Shown in pieces: positions 1 to 64,000 of a stretch of 64,000 bases of DNA. Each line of letters starts with the position of its first letter. Position 1 is the stretch's first letter. The notes beneath the pieces were generated by a model, which searched no databases, had not been told where the DNA came from, and saw nothing but the letters and a program-made list of their open reading frames with translations. Where the stretch lies: contig JAUZSQ010000081.1 in assembly GCA_030949325.1 (NCBI GenBank), positions 227 to 64,226 of the forward strand, written 5' to 3'. The stretch comes from Sulfurovum sp. (GTDB lineage: Bacteria; Campylobacterota; Campylobacteria; Campylobacterales; Sulfurovaceae). The position numbers and the translations under genes are program-made.

Positions 1-868
1 CATCACCATTTCTTGCTATTAAAATATCATTTTTTGTAGTTCTTTTTCTATCAGGAAATGTATCAAAATCTGATAATACTGGATTTTTACCTGCTGTGTA
101 TGTTAGTTCGCTTCCTCTATCCCAATAACCAACATCTATAACTTCCCCACCTATTGTATAAACTATAAAATCTTTCAATCGTTTAGTTTCAAATTTTATA
201 CCCTTATCAACTCCCCTTGAAACTGTTTCATTTATAAGAGTTTGTTTTAGCTCTTTGTATTTTAAAGATTTTTCTTCAAGTAGTTTTATCTCTTTATCTA
301 TCTTTTGTGTTTGAGTGTCTAGGTAGTTTGCTATTTTTGTTTGGGTTTTTAGGGGTGGTAAGGAAATAAAAAGATTTCTGACAATATCTTTGTTTAAATT
401 TGGAATAGTTGCCATATTTCCTATTTGTCTAATATGTGTTTTTCTTCCTATAAACCACCAAAATATAAATTTACTATTAGATTTAGTAAATTTATACATA
501 ATCCCAGCATTTTGATTTGTTGCTACTTTAATATTCAATAAAGCAACACTACCTCTAGTTTGACCTTGTCCGTACATTCCTATTGCTAATGAATTAATTG
601 GATAAATCTTTAATGAATAATCATCTTTTGCTAATTGAGTAACTTTATATTTTGTATTATTAACAATAGTGTTTTTAATATCAGTAGTATTTAACCAAGG
701 GATAATACCATCATCATAGTATTTCATATTTGTACTTAAGGGTGTTGAACCACTTCCAAAATATCTAAATGTGTCCTTAACCCTTTTAACTCCCCACTCA
801 CTAGGAATCTTCCCCAACCACTCTAAACCACTCTCTTTATAACTCTCATATTTTTTGAATCTATTCAT
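1..868 (-). CDS. hsdS: Type I R-M specificity subunit HsdS (5' part; runs off window start; not in ORF track)
   Basis: Manual translation from ATG at 868: MNRFKKYESYKESGLEWLGKIPSEW..GSGSTP..LPPLKTQTKIANYLDTQTQKIDKEI, typical HsdS conserved segments around TRD1; SD AGGAG 8 nt upstream. Confidence 0.9.
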   Translation of the reverse strand, partial: MNRFKKYESYKESGLEWLGKIPSEWGVKRVKDTFRYFGSGSTPLSTNMKYYDDGIIPWLNTTDIKNTIVNNTKYKVTQLAKDDYSLKIYPINSLAIGMYGQGQTRGSVALLNIKVATNQNAGIMYKFTKSNSKFIFWWFIGRKTHIRQIGNMATIPNLNKDIVRNLFISLPPLKTQTKIANYLDTQTQKIDKEIKLLEEKSLKYKELKQTLINETVSRGVDKGIKFETKRLKDFIVYTIGGEVIDVGYWDRGSELTYTAGKNPVLSDFDTFPDRKRTTKNDILIARNGD

Positions 869-1106
869 AAGCTTTACTCCTATGTAATACTCTACCTACT
901 ATTAATACTTCATCTTCTATGTCAAATAAGATTCTATAATTACCAATTCTTTTTCTATAAATAGGCTTATGATTTCTTAGTTTTTTTATATTTGATATAT
1001 CTGGATAATTCTCTAAATCTTTTATAGATAATAAAATATCCCTAATTAAAGATACATCTAATTTAGATATATCTTTTTGAGCTTTTTTTAAAATTTCAAC
1101 TTTCAA
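861..1106 (-). CDS. RelE/ParE-family type II toxin
   Basis: 81 aa basic protein, YRKRIGNYRILFDI..VLHRSKAY RelE/StbE signature; TTG start. Confidence 0.85.
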   Translation of the reverse strand: MKVEILKKAQKDISKLDVSLIRDILLSIKDLENYPDISNIKKLRNHKPIYRKRIGNYRILFDIEDEVLIVGRVLHRSKAYE

Positions 1107-1341
1107 TATGATACTCTTTTAGCATCTCATCAATACTTTTTATACCTATCTTATCTTTTTTTGCTTCTTCAAAAAGATTAATATCATTTAAATCTTCATT
1201 AAGTAATTCTTTTTGATTTGTAAATTGTTCTATTCTTTCTTTTAAAAATTGTTTTACTAAATCTTCTGTTTTAATATGAAGCTCTTTTGATAACTGCATA
1301 AGTTTATTTTCTAAACCCTTATCTTGTAATATTATTGCCAT
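1096..1341 (-). CDS. Putative antitoxin (RelB/DUF6290-like)
   Basis: 81 aa immediately upstream of and overlapping the toxin; acidic C-terminus EDLNDINLFEEAK..SIDEMLKEY. Confidence 0.7.
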   Translation of the reverse strand: MAIILQDKGLENKLMQLSKELHIKTEDLVKQFLKERIEQFTNQKELLNEDLNDINLFEEAKKDKIGIKSIDEMLKEYHIES

Positions 1342-1342
1342 T

Positions 1343-3367
1343 TTAAACCCCTAAACTTTTTTCAAGACTTTTCAACTCAGAATCTATATTTTCTATATCG
1401 CTCAGTATCGATTCTAGTGGTCGTAACTGCTCAGGCTTATAAAATATCTTGTTAAAGTTTATCTCTACACCTATTACATTATCAAGGAGTACAAAAGGTT
1501 TAGTGATATATTTAGCCATAAAATCATCTATATTTTTTTTATTTACCTTTTCATCTTTATCATAAGGGATTATCTCATAATCTTTTTGATAGTCTGGAAC
1601 TAATTCAGCTGTGATAGTTATAGATGCTTCTTTAGTTTTTGTAGCTTTTTTTGCACTTGATTTTATGACTATTTTTCCACAACCTAACTCTTCTTGAATC
1701 TCATCATCTTGCTTCACTATAGTCTCTTTGTCTTCAACATAAAAATAATAAACACTCTCACTAATATAAACTTTTAAATCTTTCTCTTTATAGTCTAGCT
1801 CTTTGATAGTATCTTTTATAGTGTCTAGTTGTGATATGTCTGATAGTTGAAATTCTTTTATATTTATCTCATCTTGTACTATTTTTAGTGGTGTTAGTTT
1901 GATAGATTTTTTCTTAGGTTCTAAGATACTCTCAAAAGTTCTATTTTTATAGTCAAGATTTGTAAGCATAAGTGCTTGTTTATTAAAATAAAAAAACTCT
2001 TTATCAAATACTTTTGCATAGTCGTTATCTTCAAAGTCTGTAAGTGTTTTGACTATATCTATACGGCTAAGAGAATCTACCTCTTTTCTTTTTTTACCCT
2101 TGTTTTTCTTCATAGGAGTAAACTTTTCACTAGCATTTATCATCATCACTTTGTTTTTACGATTCTCTTTTTTATCTTTGTTAAGTACCCAAAGATAGGT
2201 AAAGATTCCTGTATTAAAAAACTCATCTGTAGGTAGCTGAATGATAGCTTCTACTATGTCGGTATCGAACATCCATTTTCTTATGTTACTCTCTCCACTC
2301 CCTGCATCTCCACTAAATAGAGTTGAGCCATTGTGTACAACTACACCCATACCCTCTAAACCCATCTTAGATATAAGATGTTGCATAAAGAGTAGTTGCC
2401 CATCACTTACGGCTGGAAGAGAGTGGAATCTCCCTGTTTTATCTTGAACTATATCAGATTTAAAACCTTTCCAATCTACCCCATAAGGTGGATTTGCTAC
2501 AACTACATCAAACTCTTTATCTTGAAACTTTTGGTCAACTAAAGTATTGCCATACTCTATGTAAGCGTTCTTTCTGAATCTACTCTCTATCTTTGCCAAA
2601 GCATATAAAGCATCGTTCCAATCTTGCCCATAGGTAGCTGTGGGTCTGTTTGGATATGTTTGGTTTACTCTATCCTCTACACCATAAAGCATATTTCCAC
2701 CACCACAAGTAGGGTCATATATACTTAAAAAGTTTTCGCTCGTCTTTGTTTTTGAAAGTATAATATCTGATATTAGAGAGATAACATCATCAGGTGTGTA
2801 TTGCTCTCCTGCTGTCTCTGCTGATATATCTGCCCACTTTCTTTTTATATGTTCTTCTAGTGTTGTTATCTCACTATTATTAAATGGTTTTAAATCTATC
2901 TCACTCCACGCTTTTACAAAAGAAAAAAGTATTTTTTTGTTGTTAAGAAGTCCTGCAATACCTGAAATATCAAGATATTTATCTTCTCTTGTGTTTTTAT
3001 CTATCCCTAGTAAATCTTGTGTTTCACCATCAAAACCTTTGAGGTAGTTATCAAAATCTATCTCAAAAGTTTTATCATTTTTACAAATATCGTTTAAAGT
3101 TTTGTTGTGTTCAAACAAGTAAGTGTTATAACCTTTCTCTTGGTCTTTTATCTCATCTATAAAATCTTCAAGAGATAATGTATCTCCACTCTTTCTTAGT
3201 TCCTCTTTTAGTTCATCACCCATTCGTGAAAATCTACTCTCCACCATAATCAATGCAAAAAAAGGCATCATATACTTAGGAAAATCACTCTGCTTAATAC
3301 CTGCACCTATGAGTAAGTCTGCTGTTTGCCATACTTTTGATTCATATTTTAATATGTCTTGTTTCAT
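1343..3367 (-). CDS. hsdM: Type I R-M N6-adenine methyltransferase HsdM
   Basis: Motif I YDPTCGGGNML, motif IV VANPPYG, GEQYTP, VEAIIQLP..FFNTGI. Confidence 0.92.
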   Translation of the reverse strand: MKQDILKYESKVWQTADLLIGAGIKQSDFPKYMMPFFALIMVESRFSRMGDELKEELRKSGDTLSLEDFIDEIKDQEKGYNTYLFEHNKTLNDICKNDKTFEIDFDNYLKGFDGETQDLLGIDKNTREDKYLDISGIAGLLNNKKILFSFVKAWSEIDLKPFNNSEITTLEEHIKRKWADISAETAGEQYTPDDVISLISDIILSKTKTSENFLSIYDPTCGGGNMLYGVEDRVNQTYPNRPTATYGQDWNDALYALAKIESRFRKNAYIEYGNTLVDQKFQDKEFDVVVANPPYGVDWKGFKSDIVQDKTGRFHSLPAVSDGQLLFMQHLISKMGLEGMGVVVHNGSTLFSGDAGSGESNIRKWMFDTDIVEAIIQLPTDEFFNTGIFTYLWVLNKDKKENRKNKVMMINASEKFTPMKKNKGKKRKEVDSLSRIDIVKTLTDFEDNDYAKVFDKEFFYFNKQALMLTNLDYKNRTFESILEPKKKSIKLTPLKIVQDEINIKEFQLSDISQLDTIKDTIKELDYKEKDLKVYISESVYYFYVEDKETIVKQDDEIQEELGCGKIVIKSSAKKATKTKEASITITAELVPDYQKDYEIIPYDKDEKVNKKNIDDFMAKYITKPFVLLDNVIGVEINFNKIFYKPEQLRPLESILSDIENIDSELKSLEKSLGV

Positions 3368-3406
3368 TTTTTATTTCCTATTTATTGGTTATTGGTTTAA
3401 AGTAAA

Positions 3407-4618
3407 CTAAAACTCCCCAACTAATACCGTCTTCTCTTCTCTAGTCTCCAAATTTTTAATCCATATTGTACCATTGGCTAGTTCGTCTTCGCCTCTGAGG
3501 ACTAGGTATTTGGCTTGGGATTTTTCGGCACCTTTGAGGTGGCTTTTGAAACTTTTTTTACTGTATTCATGGGTAACTTTGGTAGATTTTCTTTTTTGGG
3601 TGGCGATGGCAAAGAGTGAATCTAGGGCATCGCTGTCCATCGCTCCTAGGTATATACCCTTACGCTCAGACTCAGGCATGACGACGAGTTCCATGATGCG
3701 TTCTATGCCTAGGGCAAAACCTACAGCAGGTGTGGATTTACCGTCTAAGAATTCGACGAGTGTGTCATAACGTCCCCCTCCTGCGATGGCAGATTGAGCA
3801 CCGATATGATTACTGACAAATTCAAAGGCTGTTTTGTTGTAGTAGTCTAAGCCACGCACGAGGTGGGTATCTATATGATAAGGGATTTTGGCTTTGTCCA
3901 ATAGTGCTGTTAATTGTGTGAAATCACTGGCACATTCTTCACAGAGACAGGGGATGAGTTTGGGTGCATTGACCAACAGAGATTGACAGGTTTTATTTTT
4001 GCAATCAAGTACACGGATAGGGTTGCTGTCTATACGTCTGTTACAATCTTCACAAAGTGCTTCTTTGTCGCTTGTGAGAAAAGTCACAAGCTTTTGTTTG
4101 TAAGGAGGCATACACGCAGTGCATCCCAAAGAGTTGATTTGTAAATCAAATCCTATACCAAGGGCTTCAAAAATTTGGCTTATCATCGTAATGATAGTAA
4201 AATCTTCTGCTACCGAGGCTTCTCCGAAACTCTCACAACCAAACTGATGAAACTCTCTTAATCGCCCTTTTTGGGGTCTTTCATAGCGAAACATAGGACC
4301 ATAATAATAGAACTTTTGTTTACTAGGCTGACGGTCAAGTTTGGCATGGACAAAGGCACGGACGACCCCTGCTGTACCTTCTGGACGCATACAAACATCA
4401 TTGCCTCCTTTGTCCTCAAACTGATACATCTCTTTACTTACAATATCAGAGCTGTCCCCTACAGAACGTTTAAAGAGTGCCGTCTCTTCGAGGATAGGGG
4501 TTTCAATATAGCCATAGCCATAACGTGAGGCAATCTCTACAGCAGTGTTTACGATATGTACAAAGCGTTGGCTGTCATCAAAAGTAAGGTCTTTCATTCC
4601 TCTTAGGGGTTGTATCAT
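3407..4618 (-). CDS. hisS: Histidine--tRNA ligase
   Basis: LRGMKD, RPEGTAG, RYERPQKGRLREFHQ, VRGLDYY, GGGRYD. Confidence 0.97.
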   Translation of the reverse strand: MIQPLRGMKDLTFDDSQRFVHIVNTAVEIASRYGYGYIETPILEETALFKRSVGDSSDIVSKEMYQFEDKGGNDVCMRPEGTAGVVRAFVHAKLDRQPSKQKFYYYGPMFRYERPQKGRLREFHQFGCESFGEASVAEDFTIITMISQIFEALGIGFDLQINSLGCTACMPPYKQKLVTFLTSDKEALCEDCNRRIDSNPIRVLDCKNKTCQSLLVNAPKLIPCLCEECASDFTQLTALLDKAKIPYHIDTHLVRGLDYYNKTAFEFVSNHIGAQSAIAGGGRYDTLVEFLDGKSTPAVGFALGIERIMELVVMPESERKGIYLGAMDSDALDSLFAIATQKRKSTKVTHEYSKKSFKSHLKGAEKSQAKYLVLRGEDELANGTIWIKNLETREEKTVLVGEF

Positions 4619-4634
4619 GGGTGTTCCTTTTAGG

Positions 4635-5222
4635 TTAATTCAGCGATGATAGTGCTAAATAGGTGATAATTTGTTGGTGAATAGTCTCAATAGTATCATT
4701 GGCATCAATCAAAAGATAGGGAATATCAAGTCTGCTTAGGCTCTCTTGCATTTTGTCTTGTACGGTGAGTAGATAGTCTAAGCCACGCAGTTCAATCCCA
4801 TCAAGGGTTTTGGCAGATGTGCGTTGTTTGAGGGTCTCTTCTGTGGTGATAAAGAGGATAATTTTATCGGGAAAGTACGAAGAGAGGGCAAATGTATTGA
4901 GAGAAATAAGGGTATCAAAATCGAAATCTTCATTGGCTAAGGCATAGGCAATACCTGATAAAAATCCTCTATCGGAGAGTACAATTTTATCTTTATTTAC
5001 TGCTAAGACTTCTTGATAATGTTCGGCTCTGTCACACAAAAACAGGAGTAATTCAGCACGTTTAGATGCCAAAGAATCACTCAGAAGTATTTCTCTTGCC
5101 TTTTTGCCAAACTCTGTACCCCCTGGTTCTTTGGTAATGAGTACTTCAGGATAACGTTGTTTTATTAACGCAATTTGGGTGCTTTTACCACAGGTATCAA
5201 TACCTTCAAAAAGTATATACAT
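4635..5222 (-). CDS. tmk: Thymidylate kinase
   Basis: FEGIDTCGKSTQ P-loop, TKEPGGT, SDRG. Confidence 0.95.
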   Translation of the reverse strand: MYILFEGIDTCGKSTQIALIKQRYPEVLITKEPGGTEFGKKAREILLSDSLASKRAELLLFLCDRAEHYQEVLAVNKDKIVLSDRGFLSGIAYALANEDFDFDTLISLNTFALSSYFPDKIILFITTEETLKQRTSAKTLDGIELRGLDYLLTVQDKMQESLSRLDIPYLLIDANDTIETIHQQIITYLALSSLN

Positions 5223-5223
5223 C

Positions 5224-6234
<1,011 letters not shown>

Positions 6235-6271
6235 TTCCTCTTCTCATAGACTATAATTTTGATAGCCAAAA

Positions 6272-7326
6272 TTATAGCATAAGATTTTCAAAAAGTATAG
6301 GTTGCTCAATGCTTAAGTCTATATCTTTGTCAGCAATAGGTATAAGTTTAGGCTTGGGTTTAGGCTTGGGTTTAGGCTTGGGTTTAGGCTTGGCTCTAAA
6401 GGCTTTGATATTTTTGAGGTGTGTTTTATAAGAGCTACTAAAATCATGCTTTCCTTTTTTGTTGAGCATAAAATAGAGATAATCGGTTTTACTTGGTTTG
6501 AGTGCTGATTCTAAGGCTTCGATACTCATGGCACACAAGGGTGCAGGGGGTATGCCTCCATACTTGTAGGTATTATAATAGCTTTTGTCTTGTTTGATAC
6601 GCGTAGAAGTGACGGCTTTATGCGAATATTTACCGTAATTAAGGGTGCCATCCATTTGTAATTTCATCCCCTTATCAAGACGGTTTTGTATGACAGAAGA
6701 GACCAAAGGCATTTCTTTGGGGTCATTGGTTTCTTTTTGGATGATAGAGGCGATAATGAGTAAGAATTTTAATTCTAATTCATTGGGAATGCTATCGCAA
6801 TAGCGTTGAGTAAAAGTGACGAGCTTGATTTTAGACATAGCAAAGAGGGCTTCTATGACAGCTTTTTCATCGGCTTTTCTGGACATAGGATAAAAGCCTG
6901 AAAAAATATCTCCTTCGGTATATTTACTGATTTTTTGGTAATGTGCAAGAAGTTTTTGGGGGTCAAGGTGTAAATCATTGGCTAGACGCTTGGTGATTTC
7001 TATACGATTTTCTCCTGCATAGACTTTGACACGCATCGTTTTGGTGCTAAAATGACGTAGAGTATCAAAAAAGGGAAAACGCTCCGAAGGTAGCGCTTCT
7101 GTCATAGAGTACCACCCTTTCACAGGCATATCCAAAAAATATAAGATAAATTTATCTATCTCATAGACACTATAGCCATGGATTTGGAGTGTATCTATCA
7201 TAGTATCAATATAGAAGAGGGAAGATAAAAGGTATTTTGACCTTTGTTTACAGGGAGGAAATTATAGCCTAGGGGTAGAAGGGCTAGAAGCAGTAAGAAG
7301 ATAAATATTTTAAGTACTTTCTTCAT
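6272..7326 (-). CDS. mltG: Endolytic transglycosylase MltG (frameshift near 7210; true start with TM segment at 7326)
   Basis: IASIIQKE, NRLDKGMKLQMDGT, YNTYKYGGIPPAP, DYLYF; upstream frame MKKVLKIFIFLLLLALLPLG..TFYLPSS. Confidence 0.88.
6346..6393. repeat. Tandem repeat 4 x 12 bp (GTTTAGGCTTGG) encoding the Lys-Pro tail of MltG
   Basis: Four perfect copies read directly. Confidence 0.95.
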
Positions 7327-7387
7327 TTATCCCCATTTATTCAAAATAATGATAAACTAATATAGTTAATTATTACTTTGTCTCTAC

Positions 7388-8367
7388 TTAAAAGAGTGAA
7401 TATTCTTCGCTAATGGTATTGAGTATCTTCTTGTCTGCATTGTAAATAAATGCGTAATTATAATGAATATTTTTGAGTAAATCACGGACTTCCTCTTCAT
7501 TATGGAACCAATGAGGATGGTCAATACGAGGTACTTTGGTCTTTGGTGGTGTGAAAACGACACTTTTTACCCACATGTTACTTCGCATCACATATTCTCT
7601 TGCTTTGGTAATATCTGAAGTATTGTCTGTAAAGATAGCGACTCTATCCGTCTTACTCGCTTGTGTAGAACGTAACTTTGCATCAATAAAAATCGGTAAG
7701 AAATGTTTGGTATATTTGATTCTATCCATTGTAGTAGCTAGGGTATGGACATTACAAAAATGTATGGTACGCAAGAGATATTCTAGGTGAAAAGGAATAA
7801 GATCTTTTTCTTGATAGAGGAATCCTCCTACTTTATAGGTAGATTTGAAGAGTGTATCAGAGACAAGGTAGCCTTCAACTTCTCGTTCTAGGGTAGCAAT
7901 ATCAGGCTTGATGAGTTCCATCAATTCTTTATCTGTACCTACAAAGAGTGAGGCATCGGTATTGAGTATCTGTTCAAAGGCTTTTCTCCAATCATTGGAG
8001 ATAAAAGCCACATTGCCTTTGTGCTTGAGTATCATTTTCAAAAAAGTCAACTCATGTTCAGACAATAGATAAAAAAGGGCTTCTTTTTTGATAATCACAT
8101 AGCGTACAAGCTTAAAGGCTGCCCATTGTATATTGGAGACTTTTATCCATGCGATTTCTAAGTCTTTTTTGATAATACTTTCATCATCATAGATAATGGC
8201 ATAGGCACCATTATCTATAGCATGGTCTATCTCTTCTTGATTTGATGAGATAAAAAGGTCTCCATGGTCAACCTTGGAATAAAATACCGTAGCTGATTCG
8301 ATGGCTTGTACATCAGGAGTATTGACTAACACCCTTCGGTTAGATTAATAATATCTTCTATTTTCAT
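7388..8367 (-). CDS. Conserved Campylobacterota hypothetical protein with Mur-ligase N-terminal-like segment (frameshift near 8333)
   Basis: SKVDHGDLFI..AIDNGAYAIIY; upstream frame MKIEDIINLTEG joins with one extra G; follows metG as in Campylobacter. Confidence 0.6.
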
Positions 8368-8377
8368 AGTGATTCCT

Positions 8378-10319
8378 TTATCTGATAGCTGTGCCAGAAG
8401 TTTTTGGCTTTTCTGGACGTATCATACATAGACCCTCTTCATCTTTGGCAGCTAAAAGCATACCTTCTGATTTGAGTCCCATAAGTTTGGCAGGTTTGAG
8501 GTTGGCAACGACACAGACTTGTGTGTTGAGCATATCTTCTACACTATACCATTCTTTGATTCCTGCGACTACTTGTCTAGGCTGTGCTTCACCCACATCT
8601 ACTTGTAATAATAAAAGCTTTTTACTTTTAGGTACTTCTTCTGCTTGTATAACCGTACCTATTTTGAGAGAGGTTTGGAAAAATTCGTCAATGCCTATGA
8701 GTGCGATACCTTCGGTTTTTTGGGCTTCTTTGGGTTGAGGTTTAGATTCCGTATCTATTGGCTCTATTTGGGGTAATAAAGGTGCTTCGATACGAGGAAA
8801 AAGAGGGTCGATTTTTTCCAAAGTAAAGGGAGCCAGTAAGGCTGTGCCTTTTGCCAAGGTTTGCCAATGTTCTGTATCAATACTAAAGCCTAGTGCTTTG
8901 GATATTTTGGTACAAACCTCAGGCATTACAGGATAGAGCATCACAGAGACTTTGGCAAGAATCGCAGCGATGAGACCGTTGAGTGCCATCGCTTCTTCTT
9001 CTTTGCCTTCTTTCATGAGTGTCCAAGGTTGATATTTGTCTATGGCTCTATTGGCTACTGTGAGAGGTCGCCACAATTCTTCCAAGTAACGGTGAAGTTG
9101 CATTTCAAATAAGAACGGCTCTAGTTTATCTAGTGAAGCATGGACTTCATCTAACTCTGTTTGGTAATACTGTTCTACTAACGTCGAATCAACATAGCCT
9201 TCAAAATATTTACCAGACATACCTATGAGACGATTAAGCAGATTGCCGAGGTCATTACCAAGGTCAGAATTGATTCTATCAATAAGGGCTTTTTGACTAA
9301 AGTCACCATCGCCACCAAAAGGCACTTCTCTGAGCATAAAGTAACGGAAACTATCTAAGCCATAGGCATCGGCTACTTCTTTGGGATTGACGACATTGCC
9401 TTTGGATTTGGACATTTTCTCACCATCGCGTGTCCACCATCCGTGGGCAGCAATATGCTTAGGCAGAGGCAAACCTAGACTCATCAGAAAAGCAGGCCAA
9501 TAGATAGCATGAAAACGTAAAATATCTTTACCAATGAGCTGTGTATGTGCAGGCCAATAGTCCATATTGGCATCATCTGTACCATACCCTAAGGCTGTAA
9601 CATAATTCATAAGGGCATCTAGCCACACATACATCACATGCTTGGGGTCATTCATCTCTTCTGGAAGTTTGACACCCCAATCAAAAGAAGTTCGTGTAAT
9701 AGACAAGTCAGTCAGTCCACCTTCTACAAAGCGTATGACTTCATTGCGTTTGCTTCGTGGCAAGATACAATCTGGATTGTCTTCATACCATGCGAGAAGT
9801 TTATCTTCATATTGTGAGAGTCTAAAGAAATAACTCTCTTCCTCTACTATCGTGGTACTTTTGCCACAATCAGGACAAAACTCATCATCAATAAGTTGAA
9901 TCGCAGGGAAAAAGGTTTCACAAGAGATACAATAATGCCCTTTATAGGTGTCTTTATAAATATCCCCATTGCTGTGCATCGTACTAAAGGCTTTTTGTAC
10001 TCCCAAGATATGTGCTTCATCAGTGGTTCTGATAAATGTATCATAAGAAATATCAAAATCATCCCAAAGTGTCTTAAACGTAGCAGAAATTTCATCTGCA
10101 TAGACTTTGGGGCTTTTGTTACGTGATTTGGCTGCTTCTTCTATCTTCTGTCCATGTTCATCGGTACCTGTAAGAAAAAAGGTATCTAAGCCAGACAGAC
10201 GAGAGTAACGTGCTAGGGTATCCGCAATAATCGTAGTATAGGCATGACCAATATGGGCAATATCATTAACATAGTAAATAGGGGTGGTAATATAGGTTTT
10301 TTTCGCAAGAATGTGGCAT
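8378..10319 (-). CDS. metG: Methionine--tRNA ligase with C-terminal tRNA-binding domain (extra base in 7-mer run 10297-10303)
   Basis: TYITTPIYYVNDIAHIGH (HIGH) upstream of called ORF in same frame; KMSKS; ANLKPAKLMG. Confidence 0.95.
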
Positions 10320-10435
10320 AAAATGTTTCCTTAAACAAATGAGTTTTTTCTATTGTGATATTACCTAAAATCTGCTGTGTCTAGGATAAAATAAGGAAAG
10401 AAAGGTTGAAGTGCCTCTCCTATTTGAACCCTCAC

Positions 10436-11098
10436 TTATGAAACAGTAATAGTGACCGTAGCCACATTAGAAGCACTTCCCTCATCATCTTTGACTTGAT
10501 AGCTAAAGGTATCTGTACCTATAAACGAACCATTGGGCGTATAATCAATCGTTCCTGTAGTGTTGACAACAGCTACACCGTTGGCTGAGTCTGTCACAAT
10601 GGCTACACTGCTACTATCAAGTGTGCCATCACTGTCACTGTCGTTACTGAGTACTATGATATTGACCTTTGTACCACTTGTCGTTGTGGCTGTATCATTG
10701 GAGGCAGTAGGAATAATATTGAGACTACTTGAAGTTTGTATAGTGATGGTCACCGTTGCGATATTAGACACTGTCCCTTTACTGTCTTCGACTTGGTAGG
10801 TAAAGGTTTCTGTACCAATAAAGACGCCATCAGAAGTATAGCTAATAGACCCACTATCATTGACCACAGTAGCCCCTTCGCTCACATCATCTACAATACT
10901 CACCGTACTCACATTGAGGGTCTTGCCTGTACTTGCACTGTCATTGGACAAGACCATGATTTCTACACTGTTTCCAGAGATAAGACTGGCCGTATCATCA
11001 GAAGCCTCAGGGGCTACAATAGGTGCGTTGATGGCAATATCTCCACAACCTAGTAAGAGAAAGAGTGTAATAATAAAAGTAGGTAAATAATGTTTCAT
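10436..11098 (-). CDS. Lipoprotein with two tandem Ig-like (Big_9/cadherin-like) domains
   Basis: Lipobox LLLGC; two repeats P.AS.DTA....VLSND..GT(E/D)TF.YQV.D..G..SN.ATVTIT. Confidence 0.8.
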   Translation of the reverse strand: MKHYLPTFIITLFLLLGCGDIAINAPIVAPEASDDTASLISGNSVEIMVLSNDSASTGKTLNVSTVSIVDDVSEGATVVNDSGSISYTSDGVFIGTETFTYQVEDSKGTVSNIATVTITIQTSSSLNIIPTASNDTATTTSGTKVNIIVLSNDSDSDGTLDSSSVAIVTDSANGVAVVNTTGTIDYTPNGSFIGTDTFSYQVKDDEGSASNVATVTITVS

Positions 11099-11148
11099 AG
11101 AAGTTCCTTATTTTCAATAATTTGATAAAGGTATTTTATCTAAAGTAT

Positions 11149-11346
11149 CTAAAATTCAAAACCACCACCTTGACCTTTGCTCATGCTATCATAGACAGCT
11201 TTGATATAGGCATCACGAATATCACAGTCTAGGAGTTTTTCACATTTGAGACAACTGCTACTGTGTTTGTCTTTTTGACAAGATTCGAGTGCTTGTCTTT
11301 TTTGTCCTAAGACAAGTTGCCATTCATCCAAAATAATATCGGACAT
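11149..11346 (-). CDS. Conserved small Cys-rich hypothetical protein
   Basis: CQ..SCLKC..LLDC..AVYDSMSKGQGGGFEF; lies after fbp as in other Campylobacterota. Confidence 0.7.
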   Translation of the reverse strand: MSDIILDEWQLVLGQKRQALESCQKDKHSSSCLKCEKLLDCDIRDAYIKAVYDSMSKGQGGGFEF

Positions 11347-12197
11347 TAATGCTGTATTCCATAGGCTTTTTTGAGTTGAGATACTTCATAAGATGAACCA
11401 AAGAAGCAAGGACTTGTATCATGTGGATGGGCAGGGATAAGTTCCATGAGTCTGACTCCCTTATTGTCAATCGCTTCTCCTCCTGCTTGTTCATAAATAA
11501 AGGCAAAAGGAATGACTTCAAAGAGTTGTCTAAGCTTTCCATGGGGCTTATCAGAAGTATCAGGATAGGAGAATATTCCACCACCTTTGAGGAGTATTTG
11601 GTGTAAATCAGGTACCATGCCTCCAGAATAGCGTAAACGGTAGCCTTGGGAGAATAGACCATCGACAAAGCCTTTGTGAGAAGCCGACCAGTTTTGCTGT
11701 GTACCTCCTGGGGCATTGAGTTTGCCTTTACTTTGCAAAGTAATCGGAGCTATTTCTTTGAACTCTTGATTATTGGCACGGTAAAGTAGGGGTTTTTGCC
11801 CTTGGGTAGCAACGACGAGTTCTATGCGTGGTCCATAGACGACATAGGCAGAAGCTACGAGGTTCGAGGCTCGAAGTTCCCCTTCATAGATACCAAATAT
11901 AGAACCTACAGAGAGATTGACATCGACCAAACTAGAACCATCTAAGGGGTCATAGCAGATGGTATATTTACCTTCAGGATTGAGTAGCATTACGCCTTCT
12001 TTTTCTTCACTGACGAGGTCTTTGACCATAGAGACCGAAGCAAAGGCTTTTTCGATGATAATATCAGATTGTACATCGAGTTTGAGTTGCTCTTCTCCTG
12101 AAGAGTTTTCACTTTGGCTATAGCCTAAATCAGCAGTTTTTATGGCATGGTCTATCTCAAAAGCAATGCTTTTGATGGTATCAAAAATACTTGTCAT
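11346..12197 (-). CDS. fbp: Class 1 fructose-1,6-bisphosphatase (likely start MTSIFD at 12197)
   Basis: [34 protein letters not shown]. Confidence 0.95.
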
Positions 12198-12198
12198 G

Positions 12199-12696
12199 TT
12201 AGATGTCCTTTGCATGGGTATGAATCCATTGTATAATTTGTGTAATATCGTTGAGGTTGAGTAGCGTAATATGGCTAGGGATGAGATAGTCATCCAAACA
12301 AATACTCTCATCTATCGCAATCGCTTCAGAACACTGAAAATAACTTTCATCAATGGTGTTTCTAAAAATAGCAATACGAGGTAAGGGCAGGTTCTTTAAT
12401 CCTTCTACTAAGAGTATGTCAAAATCACTGAGCATGGATACAATCTCATCCAAGCTTTTGGATGTTTGCGAAAAGTAAGTGGTTCTTGTAGGTGAAGTGA
12501 TGACTACCTCTGCACCTGTTTGGCTAAACTTGTGGCTATCTTTACCCACGACATCAAACTCTGCCTTGTCTTTGGGGTCATTTTTGATGATGGCTATTTT
12601 GTGGGTTTGTATCAAGTGGGTAGAAAGTTTTTGAATAAGGGTAGTCTTGCCACTATTAGATGGACCTGTGAATGCTACAGCAACTCTTTTTTTCAC
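12199..12696 (-). CDS. mobB: Molybdopterin-guanine dinucleotide biosynthesis protein B
   Basis: [22 protein letters not shown]. Confidence 0.9.
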
Positions 12697-12795
12697 GCCT
12701 GACCTTTGTGCTAAATTATTATGGGGATTATACTTAAATGTTTATTGAAACTATGTTAAACTCTTTTTTAGCTATTTAAAATACAAAGGAGTGTT

Positions 12796-13351
12796 ATGTT
12801 TAAATTATTTGTGACAATCATAGTCGGCATACTATTACTAGGATGTAGTTCCCAAAAAGAACAAGCATTATTGAAATCTTATACAGAAAAGACCCAATAC
12901 CATAAGAATCTACAGCAAACAGAAAGTGCTGAACTCAAATTAGGCATACAGAGAATGGCAATGCTCACAGCTACTTATCTCTTTCGACCCAACTTTGAGA
13001 ATAATGATAGTAGAGCTGAAGTCTTTATCATAGGGCTAGAATTTGAAGAAGACAATGCCACAATGGTTTTTGATACAAAGAGTCTAGAGAATAACAGTAC
13101 ACAAGTCTCAGAAGCATATCATCTGACATTAAATGGTAAAAATCCTATGAGGATACAAGCTTTGGACAGTACAGACAAACGCTTAAAGGGACTCTCTTTT
13201 TGTCACAGAATGGGGACAATACTATCAAGTGACTTTTTCTCATGTTAAAGCTAAACGGCTTAATTTATTATTTAGCCATGAAGTTTATGGTAGGGAAACA
13301 CTGTTTTTTTCCAAGGTCGCTAAGTTTGTCTATACACAAAAAGGGTTTTAA
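12796..13351 (+). CDS. Hypothetical lipoprotein (extra T near 13200; continues VTEWGQYY..KVAKFVYTQKGF)
   Basis: Lipobox LLLGC; continuation frame open to TAA 13349-13351. Confidence 0.7.
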
Positions 13352-13446
13352 AAGATAGCTGTATCAAGATGTCCCATTATTTAATGTCTATTTTAAGAGA
13401 GGCTTGATACAATACTTATTATTATGTTTTATTCTAAAGGAAGCAA

Positions 13447-14701
13447 GTGAAAAAATTATTATTATTATGTTTGATATTGAGTGTAACTACAACGACACTT
13501 TTTGCTGTAGATGCTACATTGAAGATAAGTAAAGATGTAGAACAGCGTACGCGTATTGCTGTGATAGATGGTTCAGCTGGGAGTAGTCAGAAGTTTTTCA
13601 AAATTTTACTTGCGGACTTGAAAATATCGGGACACTTTTTGGCAGATACGACGCATCATGTGGGGGATATCCCAGAGTAATAGTATTCCTTCTGCGTTAA
13701 AAAACAAAGAATATATTCTCAAATATAATTTGACACAAAGCAATGGTAGCAAGTTGGTGGTACGTTTACTTCAAGCCAATACAGGAAAACAGGTATTCAA
13801 AAAAGACTATGCTATTCCTGGTACGGCCAAGGTAGCATTTTTGTTTCATAAGGCTGTGAGTGATATTAATAATGTATTGAAATACCCTGATATTTCATGG
13901 ATTAGCCGTTATATTGTATATGCAACGTATACGAGTCCAGGGCGTAGTGAGATACGTTTGTCTGATTATACCTTTAGCTATCGTAAAACGATTATGAAAG
14001 GGGGATTAAACCTCTTTCCTAAGTGGGCAGATAGTAAGCAAAGGAGTATTTATTATACTTCTTACCGAGAGACGAAGCCTACACTATACAAGCTCAATAT
14101 CTATTCAGGTGCGAAAACCAAAATCATTAGCTCTGAAGGGATGATGGTCTGTTCTGATGTGAGTGCTGATGGGCGAAAGCTCTTATTGACTATGGCACCC
14201 AATGGACAAGCTGATATTTATGAACTCAATCTTGCCACAGGTGCAAAGACTAGAATTACCAAGTTTTCAGGGATAGATGTCAATGGACGTTATGGTAATA
14301 ATGAACAAAGTATCGTCTTTGTTTCCAACCGTTTAGGTTATGCCAATGTCTTCAAGAAGGCTATACATTCTTCTGCGACTAGCAAAGTAGTATATCATGG
14401 GCGTAATAACAATGCTTGTGATGCAAATGGAAATCGTATTGTGTATAGTAGTAGAGAGAGTAAGAGTAGTTTTGGTGACAATAGATTCAATATTTATGTA
14501 ACCTCGTTGAATAATTCTAGTACGAGACCCATCACGACTACAGGTTCGAATCAATTCCCTCGTTTCTCAGGTGATGGTTCGATTGTACTCTTTTTGAAGC
14601 AACAAGGTAACCGTACTTCCATAGGTTATACCAATTTACATAGTTTTCAAAGTTTACTTTTCCCTTTTAACGGAAAAAAGATACAATCTATAGATTGGTA
14701 A
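13447..14701 (+). CDS. tolB: TolB-like beta-propeller protein (frameshift near 13670)
   Basis: Signal peptide; PD40-like repeats (PKW, SDVSADG, QFPRFSGDG); precedes pal. Confidence 0.85.
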
Positions 14702-14726
14702 GAGATTATTATAAAAGGATATAAGA

Positions 14727-15245
14727 ATGACACATAAATTATGGATACTTGCAACAGTGAGTGTATGGATTTTTTCTGGTTGTGCGCAAAGTGCTCCCGA
14801 TTTGGATATAGGTGGTAACGTAAACTCTCCTGATGCGATTACAGGAGATACGATTACTATAGATGAAATGAGCTATGGAAATGAAAATGGCTCAGAAGGA
14901 TATAACAGCAGTAGTGATGGATTTGCATCTATTTACTTTGGCTTTGACCAATACGCTGTAGCTTCTGCCATGGTTCAAAATATGGCAACGAATACCCAAG
15001 TAGCCAATACTGCCTCAGGGATGATTAAGATAGAGGGAAATTGTGATGAATTTGGTACAGATGAGTATAATTATGCTCTAGGACTCAAACGTGCAAAATC
15101 GGTCAAAGATAACCTTATCGCCCAAGGTATCCCTGCTAGTAAAGTCACTTTAGTTAGTTTTGGAGAGAGTAGTCCTGTTTGTCAAACCCCTAATGATAGT
15201 TGTTATGACAGAAACAGAAGAGTCGATTTGCGTATTGTAAGATAA
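14727..15245 (+). CDS. pal: Peptidoglycan-associated lipoprotein Pal (OmpA family)
   Basis: Lipobox FSGC; IYFGFD, IEGNCDEFGTDEYNYALGLKRA, NRRVD. Confidence 0.92.
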   Translation: MTHKLWILATVSVWIFSGCAQSAPDLDIGGNVNSPDAITGDTITIDEMSYGNENGSEGYNSSSDGFASIYFGFDQYAVASAMVQNMATNTQVANTASGMIKIEGNCDEFGTDEYNYALGLKRAKSVKDNLIAQGIPASKVTLVSFGESSPVCQTPNDSCYDRNRRVDLRIVR

Positions 15246-15246
15246 G

Positions 15247-16090
15247 ATGATGTGGATAGATAAAACAATAAAAATAGGTCTCTTAATCACGGTATGGGCT
15301 ACTCTATCTGTACAGGCAGAAATGATCTCTTATGATATGGATATAGATGAAGAGTTGGGTATGATGAGTACCTCTTCTACGCCAGTCCCTAGAGAGTTAG
15401 GGCATATACGACAGCGTATTGTAGAACAAGATGAGCGTATCGATGGACTGATTACTATTATAGAGGGTCTAAGTGCTTCTTTGAATGAATTACGCTTTAA
15501 CAATAGCCAAGCCGAAGCAATGACTTCTTCTGAACCTCAAAGTCAAATCAATGATGTCATTTTACAAAAACTAGCCAATATGATAGATGAAATCAATGAA
15601 AACTATGTGAGTAAAAAAGAGCTTAAGGGCTTGATAGCAGGGTATACTCCAGCAAAGGTTATGGCAAAAAATACCAAGACTACTACAGAAGCATCGGCTA
15701 CCCAAGTATCACCTTCGCTTAAAGGCAAAAGTAATGCGTCTTTGTATAGTGAAGGGGTGAGGCACTTTTTCAAAAAACGTTATCAGTGAAGCAAAGACAA
15801 GGTTTTTGATTACGGATAAAAAGGCTTATAAACCTGCCGCATCGAATTATTACCTAGGTGAAATTGCGTATTATGCAGGGAAACCTTCTGATGCGATTTT
15901 CTATTTCAAAAAGAGTGCAGGACTGTATGGAGAGGCTACTTATATGGATACACTACTTTTGCATACCGCTATTTCTCTTGCTAAGACAGGTGAAATAGGA
16001 CAGGCAAGGGCTTTTTTTGAAAATATTATAGAAACCTATCCCACGAAAAAAACTGCCAAGATTGCCAAAGACAGATTAAAAAAGCTTTAG
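15247..16090 (+). CDS. cpoB: CpoB/YbgF-like coiled-coil + TPR protein (frameshift near 15785)
   Basis: Coiled coil then TPR (SNYYLGEIAY, RAFFENIIETYP); follows tolB-pal. Confidence 0.75.
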
Positions 16091-16286
16091 TATTAGTATG
16101 TTGAAGTGTATCACTCTTTTTATCCTCTTAGGGCTTTTTGCTATAGCAAAGGAAGCGATAGTCTATCCCTTTAAGGGGACGCAGACGATTCCTCTTTCCA
16201 AGACAACATTTAAACCGCAAACAAAACACAGTAGCAAAATAGTCAATCTCACGGGCAAGAACTTTATTGTCCCTAGTCACGCTAGT

Positions 16287-16858
16287 CAAAACTATGCACT
16301 TTAGTGCAAGGCTTTAGCTTCTAGGAATGTGTTAAAAGTTAGAATGTGGAATGAGAAATGGAAATCACACAATAAGCCAAATACAAGTACATATAGTATG
16401 GGTAACAAAAATATAGGTATGGAGTTTTGAAAGGTGATATACAAAAGCGATGCAGAGAGATAATTATACAAATATGTGATGCCGAAGATATTAGAATATT
16501 AAAGGGAGTGGTAAGTAAAGACCATGTCCATATGCATATAGAGTATCCTCCAAAAGTGTCAGTGAGTGATATAGTAAAGAAGTTAAAAGGACGAAGTTCA
16601 AGAAAGTTACAGGAAGAGTTTAAAGAACTATCAAAACAATATTGGGGAAAGCATTTTTGGGCGATAGGATATGGAGCATGGAGTACGGAAATGTAAGTCA
16701 AGAGATGGTTAATGAGTATCTTGAACATCATAGAAATCCATCAAATAAAGATTTAGCTAATATGATATTGGAATAAGAGAGGAAAGTAATCTACGCGTCA
16801 GCTAGGACTTTCAGTCCGTTACACTCAACCTATGTACTTTTAGTGCATAGTGGTTGAG
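16287..16858 (+). mobile_element. TnpA-only IS200/IS605-family insertion sequence (ends approximate, +/- a few nt)
   Basis: Left hairpin TGCAC-TTTA-GTGCA after CAAAACT; right hairpins GGACT-TTC-AGTCC (16805-16817) and CTCAACC..TATGTACTTTTAGTGCATAG..GGTTGAG (16824-16858); tnpA inside. Confidence 0.88.
16351..16776 (+). CDS. tnpA: IS200/IS605 Y1 transposase TnpA (two 1-nt indels near 16410 and 16688)
   Basis: HIVWVTKYR, HUH motif DHVHMH, KGRSSR, FWAIGY; corrected end VNEYLEHH. Confidence 0.9.
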
Positions 16859-17276
16859 TTGGTATCAGTACGCGAAATAGGCAGTGATGGGCGTTTTTAT
16901 GCTGTAGATTCTGATGGTACGGTGTGGTTGACAGGTGCTATTACTTCTGGTACATTAGAGTTTAAGACTCCCTCAGGTATCTTTCCTGTGATACATAAAA
17001 AACGCTATCACATGTCCACGCTCTATCCTGAAGCCAGTGGTATCAACAATATGGACTATATGATGAAGTTTACTAGGCAAGGTCATGCCTTACATCAAGG
17101 TAGTGTAGATTGGCTGTCTCATGGATGTATTCATATTGACCCCAAAGATGTACCTGTCTTGTATAATTGGTGTACATACAAAACCAAAGTCATCATTACA
17201 CGCCATAGCTATATGCCTTTTGCACAAGAAGACTTGAGTAGAATTTACAAAAAACGTTAACGCTCTTCTTGCTATA

Positions 17277-17925
17277 CTAGGATTTGGCGTTTTGGAGTAG
17301 CTTTTTGATGGTTTCTGAACAGACGGTTAGCCCTACAGTACCTGTGACTGCTACGCATGAGCCTTTAGTCTTACATTTGTCTTCTTCAGGTGAAAATACT
17401 ACCGTGAAGTTTCGGTTAAATCTGGCTTTTTTGAGCTCGTTGCGTATTTTTCGTGCAAGGGCATCACCGTGGGTTTTCCAAATAGAAGCGACTTGGACTT
17501 GATGGGCATCATAGCGTTTGGCAGAACCTAGTGCCATGATGAGCTTTTTGTAGCATTTCTTGGCGACTTCTATTTTGACCTTGGTCGTATCTGCTGCATC
17601 AATGACAATATCATAAGGCTCAAAATCAAATCCTGCCACCCATGCCATATCCATTTGCTGTGTAATGGTTTTGATATCAGGATAAAGCAAGGCTAAGGTA
17701 TCGACTTTTGATGCTCCTACAGCGTCAGAGCCTATTTGTCTGTTTCTATTACTCTTCATCATAGATGTCATAGTCCAATATGGTAATATCTTTGACCCCT
17801 GAGCGATACAAGCAATCTAAGGCATAAGAGCCTACACCACCAATACCTAGTATTAATACTTTGGCATTTTGCAGTGTCTGAAAATCTTTGTCTCCAAAGA
17901 GCATACGACAGCGTTCAAATCTCAT
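17277..17925 (-). CDS. tcdA: tRNA threonylcarbamoyladenosine dehydratase (ThiF family; frameshift near 17755)
   Basis: Upstream frame LILGIGGVGSYALDCL; NRNRQI, DALARKIR, VVFSPE. Confidence 0.85.
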
Positions 17926-17928
17926 CGT

Positions 17929-18706
17929 CTATATCCATTGGCTGAGGGATTTTATGTCATCATGAGATGTCATATCTAGCTGTATCGGACTAAGGGATAC
18001 ATAGTTTTGTGCAATGGCTTCAAAGTCTGTAATATGCCCTTTGCTTGGAAGCCATTGGAGTTTGGGTAAACCTATCCAGTAGTATTCTTTGCCTCGTGGG
18101 TTCTGGTGTACTTCGGCATGAAATCCATACTGTTTGTGTCCTGCACGTGTGACTTTAAAGCCTTGGCACTCTTGAGCAGGAATCGGAGAATATTGACATT
18201 GAGAAATTTACGCTTGGGTAGAGGAAAGTCTCCCTCAAATATCTTAGACACCAAAGTCACGATACTCTCTTGGGCTAAGGTATATCCGTAGTGTTCTATG
18301 GTTTCTCCCCCACGATGATAGACTTGTGAGATAGCAATAGCAGGAATACCTTGAAGCACCGCTTCCATAGCAGCAGCAGCTGTACCCGAATAGGTAATGT
18401 CTTCACCCATATTTGCACCTATATTGATACCTGATATGACAATATCAGGAGGATTTTTCTCATCATATATTTTGTTTAGTGCCAAAAAGACACAGTCTGT
18501 AGGCGTACCATCTTCGAGCTTATAAAAATGTGTATCCAAGGCTACAAAGTGCAAAGGCTTAGTAAGGGTGAGCGAATGCCCACAGGCGGATTTTTCTGTA
18601 CTAGGTGCTACGATGGTCACTTCTCCCAAGGTCTGTAAGGCTTCTGCCAAGGCTAAGAGACCTAGAGAATCAAACCATCATCATTGGTGAGTAAAATTTT
18701 TTTCAT
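17929..18706 (-). CDS. surE: 5'/3'-nucleotidase SurE (frameshifts near 18673 and 18180)
   Basis: ILLTNDDG, DGTPTDCV, SGINIGAN, YSGTAAAAME, NPRGKEYYWIG. Confidence 0.92.
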
Positions 18707-18803
18707 TGTTGCTTCCTTATTTTTATATTATACTCCAATGCTAGTATAAATACAATGTATTATGCTATAGTAATACAAGCAATTAAACTATCAAGGATGA
18801 GCT

Positions 18804-19292
18804 GTGCAAAAAGAGCCGATGTTAAGAGTAACGTATGAAAAATTGAGTGCAGAATTGGAACGTTTGAAAACTGTTGAGCGTAATGTTATTGCGTTGGTGA
18901 TAGATGAAGCAAGAGCCCAAGGTGACCTCAAAGAAAATGCAGAATACCATGCTGCCAAAGATGAGCAAGGCTTGATGGAAGCACGGATTAATGAACTTAC
19001 CGATGTCGTAGGTCGTGCGCATGTCATTGACCCTTCTACCTTGGCACATGTACGCATTAGTTTTGGTTCGACGGTTGAACTCACCAATCAAAAGACAGAA
19101 GAAGAAGTGATTTATACCATTGTAGGTGGGCAAGAGTCCAATCCTAGCAAAGGTCTTATTTCTATTCAGTCTCCTATGGCAAAAGCACTCGTAGGCAAAG
19201 AAGAGGGTGATGAGGTGGTGTTGGTATTGCCTTCTGGTAAAACGATGTATGATATTGAAGAAGTATCGTATGTTGAAATTTGTTTAAAATAA
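18804..19292 (+). CDS. greA: Transcription elongation factor GreA
   Basis: ARAQGDLKENAEYHAAK, ISIQSPMAKAL. Confidence 0.96.
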   Translation: MQKEPMLRVTYEKLSAELERLKTVERNVIALVIDEARAQGDLKENAEYHAAKDEQGLMEARINELTDVVGRAHVIDPSTLAHVRISFGSTVELTNQKTEEEVIYTIVGGQESNPSKGLISIQSPMAKALVGKEEGDEVVLVLPSGKTMYDIEEVSYVEICLK

Positions 19293-19302
19293 AGAGTCTT
19301 AG

Positions 19303-20310
19303 ATGATAACAGTGGGTGTGGTAGGGGCTAGTGGTTATACAGGTTTAGAATTGATTAAAATGTTACTAAACCATCATGGATTTACCTTGAGTTATTTGGC
19401 TACGACGCAAGGGGATGTACTAATAGAAGCTTTGCATCCTTCCTTAGTAGATGTGATGACGATGCCTGTAGAAAAAGTCACTACCCAAGCCATTGTTGAG
19501 CGTTGTGAATTGGTCTTCTTGGCTTTGCCCCACAAGGCTTCTATGGGACTAGCCAAAGGATTGTTGGACAAGGGAATCAAAGTCGTTGACCTCTCTGCTG
19601 ATTATCGTTTGGAGCTTGATACCTATGAAGCACACTATTGTCCACATGAAGATGAAGAGCATTTAGCATCATCGGTCTATGGATTGATTGAATATTATCG
19701 TGAAGCACTCAAAAATACCAATCTCACAGCAGGACCTGGTTGTTATCCTACGGCGACACTTTTGGGTATTTTACCTTTGATTCCTTATATGGATAGCACG
19801 GTGCCTTTGTTCATTGATGCCAAATCAGGGGTAAGTGGAGCAGGAAAGAAGCTCTCCCAAATGAGTAGCTTTGTGAATATGAATGAAAATATATTTGCTT
19901 ATAATCCACTCAAACACCGTCACGCACCTGAAATAGCAGAGAAAATACAACAGATACATGGTGTCAAGATGCATGTCAATTTCGTGCCTCATCTTATTCC
20001 TGCTACGCGTGGGGAATTGGTGTCTATCTATGGGGTACTCAAAGACGATATTGACCCACTAGCCATTCTCAAAGAGCATTATGCCAATGACCCTTTTATC
20101 CGTATTCGTGAATCACCTGTAGATATCAAAAGTACAGCAGGAACACATTTTTGTGACATCTTTGCAGCCAAAAATGACCATGCCTTATTTGTCAGTTCTG
20201 CGATTGATAATCTCTTGCGAGGGGCAAGTTCACAAGCCTTATGTGCAGCCAATCTTATGTGTGGATATGATGAGGGTATGGGATTACCAGTCATTCCTTA
20301 TATGCCATAG
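19303..20310 (+). CDS. argC: N-acetyl-gamma-glutamyl-phosphate reductase
   Basis: GASGYTG, PGCYPT, SGVSGAG, IDNLLRGA. Confidence 0.96.
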   Translation: MITVGVVGASGYTGLELIKMLLNHHGFTLSYLATTQGDVLIEALHPSLVDVMTMPVEKVTTQAIVERCELVFLALPHKASMGLAKGLLDKGIKVVDLSADYRLELDTYEAHYCPHEDEEHLASSVYGLIEYYREALKNTNLTAGPGCYPTATLLGILPLIPYMDSTVPLFIDAKSGVSGAGKKLSQMSSFVNMNENIFAYNPLKHRHAPEIAEKIQQIHGVKMHVNFVPHLIPATRGELVSIYGVLKDDIDPLAILKEHYANDPFIRIRESPVDIKSTAGTHFCDIFAAKNDHALFVSSAIDNLLRGASSQALCAANLMCGYDEGMGLPVIPYMP

Positions 20311-20319
20311 GCTCAGACT

Positions 20320-21018
20320 ATGATAGCGATTGAAGAAGATGCTCTATTTATTGCCGACTCTCACTATCCCCATCATGGGGATGCCTTCTTAGTCTTACTT
20401 TTGGCTATTGAGCGTGGGAGTATTTCTGTGCCTCAGGTTTTCTTGATGGGTGATAATTTTGATTTACTTTTTGGACATAATAGTTATATCTTAGAGAAGA
20501 ATCAACAAGTCATTACCTTACTCCTAACACTTTCTCACTCTATAGACTTTTATTACTTTGAAGGAAACCATGATTTTTGTCTTGCAAATATTTTTGTGGA
20601 TATGAAGGTGTATAGTAGAGATGCTCAGCCTATAGTCTTTGCCTTAGGTACTCAAAAAGTAGCACTTTCTCATGGGGATAAGTATGCCACAGGTTGGGGA
20701 TACAACCTCTATTGCCTACTCTTACGCAATCGTTTTACCCTTACACTCTTAGCCCCTTTTCAACAAATGATTATTGACCATCGTCTTGGAAAACTATCTC
20801 AAAAGAAAATTTGTGATACTTTTTATACTTTTGAAAAGAGGGTTTCTCAAATACTTGCGTCTTATGACAAAGTAGAAAAAGTAGATTGGGTCATTGAAGG
20901 ACATTTTCATCAAGGACGTATTTTGGGTAAATATATTTCTCTTCCTTCCCAAGCCTGTCAAAATAAAATAGGCATAGTCAAAGAGGATAAGATTGTGTTT
21001 CAAACACTTTCATTTTAG
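20320..21018 (+). CDS. lpxH: UDP-2,3-diacylglucosamine diphosphatase-like metallophosphoesterase
   Basis: IADSH, MGDNFD, EGNHDF, SHGD, GHFH. Confidence 0.7.
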   Translation: MIAIEEDALFIADSHYPHHGDAFLVLLLAIERGSISVPQVFLMGDNFDLLFGHNSYILEKNQQVITLLLTLSHSIDFYYFEGNHDFCLANIFVDMKVYSRDAQPIVFALGTQKVALSHGDKYATGWGYNLYCLLLRNRFTLTLLAPFQQMIIDHRLGKLSQKKICDTFYTFEKRVSQILASYDKVEKVDWVIEGHFHQGRILGKYISLPSQACQNKIGIVKEDKIVFQTLSF

Positions 21019-21025
21019 GTGCATT

Positions 21026-21448
21026 ATGGTCTATCTCACACTTTTTAGCATTGCTTTTTTATCAGCGACACTCTTGCCTATGGGCAGTGAAGCACTGTTA
21101 CTTTATGATTATACACAAGGCTATGCGTGGTTTGGATTATGGTTAGTTGCTACTGTGGGTAATACTTTGGGGTCTGTGGTCAATTATGTTTTGGGCTATA
21201 AAGGAGAGCAGTATTTAGTCCAAAAAGGACATCTATCTACAACAAATATTACTAAATTTAAAGGATTTTTTGATAGATATGGAGGGTGGACGCTACTCTT
21301 GTCATGGGTACCGATTATCGGTGACCCTTTGACCTTTGTAGCTGGAGTGTTGCGTTATAGCTTTGGCTATTTTGTGATGATTGTGATGATAGCCAAAGGG
21401 CTACGTTATGCTTCTGTAATCTTCTTGGCAAGTTCTTTGTCTGTATAG
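21026..21448 (+). CDS. YqaA/DedA family membrane protein
   Basis: SATLLPMGSE, GNTLGS, LSWVPIIGDPLTFVAG. Confidence 0.88.
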   Translation: MVYLTLFSIAFLSATLLPMGSEALLLYDYTQGYAWFGLWLVATVGNTLGSVVNYVLGYKGEQYLVQKGHLSTTNITKFKGFFDRYGGWTLLLSWVPIIGDPLTFVAGVLRYSFGYFVMIVMIAKGLRYASVIFLASSLSV

Positions 21449-21698
21449 AAACTTCCAAAAGGAATGAGTGATAAAATAGTATAAATCGCTATTTCTTTAG
21501 CTGTAAGACCTGCTTCTTTTTTGGCTTCTATGACTTGATAGATATAGGCAAAAACAAAGAGACCATGAATCATTCCTGCTATTTTTGTAGCGATAGGGAA
21601 GCCAAAACTGTATTGAGTGGCATAGCCACGAAGAGTAAAATGAGAAAGGAGATACCTTCAATTTTGTTGATGAGTTTGAATTTTTGTAATGCTGTCAT
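21406..21698 (-). CDS. DUF3817-like small membrane protein (frameshift near 21615; not in ORF track)
   Basis: Manual translation MTALQKF..EGISFLILLFVAMPLKY..GMIHGLF..SLIPFGSF. Confidence 0.75.
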
Positions 21699-21792
21699 AA
21701 ATATTCCTGTGTGTTAATTTGTTGGAGTATAGCTAAAAATAGTTAATCAAGGTAAATTGGCTATACTTTTATCAAAACGATAAGGAAGCACT

Positions 21793-22473
21793 ATGGAACA
21801 AAAAAGCCAAGCCTCAGAAGTGAAAGCGTATGATTTTGCTATCATTGAGATTGTGAAGGCAGGATTTGTATGGATTGAAGGGATGAAAACCCCTTTTGTT
21901 ATCGCTGTATCCCTTTATGTAGGCATTGGACTATTGACGCAATTTATTTTAGGTATGATATTTTCTATAGGGACAATAGAAGAACCTAATCTCCTCAATA
22001 TACAAATTATAGGGATATTGAGTTATCCTGTATTAATGCCCTTGCTTGTAGGGATTATGATGATGGCACTCAACTACACACGAGGTAACAGTATTGATTT
22101 TAAATCTATGTTTAATTATTATCACCTCACGGGTAAATTGGCTCTAGTAGCTGTTTTAATGTATGGGATGATGATGTTAGGATTTAAGTTATTTATTATC
22201 CCTGGGATATATTTGAGTGTAGCATACGTCTTTGCCCCCTTACTCATTGTAGATAAGCAGATGGGTGTATGGGAAGCGATGGAGCATTCACGCAAGGCAG
22301 TGACTAAGCAATGGTTCAAAGTAGCCCGACTCATGTTTCTCTTGGGCTTCATTAGCTTTTTGGGATTTTTGGCTTTGGGTATAGGACTTATTTGGGCAAT
22401 ACCTTTGATGTTTGTGACCCTTTATGGATTGCTTTATCCCTTGATATTTGATGAAGACGAAGAAGAAGCCTAA
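21793..22473 (+). CDS. Hypothetical multi-pass membrane protein
   Basis: Several TM segments; IIPGIYL, EAMEHSRKAV pattern of DUF975-like proteins. Confidence 0.6.
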   Translation: MEQKSQASEVKAYDFAIIEIVKAGFVWIEGMKTPFVIAVSLYVGIGLLTQFILGMIFSIGTIEEPNLLNIQIIGILSYPVLMPLLVGIMMMALNYTRGNSIDFKSMFNYYHLTGKLALVAVLMYGMMMLGFKLFIIPGIYLSVAYVFAPLLIVDKQMGVWEAMEHSRKAVTKQWFKVARLMFLLGFISFLGFLALGIGLIWAIPLMFVTLYGLLYPLIFDEDEEEA

Positions 22474-23939
22474 GCTTCTTCTTTACACAGCGTCTCCAAA
22501 AGTTTGACCATCATACGCACACCAGCTCCAGAAGCACCAAAAGGGTTTTCGCCCCAAGCGTGTTCTACAAAGGCAGGCCCTGCGATATCAATATGTGCCC
22601 ATTTTTGACGATGCTTTTTATCTACAAATTCGGAGAGAAACTGTCCTGCTGTAATCGCTCCACCATAACGGCTAGACGCAATATTACATACATCAGCTAT
22701 CTCTGAACTAATCGTCTTTTTGAGATAAGGATTAAAATCCAGTGCCGTGGCTAATTCTCCTGATTTATGGGCTTCATCGACGACAAGTTTTTGTACTTTT
22801 TTGTTGTGACCCATGATAGAAGAGGTATAGTGTCCCACAGCTACTACTGAAGCCCCTGTAAGTGTAGCAAAATCAAAGAGATAATCTGATTGTACTTCTT
22901 GTTGTGCATAACACAGTACATCGGCTAAGACCAAACGTCCCTCAGCATCGGTATTGCGTATCTCAATACTTTTACCATTTTTGGCGATGAGTACATCATC
23001 AGGTTTATAGGCATCTCCTCCTATCATATTTTCTACAGCTCCTACAAAGCCATGTACTTCTATGGGTAAATCAAGCTCAGCAATGGCTTTCATGATCCCT
23101 ATGACAGCAGAACCACCACTTTTATCTGATTTCATCGTGACCATATAATCAGCAGGTTTGAGACTCAATCCTCCTGAATCATAAGTCAACCCTTTTCCAA
23201 CAAGGGTAATCACCTTTTTAGTATTTTTGGGTTTATGTGTAAGGTGAATGACCCTAGGGGTATGACGACTCGCACGAGCCACAGCAAGAAGAGTTTCCAT
23301 CTTTTCTTTTCTCAGTTGCTTAGGCTTTAAGATATTGCAAGTTAAGCCTGTCTCTTTTGCCATCTCTTGGGCAATGTCTGCCATGACCTTAGGGTAACAA
23401 TCCTCAGGTGTGGTATTGACAATATCGCGTGTAAAGTTTGTAGCATCTGCTGTAATCTCTGCTTTATGAATCAAATCAGAGGCTTGAATCATGTCTATTT
23501 CTCTTGGATGATAGGCATCAAGGCTAATGCTAATGGTTTTGATAGGATTTTTACGTTTGATAGTTTTGTACGTATCAAAACGGTACGCACCCAAGATAAA
23601 CCCTTCTACCATCGCACGAAGCGAATAGAGACAAGATTTACGGGTATAGGTCGCAATGGCAATGTTGGTATATTTACTTCCATTGAGGGCTTTGATGGCA
23701 TTGGCAGAGGCTTGACGTATGTCTGTACCTTTGAGAGAGTTTGCCCCTACATAGAGTCTGTCATGTTCTACTAGCAAACAAGTTTCATTTTGACCACAAG
23801 AAAAACCAGCTTTTTTGAGAAGCTTTTTATCTTGGACAAAACGGTGTTTGAGGTTGTTGTTAACCACGATAATCACTTCTAGGTGTGTGGATACCTTTTC
23901 TACTTCTTCTGTAGGGAGTACGGTCAGTTCAAAATTCAT
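22470..23939 (-). CDS. pepA: Leucyl aminopeptidase (M17)
   Basis: VGKGLTYDSGGLSLK, NTDAEGRL, ATLTG, HIDIAG. Confidence 0.95.
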   Translation of the reverse strand: MNFELTVLPTEEVEKVSTHLEVIIVVNNNLKHRFVQDKKLLKKAGFSCGQNETCLLVEHDRLYVGANSLKGTDIRQASANAIKALNGSKYTNIAIATYTRKSCLYSLRAMVEGFILGAYRFDTYKTIKRKNPIKTISISLDAYHPREIDMIQASDLIHKAEITADATNFTRDIVNTTPEDCYPKVMADIAQEMAKETGLTCNILKPKQLRKEKMETLLAVARASRHTPRVIHLTHKPKNTKKVITLVGKGLTYDSGGLSLKPADYMVTMKSDKSGGSAVIGIMKAIAELDLPIEVHGFVGAVENMIGGDAYKPDDVLIAKNGKSIEIRNTDAEGRLVLADVLCYAQQEVQSDYLFDFATLTGASVVAVGHYTSSIMGHNKKVQKLVVDEAHKSGELATALDFNPYLKKTISSEIADVCNIASSRYGGAITAGQFLSEFVDKKHRQKWAHIDIAGPAFVEHAWGENPFGASGAGVRMMVKLLETLCKEEA

Positions 23940-24067
23940 AAATAAGAGCCTTTTATATAGATAGGCTTAGTGTAGCTTAGTATCCTTTAAAACTTCATTT
24001 TGACATAATGTGCATTTAGTCTAGGGTTTTTAGGTTAAGGTGTTGTACACTAGAAGCAAGGAAAACT

Positions 24068-25111
24068 ATGACAAAATTTGATGAAGCAAGAGAAAGATTA
24101 AAATCAGAACAAAAAGTATGGCTTGTAACAGGTTGTGCAGGGTTTATCGGTTCTAATTTATTGGAATTCCTGCTTCAACATCATCAAAAGGTCATAGGCT
24201 TAGACAACTTCTCTACAGGACATCGGCATAATCTCTTAGAAGTAGAAGCGATTGTTGGGGCAAGGAAGTTCCAAAATTTTGTCTTTATAGAAGGTGATAT
24301 TTCTGATTATAAGACGTGCTTAGATGCGTGTAAAGGTGTAGATATTGTGCTTCATCAAGCCGCTTTAGGGTCAGTGCCTCGTTCTATAGAAAACCCTATT
24401 CGTTCCAACAATTCCAACATTACAGGTATTCTCAATCTACTCACAGCCGTAAAAGACGCTGGGATTAAGCGTTTTGTCTATGCCAGTTCTAGTTCTGTGT
24501 ATGGAGATTCTACAGAGTTACCCAAAGTAGAAGAACGCACAGGTAAGCTTCTGTCCCCGTATGCCGTCACCAAAATGACAGCCGAACTTTATGGAGGGGT
24601 CTTTGCAAGGACTTACGGCATGGAAACCATTGGATTACGTTATTTCAATGTCTATGGACGCAGACAAGACCCCAATGGTGCCTACGCAGCCGTTATCCCC
24701 AAATGGGTCTCTGCCTTACTTAAACAAGAAGAAGTCACTATCAATGGAGATGGAGAAACCAGCCGTGACTTTACCTATATAGACAATGTGGTGCAAATGA
24801 ATATACTTGCAGGTCTGAGCCAAAATAAAGCCATTTTTGGTGAAGTATTCAATGTAGCCGTAGGAGGCAGAAATACCCTCAATGAGCTTTATGCACTTAT
24901 CAATGAAACACTGGCGTTGAGCATAAAAGACTATGAGTATCAAGCTGTAAAATACAGAGATTTTAGGATGGGAGATATTCGTCATTCCAACGCGGATATA
25001 AGCAAAGCCCAAAATATGTTAGATTACAGTCCAACGCATACAATTGATGAGGGGATGGTTGAGGTTGTTGGGTGGTATGTCAAATCTTTATTATCGCAAG
25101 GTAATAGATGA
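24068..25111 (+). CDS. UDP-GlcNAc/GlcNAcA 4-epimerase (WbpP/TviC family SDR)
   Basis: TGCAGFIGSN, HQAALGSVPRSI, YAVTK, RYFNVYG, GDGETSRDF. Confidence 0.88.
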   Translation: MTKFDEARERLKSEQKVWLVTGCAGFIGSNLLEFLLQHHQKVIGLDNFSTGHRHNLLEVEAIVGARKFQNFVFIEGDISDYKTCLDACKGVDIVLHQAALGSVPRSIENPIRSNNSNITGILNLLTAVKDAGIKRFVYASSSSVYGDSTELPKVEERTGKLLSPYAVTKMTAELYGGVFARTYGMETIGLRYFNVYGRRQDPNGAYAAVIPKWVSALLKQEEVTINGDGETSRDFTYIDNVVQMNILAGLSQNKAIFGEVFNVAVGGRNTLNELYALINETLALSIKDYEYQAVKYRDFRMGDIRHSNADISKAQNMLDYSPTHTIDEGMVEVVGWYVKSLLSQGNR

Positions 25112-26198
25112 TACCTGTCACTAAAACCTATTTACCAGATAAAGATAAATATAAGCAATATGTAGATGAAATTTATGCCAATGGCTGGGTAACGAATTAT
25201 GGTCCTTTGGTGCAAAGGCTAGAAAAGAGGTTGGCTGCGTATTTAGGTGTCAAAAACTTCATCCTTGTAGGCAATGGTACTTCTGCTCTTGAAATAGCCT
25301 ATAGAACTTTAGGTATTAAGGGCTTCGCTATAACGACCCCATTTTCTTTTGTAGCTACGACAAGTTCTTTGGTAACCAATGGTATCAACCCTATTTTTGT
25401 CGATATTGATAAAGAGACTTTATGTATCGACCCTCACAAGATAGAATCCCTGATTACACCCAATACTTCGGCAATTGTTCCTGTGCATATTTTTGGCAAT
25501 TCTTGTGATATTCAAGCCATAGAAAAAGATAGCCCCAAAAGTATGATTTAAAAGTTATTTATGATGCTTCACATGCCTTTGGCATAGAATATAAAGGCAA
25601 AAATATAGGGGAGTATGGAGACATCTCAACTTTTAGTTTTCATGCAACTAAACTCTTTCATACGATTGAAGGAGGAGCATTAATAATTAATGATGATTCT
25701 CTAGTAGAGAAAGCACGATATTTGATAAACTTTGGTATTGCAAATGAAGAATCTATTCCAGAATTAGGGATAAATGCCAAAATGAATGAGTTTGAAGCCG
25801 CGATGGGTTTGTGTATGCTTGATGAAATAGCAGAGGTTACACGCAGTAGAAAGAGCATCTATGAGAGATATAAAGAAGGCTTAGATACAGTAGTAGCAAT
25901 ACCAAAATTAAATATTCATGCCAATCAAAACTATGCCTATTTTCCTATTATATTGAAAGATGAATCCCAAAGAATCGCTGTGCAAAAAGCTTTGAATAAA
26001 CATAAGATTATTCCTAGAAGATATTTTTATCCTTCTTTAGATACTCTTAGTTATATTGAACCTAAGCAATATATGCCAAACTCTAGAGATATTTCTTCTC
26101 GTATTTTAGCTTTACCCATGTATGTAGGCTTGGATGTAGGTGAACAAACAGTAGTTATCAATACTATTAGAGATGTACTAAAGGCTTTTAATGGATAA
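25108..26198 (+). CDS. DegT/DnrJ aminotransferase, VioA-like (frameshift near 25530)
   Basis: IPVTKTYLP..GWVTN, YDASHAFG, SFHATK, GINAKMNE, RRYFYPSL. Confidence 0.85.
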
Positions 26199-26667
26199 AT
26201 ATAAGATTCCTTATGTGAAAACCTTTGAATACACAAAGATTATTGGTATCGAAAATATTACATTTGGTAAGTATAATATTCTTGATGATTTTGTTTTAAT
26301 TTATGCAAAAATGCCAATAACGATAGGAAATTATGTACATATTGCTTCCTTTACTTCGATTAGTGGAGGAGGTGAGTTAGTTATGGAGGATTTTTCTGGT
26401 TTATCTTCAGGGTGTAGGATTATTACAGGTAGTGATGATTTTAAGGAGGGTGGATTTGGAAACCCTAGTATTTCTCCTCATTTCCGTAATACAAGCTTAG
26501 GAAAAGTGCATATCAAGAAGTTCGTGATTATTGGAGCCAATAGTACTATTTTACCTAATGTAGTTATCGGTGAAGGAGCAAGTATTGGAGCAGGTTCTGT
26601 GGTAAGTAAAAATTTAGAACCTTGGGGTATTTATATAGGCAATAGACAGAATAGGATGGAGAAATAA
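26191..26667 (+). CDS. Hexapeptide-repeat sugar acyltransferase (C-terminus probably extends past 26667)
   Basis: IGNYVHIA, VIIGANSTILPNVVIGEGASIGAGSVV. Confidence 0.85.
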   Translation: MDKYKIPYVKTFEYTKIIGIENITFGKYNILDDFVLIYAKMPITIGNYVHIASFTSISGGGELVMEDFSGLSSGCRIITGSDDFKEGGFGNPSISPHFRNTSLGKVHIKKFVIIGANSTILPNVVIGEGASIGAGSVVSKNLEPWGIYIGNRQNRMEK

Positions 26668-26737
26668 AATAGAAGTGCTTAAGAATTATGCCTTGTTTGA
26701 GTCTTTAGAAGAGAGTAAAAAATTAGGTTCTCTTTTT

Positions 26738-28215
26738 GTGAATAGCTTAAAATCACAAGGGATTAATGCTTTCATCTGGGACTTTTCTGGTAAGATTGTG
26801 ATGCATGGTATGACTTTTGTTGTGGCAATCATTTTAGCAAGACTCTTAGAGCCTTCTGATTTTGGACTTATTGCTATGGTCATGGTTCTTTTTGCTATGG
26901 CAGGAATATTTTCTGACATTGGACTTAGTGAAGCATTAGTCCAGAGAAAAAGGGTCTTGGCTATACATTATTCATCTGTTTTTTACTTTAATATTTTTAT
27001 GGCATCTTTGTTGAGTATAGTAAGCTTTTCCTTTGCCTATCTCATAGCAGACTTTTATAATAACCAAGACTTAATAGTATTAATACAAGTGATTTCTATT
27101 TCGTTTATATTACAGTCTCTTAATAGTGTACATATAGCACAATTTAGAAAAAACCTTAATTTTAAGGCGTTGACAAAAATAACTTTTATAGCATCTTTAT
27201 TAGGTGGAGCTTTAGGAGTGTCTTTAGCTTTTCAGGGTTTGGGTGTATGGAGTTTAGTGGTACAGCAATTAAGTACGGCTTTGATAATGAATCTTTTAAT
27301 TTGGAAAACTTCTACTTGGCGACCTCATTTAGTATTTTCTTTTAAAGCTTTAACTCAGTTATGGAATTTTGGGTTTAGAATATTTTTGTCAGCCTTATTA
27401 GATAAGGTTTTTTCAAGATTAGATATTATTATTATTGCTAAACTATTTCCTCCTGCTATGCTTGGTTTTTCAAAGAGCTAAATCTTTAGAAGGATTGGCT
27501 ATTTTCTTATGGAGCAGGAAGTTTAGTTTCTGTTTTGTTTCCTGTTTTAAGTAAAGTAAAGAATGATTTAGCAAAATTTCAAAATATTATTATGAAGTCT
27601 TTAGGTATTATCTCTTTTGTGACTTTCTTTCTTTTGGGTTTATTATTTCTTATCTCAGAAGAATTAATTATCATACTATTTTCAGAAAAGTGGTTAGCTT
27701 CGGCAAGTCTTTTTCAACTTATCATTTTAAGTAGTTTTGCGTACCCTGTGAGTGCATTACTTGTGAATATCTTAAGTAGTAGGGGAAATTCAAAAGCATT
27801 TTTAAAATTGGAAGTGTATAAAAAAATCATATTAGCTATAAATTTATATATTGGTTTTTTATGGGGTATTGAAGGTTATCTCTATGGATTTATTATTGTT
27901 TCTATACTTTCTGTATATTTAAATATAGTATTTGCTTCGGCTGAAATAAATATACCAAAGGTCATATTTATTCGACCTATTATCATTCAAGCGATACTTA
28001 CTATTTTGATTACCTTCTTTATTTTTTATATCAATATAGGGCTAGATTATTCAAATGTTATGATGTTATTCATCAAAGGCTTAGAATTTAGTATTGTGTA
28101 TTTAGCGATAAATTATTTTTTTAATATCCAATCTTATAGATATTTTATTGAACAATTTATTCCTTTTTGGCATAGTCTTAAAATTATAAAAAGAAAGAAA
28201 AAAATATATGATTAG
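26738..28215 (+). CDS. wzx: Polysaccharide flippase Wzx (frameshift near 27475)
   Basis: ILARLLEPSDFGLIAM, many TM helices, LFPVLSKV. Confidence 0.9.
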
Positions 28216-29242
28216 TAAAACAGAACTTGAAATAATGAAAGACTGGAAAGGGGACTTACATCAGCCCATTGTAAGTATTTGTTCCATTACTTATAATCAT
28301 GAAAAGTTTATAGAAGAAGCCTTAGATAGTTTTTTAATGCAAGAGACTAATTTGCCTTTTGAAATTATTATTGATGATGATTTTTCAAAAGATGAGACAG
28401 CTAGTATTATTAGAAAATATGAAAGAAATTTTCCTAGAATAGTAAAAGCAAGGCTAAGGACAAATAATATTGGTATGATAAATAATTATACTAAAAATGT
28501 AGCAAGGGCAAAAGGAAAGTATATAGCACTTTGTGAAGGTGATGATTATTGGACTGATGCTAAAAAAATTCAAAGACAAGTAGATTTTTTGGATAAAAAT
28601 ACAACATTTGTCTTTTGTTTTCATGATTATGATACATGGAATGAAGAAGAGAAAACTTATATTAAAAATGTCTCTGCTCATCATTCTAATTTTCCTATAA
28701 ATTCAGAATATTCAGCCACAAAAATACTTTTAGGACCATTTGTGACAGCTACTTTGACACTTATGTATCGTAATATTTTAGACAGACCTCTTTGTCTTAA
28801 TACGCTTCCTTTTGGGGATAAATCATTTGAAAAATTATTGGCTTTTTATGGGAAAGGATATTTCTTAAATGATTCTATGGCATGTTATCGTAATCATGCT
28901 AAAGGTATTTCTAAAGATTTACTATGGCAAGAACGCATGAGTAATCAAGAAATGATAAATATTGACCTTTATGAATGTCTTAAGAAATCTTTTTTTCCTA
29001 AATATATAGAAGTACTCAATTGCAGAATTAATTATCATAAAATGCTTCTGGAAAACGGTAAAAATATCCAAGTAATAAACAAATATATAAAACTAAGTAG
29101 AAGTGGTTTTTTTGATAAAAGTTTATTAAGGATGCGTTTAGTATCTAGGCTCTATTTTCCTATGAGTATGGCTAATGCTTTTGAAAAATTGTATTATCAA
29201 ATATATAAATTATTTTTAACTCCTAATATTAAGGAAAAATAG
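28208..29242 (+). CDS. GT2 glycosyltransferase
   Basis: VSICSITYNHEKFI, IDDDFS, ALCEGDDYW. Confidence 0.9.
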   Translation: MISKTELEIMKDWKGDLHQPIVSICSITYNHEKFIEEALDSFLMQETNLPFEIIIDDDFSKDETASIIRKYERNFPRIVKARLRTNNIGMINNYTKNVARAKGKYIALCEGDDYWTDAKKIQRQVDFLDKNTTFVFCFHDYDTWNEEEKTYIKNVSAHHSNFPINSEYSATKILLGPFVTATLTLMYRNILDRPLCLNTLPFGDKSFEKLLAFYGKGYFLNDSMACYRNHAKGISKDLLWQERMSNQEMINIDLYECLKKSFFPKYIEVLNCRINYHKMLLENGKNIQVINKYIKLSRSGFFDKSLLRMRLVSRLYFPMSMANAFEKLYYQIYKLFLTPNIKEK

Positions 29243-29256
29243 TGTACTGTAAACAA

Positions 29257-29276
29257 GGTTAGTTATTGAATTAATC
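29257..29276 (+). promoter_or_regulatory. Conserved 20-bp element upstream of pilin gene 1 (GGTTAGTTATTGAATTAATC)
   Basis: Identical to 47219-47238 upstream of pilin gene 2; function unknown. Confidence 0.6.
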
Positions 29277-29302
29277 TAATATAGCGTTACTAGGAGTTTA
29301 TA

Positions 29303-29662
29303 ATGTTAAAAATGAGACAAGGATTCACGATGATTGAATTAATTTTTGTGATAGTGATAATAGGGATATTGGCATCCATAGCCATACCTAAATTATCTGC
29401 AACGAGAGATGATGCTAAAGATGTACAAATATTGGCTAATGTTAAATTATGTGTTAATGATCTGATTAATGAATATGCAGTAAAGGGAAAATCGGTAGAT
29501 GTATCTAAAGGGGAACTGGTATCATGTCAAGCAGACGGAATACTACAGATAATAGATGCACCTAATGGGAGAGGTTATGAGATACTTATTAGTTATAAAT
29601 TGGAAGCTCAACCTCGAGTGCAAAAATCCTTTAATTATGCAGGTAATTTTGTAGTATATTAA
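29303..29662 (+). CDS. Prepilin-type N-terminal cleavage/methylation protein (type IV pilin/pseudopilin-like)
   Basis: RQG|FTMIELIFVIVIIGILASIAIPKL with Glu5; SD AGGAG. Confidence 0.9.
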   Translation: MLKMRQGFTMIELIFVIVIIGILASIAIPKLSATRDDAKDVQILANVKLCVNDLINEYAVKGKSVDVSKGELVSCQADGILQIIDAPNGRGYEILISYKLEAQPRVQKSFNYAGNFVVY

Positions 29663-29710
29663 AAGTTTTGATATGTAATTAGAAAAAGGTACTTTAGTAA
29701 AGCAATAAAT

Positions 29711-30646
29711 ATGTTAAATAAAATAGTCAATAAAATAAAGTTACGATATTACGATAGGGATAGTTGGAATTATTTTCTGATACTATTAAAACTAAAATAT
29801 AAAGAGCATAGTGCTGAGAATAAATCATTTTTATTTCTAAAGGTATTAAATCTAAAAATTCCTAGAAATAGATTTATATTCTTACTTAAAGCTTATGACC
29901 ATGCATTAAAACTTGTTGAATGTACTGATGCTGTTTTTACTATAGAAGAGAATAGAGTGTACATTAGTGTAGCAGAGTTAAAATTTGAAGTACAAACAGA
30001 AGAAGAGTTGTTTATACTCAAAGAAATATTTATTGATGGTGTGTATAATTTTCATCTTGTAGAAGCTATAGATAATTATATCCTTATTGACATAGGGATG
30101 AATGTTTCTTATGCTTCATGTTATTTTGTAAAAGTAAAGAAAATACCCCATATTATTTCTTTTGAACCATTTATACCTACTTATACACAAGCAAAAATGA
30201 ATATTCACTTAAATAATCTTGAGAATCGTATTGATGCTCGTAACTATGGATTGGGTAAGTCTGATAATGTTCTATCTGTAGAATATACTCCTGAGTTTAA
30301 AGGTCAAATGAACATGCATGGTACAGAGTATATTCGCTCAAGGATTAGGGAATCTAGCAGAGAAGATATTACGATTAAAAAAGCATTTGAACCTTTGAGT
30401 ATAATTGAGGAAGCTTATCCATCTAAAAGATTTATTTTAAAAATAGATTGTGAAGGTGCAGAATATGATTTAATAGAGGAAATCCCTCATGAGATGCTTC
30501 GTAGATGTGATGTGATTATGATGGAGTGGCATGAACAAGGTTCTCTATTGATAGAGTCATGGTTAAAAAGACATAGATTTATACTTATGTCATTTGAGCC
30601 TTTATCCAAAAGAGCAGGTATGATATATGCTATTAAAAGTAAATAA
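29711..30646 (+). CDS. FkbM-family methyltransferase
   Basis: IDIGMNV, ISFEPF, LKIDCEGAEY. Confidence 0.88.
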   Translation: MLNKIVNKIKLRYYDRDSWNYFLILLKLKYKEHSAENKSFLFLKVLNLKIPRNRFIFLLKAYDHALKLVECTDAVFTIEENRVYISVAELKFEVQTEEELFILKEIFIDGVYNFHLVEAIDNYILIDIGMNVSYASCYFVKVKKIPHIISFEPFIPTYTQAKMNIHLNNLENRIDARNYGLGKSDNVLSVEYTPEFKGQMNMHGTEYIRSRIRESSREDITIKKAFEPLSIIEEAYPSKRFILKIDCEGAEYDLIEEIPHEMLRRCDVIMMEWHEQGSLLIESWLKRHRFILMSFEPLSKRAGMIYAIKSK

Positions 30647-31430
30647 AACACATTATAGTTATATCATTACTTCTGGATGGTGGTCAATTGAAGAGGAGAA
30701 AGATGATAGACTTATAAAGTGTGGTGATGCACATATTAGGAGTTCTTCCTTTCATCAACTATGGACTAAGGCTATTGACAAATATACATTAGCCAAAAAA
30801 GTATATATTATTGATTCAAATGCACCTATTAAACCCAAGATAGATAGTCAGAATGAAGTATTATTTTCACTTTTAGAAAATGCAGGACATTCTACTAATC
30901 ATAGTGGTAAACTCTGTGGTGTTTCACGCGCACATCTTTTGGGTATGAGTTTAGCTCTTGTCAATGAGGTAGAGTATTGGGTTTATATTGAACAAGATGC
31001 ACTCATTTATGGCGATGGGATTATAGAAGAATGTATAAAGAAGATGAAAAAACCGTATATGTTTGGTAATGGTTGGGGAACTCCTCAACCTACGCAACAA
31101 TCCTTTATGATTATTAAAAGTGATGCTATCGCAAGTTTTATTCAAAAATTTTCTGCGATTAAAGCTACAGACAATGAGATAAGTCCTGAGACTAAGTTTG
31201 CGATAGCTACTTCACGATTTTTAGGCTTATTGCCTGAGTTCTTATTTAAAAATATTCATACTAAGAGTATAAAGAATAGAATATTATGGAGATTATTTAC
31301 AGTGTTTCAAGGTTTTGATAGCATCCCTTTTGGATATGGTCGGGTACGCCCTATAGATTTTTCTGATGAATACTTTTATTTTCAACATGGAAGCAAGACT
31401 GAACTTGATAAATATATATTGATTTCCTAG
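30627..31430 (+). CDS. Hypothetical protein, possible GT-A-fold glycosyltransferase
   Basis: YWVYIEQDAL (DxD-like); inside glycan locus. Confidence 0.45.
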   Translation: MLLKVNKTHYSYIITSGWWSIEEEKDDRLIKCGDAHIRSSSFHQLWTKAIDKYTLAKKVYIIDSNAPIKPKIDSQNEVLFSLLENAGHSTNHSGKLCGVSRAHLLGMSLALVNEVEYWVYIEQDALIYGDGIIEECIKKMKKPYMFGNGWGTPQPTQQSFMIIKSDAIASFIQKFSAIKATDNEISPETKFAIATSRFLGLLPEFLFKNIHTKSIKNRILWRLFTVFQGFDSIPFGYGRVRPIDFSDEYFYFQHGSKTELDKYILIS

Positions 31431-31443
31431 GCTTTATAAAACT

Positions 31444-32579
31444 ATGAAAAAAATCCTTCATATCACAAATTGGTATCCTAATAAATGGAATCATTTAGAG
31501 GGCTTATTTGTACAAGAACATTTCAAGCTTTTTTCAGAAGATAATCTTACACATTTGATACATGTAGAAGTACGAAATGGTCAAAAAGTTTTTGACTATG
31601 AATATATTAGATATTCAGAAGATGAAGAAGGCTATTATCTTTTAACGAAAATTACATCAACTAAATTATTAGAGTTACTAACAAGTCTTTTGCTCTTATG
31701 GGTACTTTTTAAATCCAAGTATAATAGATATGATGCTCACATTTTCATATAGCATATCCATTGTTAAGCTATTATTATTGTTGGAAACATATCATTAAAA
31801 GACCTATCTTAATATCAGAACATTGGTCTGCGTATCATTTTAACTTTTATATGCCTTGGGAGAGTAAAAAACTAGAAAGAATTAAGAAAATATTTAGACA
31901 AAATATTCCTATTATTACAGTCTCTAAAACCTTACTCAATGATATAGAAAACTTTTCAAATACTCAAATACCTTCTTCTATAATTATTCCTAATGTCATA
32001 GACCAAAGTACTTTTTTTTATAATAAAAAAGAAAATAATCAGGTAAGCACTTTTTTTTCTGTAAACCACATTGGAGAGATATTAAAAATCCTTTTCCTAT
32101 GCTAGAAGGCTTTGCTTTATTAGCATCTAATAATATTCCTTTTAGGCTTATTTTAGGTGGGTATGGAGATATTGTCGTAAAGATGAAAAATTTTGTAGAG
32201 ACTAAAGGCTTCTCTGATACAAGTAGCATTTATTGGAAAGATGGACAAAAAAGAGATAGCTTGTACTTTAGCCCAAAGTGATGGATATTTAATTGCTTCA
32301 AACTATGAGACCTTTTCTGTGGTATCTGCTCAAGCACTTTGCTGTGGTGTACCTATTATTGGTTCAAAACTTTCTGCAATAGAAGAATATGCAGACAAAG
32401 AGTGCTATCTATCTTTAGATGAAAATAATCCAAAGGATTGGATGATAAAATTACTTTATTTTATAAAGAATAAAAATATGTACAATCATAAGAATATTGC
32501 ATTAAAGGCTAATATTACTTTGGATAATCATCGTATTAAAACTTTATATAAGCAGACTTTAGAGAAATGGTTTGGATAA
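31444..32579 (+). CDS. GT4 glycosyltransferase (four fragments, frameshifted)
   Basis: HITNWYP, LISEHWS, SNYETFSVVSAQALCCGVPII. Confidence 0.75.
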
Positions 32580-33681
32580 TATGAAAAAGACTCAAATACT
32601 CATCATTTCTCCAGAAGCATGGGATACACATTTTGTATCTAAACACCATTATGCTATCACTTTAGCATCGGAAGGATATATAGTATATTTTTTAAATCCT
32701 CCTAATAATAATGTAAAGACCATAGAAATAGCTACAACAAAATATCAAAACCTCTACACTATGACAGACAACAAAGTAGCTAGAGGATTGAGATTTTATC
32801 CAAGGTTTGTTAGAGAATATATTCAAAGAAAGTGGTTAAAAAAAGTAGAGAGAAATATAGGTAAGCAATTTGATACTGTATGGCTTTTTGAGAATTCTAG
32901 GTTTTATGATATGGGGTTTGCAGATGATAGACTTAAAATTTATCATCAAGTAGATTTAAATCAAAACTTTCATAAAAAGAGGCTAGTTTGAGTGCTGATA
33001 TATGTTTTGGTACAAGTGATTATATAATCAAAGAGATAAAAAAATATAATCAAAAAACCTATAAACTAACCCATGGACTCTCACAAACTAAAGAGTCATT
33101 AGATATATATATGGAGACTTATTTTAAACAAAGAGAGATAAATGTAGTCTATATAGGAAATCTTGATATAGTAGTTTTTGGATATAGAGTTACTCAAATC
33201 TACTGATAACAAAGACATAGAGATGTTACTTTCCACTTAGTAGGCAGTTATAATAAAGATAAAAAAACTTTTACCTCTACTCAATAAGTTAGCAAATATT
33301 ATATGGTGGGGTAGGGTAGAGAGTGCTATTATACCCTCTATATTGGAGAGATGTGATATATCGCTACTGGTATATAGAGTCAATAGTGAGTATGATAAAG
33401 AGCAGTTGTCTAACCCTCATAAACTTATGGAGTATCTCTCTTCAGGCAAAGTAGTAGTAGCTACATACACAGATGAGTATAAAGATAAAAGATATTTATT
33501 GGAAATGTTAGATAACTCTAAAGATTATATACAAAAGTTTGATGAAGTAGTCAATAATTTAGCTTTTCATAACTCAAAAGAAAAACAAGCACAGAGAATA
33601 CACTTTGCCAAAGAACATTCTTATGAAAAACAAATACTAAAGATAGTTGAGTATTTAAAACGCTATAATCTAAAACTCTAA
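32572..33681 (+). CDS. GT-B glycosyltransferase, TuaH-like (frameshifted)
   Basis: SKHHYA, HGLS, YIGNL, PHKLMEYLSSGKVVV. Confidence 0.72.
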
Positions 33682-33695
33682 AGAGAAAGGTAGAT

Positions 33696-34946
33696 ATGAA
33701 GAGAAAACCAAAAATCATCATCTTCTTATACAACCGATTCTTTGACCCCCTTATTCAATCGAATTTTTGGCTTTATATAAATGCTTTATTAGAAGATGAA
33801 AATTCTTCCTATACTTTTCATCTGATTACTTATGAAAATAGAGAATTTCCTTTAACTAATAGAGAATTAGCATTAGTTGAAGCATGGAAAGGCAAAGGGC
33901 TTGAATACTCAGCTTTAGAGTGGCATCAAGGTAGTGGACTCAAAGAAAAGTTTATAGATGTCTTTCATGGTTTTAGGCTTGTGTCTAGGCTTCGTTTTAA
34001 AGGTTACAATCATATTATGACACTAGGTTCAGTAGCAGGAACTTATGCGTATCTCTATGCTGTTATTTTACGAATGAAGCTTTTTTTGTATCAGTTTGAG
34101 CCTCATAGTGAGTATGCTTTGGATAATGGTATGTGGGCTAAGGAGAGTAATCAGTATAAGATTTCTCATTATTTAGAAAAGAAATCAGCCTTATTTGCTA
34201 CGACGATTGCCTCAGGTACGGCTATTTATGGAGGAACGGATTAAAGAATATTTGGAAATCTTCTGCTGATTTTTATACGCATTCCAACGGTAGCTAACGA
34301 TAAAAAGTTTTTGTTTAATCAAAAACTACGAGAAGAAACACGAAAAAGTTTGGGTATATCTGAGGACGCTTGGGTGCTTTATTATCCTGGTAAGTTCGGA
34401 GACTTGTACTATAAAGAAGCCTTTGCATGGATGTATAAGTGGCTCAAAGAAGAAGAGCCTCGCCTACATATGCTTATTGTCACACCTCATAGTGATGGAG
34501 AAGTGAGAGGGATTTTTGATAGGGCAGAAGTATTAGCCAAAGACTATAGTATTATTCATACATCTTATGATGAGATACACAAGTATCATTGTGCAGCAGA
34601 TTTTGCTATTATTTCTGTGCCTCCTGCACCTTCTAAGAAGTTTATTTCTAATATAAAAGTAGGAGAATATCTTTGTGCTGGATTGCCTTTTTTGATTACT
34701 AAGGGTGTCTCCGAAGATTATATTTACGCCAAGCAAAAAGATGTCGGTGTGGTGGTAGATGATTTTGTAGAGCAAGATATAAAGAATGCATGGTCTGAGA
34801 TTAAAGACTATTTGGAAAGAGATAAAAGTACTCTGCGTAAGCATTGTCGTGAGGTAGGTTTGGCTTATCGAGGTTTTGATGTGTTGAATGTGAAGTTTAA
34901 AGAGGCATTAGTGAGTTTGACTAAGGAGAAAAAACATGCTAAGTAA
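33696..34946 (+). CDS. GT4-like glycosyltransferase (frameshift near 34240)
   Basis: LYYPGKFG, KVGEYLCAGLPF. Confidence 0.72.
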
Positions 34947-35900
34947 CAAAGCAATACTCATCACAGGAGGTACTGGCTCTTTTGGTCGTGCTTTTATTAA
35001 GTATATTTTAGAGGAGTATTCTGATATAGAACGTATTGTTGTCTTTTCAAGAGATGAGCAGAAACAGTTTGAAATGGCGTTAGAATTTTCTCCTAAAGTC
35101 TATCCTATTCGTTATATTTTGGGAGATGTACGAGATAAAGCACAGCTTTATAGAGCTATGCAAGATATAGATATAGTGATACATTCGTCTGCAATGAAGC
35201 ATGTAGGGGCATCAGAACAAAACCCCATGGAGTGTGTGAAGACCAATATCCTAGGAAGTCAAAATATTATTGATGTGAGTTTAGAAAGAGGTGTGAAGCA
35301 AGTTATAGCACTCTCAACCGATAAATCAGTCAATCCTAGCAATGTCTATGGGGCTTCTAAACTCATATTAGAAAAACTTTTTATTTCTGCTGATGCACAA
35401 AAGATGGAAGAAGATATAAAGTTTTCTATTGTTCGATATGGGAATATATTTGGAAGTAAAGGCTCAGTGATTCCCCTTTTATAAAACAAAAACCTACTGG
35501 GATATTATCTATTACCGATGAAAATATGACACGCTTTAGCATGACACTACAAGAGAGTATTGATTTGGTGGTGTATGCTCTTAAACATGCTGGGGAGGAG
35601 AAATATTTATCCCTAATGCCCTTCTTATAAAACTTTGATGTTGCAGCTGTCGCTCCCGATGCTTTTTGTAGGCTCATTGGTGTACTGCCAAGGGGAAAAG
35701 CTAGATGAGGTGTTTTTCTTAGTGTTGAGTCTTATAATATAGCGATCAAAGATAATATTTTATATTTTATGCCCTGATGGAACTAGTTGGAATAAAGAGA
35801 GAGGTATTTAGCAAGGACAAGTGCTAAGTTCATTGGAAGATGGAGTTGGGTATAATTCTAAAATAATATGATTTCTTATCCTTAGATAAGATACAAAACA
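34936..35900 (+). pseudogene. UDP-GlcNAc 4,6-dehydratase, PseB/FlaA1-like; 3' third carries many indels
   Basis: ITGGTGSFG, SRDEQKQ, HSSAMKHV, STDKSVNP, VRYGNIFGSKGSVIP, then fragmented MTRF..GGEIFIP. Confidence 0.7.
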
Positions 35901-35915
35901 CTTATTGAAGATTGA

Positions 35916-36912
35916 ATGATGATAAATACTGATACATCCATTTGTCTTATTATCCCATATTTTGGAAAATGGCCTGTATATTTTGAATTATTTTTATTTA
36001 GCTTAGAAAAGCAAAAGAATTTAGAAGTTATTTTATTTACTGATATCAACTATACATCTGAAATACCTAAAAATATGACTATAATAAACTTCACTATAAA
36101 TGATTTTAACATATTAGCATCAAAAAAAATTAGATATGGATATTAGGGCTATGTCTCATAGAACTCTATAAATTATGTGATTTTAGACCAGCCTATGGAT
36201 TAATATTTGAAGATTATCTCATGGATTAGTTATTGGGCATTTGGTGATTTAGATTTAATTTATGGTGATATATTTGAATTATTACCTCTGATTGGAAGAA
36301 AGATGTACTAACTGAGAGGAATGGCTATCTGTTCTCTAACAATCTTTAAAAAATGATTATTCTATGAAATATATATTCCAAAGAAGTAAATCGTATAAAG
36401 AATGTTTTTTATCTTCTAGACATCAAGCTTTTGATGAATGTTGGAATCTTTATACTATACTTAGAGGTAAAAAGTCTGATTCTATTCTTTGTATACATAA
36501 ACAAGAATCTTTTACATGGGTAATAAGACAAGAAGAATATAAAAAAAAATTGAAAGCATTTTCTAAAAAATAATAAAAAGAATCCATTCCAAAAGATGAT
36601 TATCTACATTATTGTAATGGAATCTTGACACAAAAAGATGGGTTATCTTTTCTTTATTATCATTATATAACAGAAAAAAGGACTTATTTATTTCATTTCC
36701 CTGATTGGAAAGATATACCAAATGAATTTTATATTAATAATACAGGATTCTTTACTGTAGATGAATTTTTAACATGGAAATACTTTCCTATTCTGGGTTT
36801 AAGATTTATAAAGTCATATTTAAGTTTTATGTATTATTTTCCCTTTATATATATGTGCACCATGAATATAATGCTATCTCCTCTCGTTTCACTGTATCCT
36901 TCCTACATATAA
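35916..36912 (+). CDS. DUF6625-like protein (multiple frameshifts)
   Basis: IIPYFGKWP..ILFTD; manual frame YKLCDFRPAYGLIFEDY..WAFGDLDLIYGD. Confidence 0.65.
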
Positions 36913-37694
36913 TGCTCAAAAATATATAGAAGAAGCTATTGAATCGGTGATAAATCAAACATACATACATTGGGAACTTATCATCATTAATGATGGAAGT
37001 ACAGATAATACAAGTTCTTTAATAGCGTCATTTAGCGATACGCGTATTATCTCTTTAACGCAAGAGAATCAAGGTGTAAGTCATGCTCGAAATAGAGGTT
37101 TAGATATAGCTAAGGGAAAGTATATTACTTTTTTGGATGCTGATGATGTATTGCCTAGGCAGAGTATAGAAAAGAGATATCTATATTTAGAACAAAATAA
37201 AGATATTGATATAGTAGATGGTATTATTAATGTTAAAAATAGTACTTTAGACAGAAGATATTAGAGTGTATAAACCTTATTATACAGGAGTATTGTTACC
37301 TCGTTTATTGGCTTTAGATTCTAGAGTATTTTTTAATGTATCTTATATGTTTAATCGTAATATTTTAGGTCAGCATAGATTTAAAGTAGGGATGACACAT
37401 GTAGAAGATTTATTATTTTATTTGCTATTATCAATACAAAAAAATATAAAATATGGATATATAGCAGAGAGTATTTATATTTATAGGAGTGGAAATTCTT
37501 CAGCTATGATGGATTTAGATGGTTTAGAAGAGGGGTATATTATATTTCTTCAGGAGATAAAAGGTAAGATATCAAATCTAGCTTATTTCTATTTAAAAGT
37601 AAAGATACTTAAAATTATGTTTTTGAGTTGGCTTAGCCATAAAGAGCTTATTTTAGGAATCAAGAGTTTATGGCATCTGTTAGTACAAAAGTAA
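36871..37694 (+). CDS. GT2 glycosyltransferase (frameshifted)
   Basis: PTYNAQKYI, INDGSTD, NQGVSHARN, FLDADD. Confidence 0.82.
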
Positions 37695-37706
37695 ATGTTG
37701 TAAAAA

Positions 37707-38786
37707 ATGAAACTCCTAGCCCTCCCAAAATACTCTAAAGAAGCACCCTCTAGTCGATATAGAGTCTATAATTATCAAAAATATTTTGCTAAAAATCATA
37801 TCAATATGACGATAAAACCATTTTTCTCTTCATCCTATTTAAATACTACAAATAAAATCATAAAAAGTCTTATTGTGATTTATTCTTATAGTAAAAGATT
37901 TTTTTTGTTAGTCTTTATATTAAGCTTTAAAAGGAGATATGCGTTAGTCTTAATAGAATATGAGTTGTTTCCCTATTTCCCCTCGTACTTTGAGTATTTA
38001 CTTCAAAAAAGAGGGATAAAGTATCTAGTAGATTATGATGATGCACTTTTTCATAAATATGAAGATTTTCCTATGCTTAAAGATAAAATAGCCAAAGTGA
38101 TGGGTTATGCTGATACGGTGATTGTTTGTAATTCTTATTTAGAAGCCTATGCCAAACTTTATCAAAAAGCAGTGTTTAAAATACCTACGGTAGTATCTGT
38201 AACTAGGTATAGGGAGAAGAAAAAAATGTATATTTCTAAAGATGAAACAACTTTTGTGATGGGTTGGATAGGTTCAAAAACCACGAGTCCTTATGTCTTG
38301 GCTATTTTGCCTGTGATGGAAAGAATATATCATAAATATAGCAATGTTATTTTGCATCTTGTAGGATTTGATGAGAGTATCTTGTCTAAAGAAGAAAAAG
38401 CATTAGCCTATATTAAAGTCATTGCATGGAGAGAAGATACGGAGATAGAGGAGATTTTAGCCTTTGATATAGGGATAATGCCTTTGCCTGATGATAAGTG
38501 GGCTAGGGGAAAGTGTGCTTTTAAGTTGATACAATATATGTCAGCCCAAAAAGCTGTGATAGCTTCACCTATAGGGATGAATACATCGCTTATCAAAGAG
38601 GGTATCAATGGTTTTCTACCTTCAAATGATGATGCGTGGTTTGAGGCTTTTAAAACACTATATTTAAGTCCAAACTTGAGAGAAACCATGGCAAAAAATA
38701 ATTTTGAGAAAATACAAAAGTTTTATAGCGATACTTTACAGGCAAGGCGTTATATGGAATTAATCAAGAGGATAAGTAATGTTTAG
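37707..38786 (+). CDS. GT4 glycosyltransferase
   Basis: SSRYRVY, DYDDA, GWIGS, KCAFKLIQYM. Confidence 0.88.
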   Translation: MKLLALPKYSKEAPSSRYRVYNYQKYFAKNHINMTIKPFFSSSYLNTTNKIIKSLIVIYSYSKRFFLLVFILSFKRRYALVLIEYELFPYFPSYFEYLLQKRGIKYLVDYDDALFHKYEDFPMLKDKIAKVMGYADTVIVCNSYLEAYAKLYQKAVFKIPTVVSVTRYREKKKMYISKDETTFVMGWIGSKTTSPYVLAILPVMERIYHKYSNVILHLVGFDESILSKEEKALAYIKVIAWREDTEIEEILAFDIGIMPLPDDKWARGKCAFKLIQYMSAQKAVIASPIGMNTSLIKEGINGFLPSNDDAWFEAFKTLYLSPNLRETMAKNNFEKIQKFYSDTLQARRYMELIKRISNV

Positions 38787-39831
38787 CTACCTCTTCCTCT
38801 ATCTCATCGCTTCATTCTCAGCCATGAGTATTGCCCACAGGACAGTGATTCGTTCGAGTACGCTAGTGTGGACTTTTATGGGGATGCTACTGACGATAAT
38901 GATTGGGTGGAGACATCATGTTGGGGGAGATTGGAATAATTATTTAAGGCGTTTTCGTGATATAGCAGATGCTTCTTTTACTTACACCATGGAACAATCT
39001 GATATGGGGTATCAATTACTTGTCTATTGGATGAATGCATGGGGATTTGATATTTATGCTGTGAATTTTCTCTCAGCTATGCTTTTTGTCACAGGACTTA
39101 TCGCTCTTTTGCGTAGAGAACTCAATCCTTGGCTAGGACTGACTGTAGCGATTCCTTATTTGATTATCGTGGTATCTATGGGATATACGCGTCAAGGGGT
39201 GGCTGTGGGGCTTGTGATGTGGGGCTTGGCTTCTTTGGATAAAAAGCAGTTTATTCGTTTTCTCTTTTTTATTGCTTTGGCAGCGTCTTTTCATAAATCT
39301 GCTGTACTGATGATAGCCTTTGGGATATTTAGCCATGGCAAAGGTAAATGGCTCAAAGCTTTAGCCGTATTGTTTGCAGGTATGGGGATATGGCTTTCTT
39401 TTGTAGAAACTGATTCTGCTGATTTATGGAAAAACTATGTCGAAGCCCAAATGCAATCCCAAGGTGCATTGATACGCGTGATTCTCAATTTTCTTCCTGC
39501 TTTGCTACTCTTGGCTTTTCGTAAACAATGGAAAATGTATTTTAATGATTATACTCTATGGTTTATGGTGGCTTTGGCCTCTATTGCTAGTGTGGTGGCT
39601 GTAAATTTTGCTTCTACAGCAGTCGATAGAATGGCTTTGTATTTTATTCCTATTCAAATCATCGTCTATGCAAGGTTGCCCTTTCTTGCTAGGCATCTGC
39701 TTTCTCCTAAAGTAACCACGATACTGATAGTGCTTTTTTATGGAGCAGTACTCTTGGTATGGCTCAATTACGCAGTCAATGCTAGGTATTGGCTACCTTA
39801 TAAGAATATGTTGTTTATGGGCTTGTTTTAG
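38779..39831 (+). CDS. wzy: EpsG-family polysaccharide polymerase (Wzy)
   Basis: GWRHHVGGDW..Y, GYTRQGVA, FHKSA, DRMALYF..Y.PY; about 10 TM. Confidence 0.82.
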   Translation: MFSYLFLYLIASFSAMSIAHRTVIRSSTLVWTFMGMLLTIMIGWRHHVGGDWNNYLRRFRDIADASFTYTMEQSDMGYQLLVYWMNAWGFDIYAVNFLSAMLFVTGLIALLRRELNPWLGLTVAIPYLIIVVSMGYTRQGVAVGLVMWGLASLDKKQFIRFLFFIALAASFHKSAVLMIAFGIFSHGKGKWLKALAVLFAGMGIWLSFVETDSADLWKNYVEAQMQSQGALIRVILNFLPALLLLAFRKQWKMYFNDYTLWFMVALASIASVVAVNFASTAVDRMALYFIPIQIIVYARLPFLARHLLSPKVTTILIVLFYGAVLLVWLNYAVNARYWLPYKNMLFMGLF

Positions 39832-41737
39832 ATGTGTGGTATTGTAGGATTCTTGGGCAAGAGAAAAGCACCCCAAGTAGTAGAAAAAATGCTTGAAACC
39901 CAAGCCCATAGAGGAAGAGATGGTAGAGGCATTTGGATGGATGAAATCGCCCAAAAATTTGTGCATTTAGGCCATAACCGTTTGGCTATCCAAGATACCA
40001 GTAGCGATGGACATCAGCCTTTTGTCTCTTCTTGTGGGGAGTATATCCTTGTCTTTAACGGAGAGGTTTATAATTTTAAAGTAATACGCATAGAGTTAGA
40101 AAAGTTAGGGTATGCTTTTGTTTCCCAAAGTGATACTGAAGTGATACTCTATGCCTATAAAGCATGGGGCATAGGCTGTTTGGAAAAGTTTATCGGTATG
40201 TTTGCTTTTTGTCTTGTGGATAAAAAGGCAAATAAAATGTATCTAGTGCGTGATAGGGCAGGGGTTAAACCCTTGTATTATTATGCCCTAGAGGAGAAGT
40301 TTATTTTTTCGTCTGAAATTAAATCTTTTCATAGACATCAAGGATTTACTAAGGTTTTGCATAAAGAAGTCTTGCCTTATTATTTCCAAATGGGATATAT
40401 TCCTGCTCCTCATAGTATTTTCAAAAACCTGTATAAACTTGAAGCAGGAAAGTATCTATGTTATGATTTGGCAAAAAATACGTATGAAAAGATAGTATAT
40501 TGGGAAGTCTCTAACTATTATCAAAAAGAAAAGTTTGATAATAGTGAAGCAGAAATACTCAATGACCTAGAGACGCTTCTCGAAGATGCTGTATCTCAGC
40601 GTATGGTCTCAGATGTCCCTGTGGGGATATTTCTCAGTGGGGGATACGATTCTTCTTTGGTCACTGCACTTTTGGCTCAAAATCACAAAGACTTACACAC
40701 TTTTACGATAGGATTTAATGATAAAAACTACAATGAAGCCCAAGATGCCAAGCAAATAGCTTCTTATCTAGGGACAAAGCATGAAGAATATTATGTCGAT
40801 AATAAAGACCTATTGTCCAATATAGAATCTTTGCCGTTTTATTATGATGAGCCTTTTGGAGACAGTTCTGCTTTGCCTACGATGCTAGTGTCCAAACTGG
40901 CAAGTCAAAAAGTCAAAGTGGTACTTTCTGCTGATGGTGGAGATGAGAGCTTTTGTGGTTATAGCAAATATTTCTTTTTGGAGAAGTTTTCTAGTGTTTT
41001 TAGCTCTCATTTTAGGAAAATACTCCTAAAACATACACTAAATAACATTTCGGCAAAACGCATGGGACAAATCAACAATTTTTTTGCCCAAAGCCTATAA
41101 GCAAAGTAATATCCAAGATAAATATCATAAATTTAAAAGAGCTTTTGATAGCGATTCTTTTGCACAAATGTTTTTGGAAGCTTCTTCTCCTGTGAGTCCT
41201 AATGAGGTCAAAAAACTATTGAAAGTAGCAGAGGATAGCCAGTATTTTGATAGGTTTAAGGCTGTGGAGAAATCACAGCTACTTGATACGATGATGAAAA
41301 TAGATTATCAAAGCTATTTGCCCGATGACATACTTACCAAAGTAGATAGAGCCACGATGTCAGCGACGATTGAAGGTAGAGAACCTCTGCTTGACCATCG
41401 TTTGATAGAGTATTTGGCAAGAGTGCCTATAGCGATTAAATACAAAAATAAACAGCCCAAATACTTAGCACGGCAAATTTTATATCAATATATCCCTCCC
41501 AAACTCATAGACAAGCCCAAAGTAGGATTTCAAGTGCCTTTACAAGAGTGGCTCACCCATGACCTTAAATACTTGCTAGAAAAATATTTGGATACTGCTA
41601 AAATAGACGATGAAATATTTGATAAATCTGAGATAGAACGCATCAAAAAATCCCTCTACGCAGGAGATGTACGAGAGGTCAATAAAATATGGTTCATACT
41701 CATGTATGAAATGTGGAAGGAGAAATGGTTTGGCTAA
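39832..41737 (+). CDS. asnB: Glutamine-hydrolysing asparagine synthase-like amidotransferase (frameshift near 41085)
   Basis: MCGIVG Ntn Cys, LGHNRL, FNGEVYN, LSGGYDSS, SADGGDE, KVDRATM. Confidence 0.9.
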
Positions 41738-42862
41738 AACACAGGCTAAAACCCTAGCTATCGTCCTTAATACGTCATGGAATATCTACAATTTTCGTAT
41801 AGGATTGTTAAAGGCTTTACAAGATGAGGGCTATAAAATCATAGCCATTGCACCAAGAGATGAATATTCTCATAAATTGGAAGCGTTGGGCTTTAGTTAT
41901 CATGATATTAAGATGAATAACAAAGGCACAAATCCACTAGAAGAGTTGAGGCTTTTATGGCGTTTTTATAGGCTGTATAAGCAGATAAAACCTGATGTAC
42001 TTTTGCATTATACAATTAAGCCCAATATCTATGGTTCTTTAGCAGGGGCAGGGCTCAATATCCCTATGATTTCCAATATCTCTGGTTTGGGTACAGTATT
42101 TTTAGATGAGGCTTTTTCTTCCAAGGTTGCACGGTGGCTTTATCGTATCGCACTCAAATCTGTGCCTAAAGTCTTTTTTTCAAAATAATGAAGATGAGAA
42201 GCTATTTATGGATTTGGGTTTGATAGCGTCTAACAAAAGTGAAGTACTCGCAGGTTCAGGTATCAATACGCAAATTTTTATGCCTATACAAAAAGCTCCC
42301 AATGAGCATATCACTTTTTTTGTTTATTGCACGATTGCTTAGAGACAAAGGTTTGATGGAATATGTAGAAGCATCACAGCTTTTATCCCAAAAGTACCCA
42401 GTAAAATGCCATATATTAGGTGCATATTATCCAAACAATCCTACAGCCATCACAGCAGAGGTTATGCACAAATGGGAAGCAGACGGAGCTGTCGAGTACT
42501 TGGGGGTGAGTGATGATGTAGCTTCTCATATAGCCAAAGCTGATTGTGTGGTATTGCCCTCTTATCGTGAAGGACTATCGCGTGTATTACTAGAATCTGC
42601 TTCTATGGAAAAACCTCTCATAACGAGCAATGTAGCAGGATGTAAAGAGCTAGTAGATGAGGGGAGTAATGGCTATTTATGTGAAGTAAAAAATAGCTAT
42701 TCTCTCTTTATCGCTATGGAAAAGATGTATCATTTAAGCCATGAAGAACGAGAAGAAATGGGAAAAAGAGGACGAGAAAAAGTCATAAAAGAGTTTGATG
42801 AGAAATTAGTGATTGATAAGTATAAAGAAGCTTTAGCCAAAATACTTCATCATCAAGCGTAA
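41730..42862 (+). CDS. GT4 glycosyltransferase, PglA/WbpU-like (frameshift near 42180)
   Basis: NFRIGLL, YTIKPNIYG, PSYREGLSRVLLE. Confidence 0.85.
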
Positions 42863-43996
42863 AGGGCGTAAGAGAGGATAGAGAAATCTTAAGTAGGAAG
42901 GCAGTTGTATCCATTTGAAATCGTCGAACTTTGCTGTAAAAAGTCCAAACCATAGTACACGCATTTTATCTTGATATTTTTCTCGCATAGTGCATAATAG
43001 GATGAGATGATAATAGCTCTTGGGAGGGGTATTGCTTCGTTGAAAGTCAATGAGTATGCTTGTGAGTTTAGCTACCTTTGTGTCTTGATGTATAAAGTCG
43101 TGTATCTCTTGTGGTAGAGGAGAATCTAAGAGTGTATGTGAGAGTGAGAGACTCAGCAGTACGATACGGTAGATACCCAAGGCTTTGGCATCTGCTAAGA
43201 GAGCATCCCATGGTATAGGATAAGTAACTCTAAGTGAACGGTCAATATCACAAACCCATGACAAGCGTTCAAAAAGATGTTTACTTCCATGCAGACAAAG
43301 ATAAAGAAACTGTTGTTTAAAAGCTAAGGTAGGTAAGTCATAGCTAGGGGTAGGTACAAAGGATATATTTTTCCATAGTTGCTCTTCTTCCCAAGATACG
43401 GCATAATTTTGGGAGAGTAATTTCCAATGTATTTCTATTAATATACTTTTATCAGGTGTATAAAATCCTATGACATTGACATAAGAAATAAAGGTTTTTT
43501 TTGTAGCCTCAGTCAAAGGAAGTTGAGGTATATAGCCTTCTTTTTTCATCATCCTAATCATACTTTGCTTGTCTCTTATATGAATCAGTATATCTATATC
43601 TCCAAATTGACGTAAGGTGAGGTTACCATAGAGAGTATATGCCAAAGCAGAACCTTTTAGAGCCAAGACAGGAAAGTAATGTGTTTTAAAGAGTGTGACT
43701 AGCTGTACAAGATGCGAAGTCATTGCAAGGTTTCGTTGTATGATATGTGTATAATAGGGTTTGAGTACTCTACATAGGCTATGCTTGGGTACGATAGCTT
43801 TGAGCGTGGTATAAAGTAGAGGCAGTACGGCATGTTTATAGGCTAAGTCTCTTAGCACAAGAGGGTCTATATGGCTATCATTTAGCATCGTTTTAATCGT
43901 ACTTTTATCTTCACTAGAGAGTAAGGATTTGCAACAATAGAGTAAAAGGATACGTTCATTGGTATTTTGATTTTTCATAATCATGATTATACTCAA
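42833..43996 (-). CDS. Nucleotidyltransferase family protein (NTP_transf_5-like)
   Basis: LALKG..LY....RQFGDIDIL, IEIHW, HGSKH..RLSWVCDI. Confidence 0.8.
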   Translation of the reverse strand: MSIIMIMKNQNTNERILLLYCCKSLLSSEDKSTIKTMLNDSHIDPLVLRDLAYKHAVLPLLYTTLKAIVPKHSLCRVLKPYYTHIIQRNLAMTSHLVQLVTLFKTHYFPVLALKGSALAYTLYGNLTLRQFGDIDILIHIRDKQSMIRMMKKEGYIPQLPLTEATKKTFISYVNVIGFYTPDKSILIEIHWKLLSQNYAVSWEEEQLWKNISFVPTPSYDLPTLAFKQQFLYLCLHGSKHLFERLSWVCDIDRSLRVTYPIPWDALLADAKALGIYRIVLLSLSLSHTLLDSPLPQEIHDFIHQDTKVAKLTSILIDFQRSNTPPKSYYHLILLCTMREKYQDKMRVLWFGLFTAKFDDFKWIQLPSYLRFLYPLLRPLRLMMKYFG

Positions 43997-44033
43997 TTTA
44001 GTGTAAAATATTCAAAATACTTAAGGGAGTACT

Positions 44034-44729
44034 GTGTTTCTCTATCAACCTACTTCAGGATATTGTTATAATAGTGATTCGATTTTTTTGTATCAGTTTA
44101 TCTCTAGATTTAAGCCCAAAGGTACATTATTGGATGTAGGTTGTGGTGTAGGGATTATCTCTTTACTCTTAAGCCGTGACTTTAAGATTGAGACGAGTAT
44201 TATTGATAAGCAAGAAAGTATGCTTAGATATGCTAGACATAACTATCAGCTCAATCATTTAGTCACCCAAAGTTACTTAGGGGATTTTAGTCAATTTCAA
44301 ACGCAGGAGCGTTATGATTATATTATTTCCAATCCTCCTTTTTATGATGTAAATGTACAACAGAGTCAAAATATACATCTCAATACGGCACGTTATGCAC
44401 AGCATTTACCCCTAGAAAGCTTTATTCAAAATGTCAAAAAACCTCTGAGTCCTAGAGGATGGTTTATTTTTTGTTATGATGCCAAACAGATAGATAGGGT
44501 TTTGGTTATACTTAAAGCACAAGGACTAAATCCTGAGAAAATACAATTTGTACATTCCAAACTCGAAAGAGACTCAAAGTTAGTGATGGTATCAGCACGG
44601 AATAATTCTAAGTCTATGACACAAGTATTAGCCCCATTCATCGTCTTTGATGAAGCCAATCACTATAGAACAGAGGCACAAAAAGCACTAGATGATGCCC
44701 ATACACATAGTATTAAAGGAGATTTTTAA
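44034..44729 (+). CDS. tRNA1(Val) A37 N6-methyltransferase-like SAM-dependent MTase
   Basis: YQPTSGYCYNSDS, LDVGCGVG, ISNPPFY, ARY. Confidence 0.8.
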   Translation: MFLYQPTSGYCYNSDSIFLYQFISRFKPKGTLLDVGCGVGIISLLLSRDFKIETSIIDKQESMLRYARHNYQLNHLVTQSYLGDFSQFQTQERYDYIISNPPFYDVNVQQSQNIHLNTARYAQHLPLESFIQNVKKPLSPRGWFIFCYDAKQIDRVLVILKAQGLNPEKIQFVHSKLERDSKLVMVSARNNSKSMTQVLAPFIVFDEANHYRTEAQKALDDAHTHSIKGDF

Positions 44730-44730
44730 G

Positions 44731-45105
44731 ATGAATGTTTTATCCAAAGAGGGATATGATTTTAGGTTTGATAGTAGTGCTTGTGAAGCCTGTGGTGGAC
44801 ATTGCTGTACAGGAGAGAGTGGTTACATTTGGACAAAATATCCTGAGATACAAAATATTGCAACCTTTGTTAACCTTTCTGTAGAAGAGTTTGCTACAAT
44901 GTACCTAAGAAAAGTCAAACATCGCTACTCTCTTATTGAAAAACAGATTGCACCCAATAACTATGCTTGTATATTTTTTGATGAGAGTATAAAACGCTGT
45001 ACCATTTATCCTGTACGACCTCTTCAGTGTCGTACATTTCCATTTTGGGAACAGTATAAACATGAGGAAGAAGAGGTACGTCAAGAGTGTCCAGGAATAC
45101 TATAG
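44731..45105 (+). CDS. YkgJ-family cysteine cluster protein
   Basis: CEACGGHCC, CIFFD, CTIYPVRPLQCRTFPFW. Confidence 0.88.
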   Translation: MNVLSKEGYDFRFDSSACEACGGHCCTGESGYIWTKYPEIQNIATFVNLSVEEFATMYLRKVKHRYSLIEKQIAPNNYACIFFDESIKRCTIYPVRPLQCRTFPFWEQYKHEEEEVRQECPGIL

Positions 45106-46334
45106 TCATATTATTGTTAAGTCTAAGTCTTTCTTTTTTCACACTTCATGCCAAAGATATGCCACTGAGCGAAGATGAACTCATCATCCGAGGTATTTTT
45201 TATGATGAATATCATTTATATAAAAATAGCTACAAGGTCTATAAGAAGCTTTTTGATGAAACCCAAGCAGAGGTTTATCTCTTGAAGGAAGCGACTTCGG
45301 CACTACTAGCCCAAGAGTATATTGTACAAAGTATTAGCCGTCTGAAGGACTGGACGCGTAGGCATAATGATACTATTGAAGTACAACGGCTTTTGATTCC
45401 TTTATACCTTACAGCACGACAAGTAAACAATGCCCAAATAGAAGCAGAATTATTATTGAAAGACTCTCAGGAAGTACTTGATTTCGATTTGGCTTCCAAT
45501 GCTTTTTTGTACGCAGGTAATGTGACAGAAGCCTTAGACTTGCTACATAAAATATATAAAAAGATGCCCCAAGAATCAGTATTATTACGCATAGCTGAAA
45601 TTATGGATGAGTTTATAGGAGAACGGATTAAGGCGATTCAATTACTTGAAATGCATCGTCGTATGCATACGGTGAGTTCCCCATTGTATGAGAAGCTTTT
45701 GCTATTGTATCAAAAAGAAAAAGATATAGAGGGTATCTTTAGTATGTATAAAATGATGTATGCCCAAGATAAGCAAGAAGAATATCTGCATCAAATTATT
45801 GATGTGTATGTGTATAAGCATCATATGAAAGGGGCTATTGACTTCTTGGAAAAGGATAAAATAAAATCCGAACTTTTGTATCAACTTTATAAAATAGAGA
45901 AAGAATTTGTCAAAGCAATTTCTTTAGCAGATACCCTCTATAATATAGATAAAAATGCCAAATGGATAGCCGAAAAGGGCGTATTGATTTTTGAAAATGC
46001 CAAAGATAAAAATGACAAAAAAATGATAGATGATGTCTTGATGTATTTGGAAAAGTCTATTTTACTAGGTAATGACGATAGTATTTATCTGAACTATTAT
46101 GGCTATACGTTAATTGATAAAGAGATTAATATACCTAAGGGTATGAAGATTATCCAAGATGCCTTAATACAGCAACCTGACAATACCTATTATTTAGATT
46201 CTCTAGCATGGGGATATTATAAAGAAGGGAACTGTCAAAAGGCTTATAATTTGATGAAACGTGTCGTAGCAGAAGAGGGCTTAGTCGAAGAAGAAATTAA
46301 GGAACATTGGTCTGCGATTAGGGACTGTCAATAA
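45087..46334 (+). CDS. Secreted TPR protein
   Basis: Signal peptide; YLNYYGY, QPDNTYYLDSLAWGYYK TPR motifs. Confidence 0.75.
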   Translation: MSRNTIVILLLSLSLSFFTLHAKDMPLSEDELIIRGIFYDEYHLYKNSYKVYKKLFDETQAEVYLLKEATSALLAQEYIVQSISRLKDWTRRHNDTIEVQRLLIPLYLTARQVNNAQIEAELLLKDSQEVLDFDLASNAFLYAGNVTEALDLLHKIYKKMPQESVLLRIAEIMDEFIGERIKAIQLLEMHRRMHTVSSPLYEKLLLLYQKEKDIEGIFSMYKMMYAQDKQEEYLHQIIDVYVYKHHMKGAIDFLEKDKIKSELLYQLYKIEKEFVKAISLADTLYNIDKNAKWIAEKGVLIFENAKDKNDKKMIDDVLMYLEKSILLGNDDSIYLNYYGYTLIDKEINIPKGMKIIQDALIQQPDNTYYLDSLAWGYYKEGNCQKAYNLMKRVVAEEGLVEEEIKEHWSAIRDCQ

Positions 46335-46338
46335 GTTT

Positions 46339-46347
46339 TGATATAAT
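46339..46347 (+). promoter_or_regulatory. Extended -10 box (TGaTATAAT) upstream of trpC
   Basis: Exact TGnTATAAT about 30 nt before ATG. Confidence 0.5.
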
Positions 46348-46376
46348 ACCTCAAATTATTAAATATGGGAAACTCA

Positions 46377-47171
46377 ATGGCACAAATTTTAGATGATATT
46401 ATCAGACAAACCAAAGCAGACTTAGAAAAAAGAAAAATAGATTTTCCTATGGAATGGTTAGGTCGTTCTTTGGCTTTCAATCCTTTTGTTCCTAAAGATG
46501 TACAATCAGCACTGCGTTCAACAGAAGAAAACCCCTATCGTATTATTGCCGAAATCAAAAAGGCTAGTCCTTCCAAAGGGGTTATCCGTGAAGATTTTGA
46601 CCCTATGACGATTGCACAAGCCTACGAAAAAGGTGGAGCAGACTCCCTCTCTATTTTGACAGAACCCCACTTCTTTCAAGGAGATAAAGAGTACTTGGGT
46701 ATGGTACGCCGTTATGTCAATTTACCACTACTAAGAAAAGATTTTATCGTAGATAAATATCAAATCCTTGAAGCCTTGGCTTTTGGTGCAGATTATATTT
46801 TACTCATTGCCACGGCACTCACACGCAAAGAACTCAAAGAATTACATGATTATGCCTTGCATTTAGGCTTAGATGTCTTGGTCGAAGTACACAATAAAAT
46901 AGACCTTGTTAAGACGATTTTTACAGGAGCAGATATGATTGGTATTAACCACCGTAACCTAGAGACTTTTGAAATGGATATGAACCTTTGCTCTAAATTA
47001 ATCCCACTCATCCCAAACGGTAAAATTATCGTAGCAGAATCAGGTATCAATAACCATGAAACGGTAGTAGAATTAAATAATATGGGTGTAGATGCTTTTT
47101 TAGTAGGAGAACATTTTATGCGCCAAGATGATATGACTCAAGCAGTGAAGGATTTAAAGTACGGTAAGTAA
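46377..47171 (+). CDS. trpC: Indole-3-glycerol phosphate synthase
   Basis: [39 protein letters not shown]. Confidence 0.96.
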
Positions 47172-47218
47172 ATTATATTTATAATGTATAATTAAGTATA
47201 ATTAGATATTATTATCTT

Positions 47219-47238
47219 GGTTAGTTATTGAATTAATC
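47219..47238 (+). promoter_or_regulatory. Conserved 20-bp element upstream of pilin gene 2
   Basis: Identical to 29257-29276. Confidence 0.6.
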
Positions 47239-47262
47239 AAAAATGTGTTATAGGAGTTAGTC

Positions 47263-47543
47263 ATGGACAAAATGAGACAAGGTTTTACAATGATCGAACT
47301 TATCTTCGTTATTGTAATAATAGGGATTTTGGCATCTGTAGCTATACCCAAATTGACAGCCACCCGAGATGATGCAATAGATACTGCATCAAAGCGAATA
47401 TACGACTATGTATTGATAGTATTATTAATACTTATACCGCAACAGGGATTGGTATTGCAAATATTGTACAGAGCAATAATATAGCCTGTACCGAGGGAAA
47501 TAAGGATGGAGGAACGCTTAGTACTTTCTTGGGATGGGGATAA
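47263..47543 (+). CDS. Second prepilin-type protein (1-nt deletion near 47390; corrected C-terminus KANIRLCIDSIINTY..ACTEG)
   Basis: RQG|FTMIELIFVIVIIGILASVAIPKL; corrected frame aligns with pilin 1 (ANVKLCVNDLINEY). Confidence 0.82.
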
Positions 47544-47648
47544 TCAGGAGATAGTAAAGATTAGGAGGTGAGTTATCCAATAATGATTTAGTAGAATTAA
47601 CCTGCACTATTTAGATCTGCAAGAGTCGTACGCTAGAAGAGCATAACG

Positions 47649-49526
47649 CTACTCTTCTATATAGTTCTTCAGTTTTCGTCCTACTTTAGGATGTTTGAGC
47701 TTTTTAATCGCAGAGGATTCTATTTGTCTGACCCTTTCACGGGTGACGGAGAGTTCTTTGCCTATTTCTTCTAGTGTTCTATCACTTTCATCTTCTAGTA
47801 ATCCAAAACGCATACGAATGACAGCTTTTTCTCTTTCATTGAGCTGGTCTAAGACTTCATCAATTTGATTATTGAGGTCATCTTTGAGTACGACATCAGT
47901 AGGACTGAGCGTGGTTTTGTCTTCGATGAAGTCACCAAATCGTCCATCATCTTCATCCCCTACAGGTGTTTCCAAGCTCACTGGTTCTTTGGTAATTTTA
48001 ATAACATTTTTTACTTTATCTACAGAAAGACCTACTTCTTCGGCAATGGTATCTAAATCAGGTTCTTTTCCTGTCTCTTGTAAGTGCTTACGGATGATTT
48101 TATTGATACGGTTAATCGTTTCAATCATGTGAATAGGAATACGAATGGTTCTTGCTTGGTCGGCAATCGCTCGTGATATGGCTTGACGTATCCACCATGT
48201 GGCATAGGTAGAAAATTTATACCCTTTTTCATATTCAAATTTATCCACGGCTTTCATGAGACCGATATTTCCTTCTTGAATAAGGTCAAGGAAAGGCAAT
48301 CCACGGTTGGTATAACGTTTGGCGATAGAGACAACGAGTCTAAGGTTAGACTTTGCCATGCGTGTTTTGGCTATTTCTGATTTGGTCTTACCTTGACGGA
48401 TTTGTCCCAAAATATCTTGAAGCTTTTCTTCACTTAGGTCAAAACCACTCTCACTGGCTTCCCTGGTTTCAAAGAGTTTTTTGATTTCTACATAGGTACT
48501 GACCATGGTAGTCTCTGGTACAGAATCTATAATATCATTTTTGTCCATAGTAGTAATATTAGAAAGTATTTTTTGATGATTGTCTTTGAGCATATCATTA
48601 AAGAGAGGGAGCTTATATTCTAGTCTTTTAAGCTCTTTATCGAAGCTATCGTCAGAAGTAAGGGCAGTTTCCATCGCTTTGACCAATTCATTGATAAGTT
48701 TTGATGTAGGTCCCAAATCCAAAAGAGACTTTTTGAGTAAATCTTTTTTGAATGCTACTTTGAGACTCTCATGCAAGACAATCAAGGTATCACTTTCTTC
48801 TTCTAGGAAGATATCTAATTCTTCTCTGGCTTTCATCCAATCTTTTTTACATTTTTCTAATTGTTTAAAGCTATCGATGACTTGTTTGACCCTTTTGTCA
48901 TCTTTGGGTGCTTTTTTGACTGTAGGTTTGACAGGTATTTTGACGATAGATTCGTCTGTTGATTCACTGCTACTTTCCTCTTCAGTCGAGACTTTTTCAT
49001 CTTCAAAACTCTTAAAAAGCTCTTTGACACGTCTTTCTCTGTTGAGTAAAGGTTGTCTATAGTTGATGATATATCCAATGAGATAAGGAACAGAGCAGAT
49101 AGCATCAATAATAATATCTTCACCTTCTTCAATACGCATAGAGAGATTGACCTCTTCTTCTTTGGTTAGAAGAGGGATTTTACCCATTTCTCGTAAATAC
49201 ATTCGTACAGGTGAATCTGAGCGACTCCATTCAAGAAGTTCTTTCTCTTTATGTAAGTCAAACTCATCTTGGTCTTTATTGTCAATGAGTTTTTGTCTTA
49301 CATCCTTACGTCGTTGTACTTCTTTGGCTGTGAGATACTTGGCATAGTCAGAGGCAGAAATGATTTCTATTTTTGTAGATAAAGAAAATTTAAGTACTTT
49401 TTTGACTTGTGCGAGTGTAGGTTGTCTATTTAACTCTTTAGCAATATTTTCTAAGGTAACAACATCACCTTTTTTCTTAGAGATAAAGAGTGCTTCTATG
49501 CTTTTCATACTGTCTTTTACTGCCAT
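47649..49526 (-). CDS. rpoD: RNA polymerase sigma factor RpoD (likely start MAVKDSMK)
   Basis: [46 protein letters not shown]. Confidence 0.97.
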
Positions 49527-49690
49527 AGGTATCCTTGAAAGAGTGAGAGGAACAAGCCTCAGATTTATTAAAGGTGGATTATACCGAAAAAAATATGTAT
49601 TTTTCATAAAAAATTTGATAATTTTTATTTTTTTGGATATAATCACGTTTAAATATTTTATGAGGTATACCTCAATATCAAGGATATAAT

Positions 49691-50185
49691 GTGCAAGGTA
49701 AAGTTTGGAAATTTGGTGATAATGTGGATACGGATTTAATCATTGCGGCAAGATACCTCAATACATCGGAGCCATCAGAATTGGCGAAACATGTAATGGA
49801 AGATGCTGACCCTGAATTTGTCAACAAGATGAAAGCAGGAGATATTATCGTTGCAGGTGAAAATTTTGGTTGTGGTTCGAGTCGTGAACATGCACCTATT
49901 GCACTCAAATGGGCAGGAATATCGGCTATTATTGCACCGACTTTTGCACGTATTTTTTATAGGAATGCTTTTAACATGGGGCTTCCTATCTTTGAATTAC
50001 AAGAGGCTTTTGAGATAGAAGAAGGTGACACGGTACGCATTGATATGGATGCGGGAGAAGTGATTAATGTAAGTCAAGCCAAGACTTATAAGTTTGCACC
50101 CATTCCTGAGTTTATGCAAGAATTGGTAGATGCAGGTGGACTCATCGCCTTTGCCAAAAAAGAAATAGCACAGAAGGCAAAATAA
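49691..50185 (+). CDS. leuD: 3-isopropylmalate dehydratase small subunit
   Basis: [28 protein letters not shown]. Confidence 0.95.
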
Positions 50186-50186
50186 T

Positions 50187-51257
50187 ATGAGTAATCGTTA
50201 TAAGATAGGTATTATTAGAGGTGATGGTATAGGTCCAGAGATTATTGAAGAAGCTATTAAGGTTTTGGATGCAGTCTCTGTCAATGAAGGTTTTACGCTT
50301 AAATATGAGGAAATGTTACTGGGTGGAGTAGCGATAGATGAGACAGGTGTACCCCTACCTGATGAGACTATTAAAGGTGTCAAGAAATGTGACGCAGTAC
50401 TCTTTGGTGCTATTGGTGGACCCAAATGGGATAACTTAGCGAGACATTTACGTCCAGAATCAGGGCTTTTGGGTATTCGCAAAGCGATGGGAACTTTTGC
50501 CAATCTTCGACCTGCTATAGTGTATGATGAGCTTATTAATGCTTCGAGTCTAAAGCCTGAGATTATTAAAGGTGTAGATATTATGGTCGTTCGTGAACTC
50601 ACAGGTGGTATCTATTTTGGTGAACCACGAGAATTACAAAAAGACCAAGCCTTTAATACGATGATATATACACGAGAAGAAGTAGAACGTATCGCTGTGG
50701 TAGCCTTTGATATCGCGATGCAACGTGATAAACGTATTTGTTCGGTAGATAAAGCCAATGTCTTAGAAGTCTCTCAATTTTGGAGAGAAACCGTAGAAGA
50801 AATCTCTAAAGGCTACCCAGAAGTAGAGCTATCTCATATGTATGTAGACAATGCAGCGATGCAACTCATTCGTGAGCCTAAGCAATTTGATGTCATTTTG
50901 ACAGGAAATATATTTGGAGATATTCTCTCAGATGCTGCGTCGATGCTTTCGGGTTCTATTGGACTCTTGCCTAGTGCGAGTACAGGTAATAGCGTAGGAC
51001 TATATGAACCCATTCATGGTTCAGCTCCTGATATTGCAGGGCAGGGCATAGCCAATCCTTTGGCCACTATTTCTTCGGCTTCTATGATGTTACGCTATGC
51101 TTTAGGGGAAGAAAAAGCAGCCAATAGAATCGATGATGCTATCAGGAAAGCTTTGAAGCAGGGATACCGTACAGGTGATATTGGTGATTTTGATGCAGTA
51201 GAGATTGTCTCTTGTGCACAAATGGGTGATATTGTCGCCAAATATGCATCTAAGTAG
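50187..51257 (+). CDS. leuB: 3-isopropylmalate dehydrogenase
   Basis: [37 protein letters not shown]. Confidence 0.96.
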
Positions 51258-51273
51258 TCTCTAAAGGGTTGTT

Positions 51274-52110
51274 ATGGAACAAAAAGCAAGGGTACTCATT
51301 GATTGTAAAGATGAGAAAGGCTTGGTCTATAAAATCTCTAAAGTGTTTTATGAAAGAGATTTAAATATAGATTCTAACCGAGAATTTGTAGATAAAGAAC
51401 AGGGTAAATTTTTTATGCGTACGGTGGTTACGGGTGATTTTGACCTTGCTGAACTCGAACTTGCCTTGGGAGCTATTAGTCCTAGTGATGCACATATTCG
51501 TATCATCACCCCTAAGGATAAACATATCGTATTGATGGTGACCAAAGAGTCTCATGCCTTAGGCGATATACTTATCCGTCATGCAGAGGGTGCTTTGGGA
51601 GCAAAGATAGAATGCATCATCTCCAATCGTAGCACACTCCAAAGTTTGGTAGAGCGTTTTAATATACCCTTTTTTTATGTCCCTGTTGAGGGCTTAGAGA
51701 GAGAAGAGCATGAGCGTAAGATGATGGAGATTTTAGCAAAGTTTCATTTTGATTATATTGTACTGGCGAAATATATGCGTATTCTGACTTCTGTTTTTGT
51801 TCAGGCTTATACACAAAAGATTATCAATATTCACCATTCTTTCTTACCTGCTTTTATAGGGGCAAACCCTTATAAACAAGCGTTTGACAGAGGGGTCAAG
51901 ATTATTGGAGCAACGGCACATTATGTGACAGATGATTTGGATGAAGGTCCTATTATTGCCCAAGATGTGATTCCTGTGAACCATCGTTTGACATGGAAAG
52001 ATATGCAAAATGCTGGACGTGATGGTGAAAAGGTCGTCCTCTCTCGTGCTTTAACATTGGTACTAAGCGATAGGGTTTTTGTCAATGGCAATAAAACCAT
52101 TATTTTTTAG
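51274..52110 (+). CDS. purU: Formyltetrahydrofolate deformylase
   Basis: ACT-like N-terminus, LAKYMRIL, NIHHSFLPAF, GATAH, DEGPII. Confidence 0.95.
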   Translation: MEQKARVLIDCKDEKGLVYKISKVFYERDLNIDSNREFVDKEQGKFFMRTVVTGDFDLAELELALGAISPSDAHIRIITPKDKHIVLMVTKESHALGDILIRHAEGALGAKIECIISNRSTLQSLVERFNIPFFYVPVEGLEREEHERKMMEILAKFHFDYIVLAKYMRILTSVFVQAYTQKIINIHHSFLPAFIGANPYKQAFDRGVKIIGATAHYVTDDLDEGPIIAQDVIPVNHRLTWKDMQNAGRDGEKVVLSRALTLVLSDRVFVNGNKTIIF

Positions 52111-52136
52111 ACTAGCTAGATACAAAAAGGATTAAG

Positions 52137-52628
52137 ATGTTTAACATTGTATTGGTAGAACCACAGATACCACCAAATACAGGGACTATAGGGCGTTTAT
52201 GTGTCAACCTTGGAGCAACGCTTCATTTGATAGAGCCCTTGGGTTTTGATATAGATGACAAAGCTGTCAAACGTGCAGGACTGGATTATTGGAAAGATTT
52301 AGATTTAATCGTATGGGAGAGTTTTGAAATTTTTTTGAAAGCACATCCTATAGGAAAGCATAGCTATATGGCAACGACCAAAACGGACAATCTGTATTTT
52401 GACGCTTCGTTTCAAAAGGGAGATTATATCCTCTTTGGTTCAGAAACCAAGGGTCTTGATGAAAAAGTATTACTCAGCTATCCTGAGCAATGTATTACTA
52501 TTCCTATGGGTGGAGCAGGACGAAGCCTCAATCTTGGGGTGAGTGTAGGCATTGTTATCTATGATGCCTTACGTCAAAACTATGAAGGTTTTGAGAAAAT
52601 TACGATTGCCAATAGTCTAAAGGATTAA
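52137..52628 (+). CDS. trmL: tRNA (cytidine/uridine-34-2'-O)-methyltransferase (SpoU family)
   Basis: PQIPPNTG, KRAGLDYW, FGSETKGL, RSLNL. Confidence 0.92.
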   Translation: MFNIVLVEPQIPPNTGTIGRLCVNLGATLHLIEPLGFDIDDKAVKRAGLDYWKDLDLIVWESFEIFLKAHPIGKHSYMATTKTDNLYFDASFQKGDYILFGSETKGLDEKVLLSYPEQCITIPMGGAGRSLNLGVSVGIVIYDALRQNYEGFEKITIANSLKD

Positions 52629-52629
52629 G

Positions 52630-52764
52630 ATGTTATTTGGAGATATTTTATATATTATTGCGATAGTACTTTTTGTCTATTTGACCTTTGGTATCATCAA
52701 AAATTACTACAAAACGAAATTTGATGAGGAAGGTTACCGTAAAGATATGTACGAAGATGATTAA
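52630..52764 (+). CDS. Small single-TM protein, 44 aa (below ORF track cutoff)
   Basis: MLFGDILYIIAIVLFVYLTFGIIKNYYKTKFDEEGYRKDMYEDD; SD AAGGA in trmL end. Confidence 0.6.
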   Translation: MLFGDILYIIAIVLFVYLTFGIIKNYYKTKFDEEGYRKDMYEDD

Positions 52765-52921
52765 GAAAGCATTTATATTATTAAGCTATACTCTAAACTT
52801 ATCTTAGGTATAGAGAGTTTTTTTATTCTTCCTCCTTTTAGAAACATTGTTGCTTCATCTCCTAATGAATGCAATCTTTTATCCCCTTTTCTATATCTAA
52901 GATATATCTATAGGGGTATAC

Positions 52922-54031
52922 ATGGATTTTACAACTCTAAACAACACATTATTAAATTATTGTTCTGATACTCTGAAAGTACAGCGCTTACTCAAAGAGT
53001 ATTTGGGTGCTAAATATGTAGATATTTTGTATTATGATAAAGAAAAAAGCCAATATGTAGATAACATCAATGAAATTACGATACAAAGTAAATATCTGAA
53101 TGCTTTTAGTCTTTTAGGTCATGCAGTGCTAGAGAATAAGGTGTGTTTTTATAAAGATGTGCCCCATGATAGTAAATATAACAAAGCGATAGACAATCCT
53201 TTTAATATTGAGCTGTCTAATCAAATTATTTACCCTATATTTTCTGCGGAGAAAGAGTGTATAGGACTTTTCCGATTTTCACAGTTACCTCTAAGTTTTA
53301 CTGTAGAAGACTCTACTAAGCTCTCTTTACTTTTACCCACATTTCAAAAAATATTGCTAGAGAGCAAAGAGACTTTAGGTACGAGTAAAAGGAGTAATAA
53401 TACAAAGATATTACAAACTATAGAGAGGGCATTCAACAGACTCTTGGAGAGTAGTAGTAATCCAGAGATAGAAAAATTGATTATACTAGGACATAAAAAT
53501 CTAGAATCTTTAGGTAGCTATCTACACTCAGTACAAATACAAGAGAACAAAGCACTGATTAAAGCCAAGATGCAACGCTTAAGTAGAAAGAAAGTAGCAA
53601 AGAAAAAAGTAGGTGGGAAAAAAGTAAGTGATAAAAAAGTATTTGCCAATGTTTTGATTGCCGATGATGTACGGATTAATGTCAAAATACTTAATGCCAT
53701 GCTCTGTAACGATGCAATTATAGACCAAATTAAACATGCCTATGATGGTGTAGAGACGATGGATATTATTGATAGGTGTAAAACAGCAGAAGAAGATATA
53801 CATATTTTGTTTCTTGACCATCATATGCCTGGTAAAACAGGACTTGAAATTGCCCAAGAATTAAAAGAAAAAGCAGGTAAAGAGACCAAAATTATTATTG
53901 TCTCTATCACCAATGACCCTGAGGTTATTGCCAGTAAAGAGTATCTTTATGATTATCATATCCCCAAACCCTTCAATAAAGAAAGTATTCAAAAAATAAT
54001 GGAAAGAATACGGGTAGAACACCTTAGTTAA
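52922..54031 (+). CDS. GAF-like + C-terminal receiver domain protein
   Basis: D..YNKAIDNP GAF motif; IADD, FLDHHMPG, KPF. Confidence 0.78.
   Translation: MDFTTLNNTLLNYCSDTLKVQRLLKEYLGAKYVDILYYDKEKSQYVDNINEITIQSKYLNAFSLLGHAVLENKVCFYKDVPHDSKYNKAIDNPFNIELSNQIIYPIFSAEKECIGLFRFSQLPLSFTVEDSTKLSLLLPTFQKILLESKETLGTSKRSNNTKILQTIERAFNRLLESSSNPEIEKLIILGHKNLESLGSYLHSVQIQENKALIKAKMQRLSRKKVAKKKVGGKKVSDKKVFANVLIADDVRINVKILNAMLCNDAIIDQIKHAYDGVETMDIIDRCKTAEEDIHILFLDHHMPGKTGLEIAQELKEKAGKETKIIIVSITNDPEVIASKEYLYDYHIPKPFNKESIQKIMERIRVEHLS
53591..53641. repeat. Four AAAGTA units at exact 15-nt period (RKKVA-KKKVG-GKKVS-DKKVF)
   Basis: AAAGTA starts at 53591, 53606, 53621, 53636. Confidence 0.8.
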
Positions 54032-54975
54032 GTAAATCTTGAGAGAAAAAAATCTTCTATGACTTTTCGCATTTCTATAGGGTTTTCTATATTGTTAATA
54101 TCATTTCTAAAAACAGAAGCCTTAGGATACCCAGCTTTTGAATAGGAATGAAGGTTTTTTCTAAAGACCATCGCACCATGTTTTCCATAGTGTGCTATCA
54201 TTTGGTCATAATGCTCTAGTACGACAGCTTTGATAAGTGCTGGAGATGCTTCTTCCATACCTTCTTTGATTTGTTTGAATATCCAAGGCTTTCCTACTGC
54301 TGTACGACCTATCATGATACCATCGGCTTGTGTATGGTTTAATACCCATTGGGCTTTTGTAGGAGAGTCTATATCTCCATTGGCAATCATAGGGATATTT
54401 ATAGTACTTTTTATTTCTGCCAAGGCATCATAATCTACGGCTGCTTTGTAGCGTCCTGCTCTAGTACGTCCATGTACAGCGATATAATCTGCTCCTGATT
54501 CTTGGCATATTTTGGCGATTTCTTTATGGTTCTTTTCGTTAAAGCCTAGGCGAAACTTCACTGAAGTATATTCTTTGTTGGAATACCTCTTGATAGTCTC
54601 TATGACTTTTGCCATCTGAGGTAAATCGGTCAAAAGAGAAGAGCCTTGAAGGTTATTGACAATTTTGGGTGCAGGACAACCACAGTTCAGATCGATAGTC
54701 GTAATACCCTCTTGGGTATTGATAATCTCTACAGCACGTTTAATCACATCCAAGTCAGACCCTGCTATTTGAATAGCATAAGGGTTTTCTATAGGAGATT
54801 TTTCTAGCATACGGTAGGTTTTGGGGGAATGGTGAATGAGTGCGTTGGAGCTAATCATCTCACTAATCGTTAAATCTACCCCAAACTTTTTGACAACAGA
54901 ACGAAAGGGAAGGTCTGTAAATCCAGCTAAGGGTGCCAAAGCATAAAAGGGTTGGCTAAAATCAAGTGTCCCCAT
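54028..54975 (-). CDS. dusB: tRNA-dihydrouridine synthase
   Basis: LAPLAG, DLNCGCP, VHGRTR, IANGDI, MIGR. Confidence 0.9.
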   Translation of the reverse strand: MGTLDFSQPFYALAPLAGFTDLPFRSVVKKFGVDLTISEMISSNALIHHSPKTYRMLEKSPIENPYAIQIAGSDLDVIKRAVEIINTQEGITTIDLNCGCPAPKIVNNLQGSSLLTDLPQMAKVIETIKRYSNKEYTSVKFRLGFNEKNHKEIAKICQESGADYIAVHGRTRAGRYKAAVDYDALAEIKSTINIPMIANGDIDSPTKAQWVLNHTQADGIMIGRTAVGKPWIFKQIKEGMEEASPALIKAVVLEHYDQMIAHYGKHGAMVFRKNLHSYSKAGYPKASVFRNDINNIENPIEMRKVIEDFFLSRFT

Positions 54976-54980
54976 CTAAA

Positions 54981-56027
54981 TTATAGGTAGGTACTGTGTT
55001 TACAAATAGAATCTATATCTATAATGTCTTCGAGCTTATAGCCTGAATATTCTTTCTTGAGTGTGTACAGTGCCCTAAATTTAATAAACTCAGTCTCCCC
55101 TTGTTCACTAAGATAGTTGGATACTTGTTCCAATAACTCATATTCAAAAAGGAGATAAAGATAGGCATTTTGTGCTTTTTCATTTTGTGATTGATAGCCA
55201 TAAAATAAGGCTAGGTTGTCTTCTGGCTTAAAATACTTTTTGCTAATAGTGGCAATTTTAATAAAGTCTGCACATTGAAATGGTATCGCTTCAACAAAAT
55301 CATTCAAGATATCAATAGTAAGACCTAAATCATTGCCGTTCCCAATACGTTCAAGCATTAATAAAAAGTTCTTTGCATCAAAACCGTTGGCATATTTACG
55401 CGCTTGGAGAAAATCTGATTTTTGTGCAAAGATAGCCAAGGCTTCTGCTTGTACTATTTCAGAATATTCAGAACTTGCACGCATAACACCTTCTACAAAG
55501 CTAGGATGAGAGAGTAAGCAATTGAGTCGGTTTTGTATTAAAATAGGATTACCTGATTTAAATACTTTATCCATTTTATGCTCTTTCAAATCTACATACT
55601 CACCATTGTTAATTTTTTGGATAAGGTGTACGACACGAGAGAGTTTTTCGGTCAGTCCTTCTACGTTATCAGAAAGGGTCAGCGAAGCTTTACTTAGTAA
55701 TACGGCAGTACTGTTGATACCTTCAATACCATATTTTTGTTTTTTAGGCTCGTTGACCAAAGACCAATACAGTGCATCTTCTAGGCTCAGTGTATCTTTG
55801 TTCCATTTTTTGAGTGTCAAATAGGTTTTGAGTCCATAAAAAAACATATGGGTGAGTGTAAAGAAAAAGAGTAATAGCATAGGCAATATAAACCACAGAG
55901 CAATATAAAAGTGAAAAGACAGTCCCATGAACTCTATGAGATATTTATTAGGATTGACGGCATACACCAATGCACCAATAATTGCGATTAATGCTATAGT
56001 AGCAAAAATATATAGTCCTGCTTTCAT
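54981..56027 (-). CDS. Conserved Campylobacterota membrane protein
   Basis: Two N-terminal TM, LEDALYWSL; between dksA and dusB as in Campylobacter. Confidence 0.6.
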   Translation of the reverse strand: MKAGLYIFATIALIAIIGALVYAVNPNKYLIEFMGLSFHFYIALWFILPMLLLFFFTLTHMFFYGLKTYLTLKKWNKDTLSLEDALYWSLVNEPKKQKYGIEGINSTAVLLSKASLTLSDNVEGLTEKLSRVVHLIQKINNGEYVDLKEHKMDKVFKSGNPILIQNRLNCLLSHPSFVEGVMRASSEYSEIVQAEALAIFAQKSDFLQARKYANGFDAKNFLLMLERIGNGNDLGLTIDILNDFVEAIPFQCADFIKIATISKKYFKPEDNLALFYGYQSQNEKAQNAYLYLLFEYELLEQVSNYLSEQGETEFIKFRALYTLKKEYSGYKLEDIIDIDSICKHSTYL

Positions 56028-56058
56028 TCTTTCTCCTTATTGTGTTTTGGATGTCTTT

Positions 56059-56421
56059 TTAGTGTTTCTTTAATTCTTTTTCGTTAATTTCACGACAAGT
56101 GATACAATAACGTGCAAAATTTTTGACTTCTAAACGAGCGAGACCTATAGGGTCTTCACACATCTCACAAATACCAAATGTTTTGTATTTTATTTTATCT
56201 AAAGCAAGTTCAATTTCGGTTAATTCCTTGCGTTGTTGCAATAAAATAGCACTATCTACAATAGTTTCTGCAGCAGCTGCGGCATAATCCCCTTCATCAT
56301 TGAGTTCCAAGTCTCTCATTTGATCGAGTTCAAGTGTTGTACCTCTAAGGTTCTTCTCTATTTGTACTCGTCTGTCTAGTAATTTATTTTTAAAATCTTC
56401 TAATTGTACATCTGTAATCAT
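56059..56421 (-). CDS. dksA: DksA/TraR C4 zinc-finger protein
   Basis: DEGD, FGICEMC..I..ARL..YCITC. Confidence 0.9.
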   Translation of the reverse strand: MITDVQLEDFKNKLLDRRVQIEKNLRGTTLELDQMRDLELNDEGDYAAAAAETIVDSAILLQQRKELTEIELALDKIKYKTFGICEMCEDPIGLARLEVKNFARYCITCREINEKELKKH

Positions 56422-56450
56422 TTATTTCTTCCTATTTAATAGTATTCCAC

Positions 56451-56912
56451 TTACTTGTGGTATGGGTGATTATTATTAATCGTTAGCCCTCTAAAAATCT
56501 GTTCCAACAAAACAACTTTCACCAATTTATGTGAAAGTGTTATTTTACCAAATGATATGGCATTATTACATTTATCTATAAAACCACGTTCAAAGCCGTA
56601 TGCACCACCAATAAAGAGGTTTATCTGTAGGCTATTCTTAAGCAGTTTTGCAAAATTGTGACTATCTACCTCTTTGGCTTTGGGGTCAAGAGCGATATTT
56701 ATGCCCTTAGACATATATTTTTCCAAGGCTTTAGTATAGGCTTTTTGTGCCATTTGTGGAGAAATATCTTGTGCTTTGCCAATGGCTTTATCAAAGATTT
56801 CTATCACTTGTACTTCTGCAAAAGGTTTGGCAATTTTAATATAATGTTCAATGAGACCTGAATAGAGTCCATCTTTTCCTTTTTTGTCTATAATAATCAC
56901 AAATATTTTCAT
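56451..56912 (-). CDS. rlmH: 23S rRNA pseudouridine-1915 N3-methyltransferase
   Basis: FIGGAYG, SHKLVKVVLLEQIFR, HPYHK. Confidence 0.95.
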   Translation of the reverse strand: MKIFVIIIDKKGKDGLYSGLIEHYIKIAKPFAEVQVIEIFDKAIGKAQDISPQMAQKAYTKALEKYMSKGINIALDPKAKEVDSHNFAKLLKNSLQINLFIGGAYGFERGFIDKCNNAISFGKITLSHKLVKVVLLEQIFRGLTINNNHPYHK

Positions 56913-56915
56913 AGA

Positions 56916-57933
56916 TTATAGGGATGCCTTTATTTTTTTGTGCCAATTGATGGACTGCCATGGCATAATAACTACTGTGGTTGTATCGCGTAATGACAAA
57001 AAAGTTTTTAGCGCCATACCAAAGTTCATCATAAGACTTTTTTTGTAATTTAATAAGACGTACTTTCTTGTCATAATCCCAAAAATATATAGGGCTAATG
57101 CCTTTGAGATTCTTTCGATGGTAGCTATATTTATAGCCTGTCTTCAAACGGTTAAAACGCGTACCTGCATAGCTCACACGTATGGCTACAGGTTCACCCG
57201 TACGCCAACCATTTTTTTTGAAATAATTGGCAACACTGGCAATGGCATCTGCAGGATTTTGAAGACTAATACGACCATCACGGTTAAAATCGACCCCATA
57301 AGGTAGGTAATTACTAGGCATAAATTGACATAATCCAATTGCCCCTGCATAAGAGCCATAGACATTTTTGGGATTAAAATTTTCTGTTTTAGACAAGGCT
57401 AAAAACTTGATAAGTTGATTGTTGAAAAACTTATTGCGTCTATTCTTTTCAAAAGCCAAGGTACTGAGTGTATCAAAAACAGGGTATTTCCCCACATTTT
57501 GACCATAGGCACTCTCTATACCTATAATAGCTGCGATATACTCCTTAGGCACACCATACTGCTTTTGGACAGCATCAAAGACTTTGCGATGTTTTTGTAT
57601 GAAGGCAATACCTTGTTGGGTACGCCTATGATTGACTGTGAGTCGTGCATATCTACCCCATGAACCATATTTGTTACGGATTTTCTTGGCTTTTGCAATT
57701 TGCTCTGGGGTTCTTGTCTCTTTTCTTCGTGTTTGTTGTTTGAGTGGTATAAAGGCACGAAGTGCTGTTTTTTGTACCTTGACGTGCCTAAAGAGCCTAT
57801 TGGCCTCTGCTCTTGAGAAGTGGTGTTTCTTGACTAAAATATTGATAGTCTTTATCGTTTTAGCATTGTAGGTATAATCCTTGGCGTCCATTGCCAAACA
57901 GAGAAAGAGAAAGACCCATACTATTTTTATCAT
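56916..57933 (-). CDS. mltB: Lytic murein transglycosylase B (true end likely 56916; extra base in 7-mer run 56933-56939)
   Basis: AIIGIES, GSYAGAIGLCQFMPS, SVANY, ITRYNHS. Confidence 0.88.
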
Positions 57934-58054
57934 TTACATAATCCTACATTTTTGCAAAGATTATACCGTATATTTACTATAAGAGGTGCTAGGCTAAGAG
58001 GTATTTGGCTATGATTGTAGTGTTTAGACTAAATATTTATCTCAAAGGATTAAC

Positions 58055-58294
58055 ATGACAAGACTCAAATTAGGATTACTTAGCGTACTAAGCATAGGCA
58101 TATTGACACTCACCGGCTGTGCAAGTAAAGCAGAAAATGGTGCATTGATGGGTGCAGGAGCAGGTGCATTACTGGGTCAAATGATGGGTGGTAATACAGG
58201 TTCCACAGTGATTGGTGCAGGTCTAGGTGCTATCGCTGGTGCTGCTATTGGTGAGAATGAAGACAAAAAAGACGCAAGGCGTGGTGCGTATTAA
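58055..58294 (+). CDS. Glycine-zipper lipoprotein
   Basis: Lipobox LTGC; GALMGAGAGALLG..GAGLGAIAGAAIG. Confidence 0.85.
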   Translation: MTRLKLGLLSVLSIGILTLTGCASKAENGALMGAGAGALLGQMMGGNTGSTVIGAGLGAIAGAAIGENEDKKDARRGAY

Positions 58295-58761
58295 TTAGGC
58301 AGAGGAGTCAGCACCTTTTTCGTCCAAGAGAGGGTGACTTTTCTCCTACCCCATTGCAAGGCTTTCTTGAGGTTTGTACCCATATAAATATCTATTTTTC
58401 TCCTCCATTTTTTATGCATCTTATCACGCACCGTATATATCCCACGCAATCCACGAATACGCACTCTTGTACCATTGCCTAAGCCTTTTTTGATGAGGTC
58501 TCTTGAGACAGCGATAGATTTATGTGTAGTAGAGAGTCTATTGTTCCAAGCACCTATATAAGGAGTACTATCGGTTTCTGATTTCCTTGAGGTATAGGCT
58601 GTAGCTGTAACTACGAGATGAAAAGTCTTTTTTTGCATCGTAAAGGTTTTTTTAGGAGGTTTTTTAGCCTGTATTTTGGGCTGTAGTTTTTGTGTGCTAT
58701 TACATCCTGTAAATAAAAGTGCTATAAAAATAAAAAGTGCATAAAAGGGGAAAGATTTCAT
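58291..58761 (-). CDS. 3D-domain lipoprotein
   Basis: Lipobox FTGC; VTATAY, IAVSRD, VRD, IDIY. Confidence 0.85.
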   Translation of the reverse strand: MKSFPFYALFIFIALLFTGCNSTQKLQPKIQAKKPPKKTFTMQKKTFHLVVTATAYTSRKSETDSTPYIGAWNNRLSTTHKSIAVSRDLIKKGLGNGTRVRIRGLRGIYTVRDKMHKKWRRKIDIYMGTNLKKALQWGRRKVTLSWTKKVLTPLPN

Positions 58762-58762
58762 A

Positions 58763-59191
58763 TTAAGACAATGTCGTTTGTACTTGAGGCAGGAGTATCC
58801 TGCGTATCTCTTTTAGAGTAGATTTGAAATCAGCTATTCCCAAACCATCAGGGTCTTCAAACCCACAATGCAAGGTAGGAGTAGGGTAGGGGAAGATAGG
58901 ACAACTCTCTTTGGCATGATTACAAACGGTAACGATGAGGTCATACTGATTGTCCCTTAGGCTCTCTAATGTCTTGGAATGGTAGCTTTCTTGCCAAATT
59001 CCTGCTTCTTCTAGTACTATTTTTGCAAGGGGGTGGACTTTTCCCGTAGCTTTGACTCCTGCACTTTGGGCAGAGATACCTTCAAGCTCAGCATTGATGA
59101 GGGCTTGGGCGATAATACTTCTACAAGAATTACCCGTACATAAGATAAGTACTTTATAAGAGGGCTTAGGCGTGAAGCTATGGTCTATCAT
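58763..59191 (-). CDS. arsC: Thioredoxin-type arsenate reductase (LMWP family)
   Basis: CTGNSCRS P-loop; [10 protein letters not shown] redox Cys pair; GFEDP. Confidence 0.88.
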
Positions 59192-59742
59192 TTGGCAAGT
59201 ATATGACCAAAGAGGATATGCATTTCTTGGATACGAGGGGTATCATTAGAGGGTACGATGAGATTGATATCACATAAATCATTCATCTTTCCACCTTGGT
59301 GACCAGAAAACCCCAAGGTCTCACATCCTAAGGCTTTGGCACTTTGCAATGCTAGGACAATATTTTCAGAGTTTCCTGATGTTGAGATAGCTATCAACAG
59401 GTCACCTTTTTGTGCCAAGGCTTCGACTTGCCTTTGAAAGATTTTGTTGTAGCCATAATCATTGGCAATGGCTGTGAGTGCTGAGGTATCGGTATTGAGG
59501 GCAATGGCAGGTAAGCCCTTGCGTTCTACTTTATAGCGACCCGTGAGTTCTGCTGCAATATGCTGTGCGTCAGACGCAGACCCTCCATTGCCACAGAGTA
59601 AAATTTTGTTCCCACGTTTTAGCACAGCTATCATAGACTTTGATGCCTCTTCGAGTGGCTCTTGCATTGTCTTGATGACAGCTTCTATGGTTTGCTTGTG
59701 CATTTGGAGTTCATTTTGTATGACATGGTTAACATTTATCAT
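59188..59742 (-). CDS. gmhA: Phosphoheptose isomerase
   Basis: [33 protein letters not shown]. Confidence 0.95.
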
Positions 59743-61164
59743 TTTGTATCCGTTGTATAATTTTTGTGGTACTTCTACCTTCTATAAAGTTGACAAGGCG
59801 TAATTCATCTGCAATATCTTGACCGATGACTCTCTTCCCCTGCATAATCTCCACCTTTGACCAAAATATGGGGTATGCTATATTTTTGATGAGTGCATAA
59901 GGTGTATCGTCTTCAAATTGTACTACACATATCTACAGCTTCTAAAGATGCCAAAATATACGCTCTATCGTCTTGAGCATTGATAGGACGATTTGCCCCT
60001 TTGAGCCTCGTGACACTCGCATCCGAATTGAGTCCTACTATCAAGACATCTCCATAACTTTTCGCAGTTTCGAGATATTTGACATGCCCTACATGCAAAA
60101 TATCAAAACAACCATTGGTAAAGACAATCTTTTTGCCACGCTTATGCAAATCACGACTCAAAAGTGTCATCTCATCAAAGTGCTTGATATGCGAATCACT
60201 CGTAGATTTGTGAATGCTTGATTCATAGTGGCTTATCTCTTCTAGTGAAGCAGTAGCCGAACCAATCTTACCTACAACCACAGCTGCTGCAAGATTGGCA
60301 AATTTGACAGCCTCATCAATAGCATAGCCACAAGCCAAGGCAAAGCCCAAAGAAGCGATAACCGTATCTCCTGCACCTGTGACATCAAAGACTTCACGCG
60401 TTAGGGTAGGATGTGTGCGTAAGGTCGTATCATAGACAGCAATCCCTTCCTGACTTAGCGTAATGAGTGAGAGTTCCAAATCACAAGAGGCTTGTATTTT
60501 TTGCATCGCTTTTAAGAGAGAGGGAGTATCTACAATATCTATGCCAGTAGCCAGTATAGCTTCTTTTTTGTTGGGTGTAAGAAGTGTTGCCCCTTTGTAT
60601 TTAGTAAAATCTTTGCCTTTGGGGTCTATCAATATTTTTGTACCTACACTTTGACAACAAAGAATGAGTGCTTGTGTGAGTGTTGGGGTCAATACCCCTT
60701 TGTTGTAATCAGATACAAATTACGACATCATAGAGACTGATATTTTGTGTAAATTGTGCTATGAGTTGGCTTTCTTGCTCTATATCTATAGACTCTGTCG
60801 TTTCTTTGTCATAGCGTAATATTTGCTGACCAGAAGAGATAATACGACTTTTCTTAGAGGTAAGTCGCTGTGCTTGTATGCCAATATGCTTTGTAGATAT
60901 ATCGAGTCTATGTAGTAAAGATTTCAGTGCCTCAGCATTCTCATCATCTCCTAGTACCGAAAAAACATCAATCTTTGCACCAAGGGCAATGAGATTGTGA
61001 ATGACATTACCAGCGCCTCCCAATACAGACGTTTCTTTTTCTATAGATACGATTTGTACAGGGGCTTCAGGAGAAATACGCTCACAAACGCCCCAGAGAT
61101 AGTGGTCTATCATCAAATCACCTATGACTGCGATATGTGGTGTTTTTCCTTTGAGTTCAATCAT
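59729..61164 (-). CDS. hldE: Bifunctional heptose kinase/adenylyltransferase (frameshifts near 60705 and 59925)
   Basis: [39 protein letters not shown]. Confidence 0.93.
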
Positions 61165-61990
61165 TTCAAGCCTTTGTTCCAGAGTATATGATAGTAAGTA
61201 TGCAAAAGTAAAAACACTCCCAAAGAACAAGCAGACACGATAATAATAGAAGCCCCCGAAGTCAAATCATAGCTATAAGAAAACCATAATCCTACTAAGG
61301 TAAAGACTGTAGCAATCCCCCCAGAGAGGAACATCATAGCAAACAAACTATGGGAAAGCTTTTCAGCAATATACACAGGAATAGTGAGCAAAGCAATCAC
61401 CAAGATGAGTCCTACTACCTTGATAGCAATGACTACAGTCAGAGTGCTGAGAGTATCAGTATGAGTGTATAGAAAAAGGGTACGTTGACCCCTCGCAGTG
61501 AAGCATATTGACTGTCATAAGAAACAGCCAAAATATCACGATACCAAAAGACAATCACGATAATAATCATCACAAGTAAAATAGCCATAAAGTACAAATC
61601 TGTGGAACTCACAGCCAATATAGAACCAAAGAGGTAGCTCATCAAATCTACATTATACCCAGGAGTAAGGTCAACAAAAATGACTCCAATAGCCATACCC
61701 ACAGCCCAAATAAGCCCTATAAAGGTATCAATACGGTGACGCTTTTTGAGTGTGAGTATAGCAATGAGTATCGCAGCCATCACAGCAAAAACCGATGCAC
61801 CCAAAAAGATAGGTAAGCCAAAATATACAGCCAAGCCAATCCCCCCATAAGAGGTATGTGCAATACCCCCTGCGAGAAATACCATACGGTTGACCACAAT
61901 GAGTGAGCCTATAATACCTGAGGCAAAACTTACCAAAAATCCAGCGATAAGGGCATGTTGCATAAATTCAAATTGTAAAGCTTCTATCAT
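61161..61990 (-). CDS. znuB: Zn/Mn ABC transporter permease (frameshift near 61440)
   Basis: IAHTSYGG, DLMSYLFGSIL, LTSGASII. Confidence 0.88.
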
Positions 61991-62763
61991 GATGCTTCAT
62001 CTTCACAGGTATGACAATTGTCTGAACCAAGCATTTGCAAGAGTTCTATCTCACAAAAGTGTTCTTCTTTTTGCTTATGATGGGTATGAAAAGTAGAATT
62101 TTTGTTTGAAATATCGTGATAAGAAAGTTTCTTATGGATATGGGCTACTTTATTGGCATATTCTAAAATGACAGAAATATCATGACTGACAACAATCACC
62201 GTAATCGTCTCATTGAGTACTTTCAGCAATTCATAAATCTCATGTTGTCCTGTAATATCTATACTAGAAGTAGGCTCATCGAGTATAAGTATTTGAGGAT
62301 GGCTACATAAGGCCCTTGCTATCATCACACGTTGGCGTTGTCCCCCTGAGAGTGCACCTATTTTGCTAAGGGCAAAATCTGCCATACCTACTTGTGCCAA
62401 TACACCCATGGCACAAGATAATTCGTGCCTACCATAGCCAAAAAGGGGTCGCTTCCCTTCGATATGTCCCATCATCACCACTTCTATGACTTTGATGGGG
62501 AAATCGGTATTGACATTGGTATCTTGAGGTACATAGCCTATCTTACCTAAGCTTTGTTTAGGAGATTTCCCAATTAATATATGAATACTTCCTTGCTGAT
62601 AACGATGCATACCCAAGATAAGTTTGAGTAGGGTAGATTTACCTCCTCCATTAGGACCAATAATCGCCAAAAAGTCTTTTTCTTTGACGCTGAGGTCTAT
62701 GTCTTTGAGTATCGTCTGTGTCTCATAGGCAAAGCTAAGATTCTTTATTTCAATGATACTCAC
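61987..62763 (-). CDS. znuC: Zn/Mn ABC transporter ATPase
   Basis: GPNGGGKST, GYVPQ, LSGGQRQR, LDEPT, VSHD; His-rich tail. Confidence 0.9.
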   Translation of the reverse strand: MSIIEIKNLSFAYETQTILKDIDLSVKEKDFLAIIGPNGGGKSTLLKLILGMHRYQQGSIHILIGKSPKQSLGKIGYVPQDTNVNTDFPIKVIEVVMMGHIEGKRPLFGYGRHELSCAMGVLAQVGMADFALSKIGALSGGQRQRVMIARALCSHPQILILDEPTSSIDITGQHEIYELLKVLNETITVIVVSHDISVILEYANKVAHIHKKLSYHDISNKNSTFHTHHKQKEEHFCEIELLQMLGSDNCHTCEDEAS

Positions 62764-62764
62764 G

Positions 62765-63655
62765 CTACTTTTTTCCTGCAATAGCTTCTGCGATAGAGAT
62801 GAGGTTTTCTGCCCAATTTTCTGCTAAAGGAGAGACTTTTATCACAGGAATACCTACTTCTTTGGCAATAATCTTCGCCGAAGCATCTGAAAACTCTGTT
62901 TGGCTAAAGAGAGCCTTTACCTTGTGCTTTTTTGCTTGTTTAATCAAGGCTATAAGTGCCTTGGGTTTAGGACTTTTGCCTTCTACTTCTACGCTGAGTT
63001 GTGTCAAATGATACTCTCTAGCAAAATATCCCCACGAAGGATGAAAGACCATAAATGTACGTGATTCTTTCAGAGTAGAGAGCAGTGCTTTAATCTGTGT
63101 ATCGGTATCTTCAATCGTTTGAAGATAGCGTTCTAGGTTCTTTTTATAATAGGCTGTATGTTTGGGGTCTAAGGAAATCAAGGCTTCATAAATATTTTGG
63201 ACAATACGTTTGACATTATGAGGAGCAGTCCAAATATGCGGGTCTTGCATGGATTTTTCGTGGGATAGATGTTTCTCATGCCCATGATGACCATGACCCT
63301 CATGCGTACAGAAGGAGGCAGATGAAGAGGCAGATATACTATACTTTTCTATCCCCTCACTCAAAGACACCGTACGCATCTTGGGGTTCAAGTCTTGAAA
63401 TTTGGGAAGCCAAGTATGTTCAAATTCCACCTCTATAGCAAAATAGACATCGGCCTTGGCAATGGCTTTCATTTGCGAAGGCTTAGGCTCATAAGTATGG
63501 GGAGAATCCCCTGGAAGTACCATCAATGATACGAAGACCCTATCCCCACCTATGGCTTGGACAAACGTTTGTTGAGGCAAGATAGAGACCACGGCATGGA
63601 TAGTCCCAAAGACAGAAACACTGGATACGAATAGAAGAAATAATAATTTATACAT
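62765..63655 (-). CDS. znuA: Zn ABC transporter substrate-binding protein
   Basis: SPHTYEP, His-rich loop, DPHIW, FHPSWGYF. Confidence 0.9.
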   Translation of the reverse strand: MYKLLFLLFVSSVSVFGTIHAVVSILPQQTFVQAIGGDRVFVSLMVLPGDSPHTYEPKPSQMKAIAKADVYFAIEVEFEHTWLPKFQDLNPKMRTVSLSEGIEKYSISASSSASFCTHEGHGHHGHEKHLSHEKSMQDPHIWTAPHNVKRIVQNIYEALISLDPKHTAYYKKNLERYLQTIEDTDTQIKALLSTLKESRTFMVFHPSWGYFAREYHLTQLSVEVEGKSPKPKALIALIKQAKKHKVKALFSQTEFSDASAKIIAKEVGIPVIKVSPLAENWAENLISIAEAIAGKK

Positions 63656-63780
63656 AGCAAATTATAGCGAAAAAATACTGTGTTCTATTATATGTAGTCA
63701 CATTTTAAACCCTTAAATAAACCTTAATAGTATTTTGGGTATAATCCATGCCATTTTAGATACACTTATAAGGCGATAAT

Positions 63781-64000
63781 ATGCAAGATTTATTTACTTC
63801 ATTTAAAGATAATTGTGGGTTTGGGCTTTTGGCTTCTATTGACAATACTCCTTCACACCGAAACCTAGAAGATGCGGTAAGCTCTTTGTCTCGTATGATG
63901 CACAGAGGGGCAGTCGCAGCTGATGGTAAGACAGGCGATGGGGCAGGGCTTTTGCTCTCTTTACCCAAATCATTTTTTGCCAAAGTGGCTTTAGAAGAGG
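63781..64000 (+). CDS. gltB: Glutamate synthase large subunit (5' end, runs off window; not in ORF track)
   Basis: MQDLFTSFKDNCGFG..MMHRGAVAADGKTGDGAG. Confidence 0.93.
   Translation, partial: MQDLFTSFKDNCGFGLLASIDNTPSHRNLEDAVSSLSRMMHRGAVAADGKTGDGAGLLLSLPKSFFAKVALEE

What the first reader, a model, noticed from the sequence alone, without database searches (positions are those of the whole stretch)
1..3367. RelE-type toxin-antitoxin pair chained inside a type I R-M operon, between hsdM and hsdS
Seen: hsdM stop is 1 nt from the antitoxin start; antitoxin and toxin overlap by 11 nt (toxin uses TTG); the toxin's last codons contain the SD and ATG of hsdS (ATGAATAG, 8-nt overlap). There is no intergenic room for a separate TA promoter and no visible insertion scar. 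Known: PrrC is a toxin embedded in the EcoprrI type I locus and released when R-M is inhibited. Inference: this could be an analogous guard module, where loss of hsdM-operon expression or a phage anti-restriction protein frees a ribosome-dependent RNase, or an addiction module stabilising the R-M locus.
Basis: partly seen in the sequence, partly recalled or inferred. Interest (0 to 1): 0.75.

Follow-up and report, generated by a model that had tools for sequence, protein, structure and literature searches.

The report
RelE toxin-antitoxin pair inside restriction operon
An intact RelE-type toxin-antitoxin gene pair sits seamlessly between the methylase and specificity genes of an imported type I restriction-modification operon; this is a clean example of the already described habit of such operons to carry passenger toxin or defence genes, not a new kind of system.

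Summary
On the minus strand the order is hsdM (3367..1343), a 1-nt gap, an 81-aa antitoxin (1341..1096), an 11-nt overlap, an 81-aa TTG-started toxin (1106..861), an 8-nt overlap (ATGAATAG), then hsdS (868..1, cut by the contig end).

The toxin is a genuine RelE-family protein by Pfam, PDB profile search and a confident fold model. Both small genes are under purifying selection.

The cassette is foreign: 25-34% GC against about 40% in the flanks. It recurs with the same junctions in a metagenome contig at another chromosomal site.

Two sister loci hold a different RelE-like toxin behind the same antitoxin N-terminal domain. Two remnant loci have lost hsdM, hsdS and hsdR but kept the toxin-antitoxin pairs.

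The nearest TA-free relative (hsdM 73% identical) and 58 of 72 family loci have hsdM and hsdS directly coupled. Ten others carry different cargo in that slot (MazF, Abi_2, Fic, GmrSD, nucleases).

Embedded cargo in type I operons is already published, and this scan has noted it in other genomes, including RelE/ParE pairs.

Nothing supports a PrrC-like guard role. The most likely reading is an autonomous, co-expressed addiction or abortive-infection module. Verdict: new member of a known kind, modest interest.

The parts
1343..3367 (-). hsdM, type I R-M methyltransferase subunit (674 aa, long C-terminal extension typical of its family)
   Evidence: Pfam N6_Mtase 3e-51. PADLOC MTase_I PDLC03029 1.8e-119 over the full length. 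89% identical to hsdM of L021. dN/dS 0.12.
1096..1341 (-). Antitoxin (81 aa). Residues 1-46 are an N-terminal domain conserved with the cassette. Residues about 47-81 are the toxin-matching C-terminal part.
   Evidence: No Pfam or PDB match. The C-terminal motif D-I-x-L-F-E-E-A-K-K-D...I-K-S-I-D-E-M-L-K-E-Y-x-I-E-S is shared with antitoxins of free-standing homologous toxins (A3). The N-terminal 46 residues are conserved in six loci with two different toxins (A7). dN/dS 0.17-0.19. AF2 model is helical, pLDDT 81, fold undecided.
861..1106 (-). RelE-family toxin (81 aa, TTG start)
   Evidence: PF05016 1.2e-9. PDB profile search: M. jannaschii RelE3 at 3e-14, then other RelE proteins; the single ParE-type entry (6x0a) only at E 0.06. 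AF2 pLDDT 94.9; the top Foldseek hits are all RelE toxins (TM 0.73-0.80) and ParE ranks 24th or lower. R51, Y57, R58, H75, R76 and Y80 are invariant in 27 homologues. dN/dS 0.13-0.16.
1..868 (-). hsdS, specificity subunit (5' 289 codons in the window; 364 aa up to the contig end)
   Evidence: Methylase_S 3e-17. PADLOC Specificity_I 2.8e-56. The second target-recognition domain resembles that of G040 hsdS. The first differs, and hsdS is only 32% identical to that of L021.
1342..1352 (-). hsdM stop / antitoxin start junction with SD-like AGGGG inside the end of hsdM
   Evidence: Read directly from the sequence. TTAGGGGTTTAAAATG is identical in L021.
861..881 (-). Toxin stop / hsdS start junction (ATGAATAG) with SD AGGAG inside the toxin's last codons
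   Evidence: L021 has the same architecture (ATGAGTAA).
1048..1076 (.). 14-nt-arm palindrome / 13-bp mRNA hairpin in toxin codons 11-20 (function unknown)
   Evidence: 93% complementary arms. Folding energy -12.6 kcal/mol here and -8.7 in L021, mostly -5.6 or weaker in the other 33 homologues folded (two exceptions: L136 -14.2, L137 -7.1). Absent from loci with the alternative toxin.
3368..3392 (-). Left edge of the imported cassette: homology with the sister cassette starts about 25 nt upstream of the hsdM ATG (RBS only). The hisS stop lies 39 nt upstream of hsdM.
   Evidence: blastn boundary. The same edge is seen behind three different upstream genes (hisS, def, ABC-F). GC shifts from 25-34% to 38-43% at about 3400.

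Best explanation
A free-standing RelE-family type II toxin-antitoxin module, of a type common in this bacterial order, was captured once in the hsdM-hsdS slot of a horizontally mobile type I R-M cassette. It has been inherited with that cassette since.

It is transcribed on the hsd mRNA and translated by a chain of coupled starts: hsdM stop, 1 nt, antitoxin; an 11-nt overlap to a weak TTG toxin start; an 8-nt overlap to hsdS.

Inferred mechanism: the antitoxin's C-terminal segment wraps and neutralises the RelE toxin. If the cassette is lost, or host transcription or translation collapses (for example on phage takeover), the labile antitoxin decays. RelE then cleaves mRNA on the ribosome and arrests the cell.

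The pair therefore acts as an autonomous addiction and/or abortive-infection passenger. It stabilises and complements the R-M cassette rather than sensing the state of the R-M enzyme.

Shown: the anatomy, family assignment, intactness, co-inheritance, foreign origin, and persistence after loss of the R-M genes. Inferred: co-transcription, toxicity, neutralisation, and the trigger.
For: Anatomy and coupling signals.

RelE identity and conserved basic/aromatic residues.

Purifying selection on both genes at the level of hsdM (dN/dS 0.12-0.19, dS 0.34-0.57).

The same seven-gene architecture occurs in L021: hsdM, antitoxin, toxin, hsdS, MNT, HEPN-like, hsdR. L021 lies between def and a comM-like gene that are adjacent in this genome.

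Further loci of the same hsdM lineage (75-86% identical) carry an antitoxin/toxin pair in the same slot (L154, L155).

The closest TA-free relative (73%) has hsdM, 126 nt, then hsdS. The family default is a 4-nt hsdM/hsdS overlap: 58 of 72 loci are adjacent.

The toxin family is found in 97 of 401 genomes of the order. Apart from the sister cassette L021, the homologues examined showed no hsd neighbour: four metagenome loci and the 29 best genome loci (1.5-kb flanks). The antitoxin's C-terminal motif is shared with these free-standing pairs, so neutralisation is self-contained.

The remnants L139 and L152 lost hsdM, hsdS and hsdR but kept both TA pairs intact. This is what addiction predicts.

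A second type I locus in the same genome also carries an MNT plus a HEPN-like partner and a RhuM gene.
Against: There is no expression, toxicity or phage data.

A promoter inside the 3' end of hsdM cannot be excluded (one search is uninformative).

The antitoxin's N-terminal domain stays constant while the toxin and the antitoxin C-terminus are swapped. This hints at a cassette-specific, possibly regulatory, role that a pure passenger model does not require.

In the pneumococcal tvr type I locus, the embedded Phd-Doc homologues showed no addiction phenotype and instead lowered recombinase expression (PMC6265443).

The remnant loci also show that the TA pairs did not prevent internal deletion of the R-M genes.
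Confidence: 0.6

Rival explanations
1. Operon controller. The antitoxin, alone or with the toxin, is a DNA-binding regulator of the hsd cassette, analogous to C proteins of type II R-M systems or to TvrAT of the pneumococcal tvr locus. It would tune hsdS/hsdR expression or establishment in a new host, and toxicity would be secondary.
For: Antitoxin residues 1-46 are about 80-90% conserved across six loci, while the C-terminal part and the toxin come in two unrelated-looking versions. So the N-domain travels with the cassette, not with the toxin. By my own pattern reading (inference), the N-terminus resembles a ribbon-helix-helix: a beta strand, helix, turn with a Thr cap, helix. TvrAT is a precedent (PMC6265443).
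Against: No DNA-binding family was detected. AF2 gives one long helix. No conserved palindrome was found upstream of hsdM or of the antitoxin. The only shared upstream DNA in all six loci is about 20 nt of the hsdM 3' end. The constant N-domain can also be explained by recombination breakpoints at a domain boundary, which is usual in TA evolution.
Confidence: 0.15
2. Independent neighbour. The pair has its own promoter inside the 3' end of hsdM and is functionally unrelated to the R-M system. Its position is just a tolerated insertion site.
For: The pair and a second pair stay intact in remnants with quite different upstream DNA, so they can evidently be expressed without an intact hsdM. In Synechocystis pSYSG, a PIN toxin-antitoxin pair whose locus tags (sll8007/ssl8008) fall between those of type I R-M genes (sll8006, sll8009) is listed with its own position entry, which I read as a mapped start site (PMC4963859).
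Against: Junctions of 1-2 nt and overlaps of 4-11 nt are preserved in four loci. There is no terminator-like site on the operon strand. Co-divergence with hsdM at similar dS argues for at least shared transcription.
Confidence: 0.15
3. PrrC-like guard. The toxin is kept silent by the functioning R-M system and is released when a phage anti-restriction protein inhibits it.
For: Only the position inside a type I operon, and the existence of PrrC/EcoprrI as a precedent (PMC12707154, PMC3710099).
Against: The toxin has a cognate antitoxin whose toxin-binding motif also occurs in pairs with no R-M neighbour. It has no ABC-ATPase or HEPN domain. The TA pairs survive in loci without any R-M gene. The slot holds unrelated cargo in sister operons.
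Confidence: 0.05

Closest known systems
Passenger genes embedded in type I R-M operons: Campylobacter jejuni mlo/rlo ORFs (Miller 2005, cited in PMC5183652 and PMC11411939); R-M-embedded HEPN/Abi2/Fic/RhuM genes (PMC3710099); TgvAB in V. cholerae VPI-2 (PMC11411939); 'guilt by embedding' survey (bioRxiv 10.1101/2024.01.29.577857)
   Same: Extra toxin or defence genes lie between hsdM, hsdS and hsdR, co-oriented and tightly packed, and vary between sister operons. One of these precedents (C. jejuni) is in the phylum that the source names of the toxin homologues point to. My survey of this HsdM family reproduces the pattern: 10 of 72 loci have hsdM-hsdS inserts and 23 of 54 have hsdS-hsdR inserts.
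   Different: The cargo here is a classical RelE-type type II TA pair with fully chained translational coupling. I found no paper describing this particular pair or lineage.
RelBE type II toxin-antitoxin systems (M. jannaschii RelBE3, PDB 3BPQ; M. tuberculosis RelBE1/2; E. coli RelBE)
   Same: The toxin fold matches (TM 0.73-0.80). Conserved Arg/His/Tyr residues are present. The gene order is antitoxin first with an overlap. The antitoxin's C-terminal segment is matched to the toxin.
   Different: The antitoxin matches no RelB/DinJ/Phd family. There is no free-standing promoter region. The module is embedded in a larger operon.
TvrAT (Phd-Doc homologues) in the pneumococcal tvr type I R-M locus (PMC6265443)
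   Same: A TA-like pair lies inside a type I locus between hsdM and hsdR.
   Different: The toxin family differs (Doc, not RelE). That locus is phase-variable with a recombinase. Experiments there found regulation of the recombinase rather than addiction.
PrrC anticodon nuclease in EcoprrI (PMC12707154, PMC3710099)
   Same: A translation-targeting RNase gene lies inside a type I hsd operon.
   Different: PrrC is a single ABC-ATPase/HEPN protein masked by the R-M complex and triggered by T4 Stp. Here there is a RelE fold with its own antitoxin and no evidence of contact with the R-M enzyme.

Membership tests
RelE/ParE toxin superfamily (PF05016), RelE branch | Sequence match above the curated threshold | tested here: met
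   39 bits against a cut-off of 23, E 1.2e-9. Profile search against PDB: RelE3 at 3e-14.
RelE/ParE toxin superfamily (PF05016), RelE branch | RelE-type fold (beta strand, two N-terminal helices, then an antiparallel sheet) closer to RelE than to ParE | tested here: met
   AF2 pLDDT 94.9. Foldseek ranks 1-7 are all RelE toxins, TM 0.73-0.80; the first ParE is at rank 24.
RelE/ParE toxin superfamily (PF05016), RelE branch | Conserved basic/aromatic catalytic residues near the C-terminus | tested here: met
   R51, Y57, R58, H75, R76 and Y80 are invariant in 27 homologues. Their equivalence to E. coli RelE R61/R81/Y87 is my inference from the alignments and was not verified residue by residue.
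RelE/ParE toxin superfamily (PF05016), RelE branch | Ribosome-dependent mRNA cleavage | not testable with these tools
   Needs biochemistry.
Type II toxin-antitoxin system | Two small adjacent co-oriented genes, antitoxin first, overlapping | tested here: met
   81 + 81 aa with an 11-nt overlap.
Type II toxin-antitoxin system | Antitoxin with a DNA-binding domain and autoregulated promoter | tested here: inconclusive
   No family hit. The AF2 model is a long helix. No operator was found.
Type II toxin-antitoxin system | Protein antitoxin neutralises the toxin | not testable with these tools
   Only indirect evidence: the antitoxin C-terminus co-varies with the toxin type.
Type I restriction-modification system | HsdM with an N6-adenine methyltransferase domain | tested here: met
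Type I restriction-modification system | HsdS with two target-recognition domains | tested here: met
   The last 55-70 residues or so are lost at the contig end.
Type I restriction-modification system | HsdR helicase-nuclease in the same locus | tested here: inconclusive
   The contig ends in hsdS. The sister cassette L021 has a 1074-aa hsdR. In this genome only hsdR-like fragments in several frames exist, at the start of contig C37.
PrrC-type R-M guard | ABC-ATPase N-domain fused to a HEPN anticodon nuclease, with no separate antitoxin | tested here: not met
   RelE fold, 81 aa, with a cognate antitoxin.
PrrC-type R-M guard | Occurs (almost) only inside type I R-M loci | tested here: not met
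   No hsd gene was found in the 1.5-kb flanks of the 29 best homologous toxin loci. The metagenome homologues are free-standing.

The most novel reading that the evidence does not exclude
The antitoxin's N-terminal domain stays constant in this hsdM lineage while the toxins are exchanged. It could be a cassette-specific DNA-binding controller that ties hsd operon expression (establishment timing or the hsdS/hsdR dose) to toxin release. The R-M cassette and the RelE pair would then form one regulated unit rather than a host and a passenger.
Probability: 0.1. Interest if true: 0.6.

Novelty: new member of a known kind. Interest (0 to 1): 0.3.

Why it matters
This is a tidy natural example of how defence operons pick up toxin-antitoxin passengers. 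Type I R-M systems have restriction alleviation and are not known to cause post-segregational killing, which is documented for type II systems (established knowledge; compare PMC4231737, PMC2993543). An embedded TA pair could therefore supply the addiction that type I cassettes lack.

The lineage offers ready-made comparisons: an empty slot, two toxin versions behind one antitoxin N-domain, and remnants where only the TA pairs survive. These would make a simple experimental test of 'addiction versus regulation versus guard' easy to design. It does not open a new category.

Tried and rejected
- Promoter and terminator consensus scan: 18 promoter-like sites against 21.5 expected by chance, and no terminator on the operon strand. 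Uninformative for an AT-rich genome.
- Antitoxin fold: no match in Pfam, NCBIfam, PADLOC or PDB sequence searches. AF2 with 7 sequences gave one long helix, so ribbon-helix-helix was neither shown nor excluded.
- The palindrome at 1048-1076 as an operator for the conserved antitoxin N-domain: rejected, because it is missing in loci with the alternative toxin.
- Sliding identity between this window and L021, looking for a conserved promoter island in the hsdM 3' end: nothing stands out.
- Completing the locus: no contig overlaps the C81 end. C37 starts with hsdR-like fragments in several frames, 32-38% identical. The DNA downstream of hisS is variable in 11 congeners and gives no anchor.
- Viral contigs: only distant toxin homologues, at most 58% identical.
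- Miller 2005 (the mlo/rlo paper) is not held in the library; it is cited second-hand.
- A paper search with 'RelE' was swamped by prefix matches.
Full report
**1. Observation**

Four co-oriented genes lie on the minus strand:

| Gene | Coordinates | Size |
|---|---|---|
| hsdM | 3367..1343 | 674 aa |
| antitoxin | 1341..1096 | 81 aa |
| toxin (TTG start) | 1106..861 | 81 aa |
| hsdS | 868..1 | cut by the window/contig end |

Each downstream start is preceded by a Shine-Dalgarno-like motif inside the upstream gene: AGGGG at 1352..1348, AAAGAG at 1119..1114 and AGGAG at 881..877.

Pfam gives N6_Mtase (3e-51) for hsdM, ParE_toxin PF05016 (1.2e-9, above threshold) for the toxin, and Methylase_S (3e-17) for hsdS. 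The antitoxin has no hit.

The window starts 226 nt from the end of contig C81. hsdS can be read for 364 aa in L001 and then the contig stops, so hsdR is not visible.

**2. What the small genes are**

The toxin belongs to the RelE branch, not the ParE branch.
- Its best solved relatives are M. jannaschii RelE3 (1e-6 with the single sequence, 3e-14 with a 27-sequence profile). T. thermophilus RelE, M. tuberculosis RelE2, P. horikoshii aRelE and E. coli RelE follow. The only ParE-type entry (6x0a) scores E 0.06.
- An AlphaFold model (pLDDT 94.9) matches RelE structures at ranks 1-7 (TM 0.73-0.80). The first ParE is at rank 24.
- R51, Y57, R58, H75, R76 and Y80 are invariant in 27 homologues.

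The antitoxin matches no library. Its C-terminal 30 residues carry a motif (…LFEEAKKDK..IKSIDEMLKEY.IES). The same motif is found in the 66-70-aa antitoxins that sit upstream of free-standing homologues of this toxin. This identifies it as the toxin-binding part.

Both genes are under purifying selection relative to the sister cassette L021. dN/dS is 0.17-0.19 for the antitoxin and 0.13-0.16 for the toxin, against 0.12 for hsdM, at dS 0.34-0.57.

**3. Origin and relatives**

*Foreign origin.* The cassette is foreign DNA. GC is 25-34% up to about position 3400 and 38-43% in hisS, tmk and beyond. Among the 36 congeners searched, the best hsdM match is only 32-36% identical (three genomes).

*Sister cassette L021.* A 9.5-kb metagenome contig (L021) carries the same cassette in complete form:
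- def
- hsdM (89% identical)
- antitoxin (85%)
- toxin (88%)
- hsdS (32%, a different specificity)
- a minimal nucleotidyltransferase (MNT)
- a HEPN-like partner
- hsdR (1074 aa)
- a comM-like gene

All junctions in L021 are tight, and the hsdM/antitoxin and toxin/hsdS junctions are virtually identical to the window's. In the window's own genome, def and the comM-like gene are adjacent on contig C72. The whole seven-gene unit is therefore an island that sits at different chromosomal sites.

*Cassette edge.* Homology between the two cassettes starts only about 25 nt upstream of the hsdM ATG. The same edge is seen behind a third upstream gene in L139.

*Further loci of the lineage.* A metagenome scan with the antitoxin found more loci:
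- L154 (hsdM 86% identical) and L155 (hsdM 75% identical) have hsdM, an antitoxin variant, a toxin variant, then hsdS. The gaps are 2-14 nt and the overlaps 4 nt. The toxin variant is a different 94-aa RelE/ParE-like protein, 33% identical to the window's toxin and without a Pfam hit.
- The antitoxin variant keeps residues 1-46 of the window's antitoxin (about 80-90% identical) but has a different C-terminus. The toxin-binding half and the toxin were therefore exchanged as a unit behind a constant N-terminal domain.
- L139 and L152 are remnants. Only 20-150 nt of the hsdM 3' end survive (plus 46 nt of the 5' end in L139). hsdS and hsdR are gone. The RelE-like pair and the MNT/HEPN-like pair are both intact.

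*Empty slot.* The closest TA-free relative (G040, another family of the same order, hsdM 73% identical) has hsdM, 126 non-coding nt, hsdS, then hsdR.

**4. How unusual is it?**

| Slot | Loci scored | Adjacent or overlapping | Short gap | Insert >250 nt |
|---|---|---|---|---|
| hsdM-hsdS | 72 | 58 | 4 | 10 |
| hsdS-hsdR | 54 | 25 | 6 | 23 |

The usual hsdM/hsdS junction is a 4-nt overlap.

The hsdM-hsdS inserts are:
- a MazF/PemK toxin preceded by a 74-aa ORF (probable antitoxin)
- Abi_2
- Fic/DOC
- YhcG/DUF1016 nucleases
- PDDEXK_3
- a Schlafen/AlbA2 protein
- GmrSD
- an unknown overlapping pair

The hsdS-hsdR inserts include NYN, PIN plus MazE, DUF4411 plus an M78 peptidase, Macro, AAA_15/21 ATPases and Fic.

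The window's own genome has a second type I locus on contig C28: hsdR (split over three frames), RhuM, hsdS, MNT, a HEPN-like partner, then hsdM.

Conversely, the toxin family is common in the order: 97 of 401 genomes and 47 of 96 genera. None of the 29 best loci in other genomes has an hsd gene within its 1.5-kb flanks. Four metagenome homologues, 70-77% identical, are free-standing pairs.

So a common free-standing TA was captured once by this R-M lineage.

**5. Literature**

[quoted passage not shown] Other documented cases:
- HEPN, Abi2, Fic/Doc and RhuM genes embedded in R-M operons, discussed as multi-pronged defence (PMC3710099).
- A Phd-Doc pair in the pneumococcal tvr type I locus, which showed no addiction phenotype and instead restrains the recombinase (PMC6265443).
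- A PIN toxin-antitoxin pair in Synechocystis pSYSG whose locus tags fall between those of type I R-M genes (PMC4963859).
- TgvAB, embedded in the V. cholerae type I cluster (PMC11411939).
- A systematic survey of 17,432 genes embedded in BREX, DISARM and type I R-M systems (bioRxiv 10.1101/2024.01.29.577857).

This scan's own notes list 251 earlier findings of TA-like cargo in hsd operons on other DNA. They include RelE/ParE pairs between hsdM and hsdS. Those are unverified leads, but they agree with my survey.

**6. Mechanism**

*Best supported (confidence about 0.6).* The pair is an autonomous RelE-type TA module co-expressed with the hsd genes. It acts as an addiction and/or abortive-infection passenger.

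Arguments for this reading:
- The module is intact and under selection.
- Its neutralisation motif is shared with free-standing pairs.
- It is co-inherited with the cassette.
- The TA pairs survive after the R-M genes decay.

Type I systems have restriction alleviation and are not known to be addictive (established knowledge; compare PMC4231737, PMC2993543). A TA pair would therefore add stability.

*Rivals.*
- Controller role for the conserved antitoxin N-domain (0.15). The toxin swap behind a constant N-domain is the one observation that the passenger model does not need.
- Independent neighbour with its own promoter inside hsdM (0.15).
- PrrC-like guard (0.05). Disfavoured because the toxin has its own antitoxin, lacks PrrC's domains, is mostly found outside R-M loci, and persists without R-M genes.

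**7. Verdict**

This is a new member of a known kind, with interest of about 0.3.

Noticed in passing
L139:1-1740 and L152:5600-7300 (metagenome contigs): These are remnants of the same cassette. hsdM is reduced to 20-150 nt (plus its first 46 nt in L139), and hsdS and hsdR are absent. Both the RelE-like pair and the MNT/HEPN-like pair remain intact and tightly overlapping. The TA pairs outlive the restriction genes.
   Followed up: partly
window 1096-1341 versus L154:1562-1822, L155:247-513, L152:6001-6267: The antitoxin N-terminal 46 residues are constant across the lineage. The C-terminal half and the downstream toxin exist in two versions (81-aa and 94-aa toxins). This is a module swap at a domain boundary.
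   Followed up: partly
window 1048-1076: A 14-nt-arm palindrome (13-bp mRNA hairpin, -12.6 kcal/mol) lies in toxin codons 11-20. It is present in the two R-M-embedded copies. Most of the 33 other homologues folded give -5.6 kcal/mol or weaker; two give hairpin-like energies (L136 -14.2, L137 -7.1). It might damp toxin translation or mark a processing site. No covariation evidence is possible with two sequences.
   Followed up: partly
own genome contig C28:1-5934 (outside the window): A second type I locus has embedded cargo: hsdR split over three reading frames, a RhuM-family gene, hsdS, an MNT nucleotidyltransferase and its HEPN-like partner, then hsdM running off the contig end.
   Followed up: partly
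window 3368-3406; L021:772-950; L139:118-130: The cassette's left edge lies about 20-25 nt upstream of the hsdM ATG (RBS only) behind three unrelated upstream genes (hisS, def, an ABC-F ATPase). The cassette may depend on read-through from host genes, or it may move by an unknown, fairly precise mechanism. The first 46 nt of hsdM are unusually conserved and are retained in the L139 remnant.
   Followed up: no
window 5224-5726 (minus strand): coaD (phosphopantetheine adenylyltransferase) appears split into a 61-aa N-terminal ORF (5726..5541) and a 115-aa C-terminal ORF (5571..5224) that overlap. This is a frameshift or an assembly error.
   Followed up: no
window about 6290-6400: The 309-aa ORF at 7201..6272 contains a run of Lys-Pro repeats (KPKPKP...) near its C-terminus, encoded by a short tandem DNA repeat. 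The opposite strand reads GLGLGL. Possible length-variable tract.
   Followed up: no
L152:3942-5654: In the remnant locus, an AAA_21/AAA_15 ABC-type ATPase (315 aa) and an unannotated 253-aa protein sit directly upstream of the hsdM remnant. This may be another two-gene defence module.
   Followed up: no
own genome contig C37:1-1000: The contig begins with hsdR-like segments (32-38% identical to the hsdR of G040 and L021) spread over several frames with stops. It is either a decayed hsdR or the poorly assembled continuation of this locus.
   Followed up: partly

Follow-up and report, generated by a model that had tools for sequence, protein, structure and literature searches.

The locus described here raises the question of why two dispersed pilin genes, whose synonymous sites have drifted to near saturation, share an identical non-coding sequence, and what that sequence does. 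The window (the whole 64-kb stretch of Sulfurovum DNA that was analyzed) contains exact copies of the 20-mer GGTTAGTTATTGAATTAATC at 29257-29276 and 47219-47238, which end 26 nt before the ATG of pilin 1 (29303) and 24 nt before the ATG of pilin 2 (47263), in agreement with the preliminary description of this DNA. The features that surround the two copies are as follows, with the two -10-like boxes read from the sequence.

29245..29250, + strand: weak -10-like sequence TACTGT, 6 nt before the pilin 1 motif
29256..29277, + strand: predicted leader hairpin of pilin 1, AGGUUAGUU-AUUG-AAUUAAUCU, 9 bp with two G.U pairs; folds in its UTR context; covariance model score 53.4 bits
29292..29296, + strand: Shine-Dalgarno sequence AGGAG of pilin 1, 6 nt before the ATG
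29303..29662, + strand: pilin 1, an intact 119-aa type IV prepilin (MLKMRQG/FTMIEL...), flanked by genes for a GT2 enzyme and an FkbM methyltransferase
47207..47212, + strand: -10-like sequence TATTAT, 6 nt before the pilin 2 motif, with a TATAAT also present at 47197-47202
47217..47240, + strand: predicted leader hairpin of pilin 2, UUGGUUAGUU-AUUG-AAUUAAUCAA, 10 bp; folds in its UTR context; covariance model score 52.5 bits
47252..47256, + strand: Shine-Dalgarno sequence AGGAG of pilin 2, 6 nt before the ATG
47263..47484, + strand: pilin 2 as assembled, a 73-aa open reading frame whose N-terminal 41 residues are homologous to pilin 1 and whose frame is lost after ...RDDAIDTA
47388..47543, + strand: C-terminal part of pilin 2 in another frame, IKANIRLCIDSIINTYTATG...ACTEG... 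up to a stop codon, homologous to pilin 1 residues 43-62 (E 9e-6)

The two copies of the motif are identical at 20 of 20 positions, whereas the 40 nt immediately 5' of the motif agree at 18 of 40 in an AT-rich background, and the abrupt loss of similarity that had been described upstream of the 20-mer is thus confirmed. Within the 12 codons of GFTMIELIFVIV, two are identical, ten differ synonymously and none differ non-synonymously, so that the earlier count of 10 of 11 non-Met codons is exact. Across the 34 aligned codons of pilin 1 and pilin 2, just 15 third positions agree, which is no better than the 18 of 40 found in the unrelated upstream flanks, whereas the motif is invariant. The argument that a non-coding 20-mer conserved better than third codon positions is under selection therefore holds. 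The window contains no further match to GGTTAGTTATTGAATTAATC with three or fewer mismatches, and none of 100 shuffled sequences reached two matches. Furthermore, the whole genome (2.53 Mb, 36.6% G+C) contains no match outside of the two window sites.

The protein encoded downstream of the motif has the G/FxxxE cleavage-methylation motif and hydrophobic helix of a type IV prepilin, and pilin 1 matches both PF07963 (29.4 bits) and TIGR02532 (33.1 bits, cut-off 16.3). The genome also encodes a prepilin peptidase (Peptidase_A24, contig C22) and PilB- and PilT-like ATPases. While both of the paralogues first recognized are real, the genome has four that carry the leader, as two further copies are located on contig C84, both of them frame-broken. 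All four copies possess a complete leader, AGGAG, an ATG and the full N-terminal domain. The similarity AN..LC....IN.Y...G that had been reported at the C-termini is likewise present, but the copy in pilin 2 is out of frame with its ATG.

Several of these genes are found among genes for glycan synthesis. Pilin 1 is held within a glycan locus (26191-32105) made up of a flippase, a GT2 enzyme, the pilin, the FkbM methyltransferase and more glycosyltransferases. The closest relative of pilin 1, with 59% identity, is found in another Sulfurovum MAG (L003), where the hairpin is kept with a G-C pair in place of the G.U pair of this genome. In that MAG (L003 1-3357), the pilin is likewise flanked by a flippase-like gene, a GT2 gene and a homologue of the glycosyltransferase at 31444-32105. 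A glycosylation-like gene block on contig C84 is bracketed by the two pilin genes that carry the leader there and by an intact AFTMVEL pilin (10.7-19.9 kb); in this block, GT2-like, acetyltransferase-like and DegT-like aminotransferase genes, along with genes for 614-aa and 647-aa proteins, were recognized by eye from the translations.

The broken reading frames require comment before the leader is considered. A survey of 315 ORFs from 400 kb of a high-quality genome of the same genus revealed that 45 of 204 orthologues (22%) are frame-broken in this assembly, often more than once. These include essential genes that we take, from their sequences, to encode ATP synthase alpha, IleS, GatB, GuaA, LeuA and PurH, and the RNase J gene is itself split. 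Examples in the window include a flippase (26675-27481/27535-28215), a glycosyltransferase (31444-31752/31761-32105) and breaks at ~13671-13676 and 15767-15783. Only 5 of 20 break junctions are located at homopolymers. The assembly-wide breaks are probably uncorrected indel error, the break in pilin 2 is probably assembly noise, and the same probably applies to a T2SSE/PilT-family ATPase match (C78:6769-7293) that contains an internal TGA stop and an open frame of just 184 aa. The pilin copies contain three breaks in ~1.4 kb as compared to ~1 per 4 kb overall, a roughly threefold-or-more excess that is uninterpretable. Because 22% of conserved genes are broken, the breaks in pilin 2 and in the C84 copies are not readable as pseudogenes or as phase variation, and a pseudogene, phase variation and a programmed frameshift were all set aside for pilin 2 in favor of assembly-wide indel noise. 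Exact-product look-ups for pilin 1 and pilin 2 identified no independent assembly that carries either product. Frequent indel errors make any pseudogene or phase-variation reading from this genome unsafe without the reads.

When the 20-mer is written as RNA, eight of eight positions pair (G1-C20 to U8-A13), two of them as G.U, around an AUUG loop. The C84 copies have AGGTCAATTATTGAATTGATAC and AGGTCAATTAATGAATTGACAC at the equivalent place, i.e. GTCAATT-N4-AATTGAC. All four copies of the genome fold, with 8-10 bp in the window and GUCAAUU/AAUUGAC or GAU on C84, and a compensatory change from U-A to C-G distinguishes the window hairpins from those of C84. Conservation of the hairpin was followed through 42 related loci, which belong to Sulfurovum, Nitratifractor, Sulfurimonas, Sulfuricurvum and unclassified Campylobacterota MAGs; a hairpin was counted when it had a stem of 6 bp or more and a loop of 4 nt and ended 18-32 nt 5' of the ATG. 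As a joint MAFFT alignment of all hairpins offset the Sulfurimonas-type sequences by two columns, covariation was counted on gapless, loop-anchored alignments of two subgroups. In the Sulfurovum type (n=20), 97.9% of cells are paired and double-sided changes occur in five of seven pairs, while slid registers pair at most 54%. In the Sulfurimonas type (n=11), 98.5% of cells are paired and double-sided changes occur in four of six pairs, with 44% for the best slid register. For each type, 0 of 500 shuffles reached the observed score. RNAalifold, applied to the full-leader alignment with no structure supplied, returned the same single helix with the linker and Shine-Dalgarno sequence unpaired; AGGAG is invariant in this alignment. 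The stem is of low stability (-2.9 kcal/mol for the 20-mer; consensus folding term -5.2 kcal/mol). The hairpin is thus kept by compensatory changes, and it is structure rather than sequence that is conserved on the sense strand. No Rfam 15 family matched in a cmscan of 28900-47700 (E<=1), which returned only two unrelated sub-threshold hits elsewhere. A terminator or attenuator was rejected, as the leaders contain no terminator-like site and no consistent U-tract.

The pairing pattern also distinguishes RNA from DNA. Across the seven stem pairs of 23 unique Sulfurovum-type hairpins, there are 135 Watson-Crick pairs, 22 G.U pairs, no A.C pairs and four others. The outer stem pair is most commonly G.U, and pairs 3 and 4 pass through the A-U, G.U, G-C series typical of RNA helices. 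When all loci were examined with strand-symmetric detection, 20 G.U pairs were found versus 7 A.C pairs, with the latter mostly at the outermost position, and the hairpin was found in 24 of 37 pilins when read in the sense direction as compared to 15 of 37 when read antisense. An asymmetry of this kind would not be expected of a protein-bound DNA palindrome, and the 22 G.U versus 0 A.C indicates that the element is a sense-strand RNA.

The hairpin is also specific to one pilin family. The 24 sense-strand hairpins are those of the 37 first-in-cluster GFTMIEL pilin genes, for which dinucleotide shuffling yields a mean of 3.5 and a maximum of 9. Hairpins before the downstream AFTMIEL pilins of relatives are at background (6 of 45), and the element is absent upstream of the other prepilin genes of this genome. 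A covariance model limited to the leader (from 2 nt 5' of the stem up to and including the ATG, free of further coding sequence) matches 72 of 101 genomes of the genus, including 43 of 50 high-quality ones. Nearly all matching genomes have exactly one strong match, while this genome has four and one other has three. In 29 of the 29 loci fetched for the best model matches, the motif is directly 5' of a GFTMIEL pilin gene. A loose hairpin scan of this genome gave 15 matches, compared to a shuffled expectation of 8-19, and a Shine-Dalgarno sequence and start codon follow only those at the four pilin copies. A wider regulon was rejected, since the 20-mer search (three or fewer mismatches), the loose scan and the covariance model all found nothing beyond the four pilin copies here. 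The hairpin is therefore specific to this pilin family, single-copy in most genomes of the genus and present four times in this one. The suggestion of a shared regulator or RNA-leader site for a pilin regulon consequently survives as an RNA leader but is not supported as a regulon site, given that the element precedes only four paralogues of one family. The proposed scan of the genome and its relatives recovers a pilin-specific hairpin, while within this genome the exact 20-mer occurs at two sites only. Some pilin genes in Nitratifractor-like and other MAGs (L011, L014, L015, L017) are without the leader hairpin and have a different, conserved palindrome, (TA)ACCAT-TTN-ATGGT(TA), further 5' at 35-57 nt before the ATG, which may be an operator or an alternative hairpin.

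The position of the hairpin relative to the promoter offers insight into where it would be found in the transcript. In 27 of 31 promoters, a -10 hexamer (TATACT, TATAAT, CATAAT, TAAAAT) precedes the first paired base at a distance of 7-9 nt. From this spacing, transcription is predicted to begin 0-2 nt 5' of the stem, as a rule at the AG of AG/GUCAAUU, and it is from the -10 spacing alone that the hairpin is predicted to form the 5' end of the transcript. Consistent with such a start, the blastn similarity of the window to the pilin genes of relatives begins with the first motif base (window 47219). The -10 boxes of the window copies (TACTGT, TATTAT) are poorer than those of relatives, and it is possible that pilin 1 is transcribed by read-through from the upstream glycosyltransferase gene (stop at 29240-29242). 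An E. coli-type -35/-10 scan found nothing at pilin 1 and is uninformative for these promoters. In many same-genus major-pilin promoters (L059-L065, L098-L125), TTGACATTTTT is found 9-11 nt 5' of the -10 box, which is too near for a normal -35 element, and it is often present as a pair of direct repeats spaced by one helical turn. This repeat is also found before the second pilin gene of the cluster, and a second promoter class has TTTAAG instead. The TTGACA element is present in none of the four pilin copies of this genome.

Taken as a whole, we think it somewhat probable that the 20-mer is the DNA of a 5'-terminal RNA hairpin on the major type IV pilin mRNA, one that stabilizes the message against 5'-end-dependent decay; the stabilizing function is one that we infer. 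The proposed unit would consist of a -10 box, a 7-9 nt spacer and a 6-10 bp stem with a loop of 4 nt, then 12-20 nt of A/U-rich linker followed by AGGAG and the ATG. The stem-loop would form the first ~20 nt of the mRNA for the MxxMRxG/FTMIEL pilin family in Sulfurovum and related Campylobacterota, with a predicted start site 0-2 nt 5' of the stem. Pairing of the 5' end is proposed to shield the pilin mRNA from RppH and RNase J, which would produce a long-lived message for a very abundant protein. This proposal is drawn from a sense-strand, pilin-specific hairpin at the predicted 5' end, from the presence of RNase J in the genome (TIGR00649, 515.7 bits, contig C11), where no RNase E/G was found, and from the precedent of vacA in Helicobacter pylori described below. 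Under the same proposal, purifying selection on both arms and on the loop would have kept the two window copies identical, while the synonymous sites of the coding regions drifted to saturation.

The main rival is that a dedicated trans-acting factor, whether an RNA-binding protein or a small RNA, docks at the RNA hairpin to adjust how the pilin mRNA is translated or degraded. This reading is compatible with the stabilizer model, and we regard it as a possibility of lesser weight. Within the genus, the loop is conserved nearly to the extent of the stem (18 of the 23 unique Sulfurovum-type hairpins have AUUG, and the last G is invariant), and the Sulfurimonas-type loop, NAGN, has an invariant A and G. 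Such conservation hints at sequence-specific recognition, since a purely structural cap needs none. Additionally, the stem is too weak for a strong structural block, and a factor bound 12-20 nt from the Shine-Dalgarno sequence could affect initiation. However, the loops differ by clade (AUUG, NAGN, AGUG), their conservation within the genus may reflect shared ancestry, and no candidate factor was found; none of the loops contains GGA, so they are not CsrA sites. A more specific proposal is that the AUUG-loop hairpin is the recognition element of a post-transcriptional pilin regulator in Sulfurovum and its relatives, with the four paralogues as co-regulated alternative major pilins, at least two of them beside glycosylation genes; we consider this doubtful.

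It is very unlikely that the motif is instead a double-stranded DNA operator, an inverted repeat at ~+1 to +20 to which a dimeric repressor of pilin transcription binds. One C84 copy does contain a perfect palindrome (GTCAATT-N4-AATTGAC), the position over the predicted start site would suit a repressor, and both arms change together across species. The window copies, however, match as DNA at only 6 of 8 positions, and TTAGTT and TCAATT half-sites coexist in one genome, so that a single protein must read both equally. The stem sequences vary freely between species while pairing is kept, and the 22 G.U versus 0 A.C described above, with G.U the commonest outer pair, also argues against an operator.

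The preliminary description had alternatively proposed a recombination site for dispersed solo-pilin cassettes. In this reading, the motif would be the boundary of a moving or converting pilin cassette, or the relic of an insertion-sequence end, and some observations are in keeping with it. Similarity, both among the paralogues and to relatives, sets in abruptly at the first base of the motif (in a blastn comparison of the window with the pilin genes of relatives, at query 320, equivalent to window 47219), there are four dispersed copies here versus one in most relatives, and pilin 2 occupies a junction unique to this genome. There it stands alone between trpC and rpoD (window 47172-47648), which are adjacent and convergent. 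When this site was compared with relatives, as had been suggested, seven were found to have trpC followed by homologues of contig C41 genes (39.1-39.6 kb, 49.1-49.4 kb), with rpoD ~13 kb away in two of these. Since trpC has C41 homologues as its neighbors in relatives, the trpC-rpoD junction is specific to this genome or to this assembly, and the junction with its pilin paralogue is either a rearrangement breakpoint or a misassembly. A recombination feature is nonetheless highly improbable. The element is single-copy before the resident major pilin gene in most of the 72 genomes, no further copies are found anywhere in this genome, no transposase or recombinase ORF is present between trpC and rpoD, and no recombinase or transposase adjoins the element. 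Furthermore, none of the four copies has the incomplete 5' end of a silent cassette, and G.U covariation is not expected of a recombinase site. An insertion-sequence end relic or a MITE was also rejected on the basis of four copies that all precede pilins, mostly one copy per relative, and no extra ORF at the pilin 2 locus. Finally, a promoter of the sigma-54 (-24/-12) kind that drives pilA in Pseudomonas, Geobacter or Myxococcus can be practically dismissed. The motif does start with GG, with a TG 10-11 nt later, and its distance to the ATG would allow for a leader of ~20 nt. However, GG and TG are one base too close together to fit GG-N10-GC, no GC is present, and relatives conserve neither of the two dinucleotides. 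Furthermore, the RpoN DNA-binding domain (PF04552) was not found in this 93%-complete genome, and a sigma-70-type -10 box is present upstream at a fixed distance.

The leader is a compact cis-acting RNA motif for which covariation offers good support and for which Rfam 15 has no family. It marks the major type IV pilin gene in a large group of uncultured sulfur-oxidizing Campylobacterota from hydrothermal vents, sediments and symbioses, and thus offers a simple pointer to the expressed major pilin among many prepilin-like genes. Classical regulators are few in this phylum, and the motif suggests that pilus production there is controlled post-transcriptionally. Although this leader had not been described, it belongs to a known class, the 5'-UTR stem-loops, and is ordinary in that respect.

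The arrangement of the pilin genes resembles that of Neisseria pilE/pilS, in that one genome contains several dispersed pilin paralogues with a constant N-terminus and a variable C-terminus. A promoter, ribosome binding site and 5' coding region are missing from pilS copies but present in each of the four copies here. None of the four looks like a silent cassette, because the leader, Shine-Dalgarno sequence, ATG and N-terminus are all complete, and no recombination-associated sequence was seen. The flaA mRNA of Campylobacter jejuni has a leader hairpin that is bound by CsrA, and CsrA sites present GGA in the loop. The flaA and pilin leaders are alike in having a hairpin near the Shine-Dalgarno sequence on the mRNA of a major surface-filament subunit, in Campylobacterota. 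A CsrA/RsmA site was rejected for the pilin leader, however, as GGA is found in none of its loops (AUUG, AAUG, GUUG, NAGN, AGUG). Escherichia coli ompA and Bacillus subtilis aprE and ermC possess 5'-terminal stabilizer hairpins with few unpaired 5' nucleotides, which hinder RppH and 5'-end-dependent RNases. The pilin leader is similar to the ompA type in that its hairpin is at the (here predicted) extreme 5' end of the mRNA of a very abundant envelope protein. An important distinction is that the ompA, aprE and ermC leaders are longer, with GC-richer and more stable hairpins, whereas the pilin leader has an AU/GU-rich stem of 7-8 bp and a conserved loop.

The closest comparison is provided by the H. 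pylori vacA mRNA, in which a stem-loop at +4 to +30 raises the steady-state level 2-6 fold and lengthens the half-life, both of which fall when the stem is disrupted (Amilon et al. 2015, PMC4843948), and for which the authors propose that the stem-loop shields the transcript from RppH and RNase J (PMC4843948). Both systems are found in the same phylum, with RNase J-based decay without RNase E, and both feature a single short stem-loop a few nucleotides from the transcript start (predicted in the case of the pilins) with base-pair-preserving substitutions. The two hairpins share no sequence similarity. The vacA stem-loop is located 80 nt before the ribosome binding site, whereas the pilin hairpin would occupy ~+1-3 to +20, at 12-20 nt before the Shine-Dalgarno sequence. 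Finally, conservation of the vacA stem-loop is within one species, while that of the pilin hairpin extends across Sulfurovum, Sulfurimonas and Sulfuricurvum.
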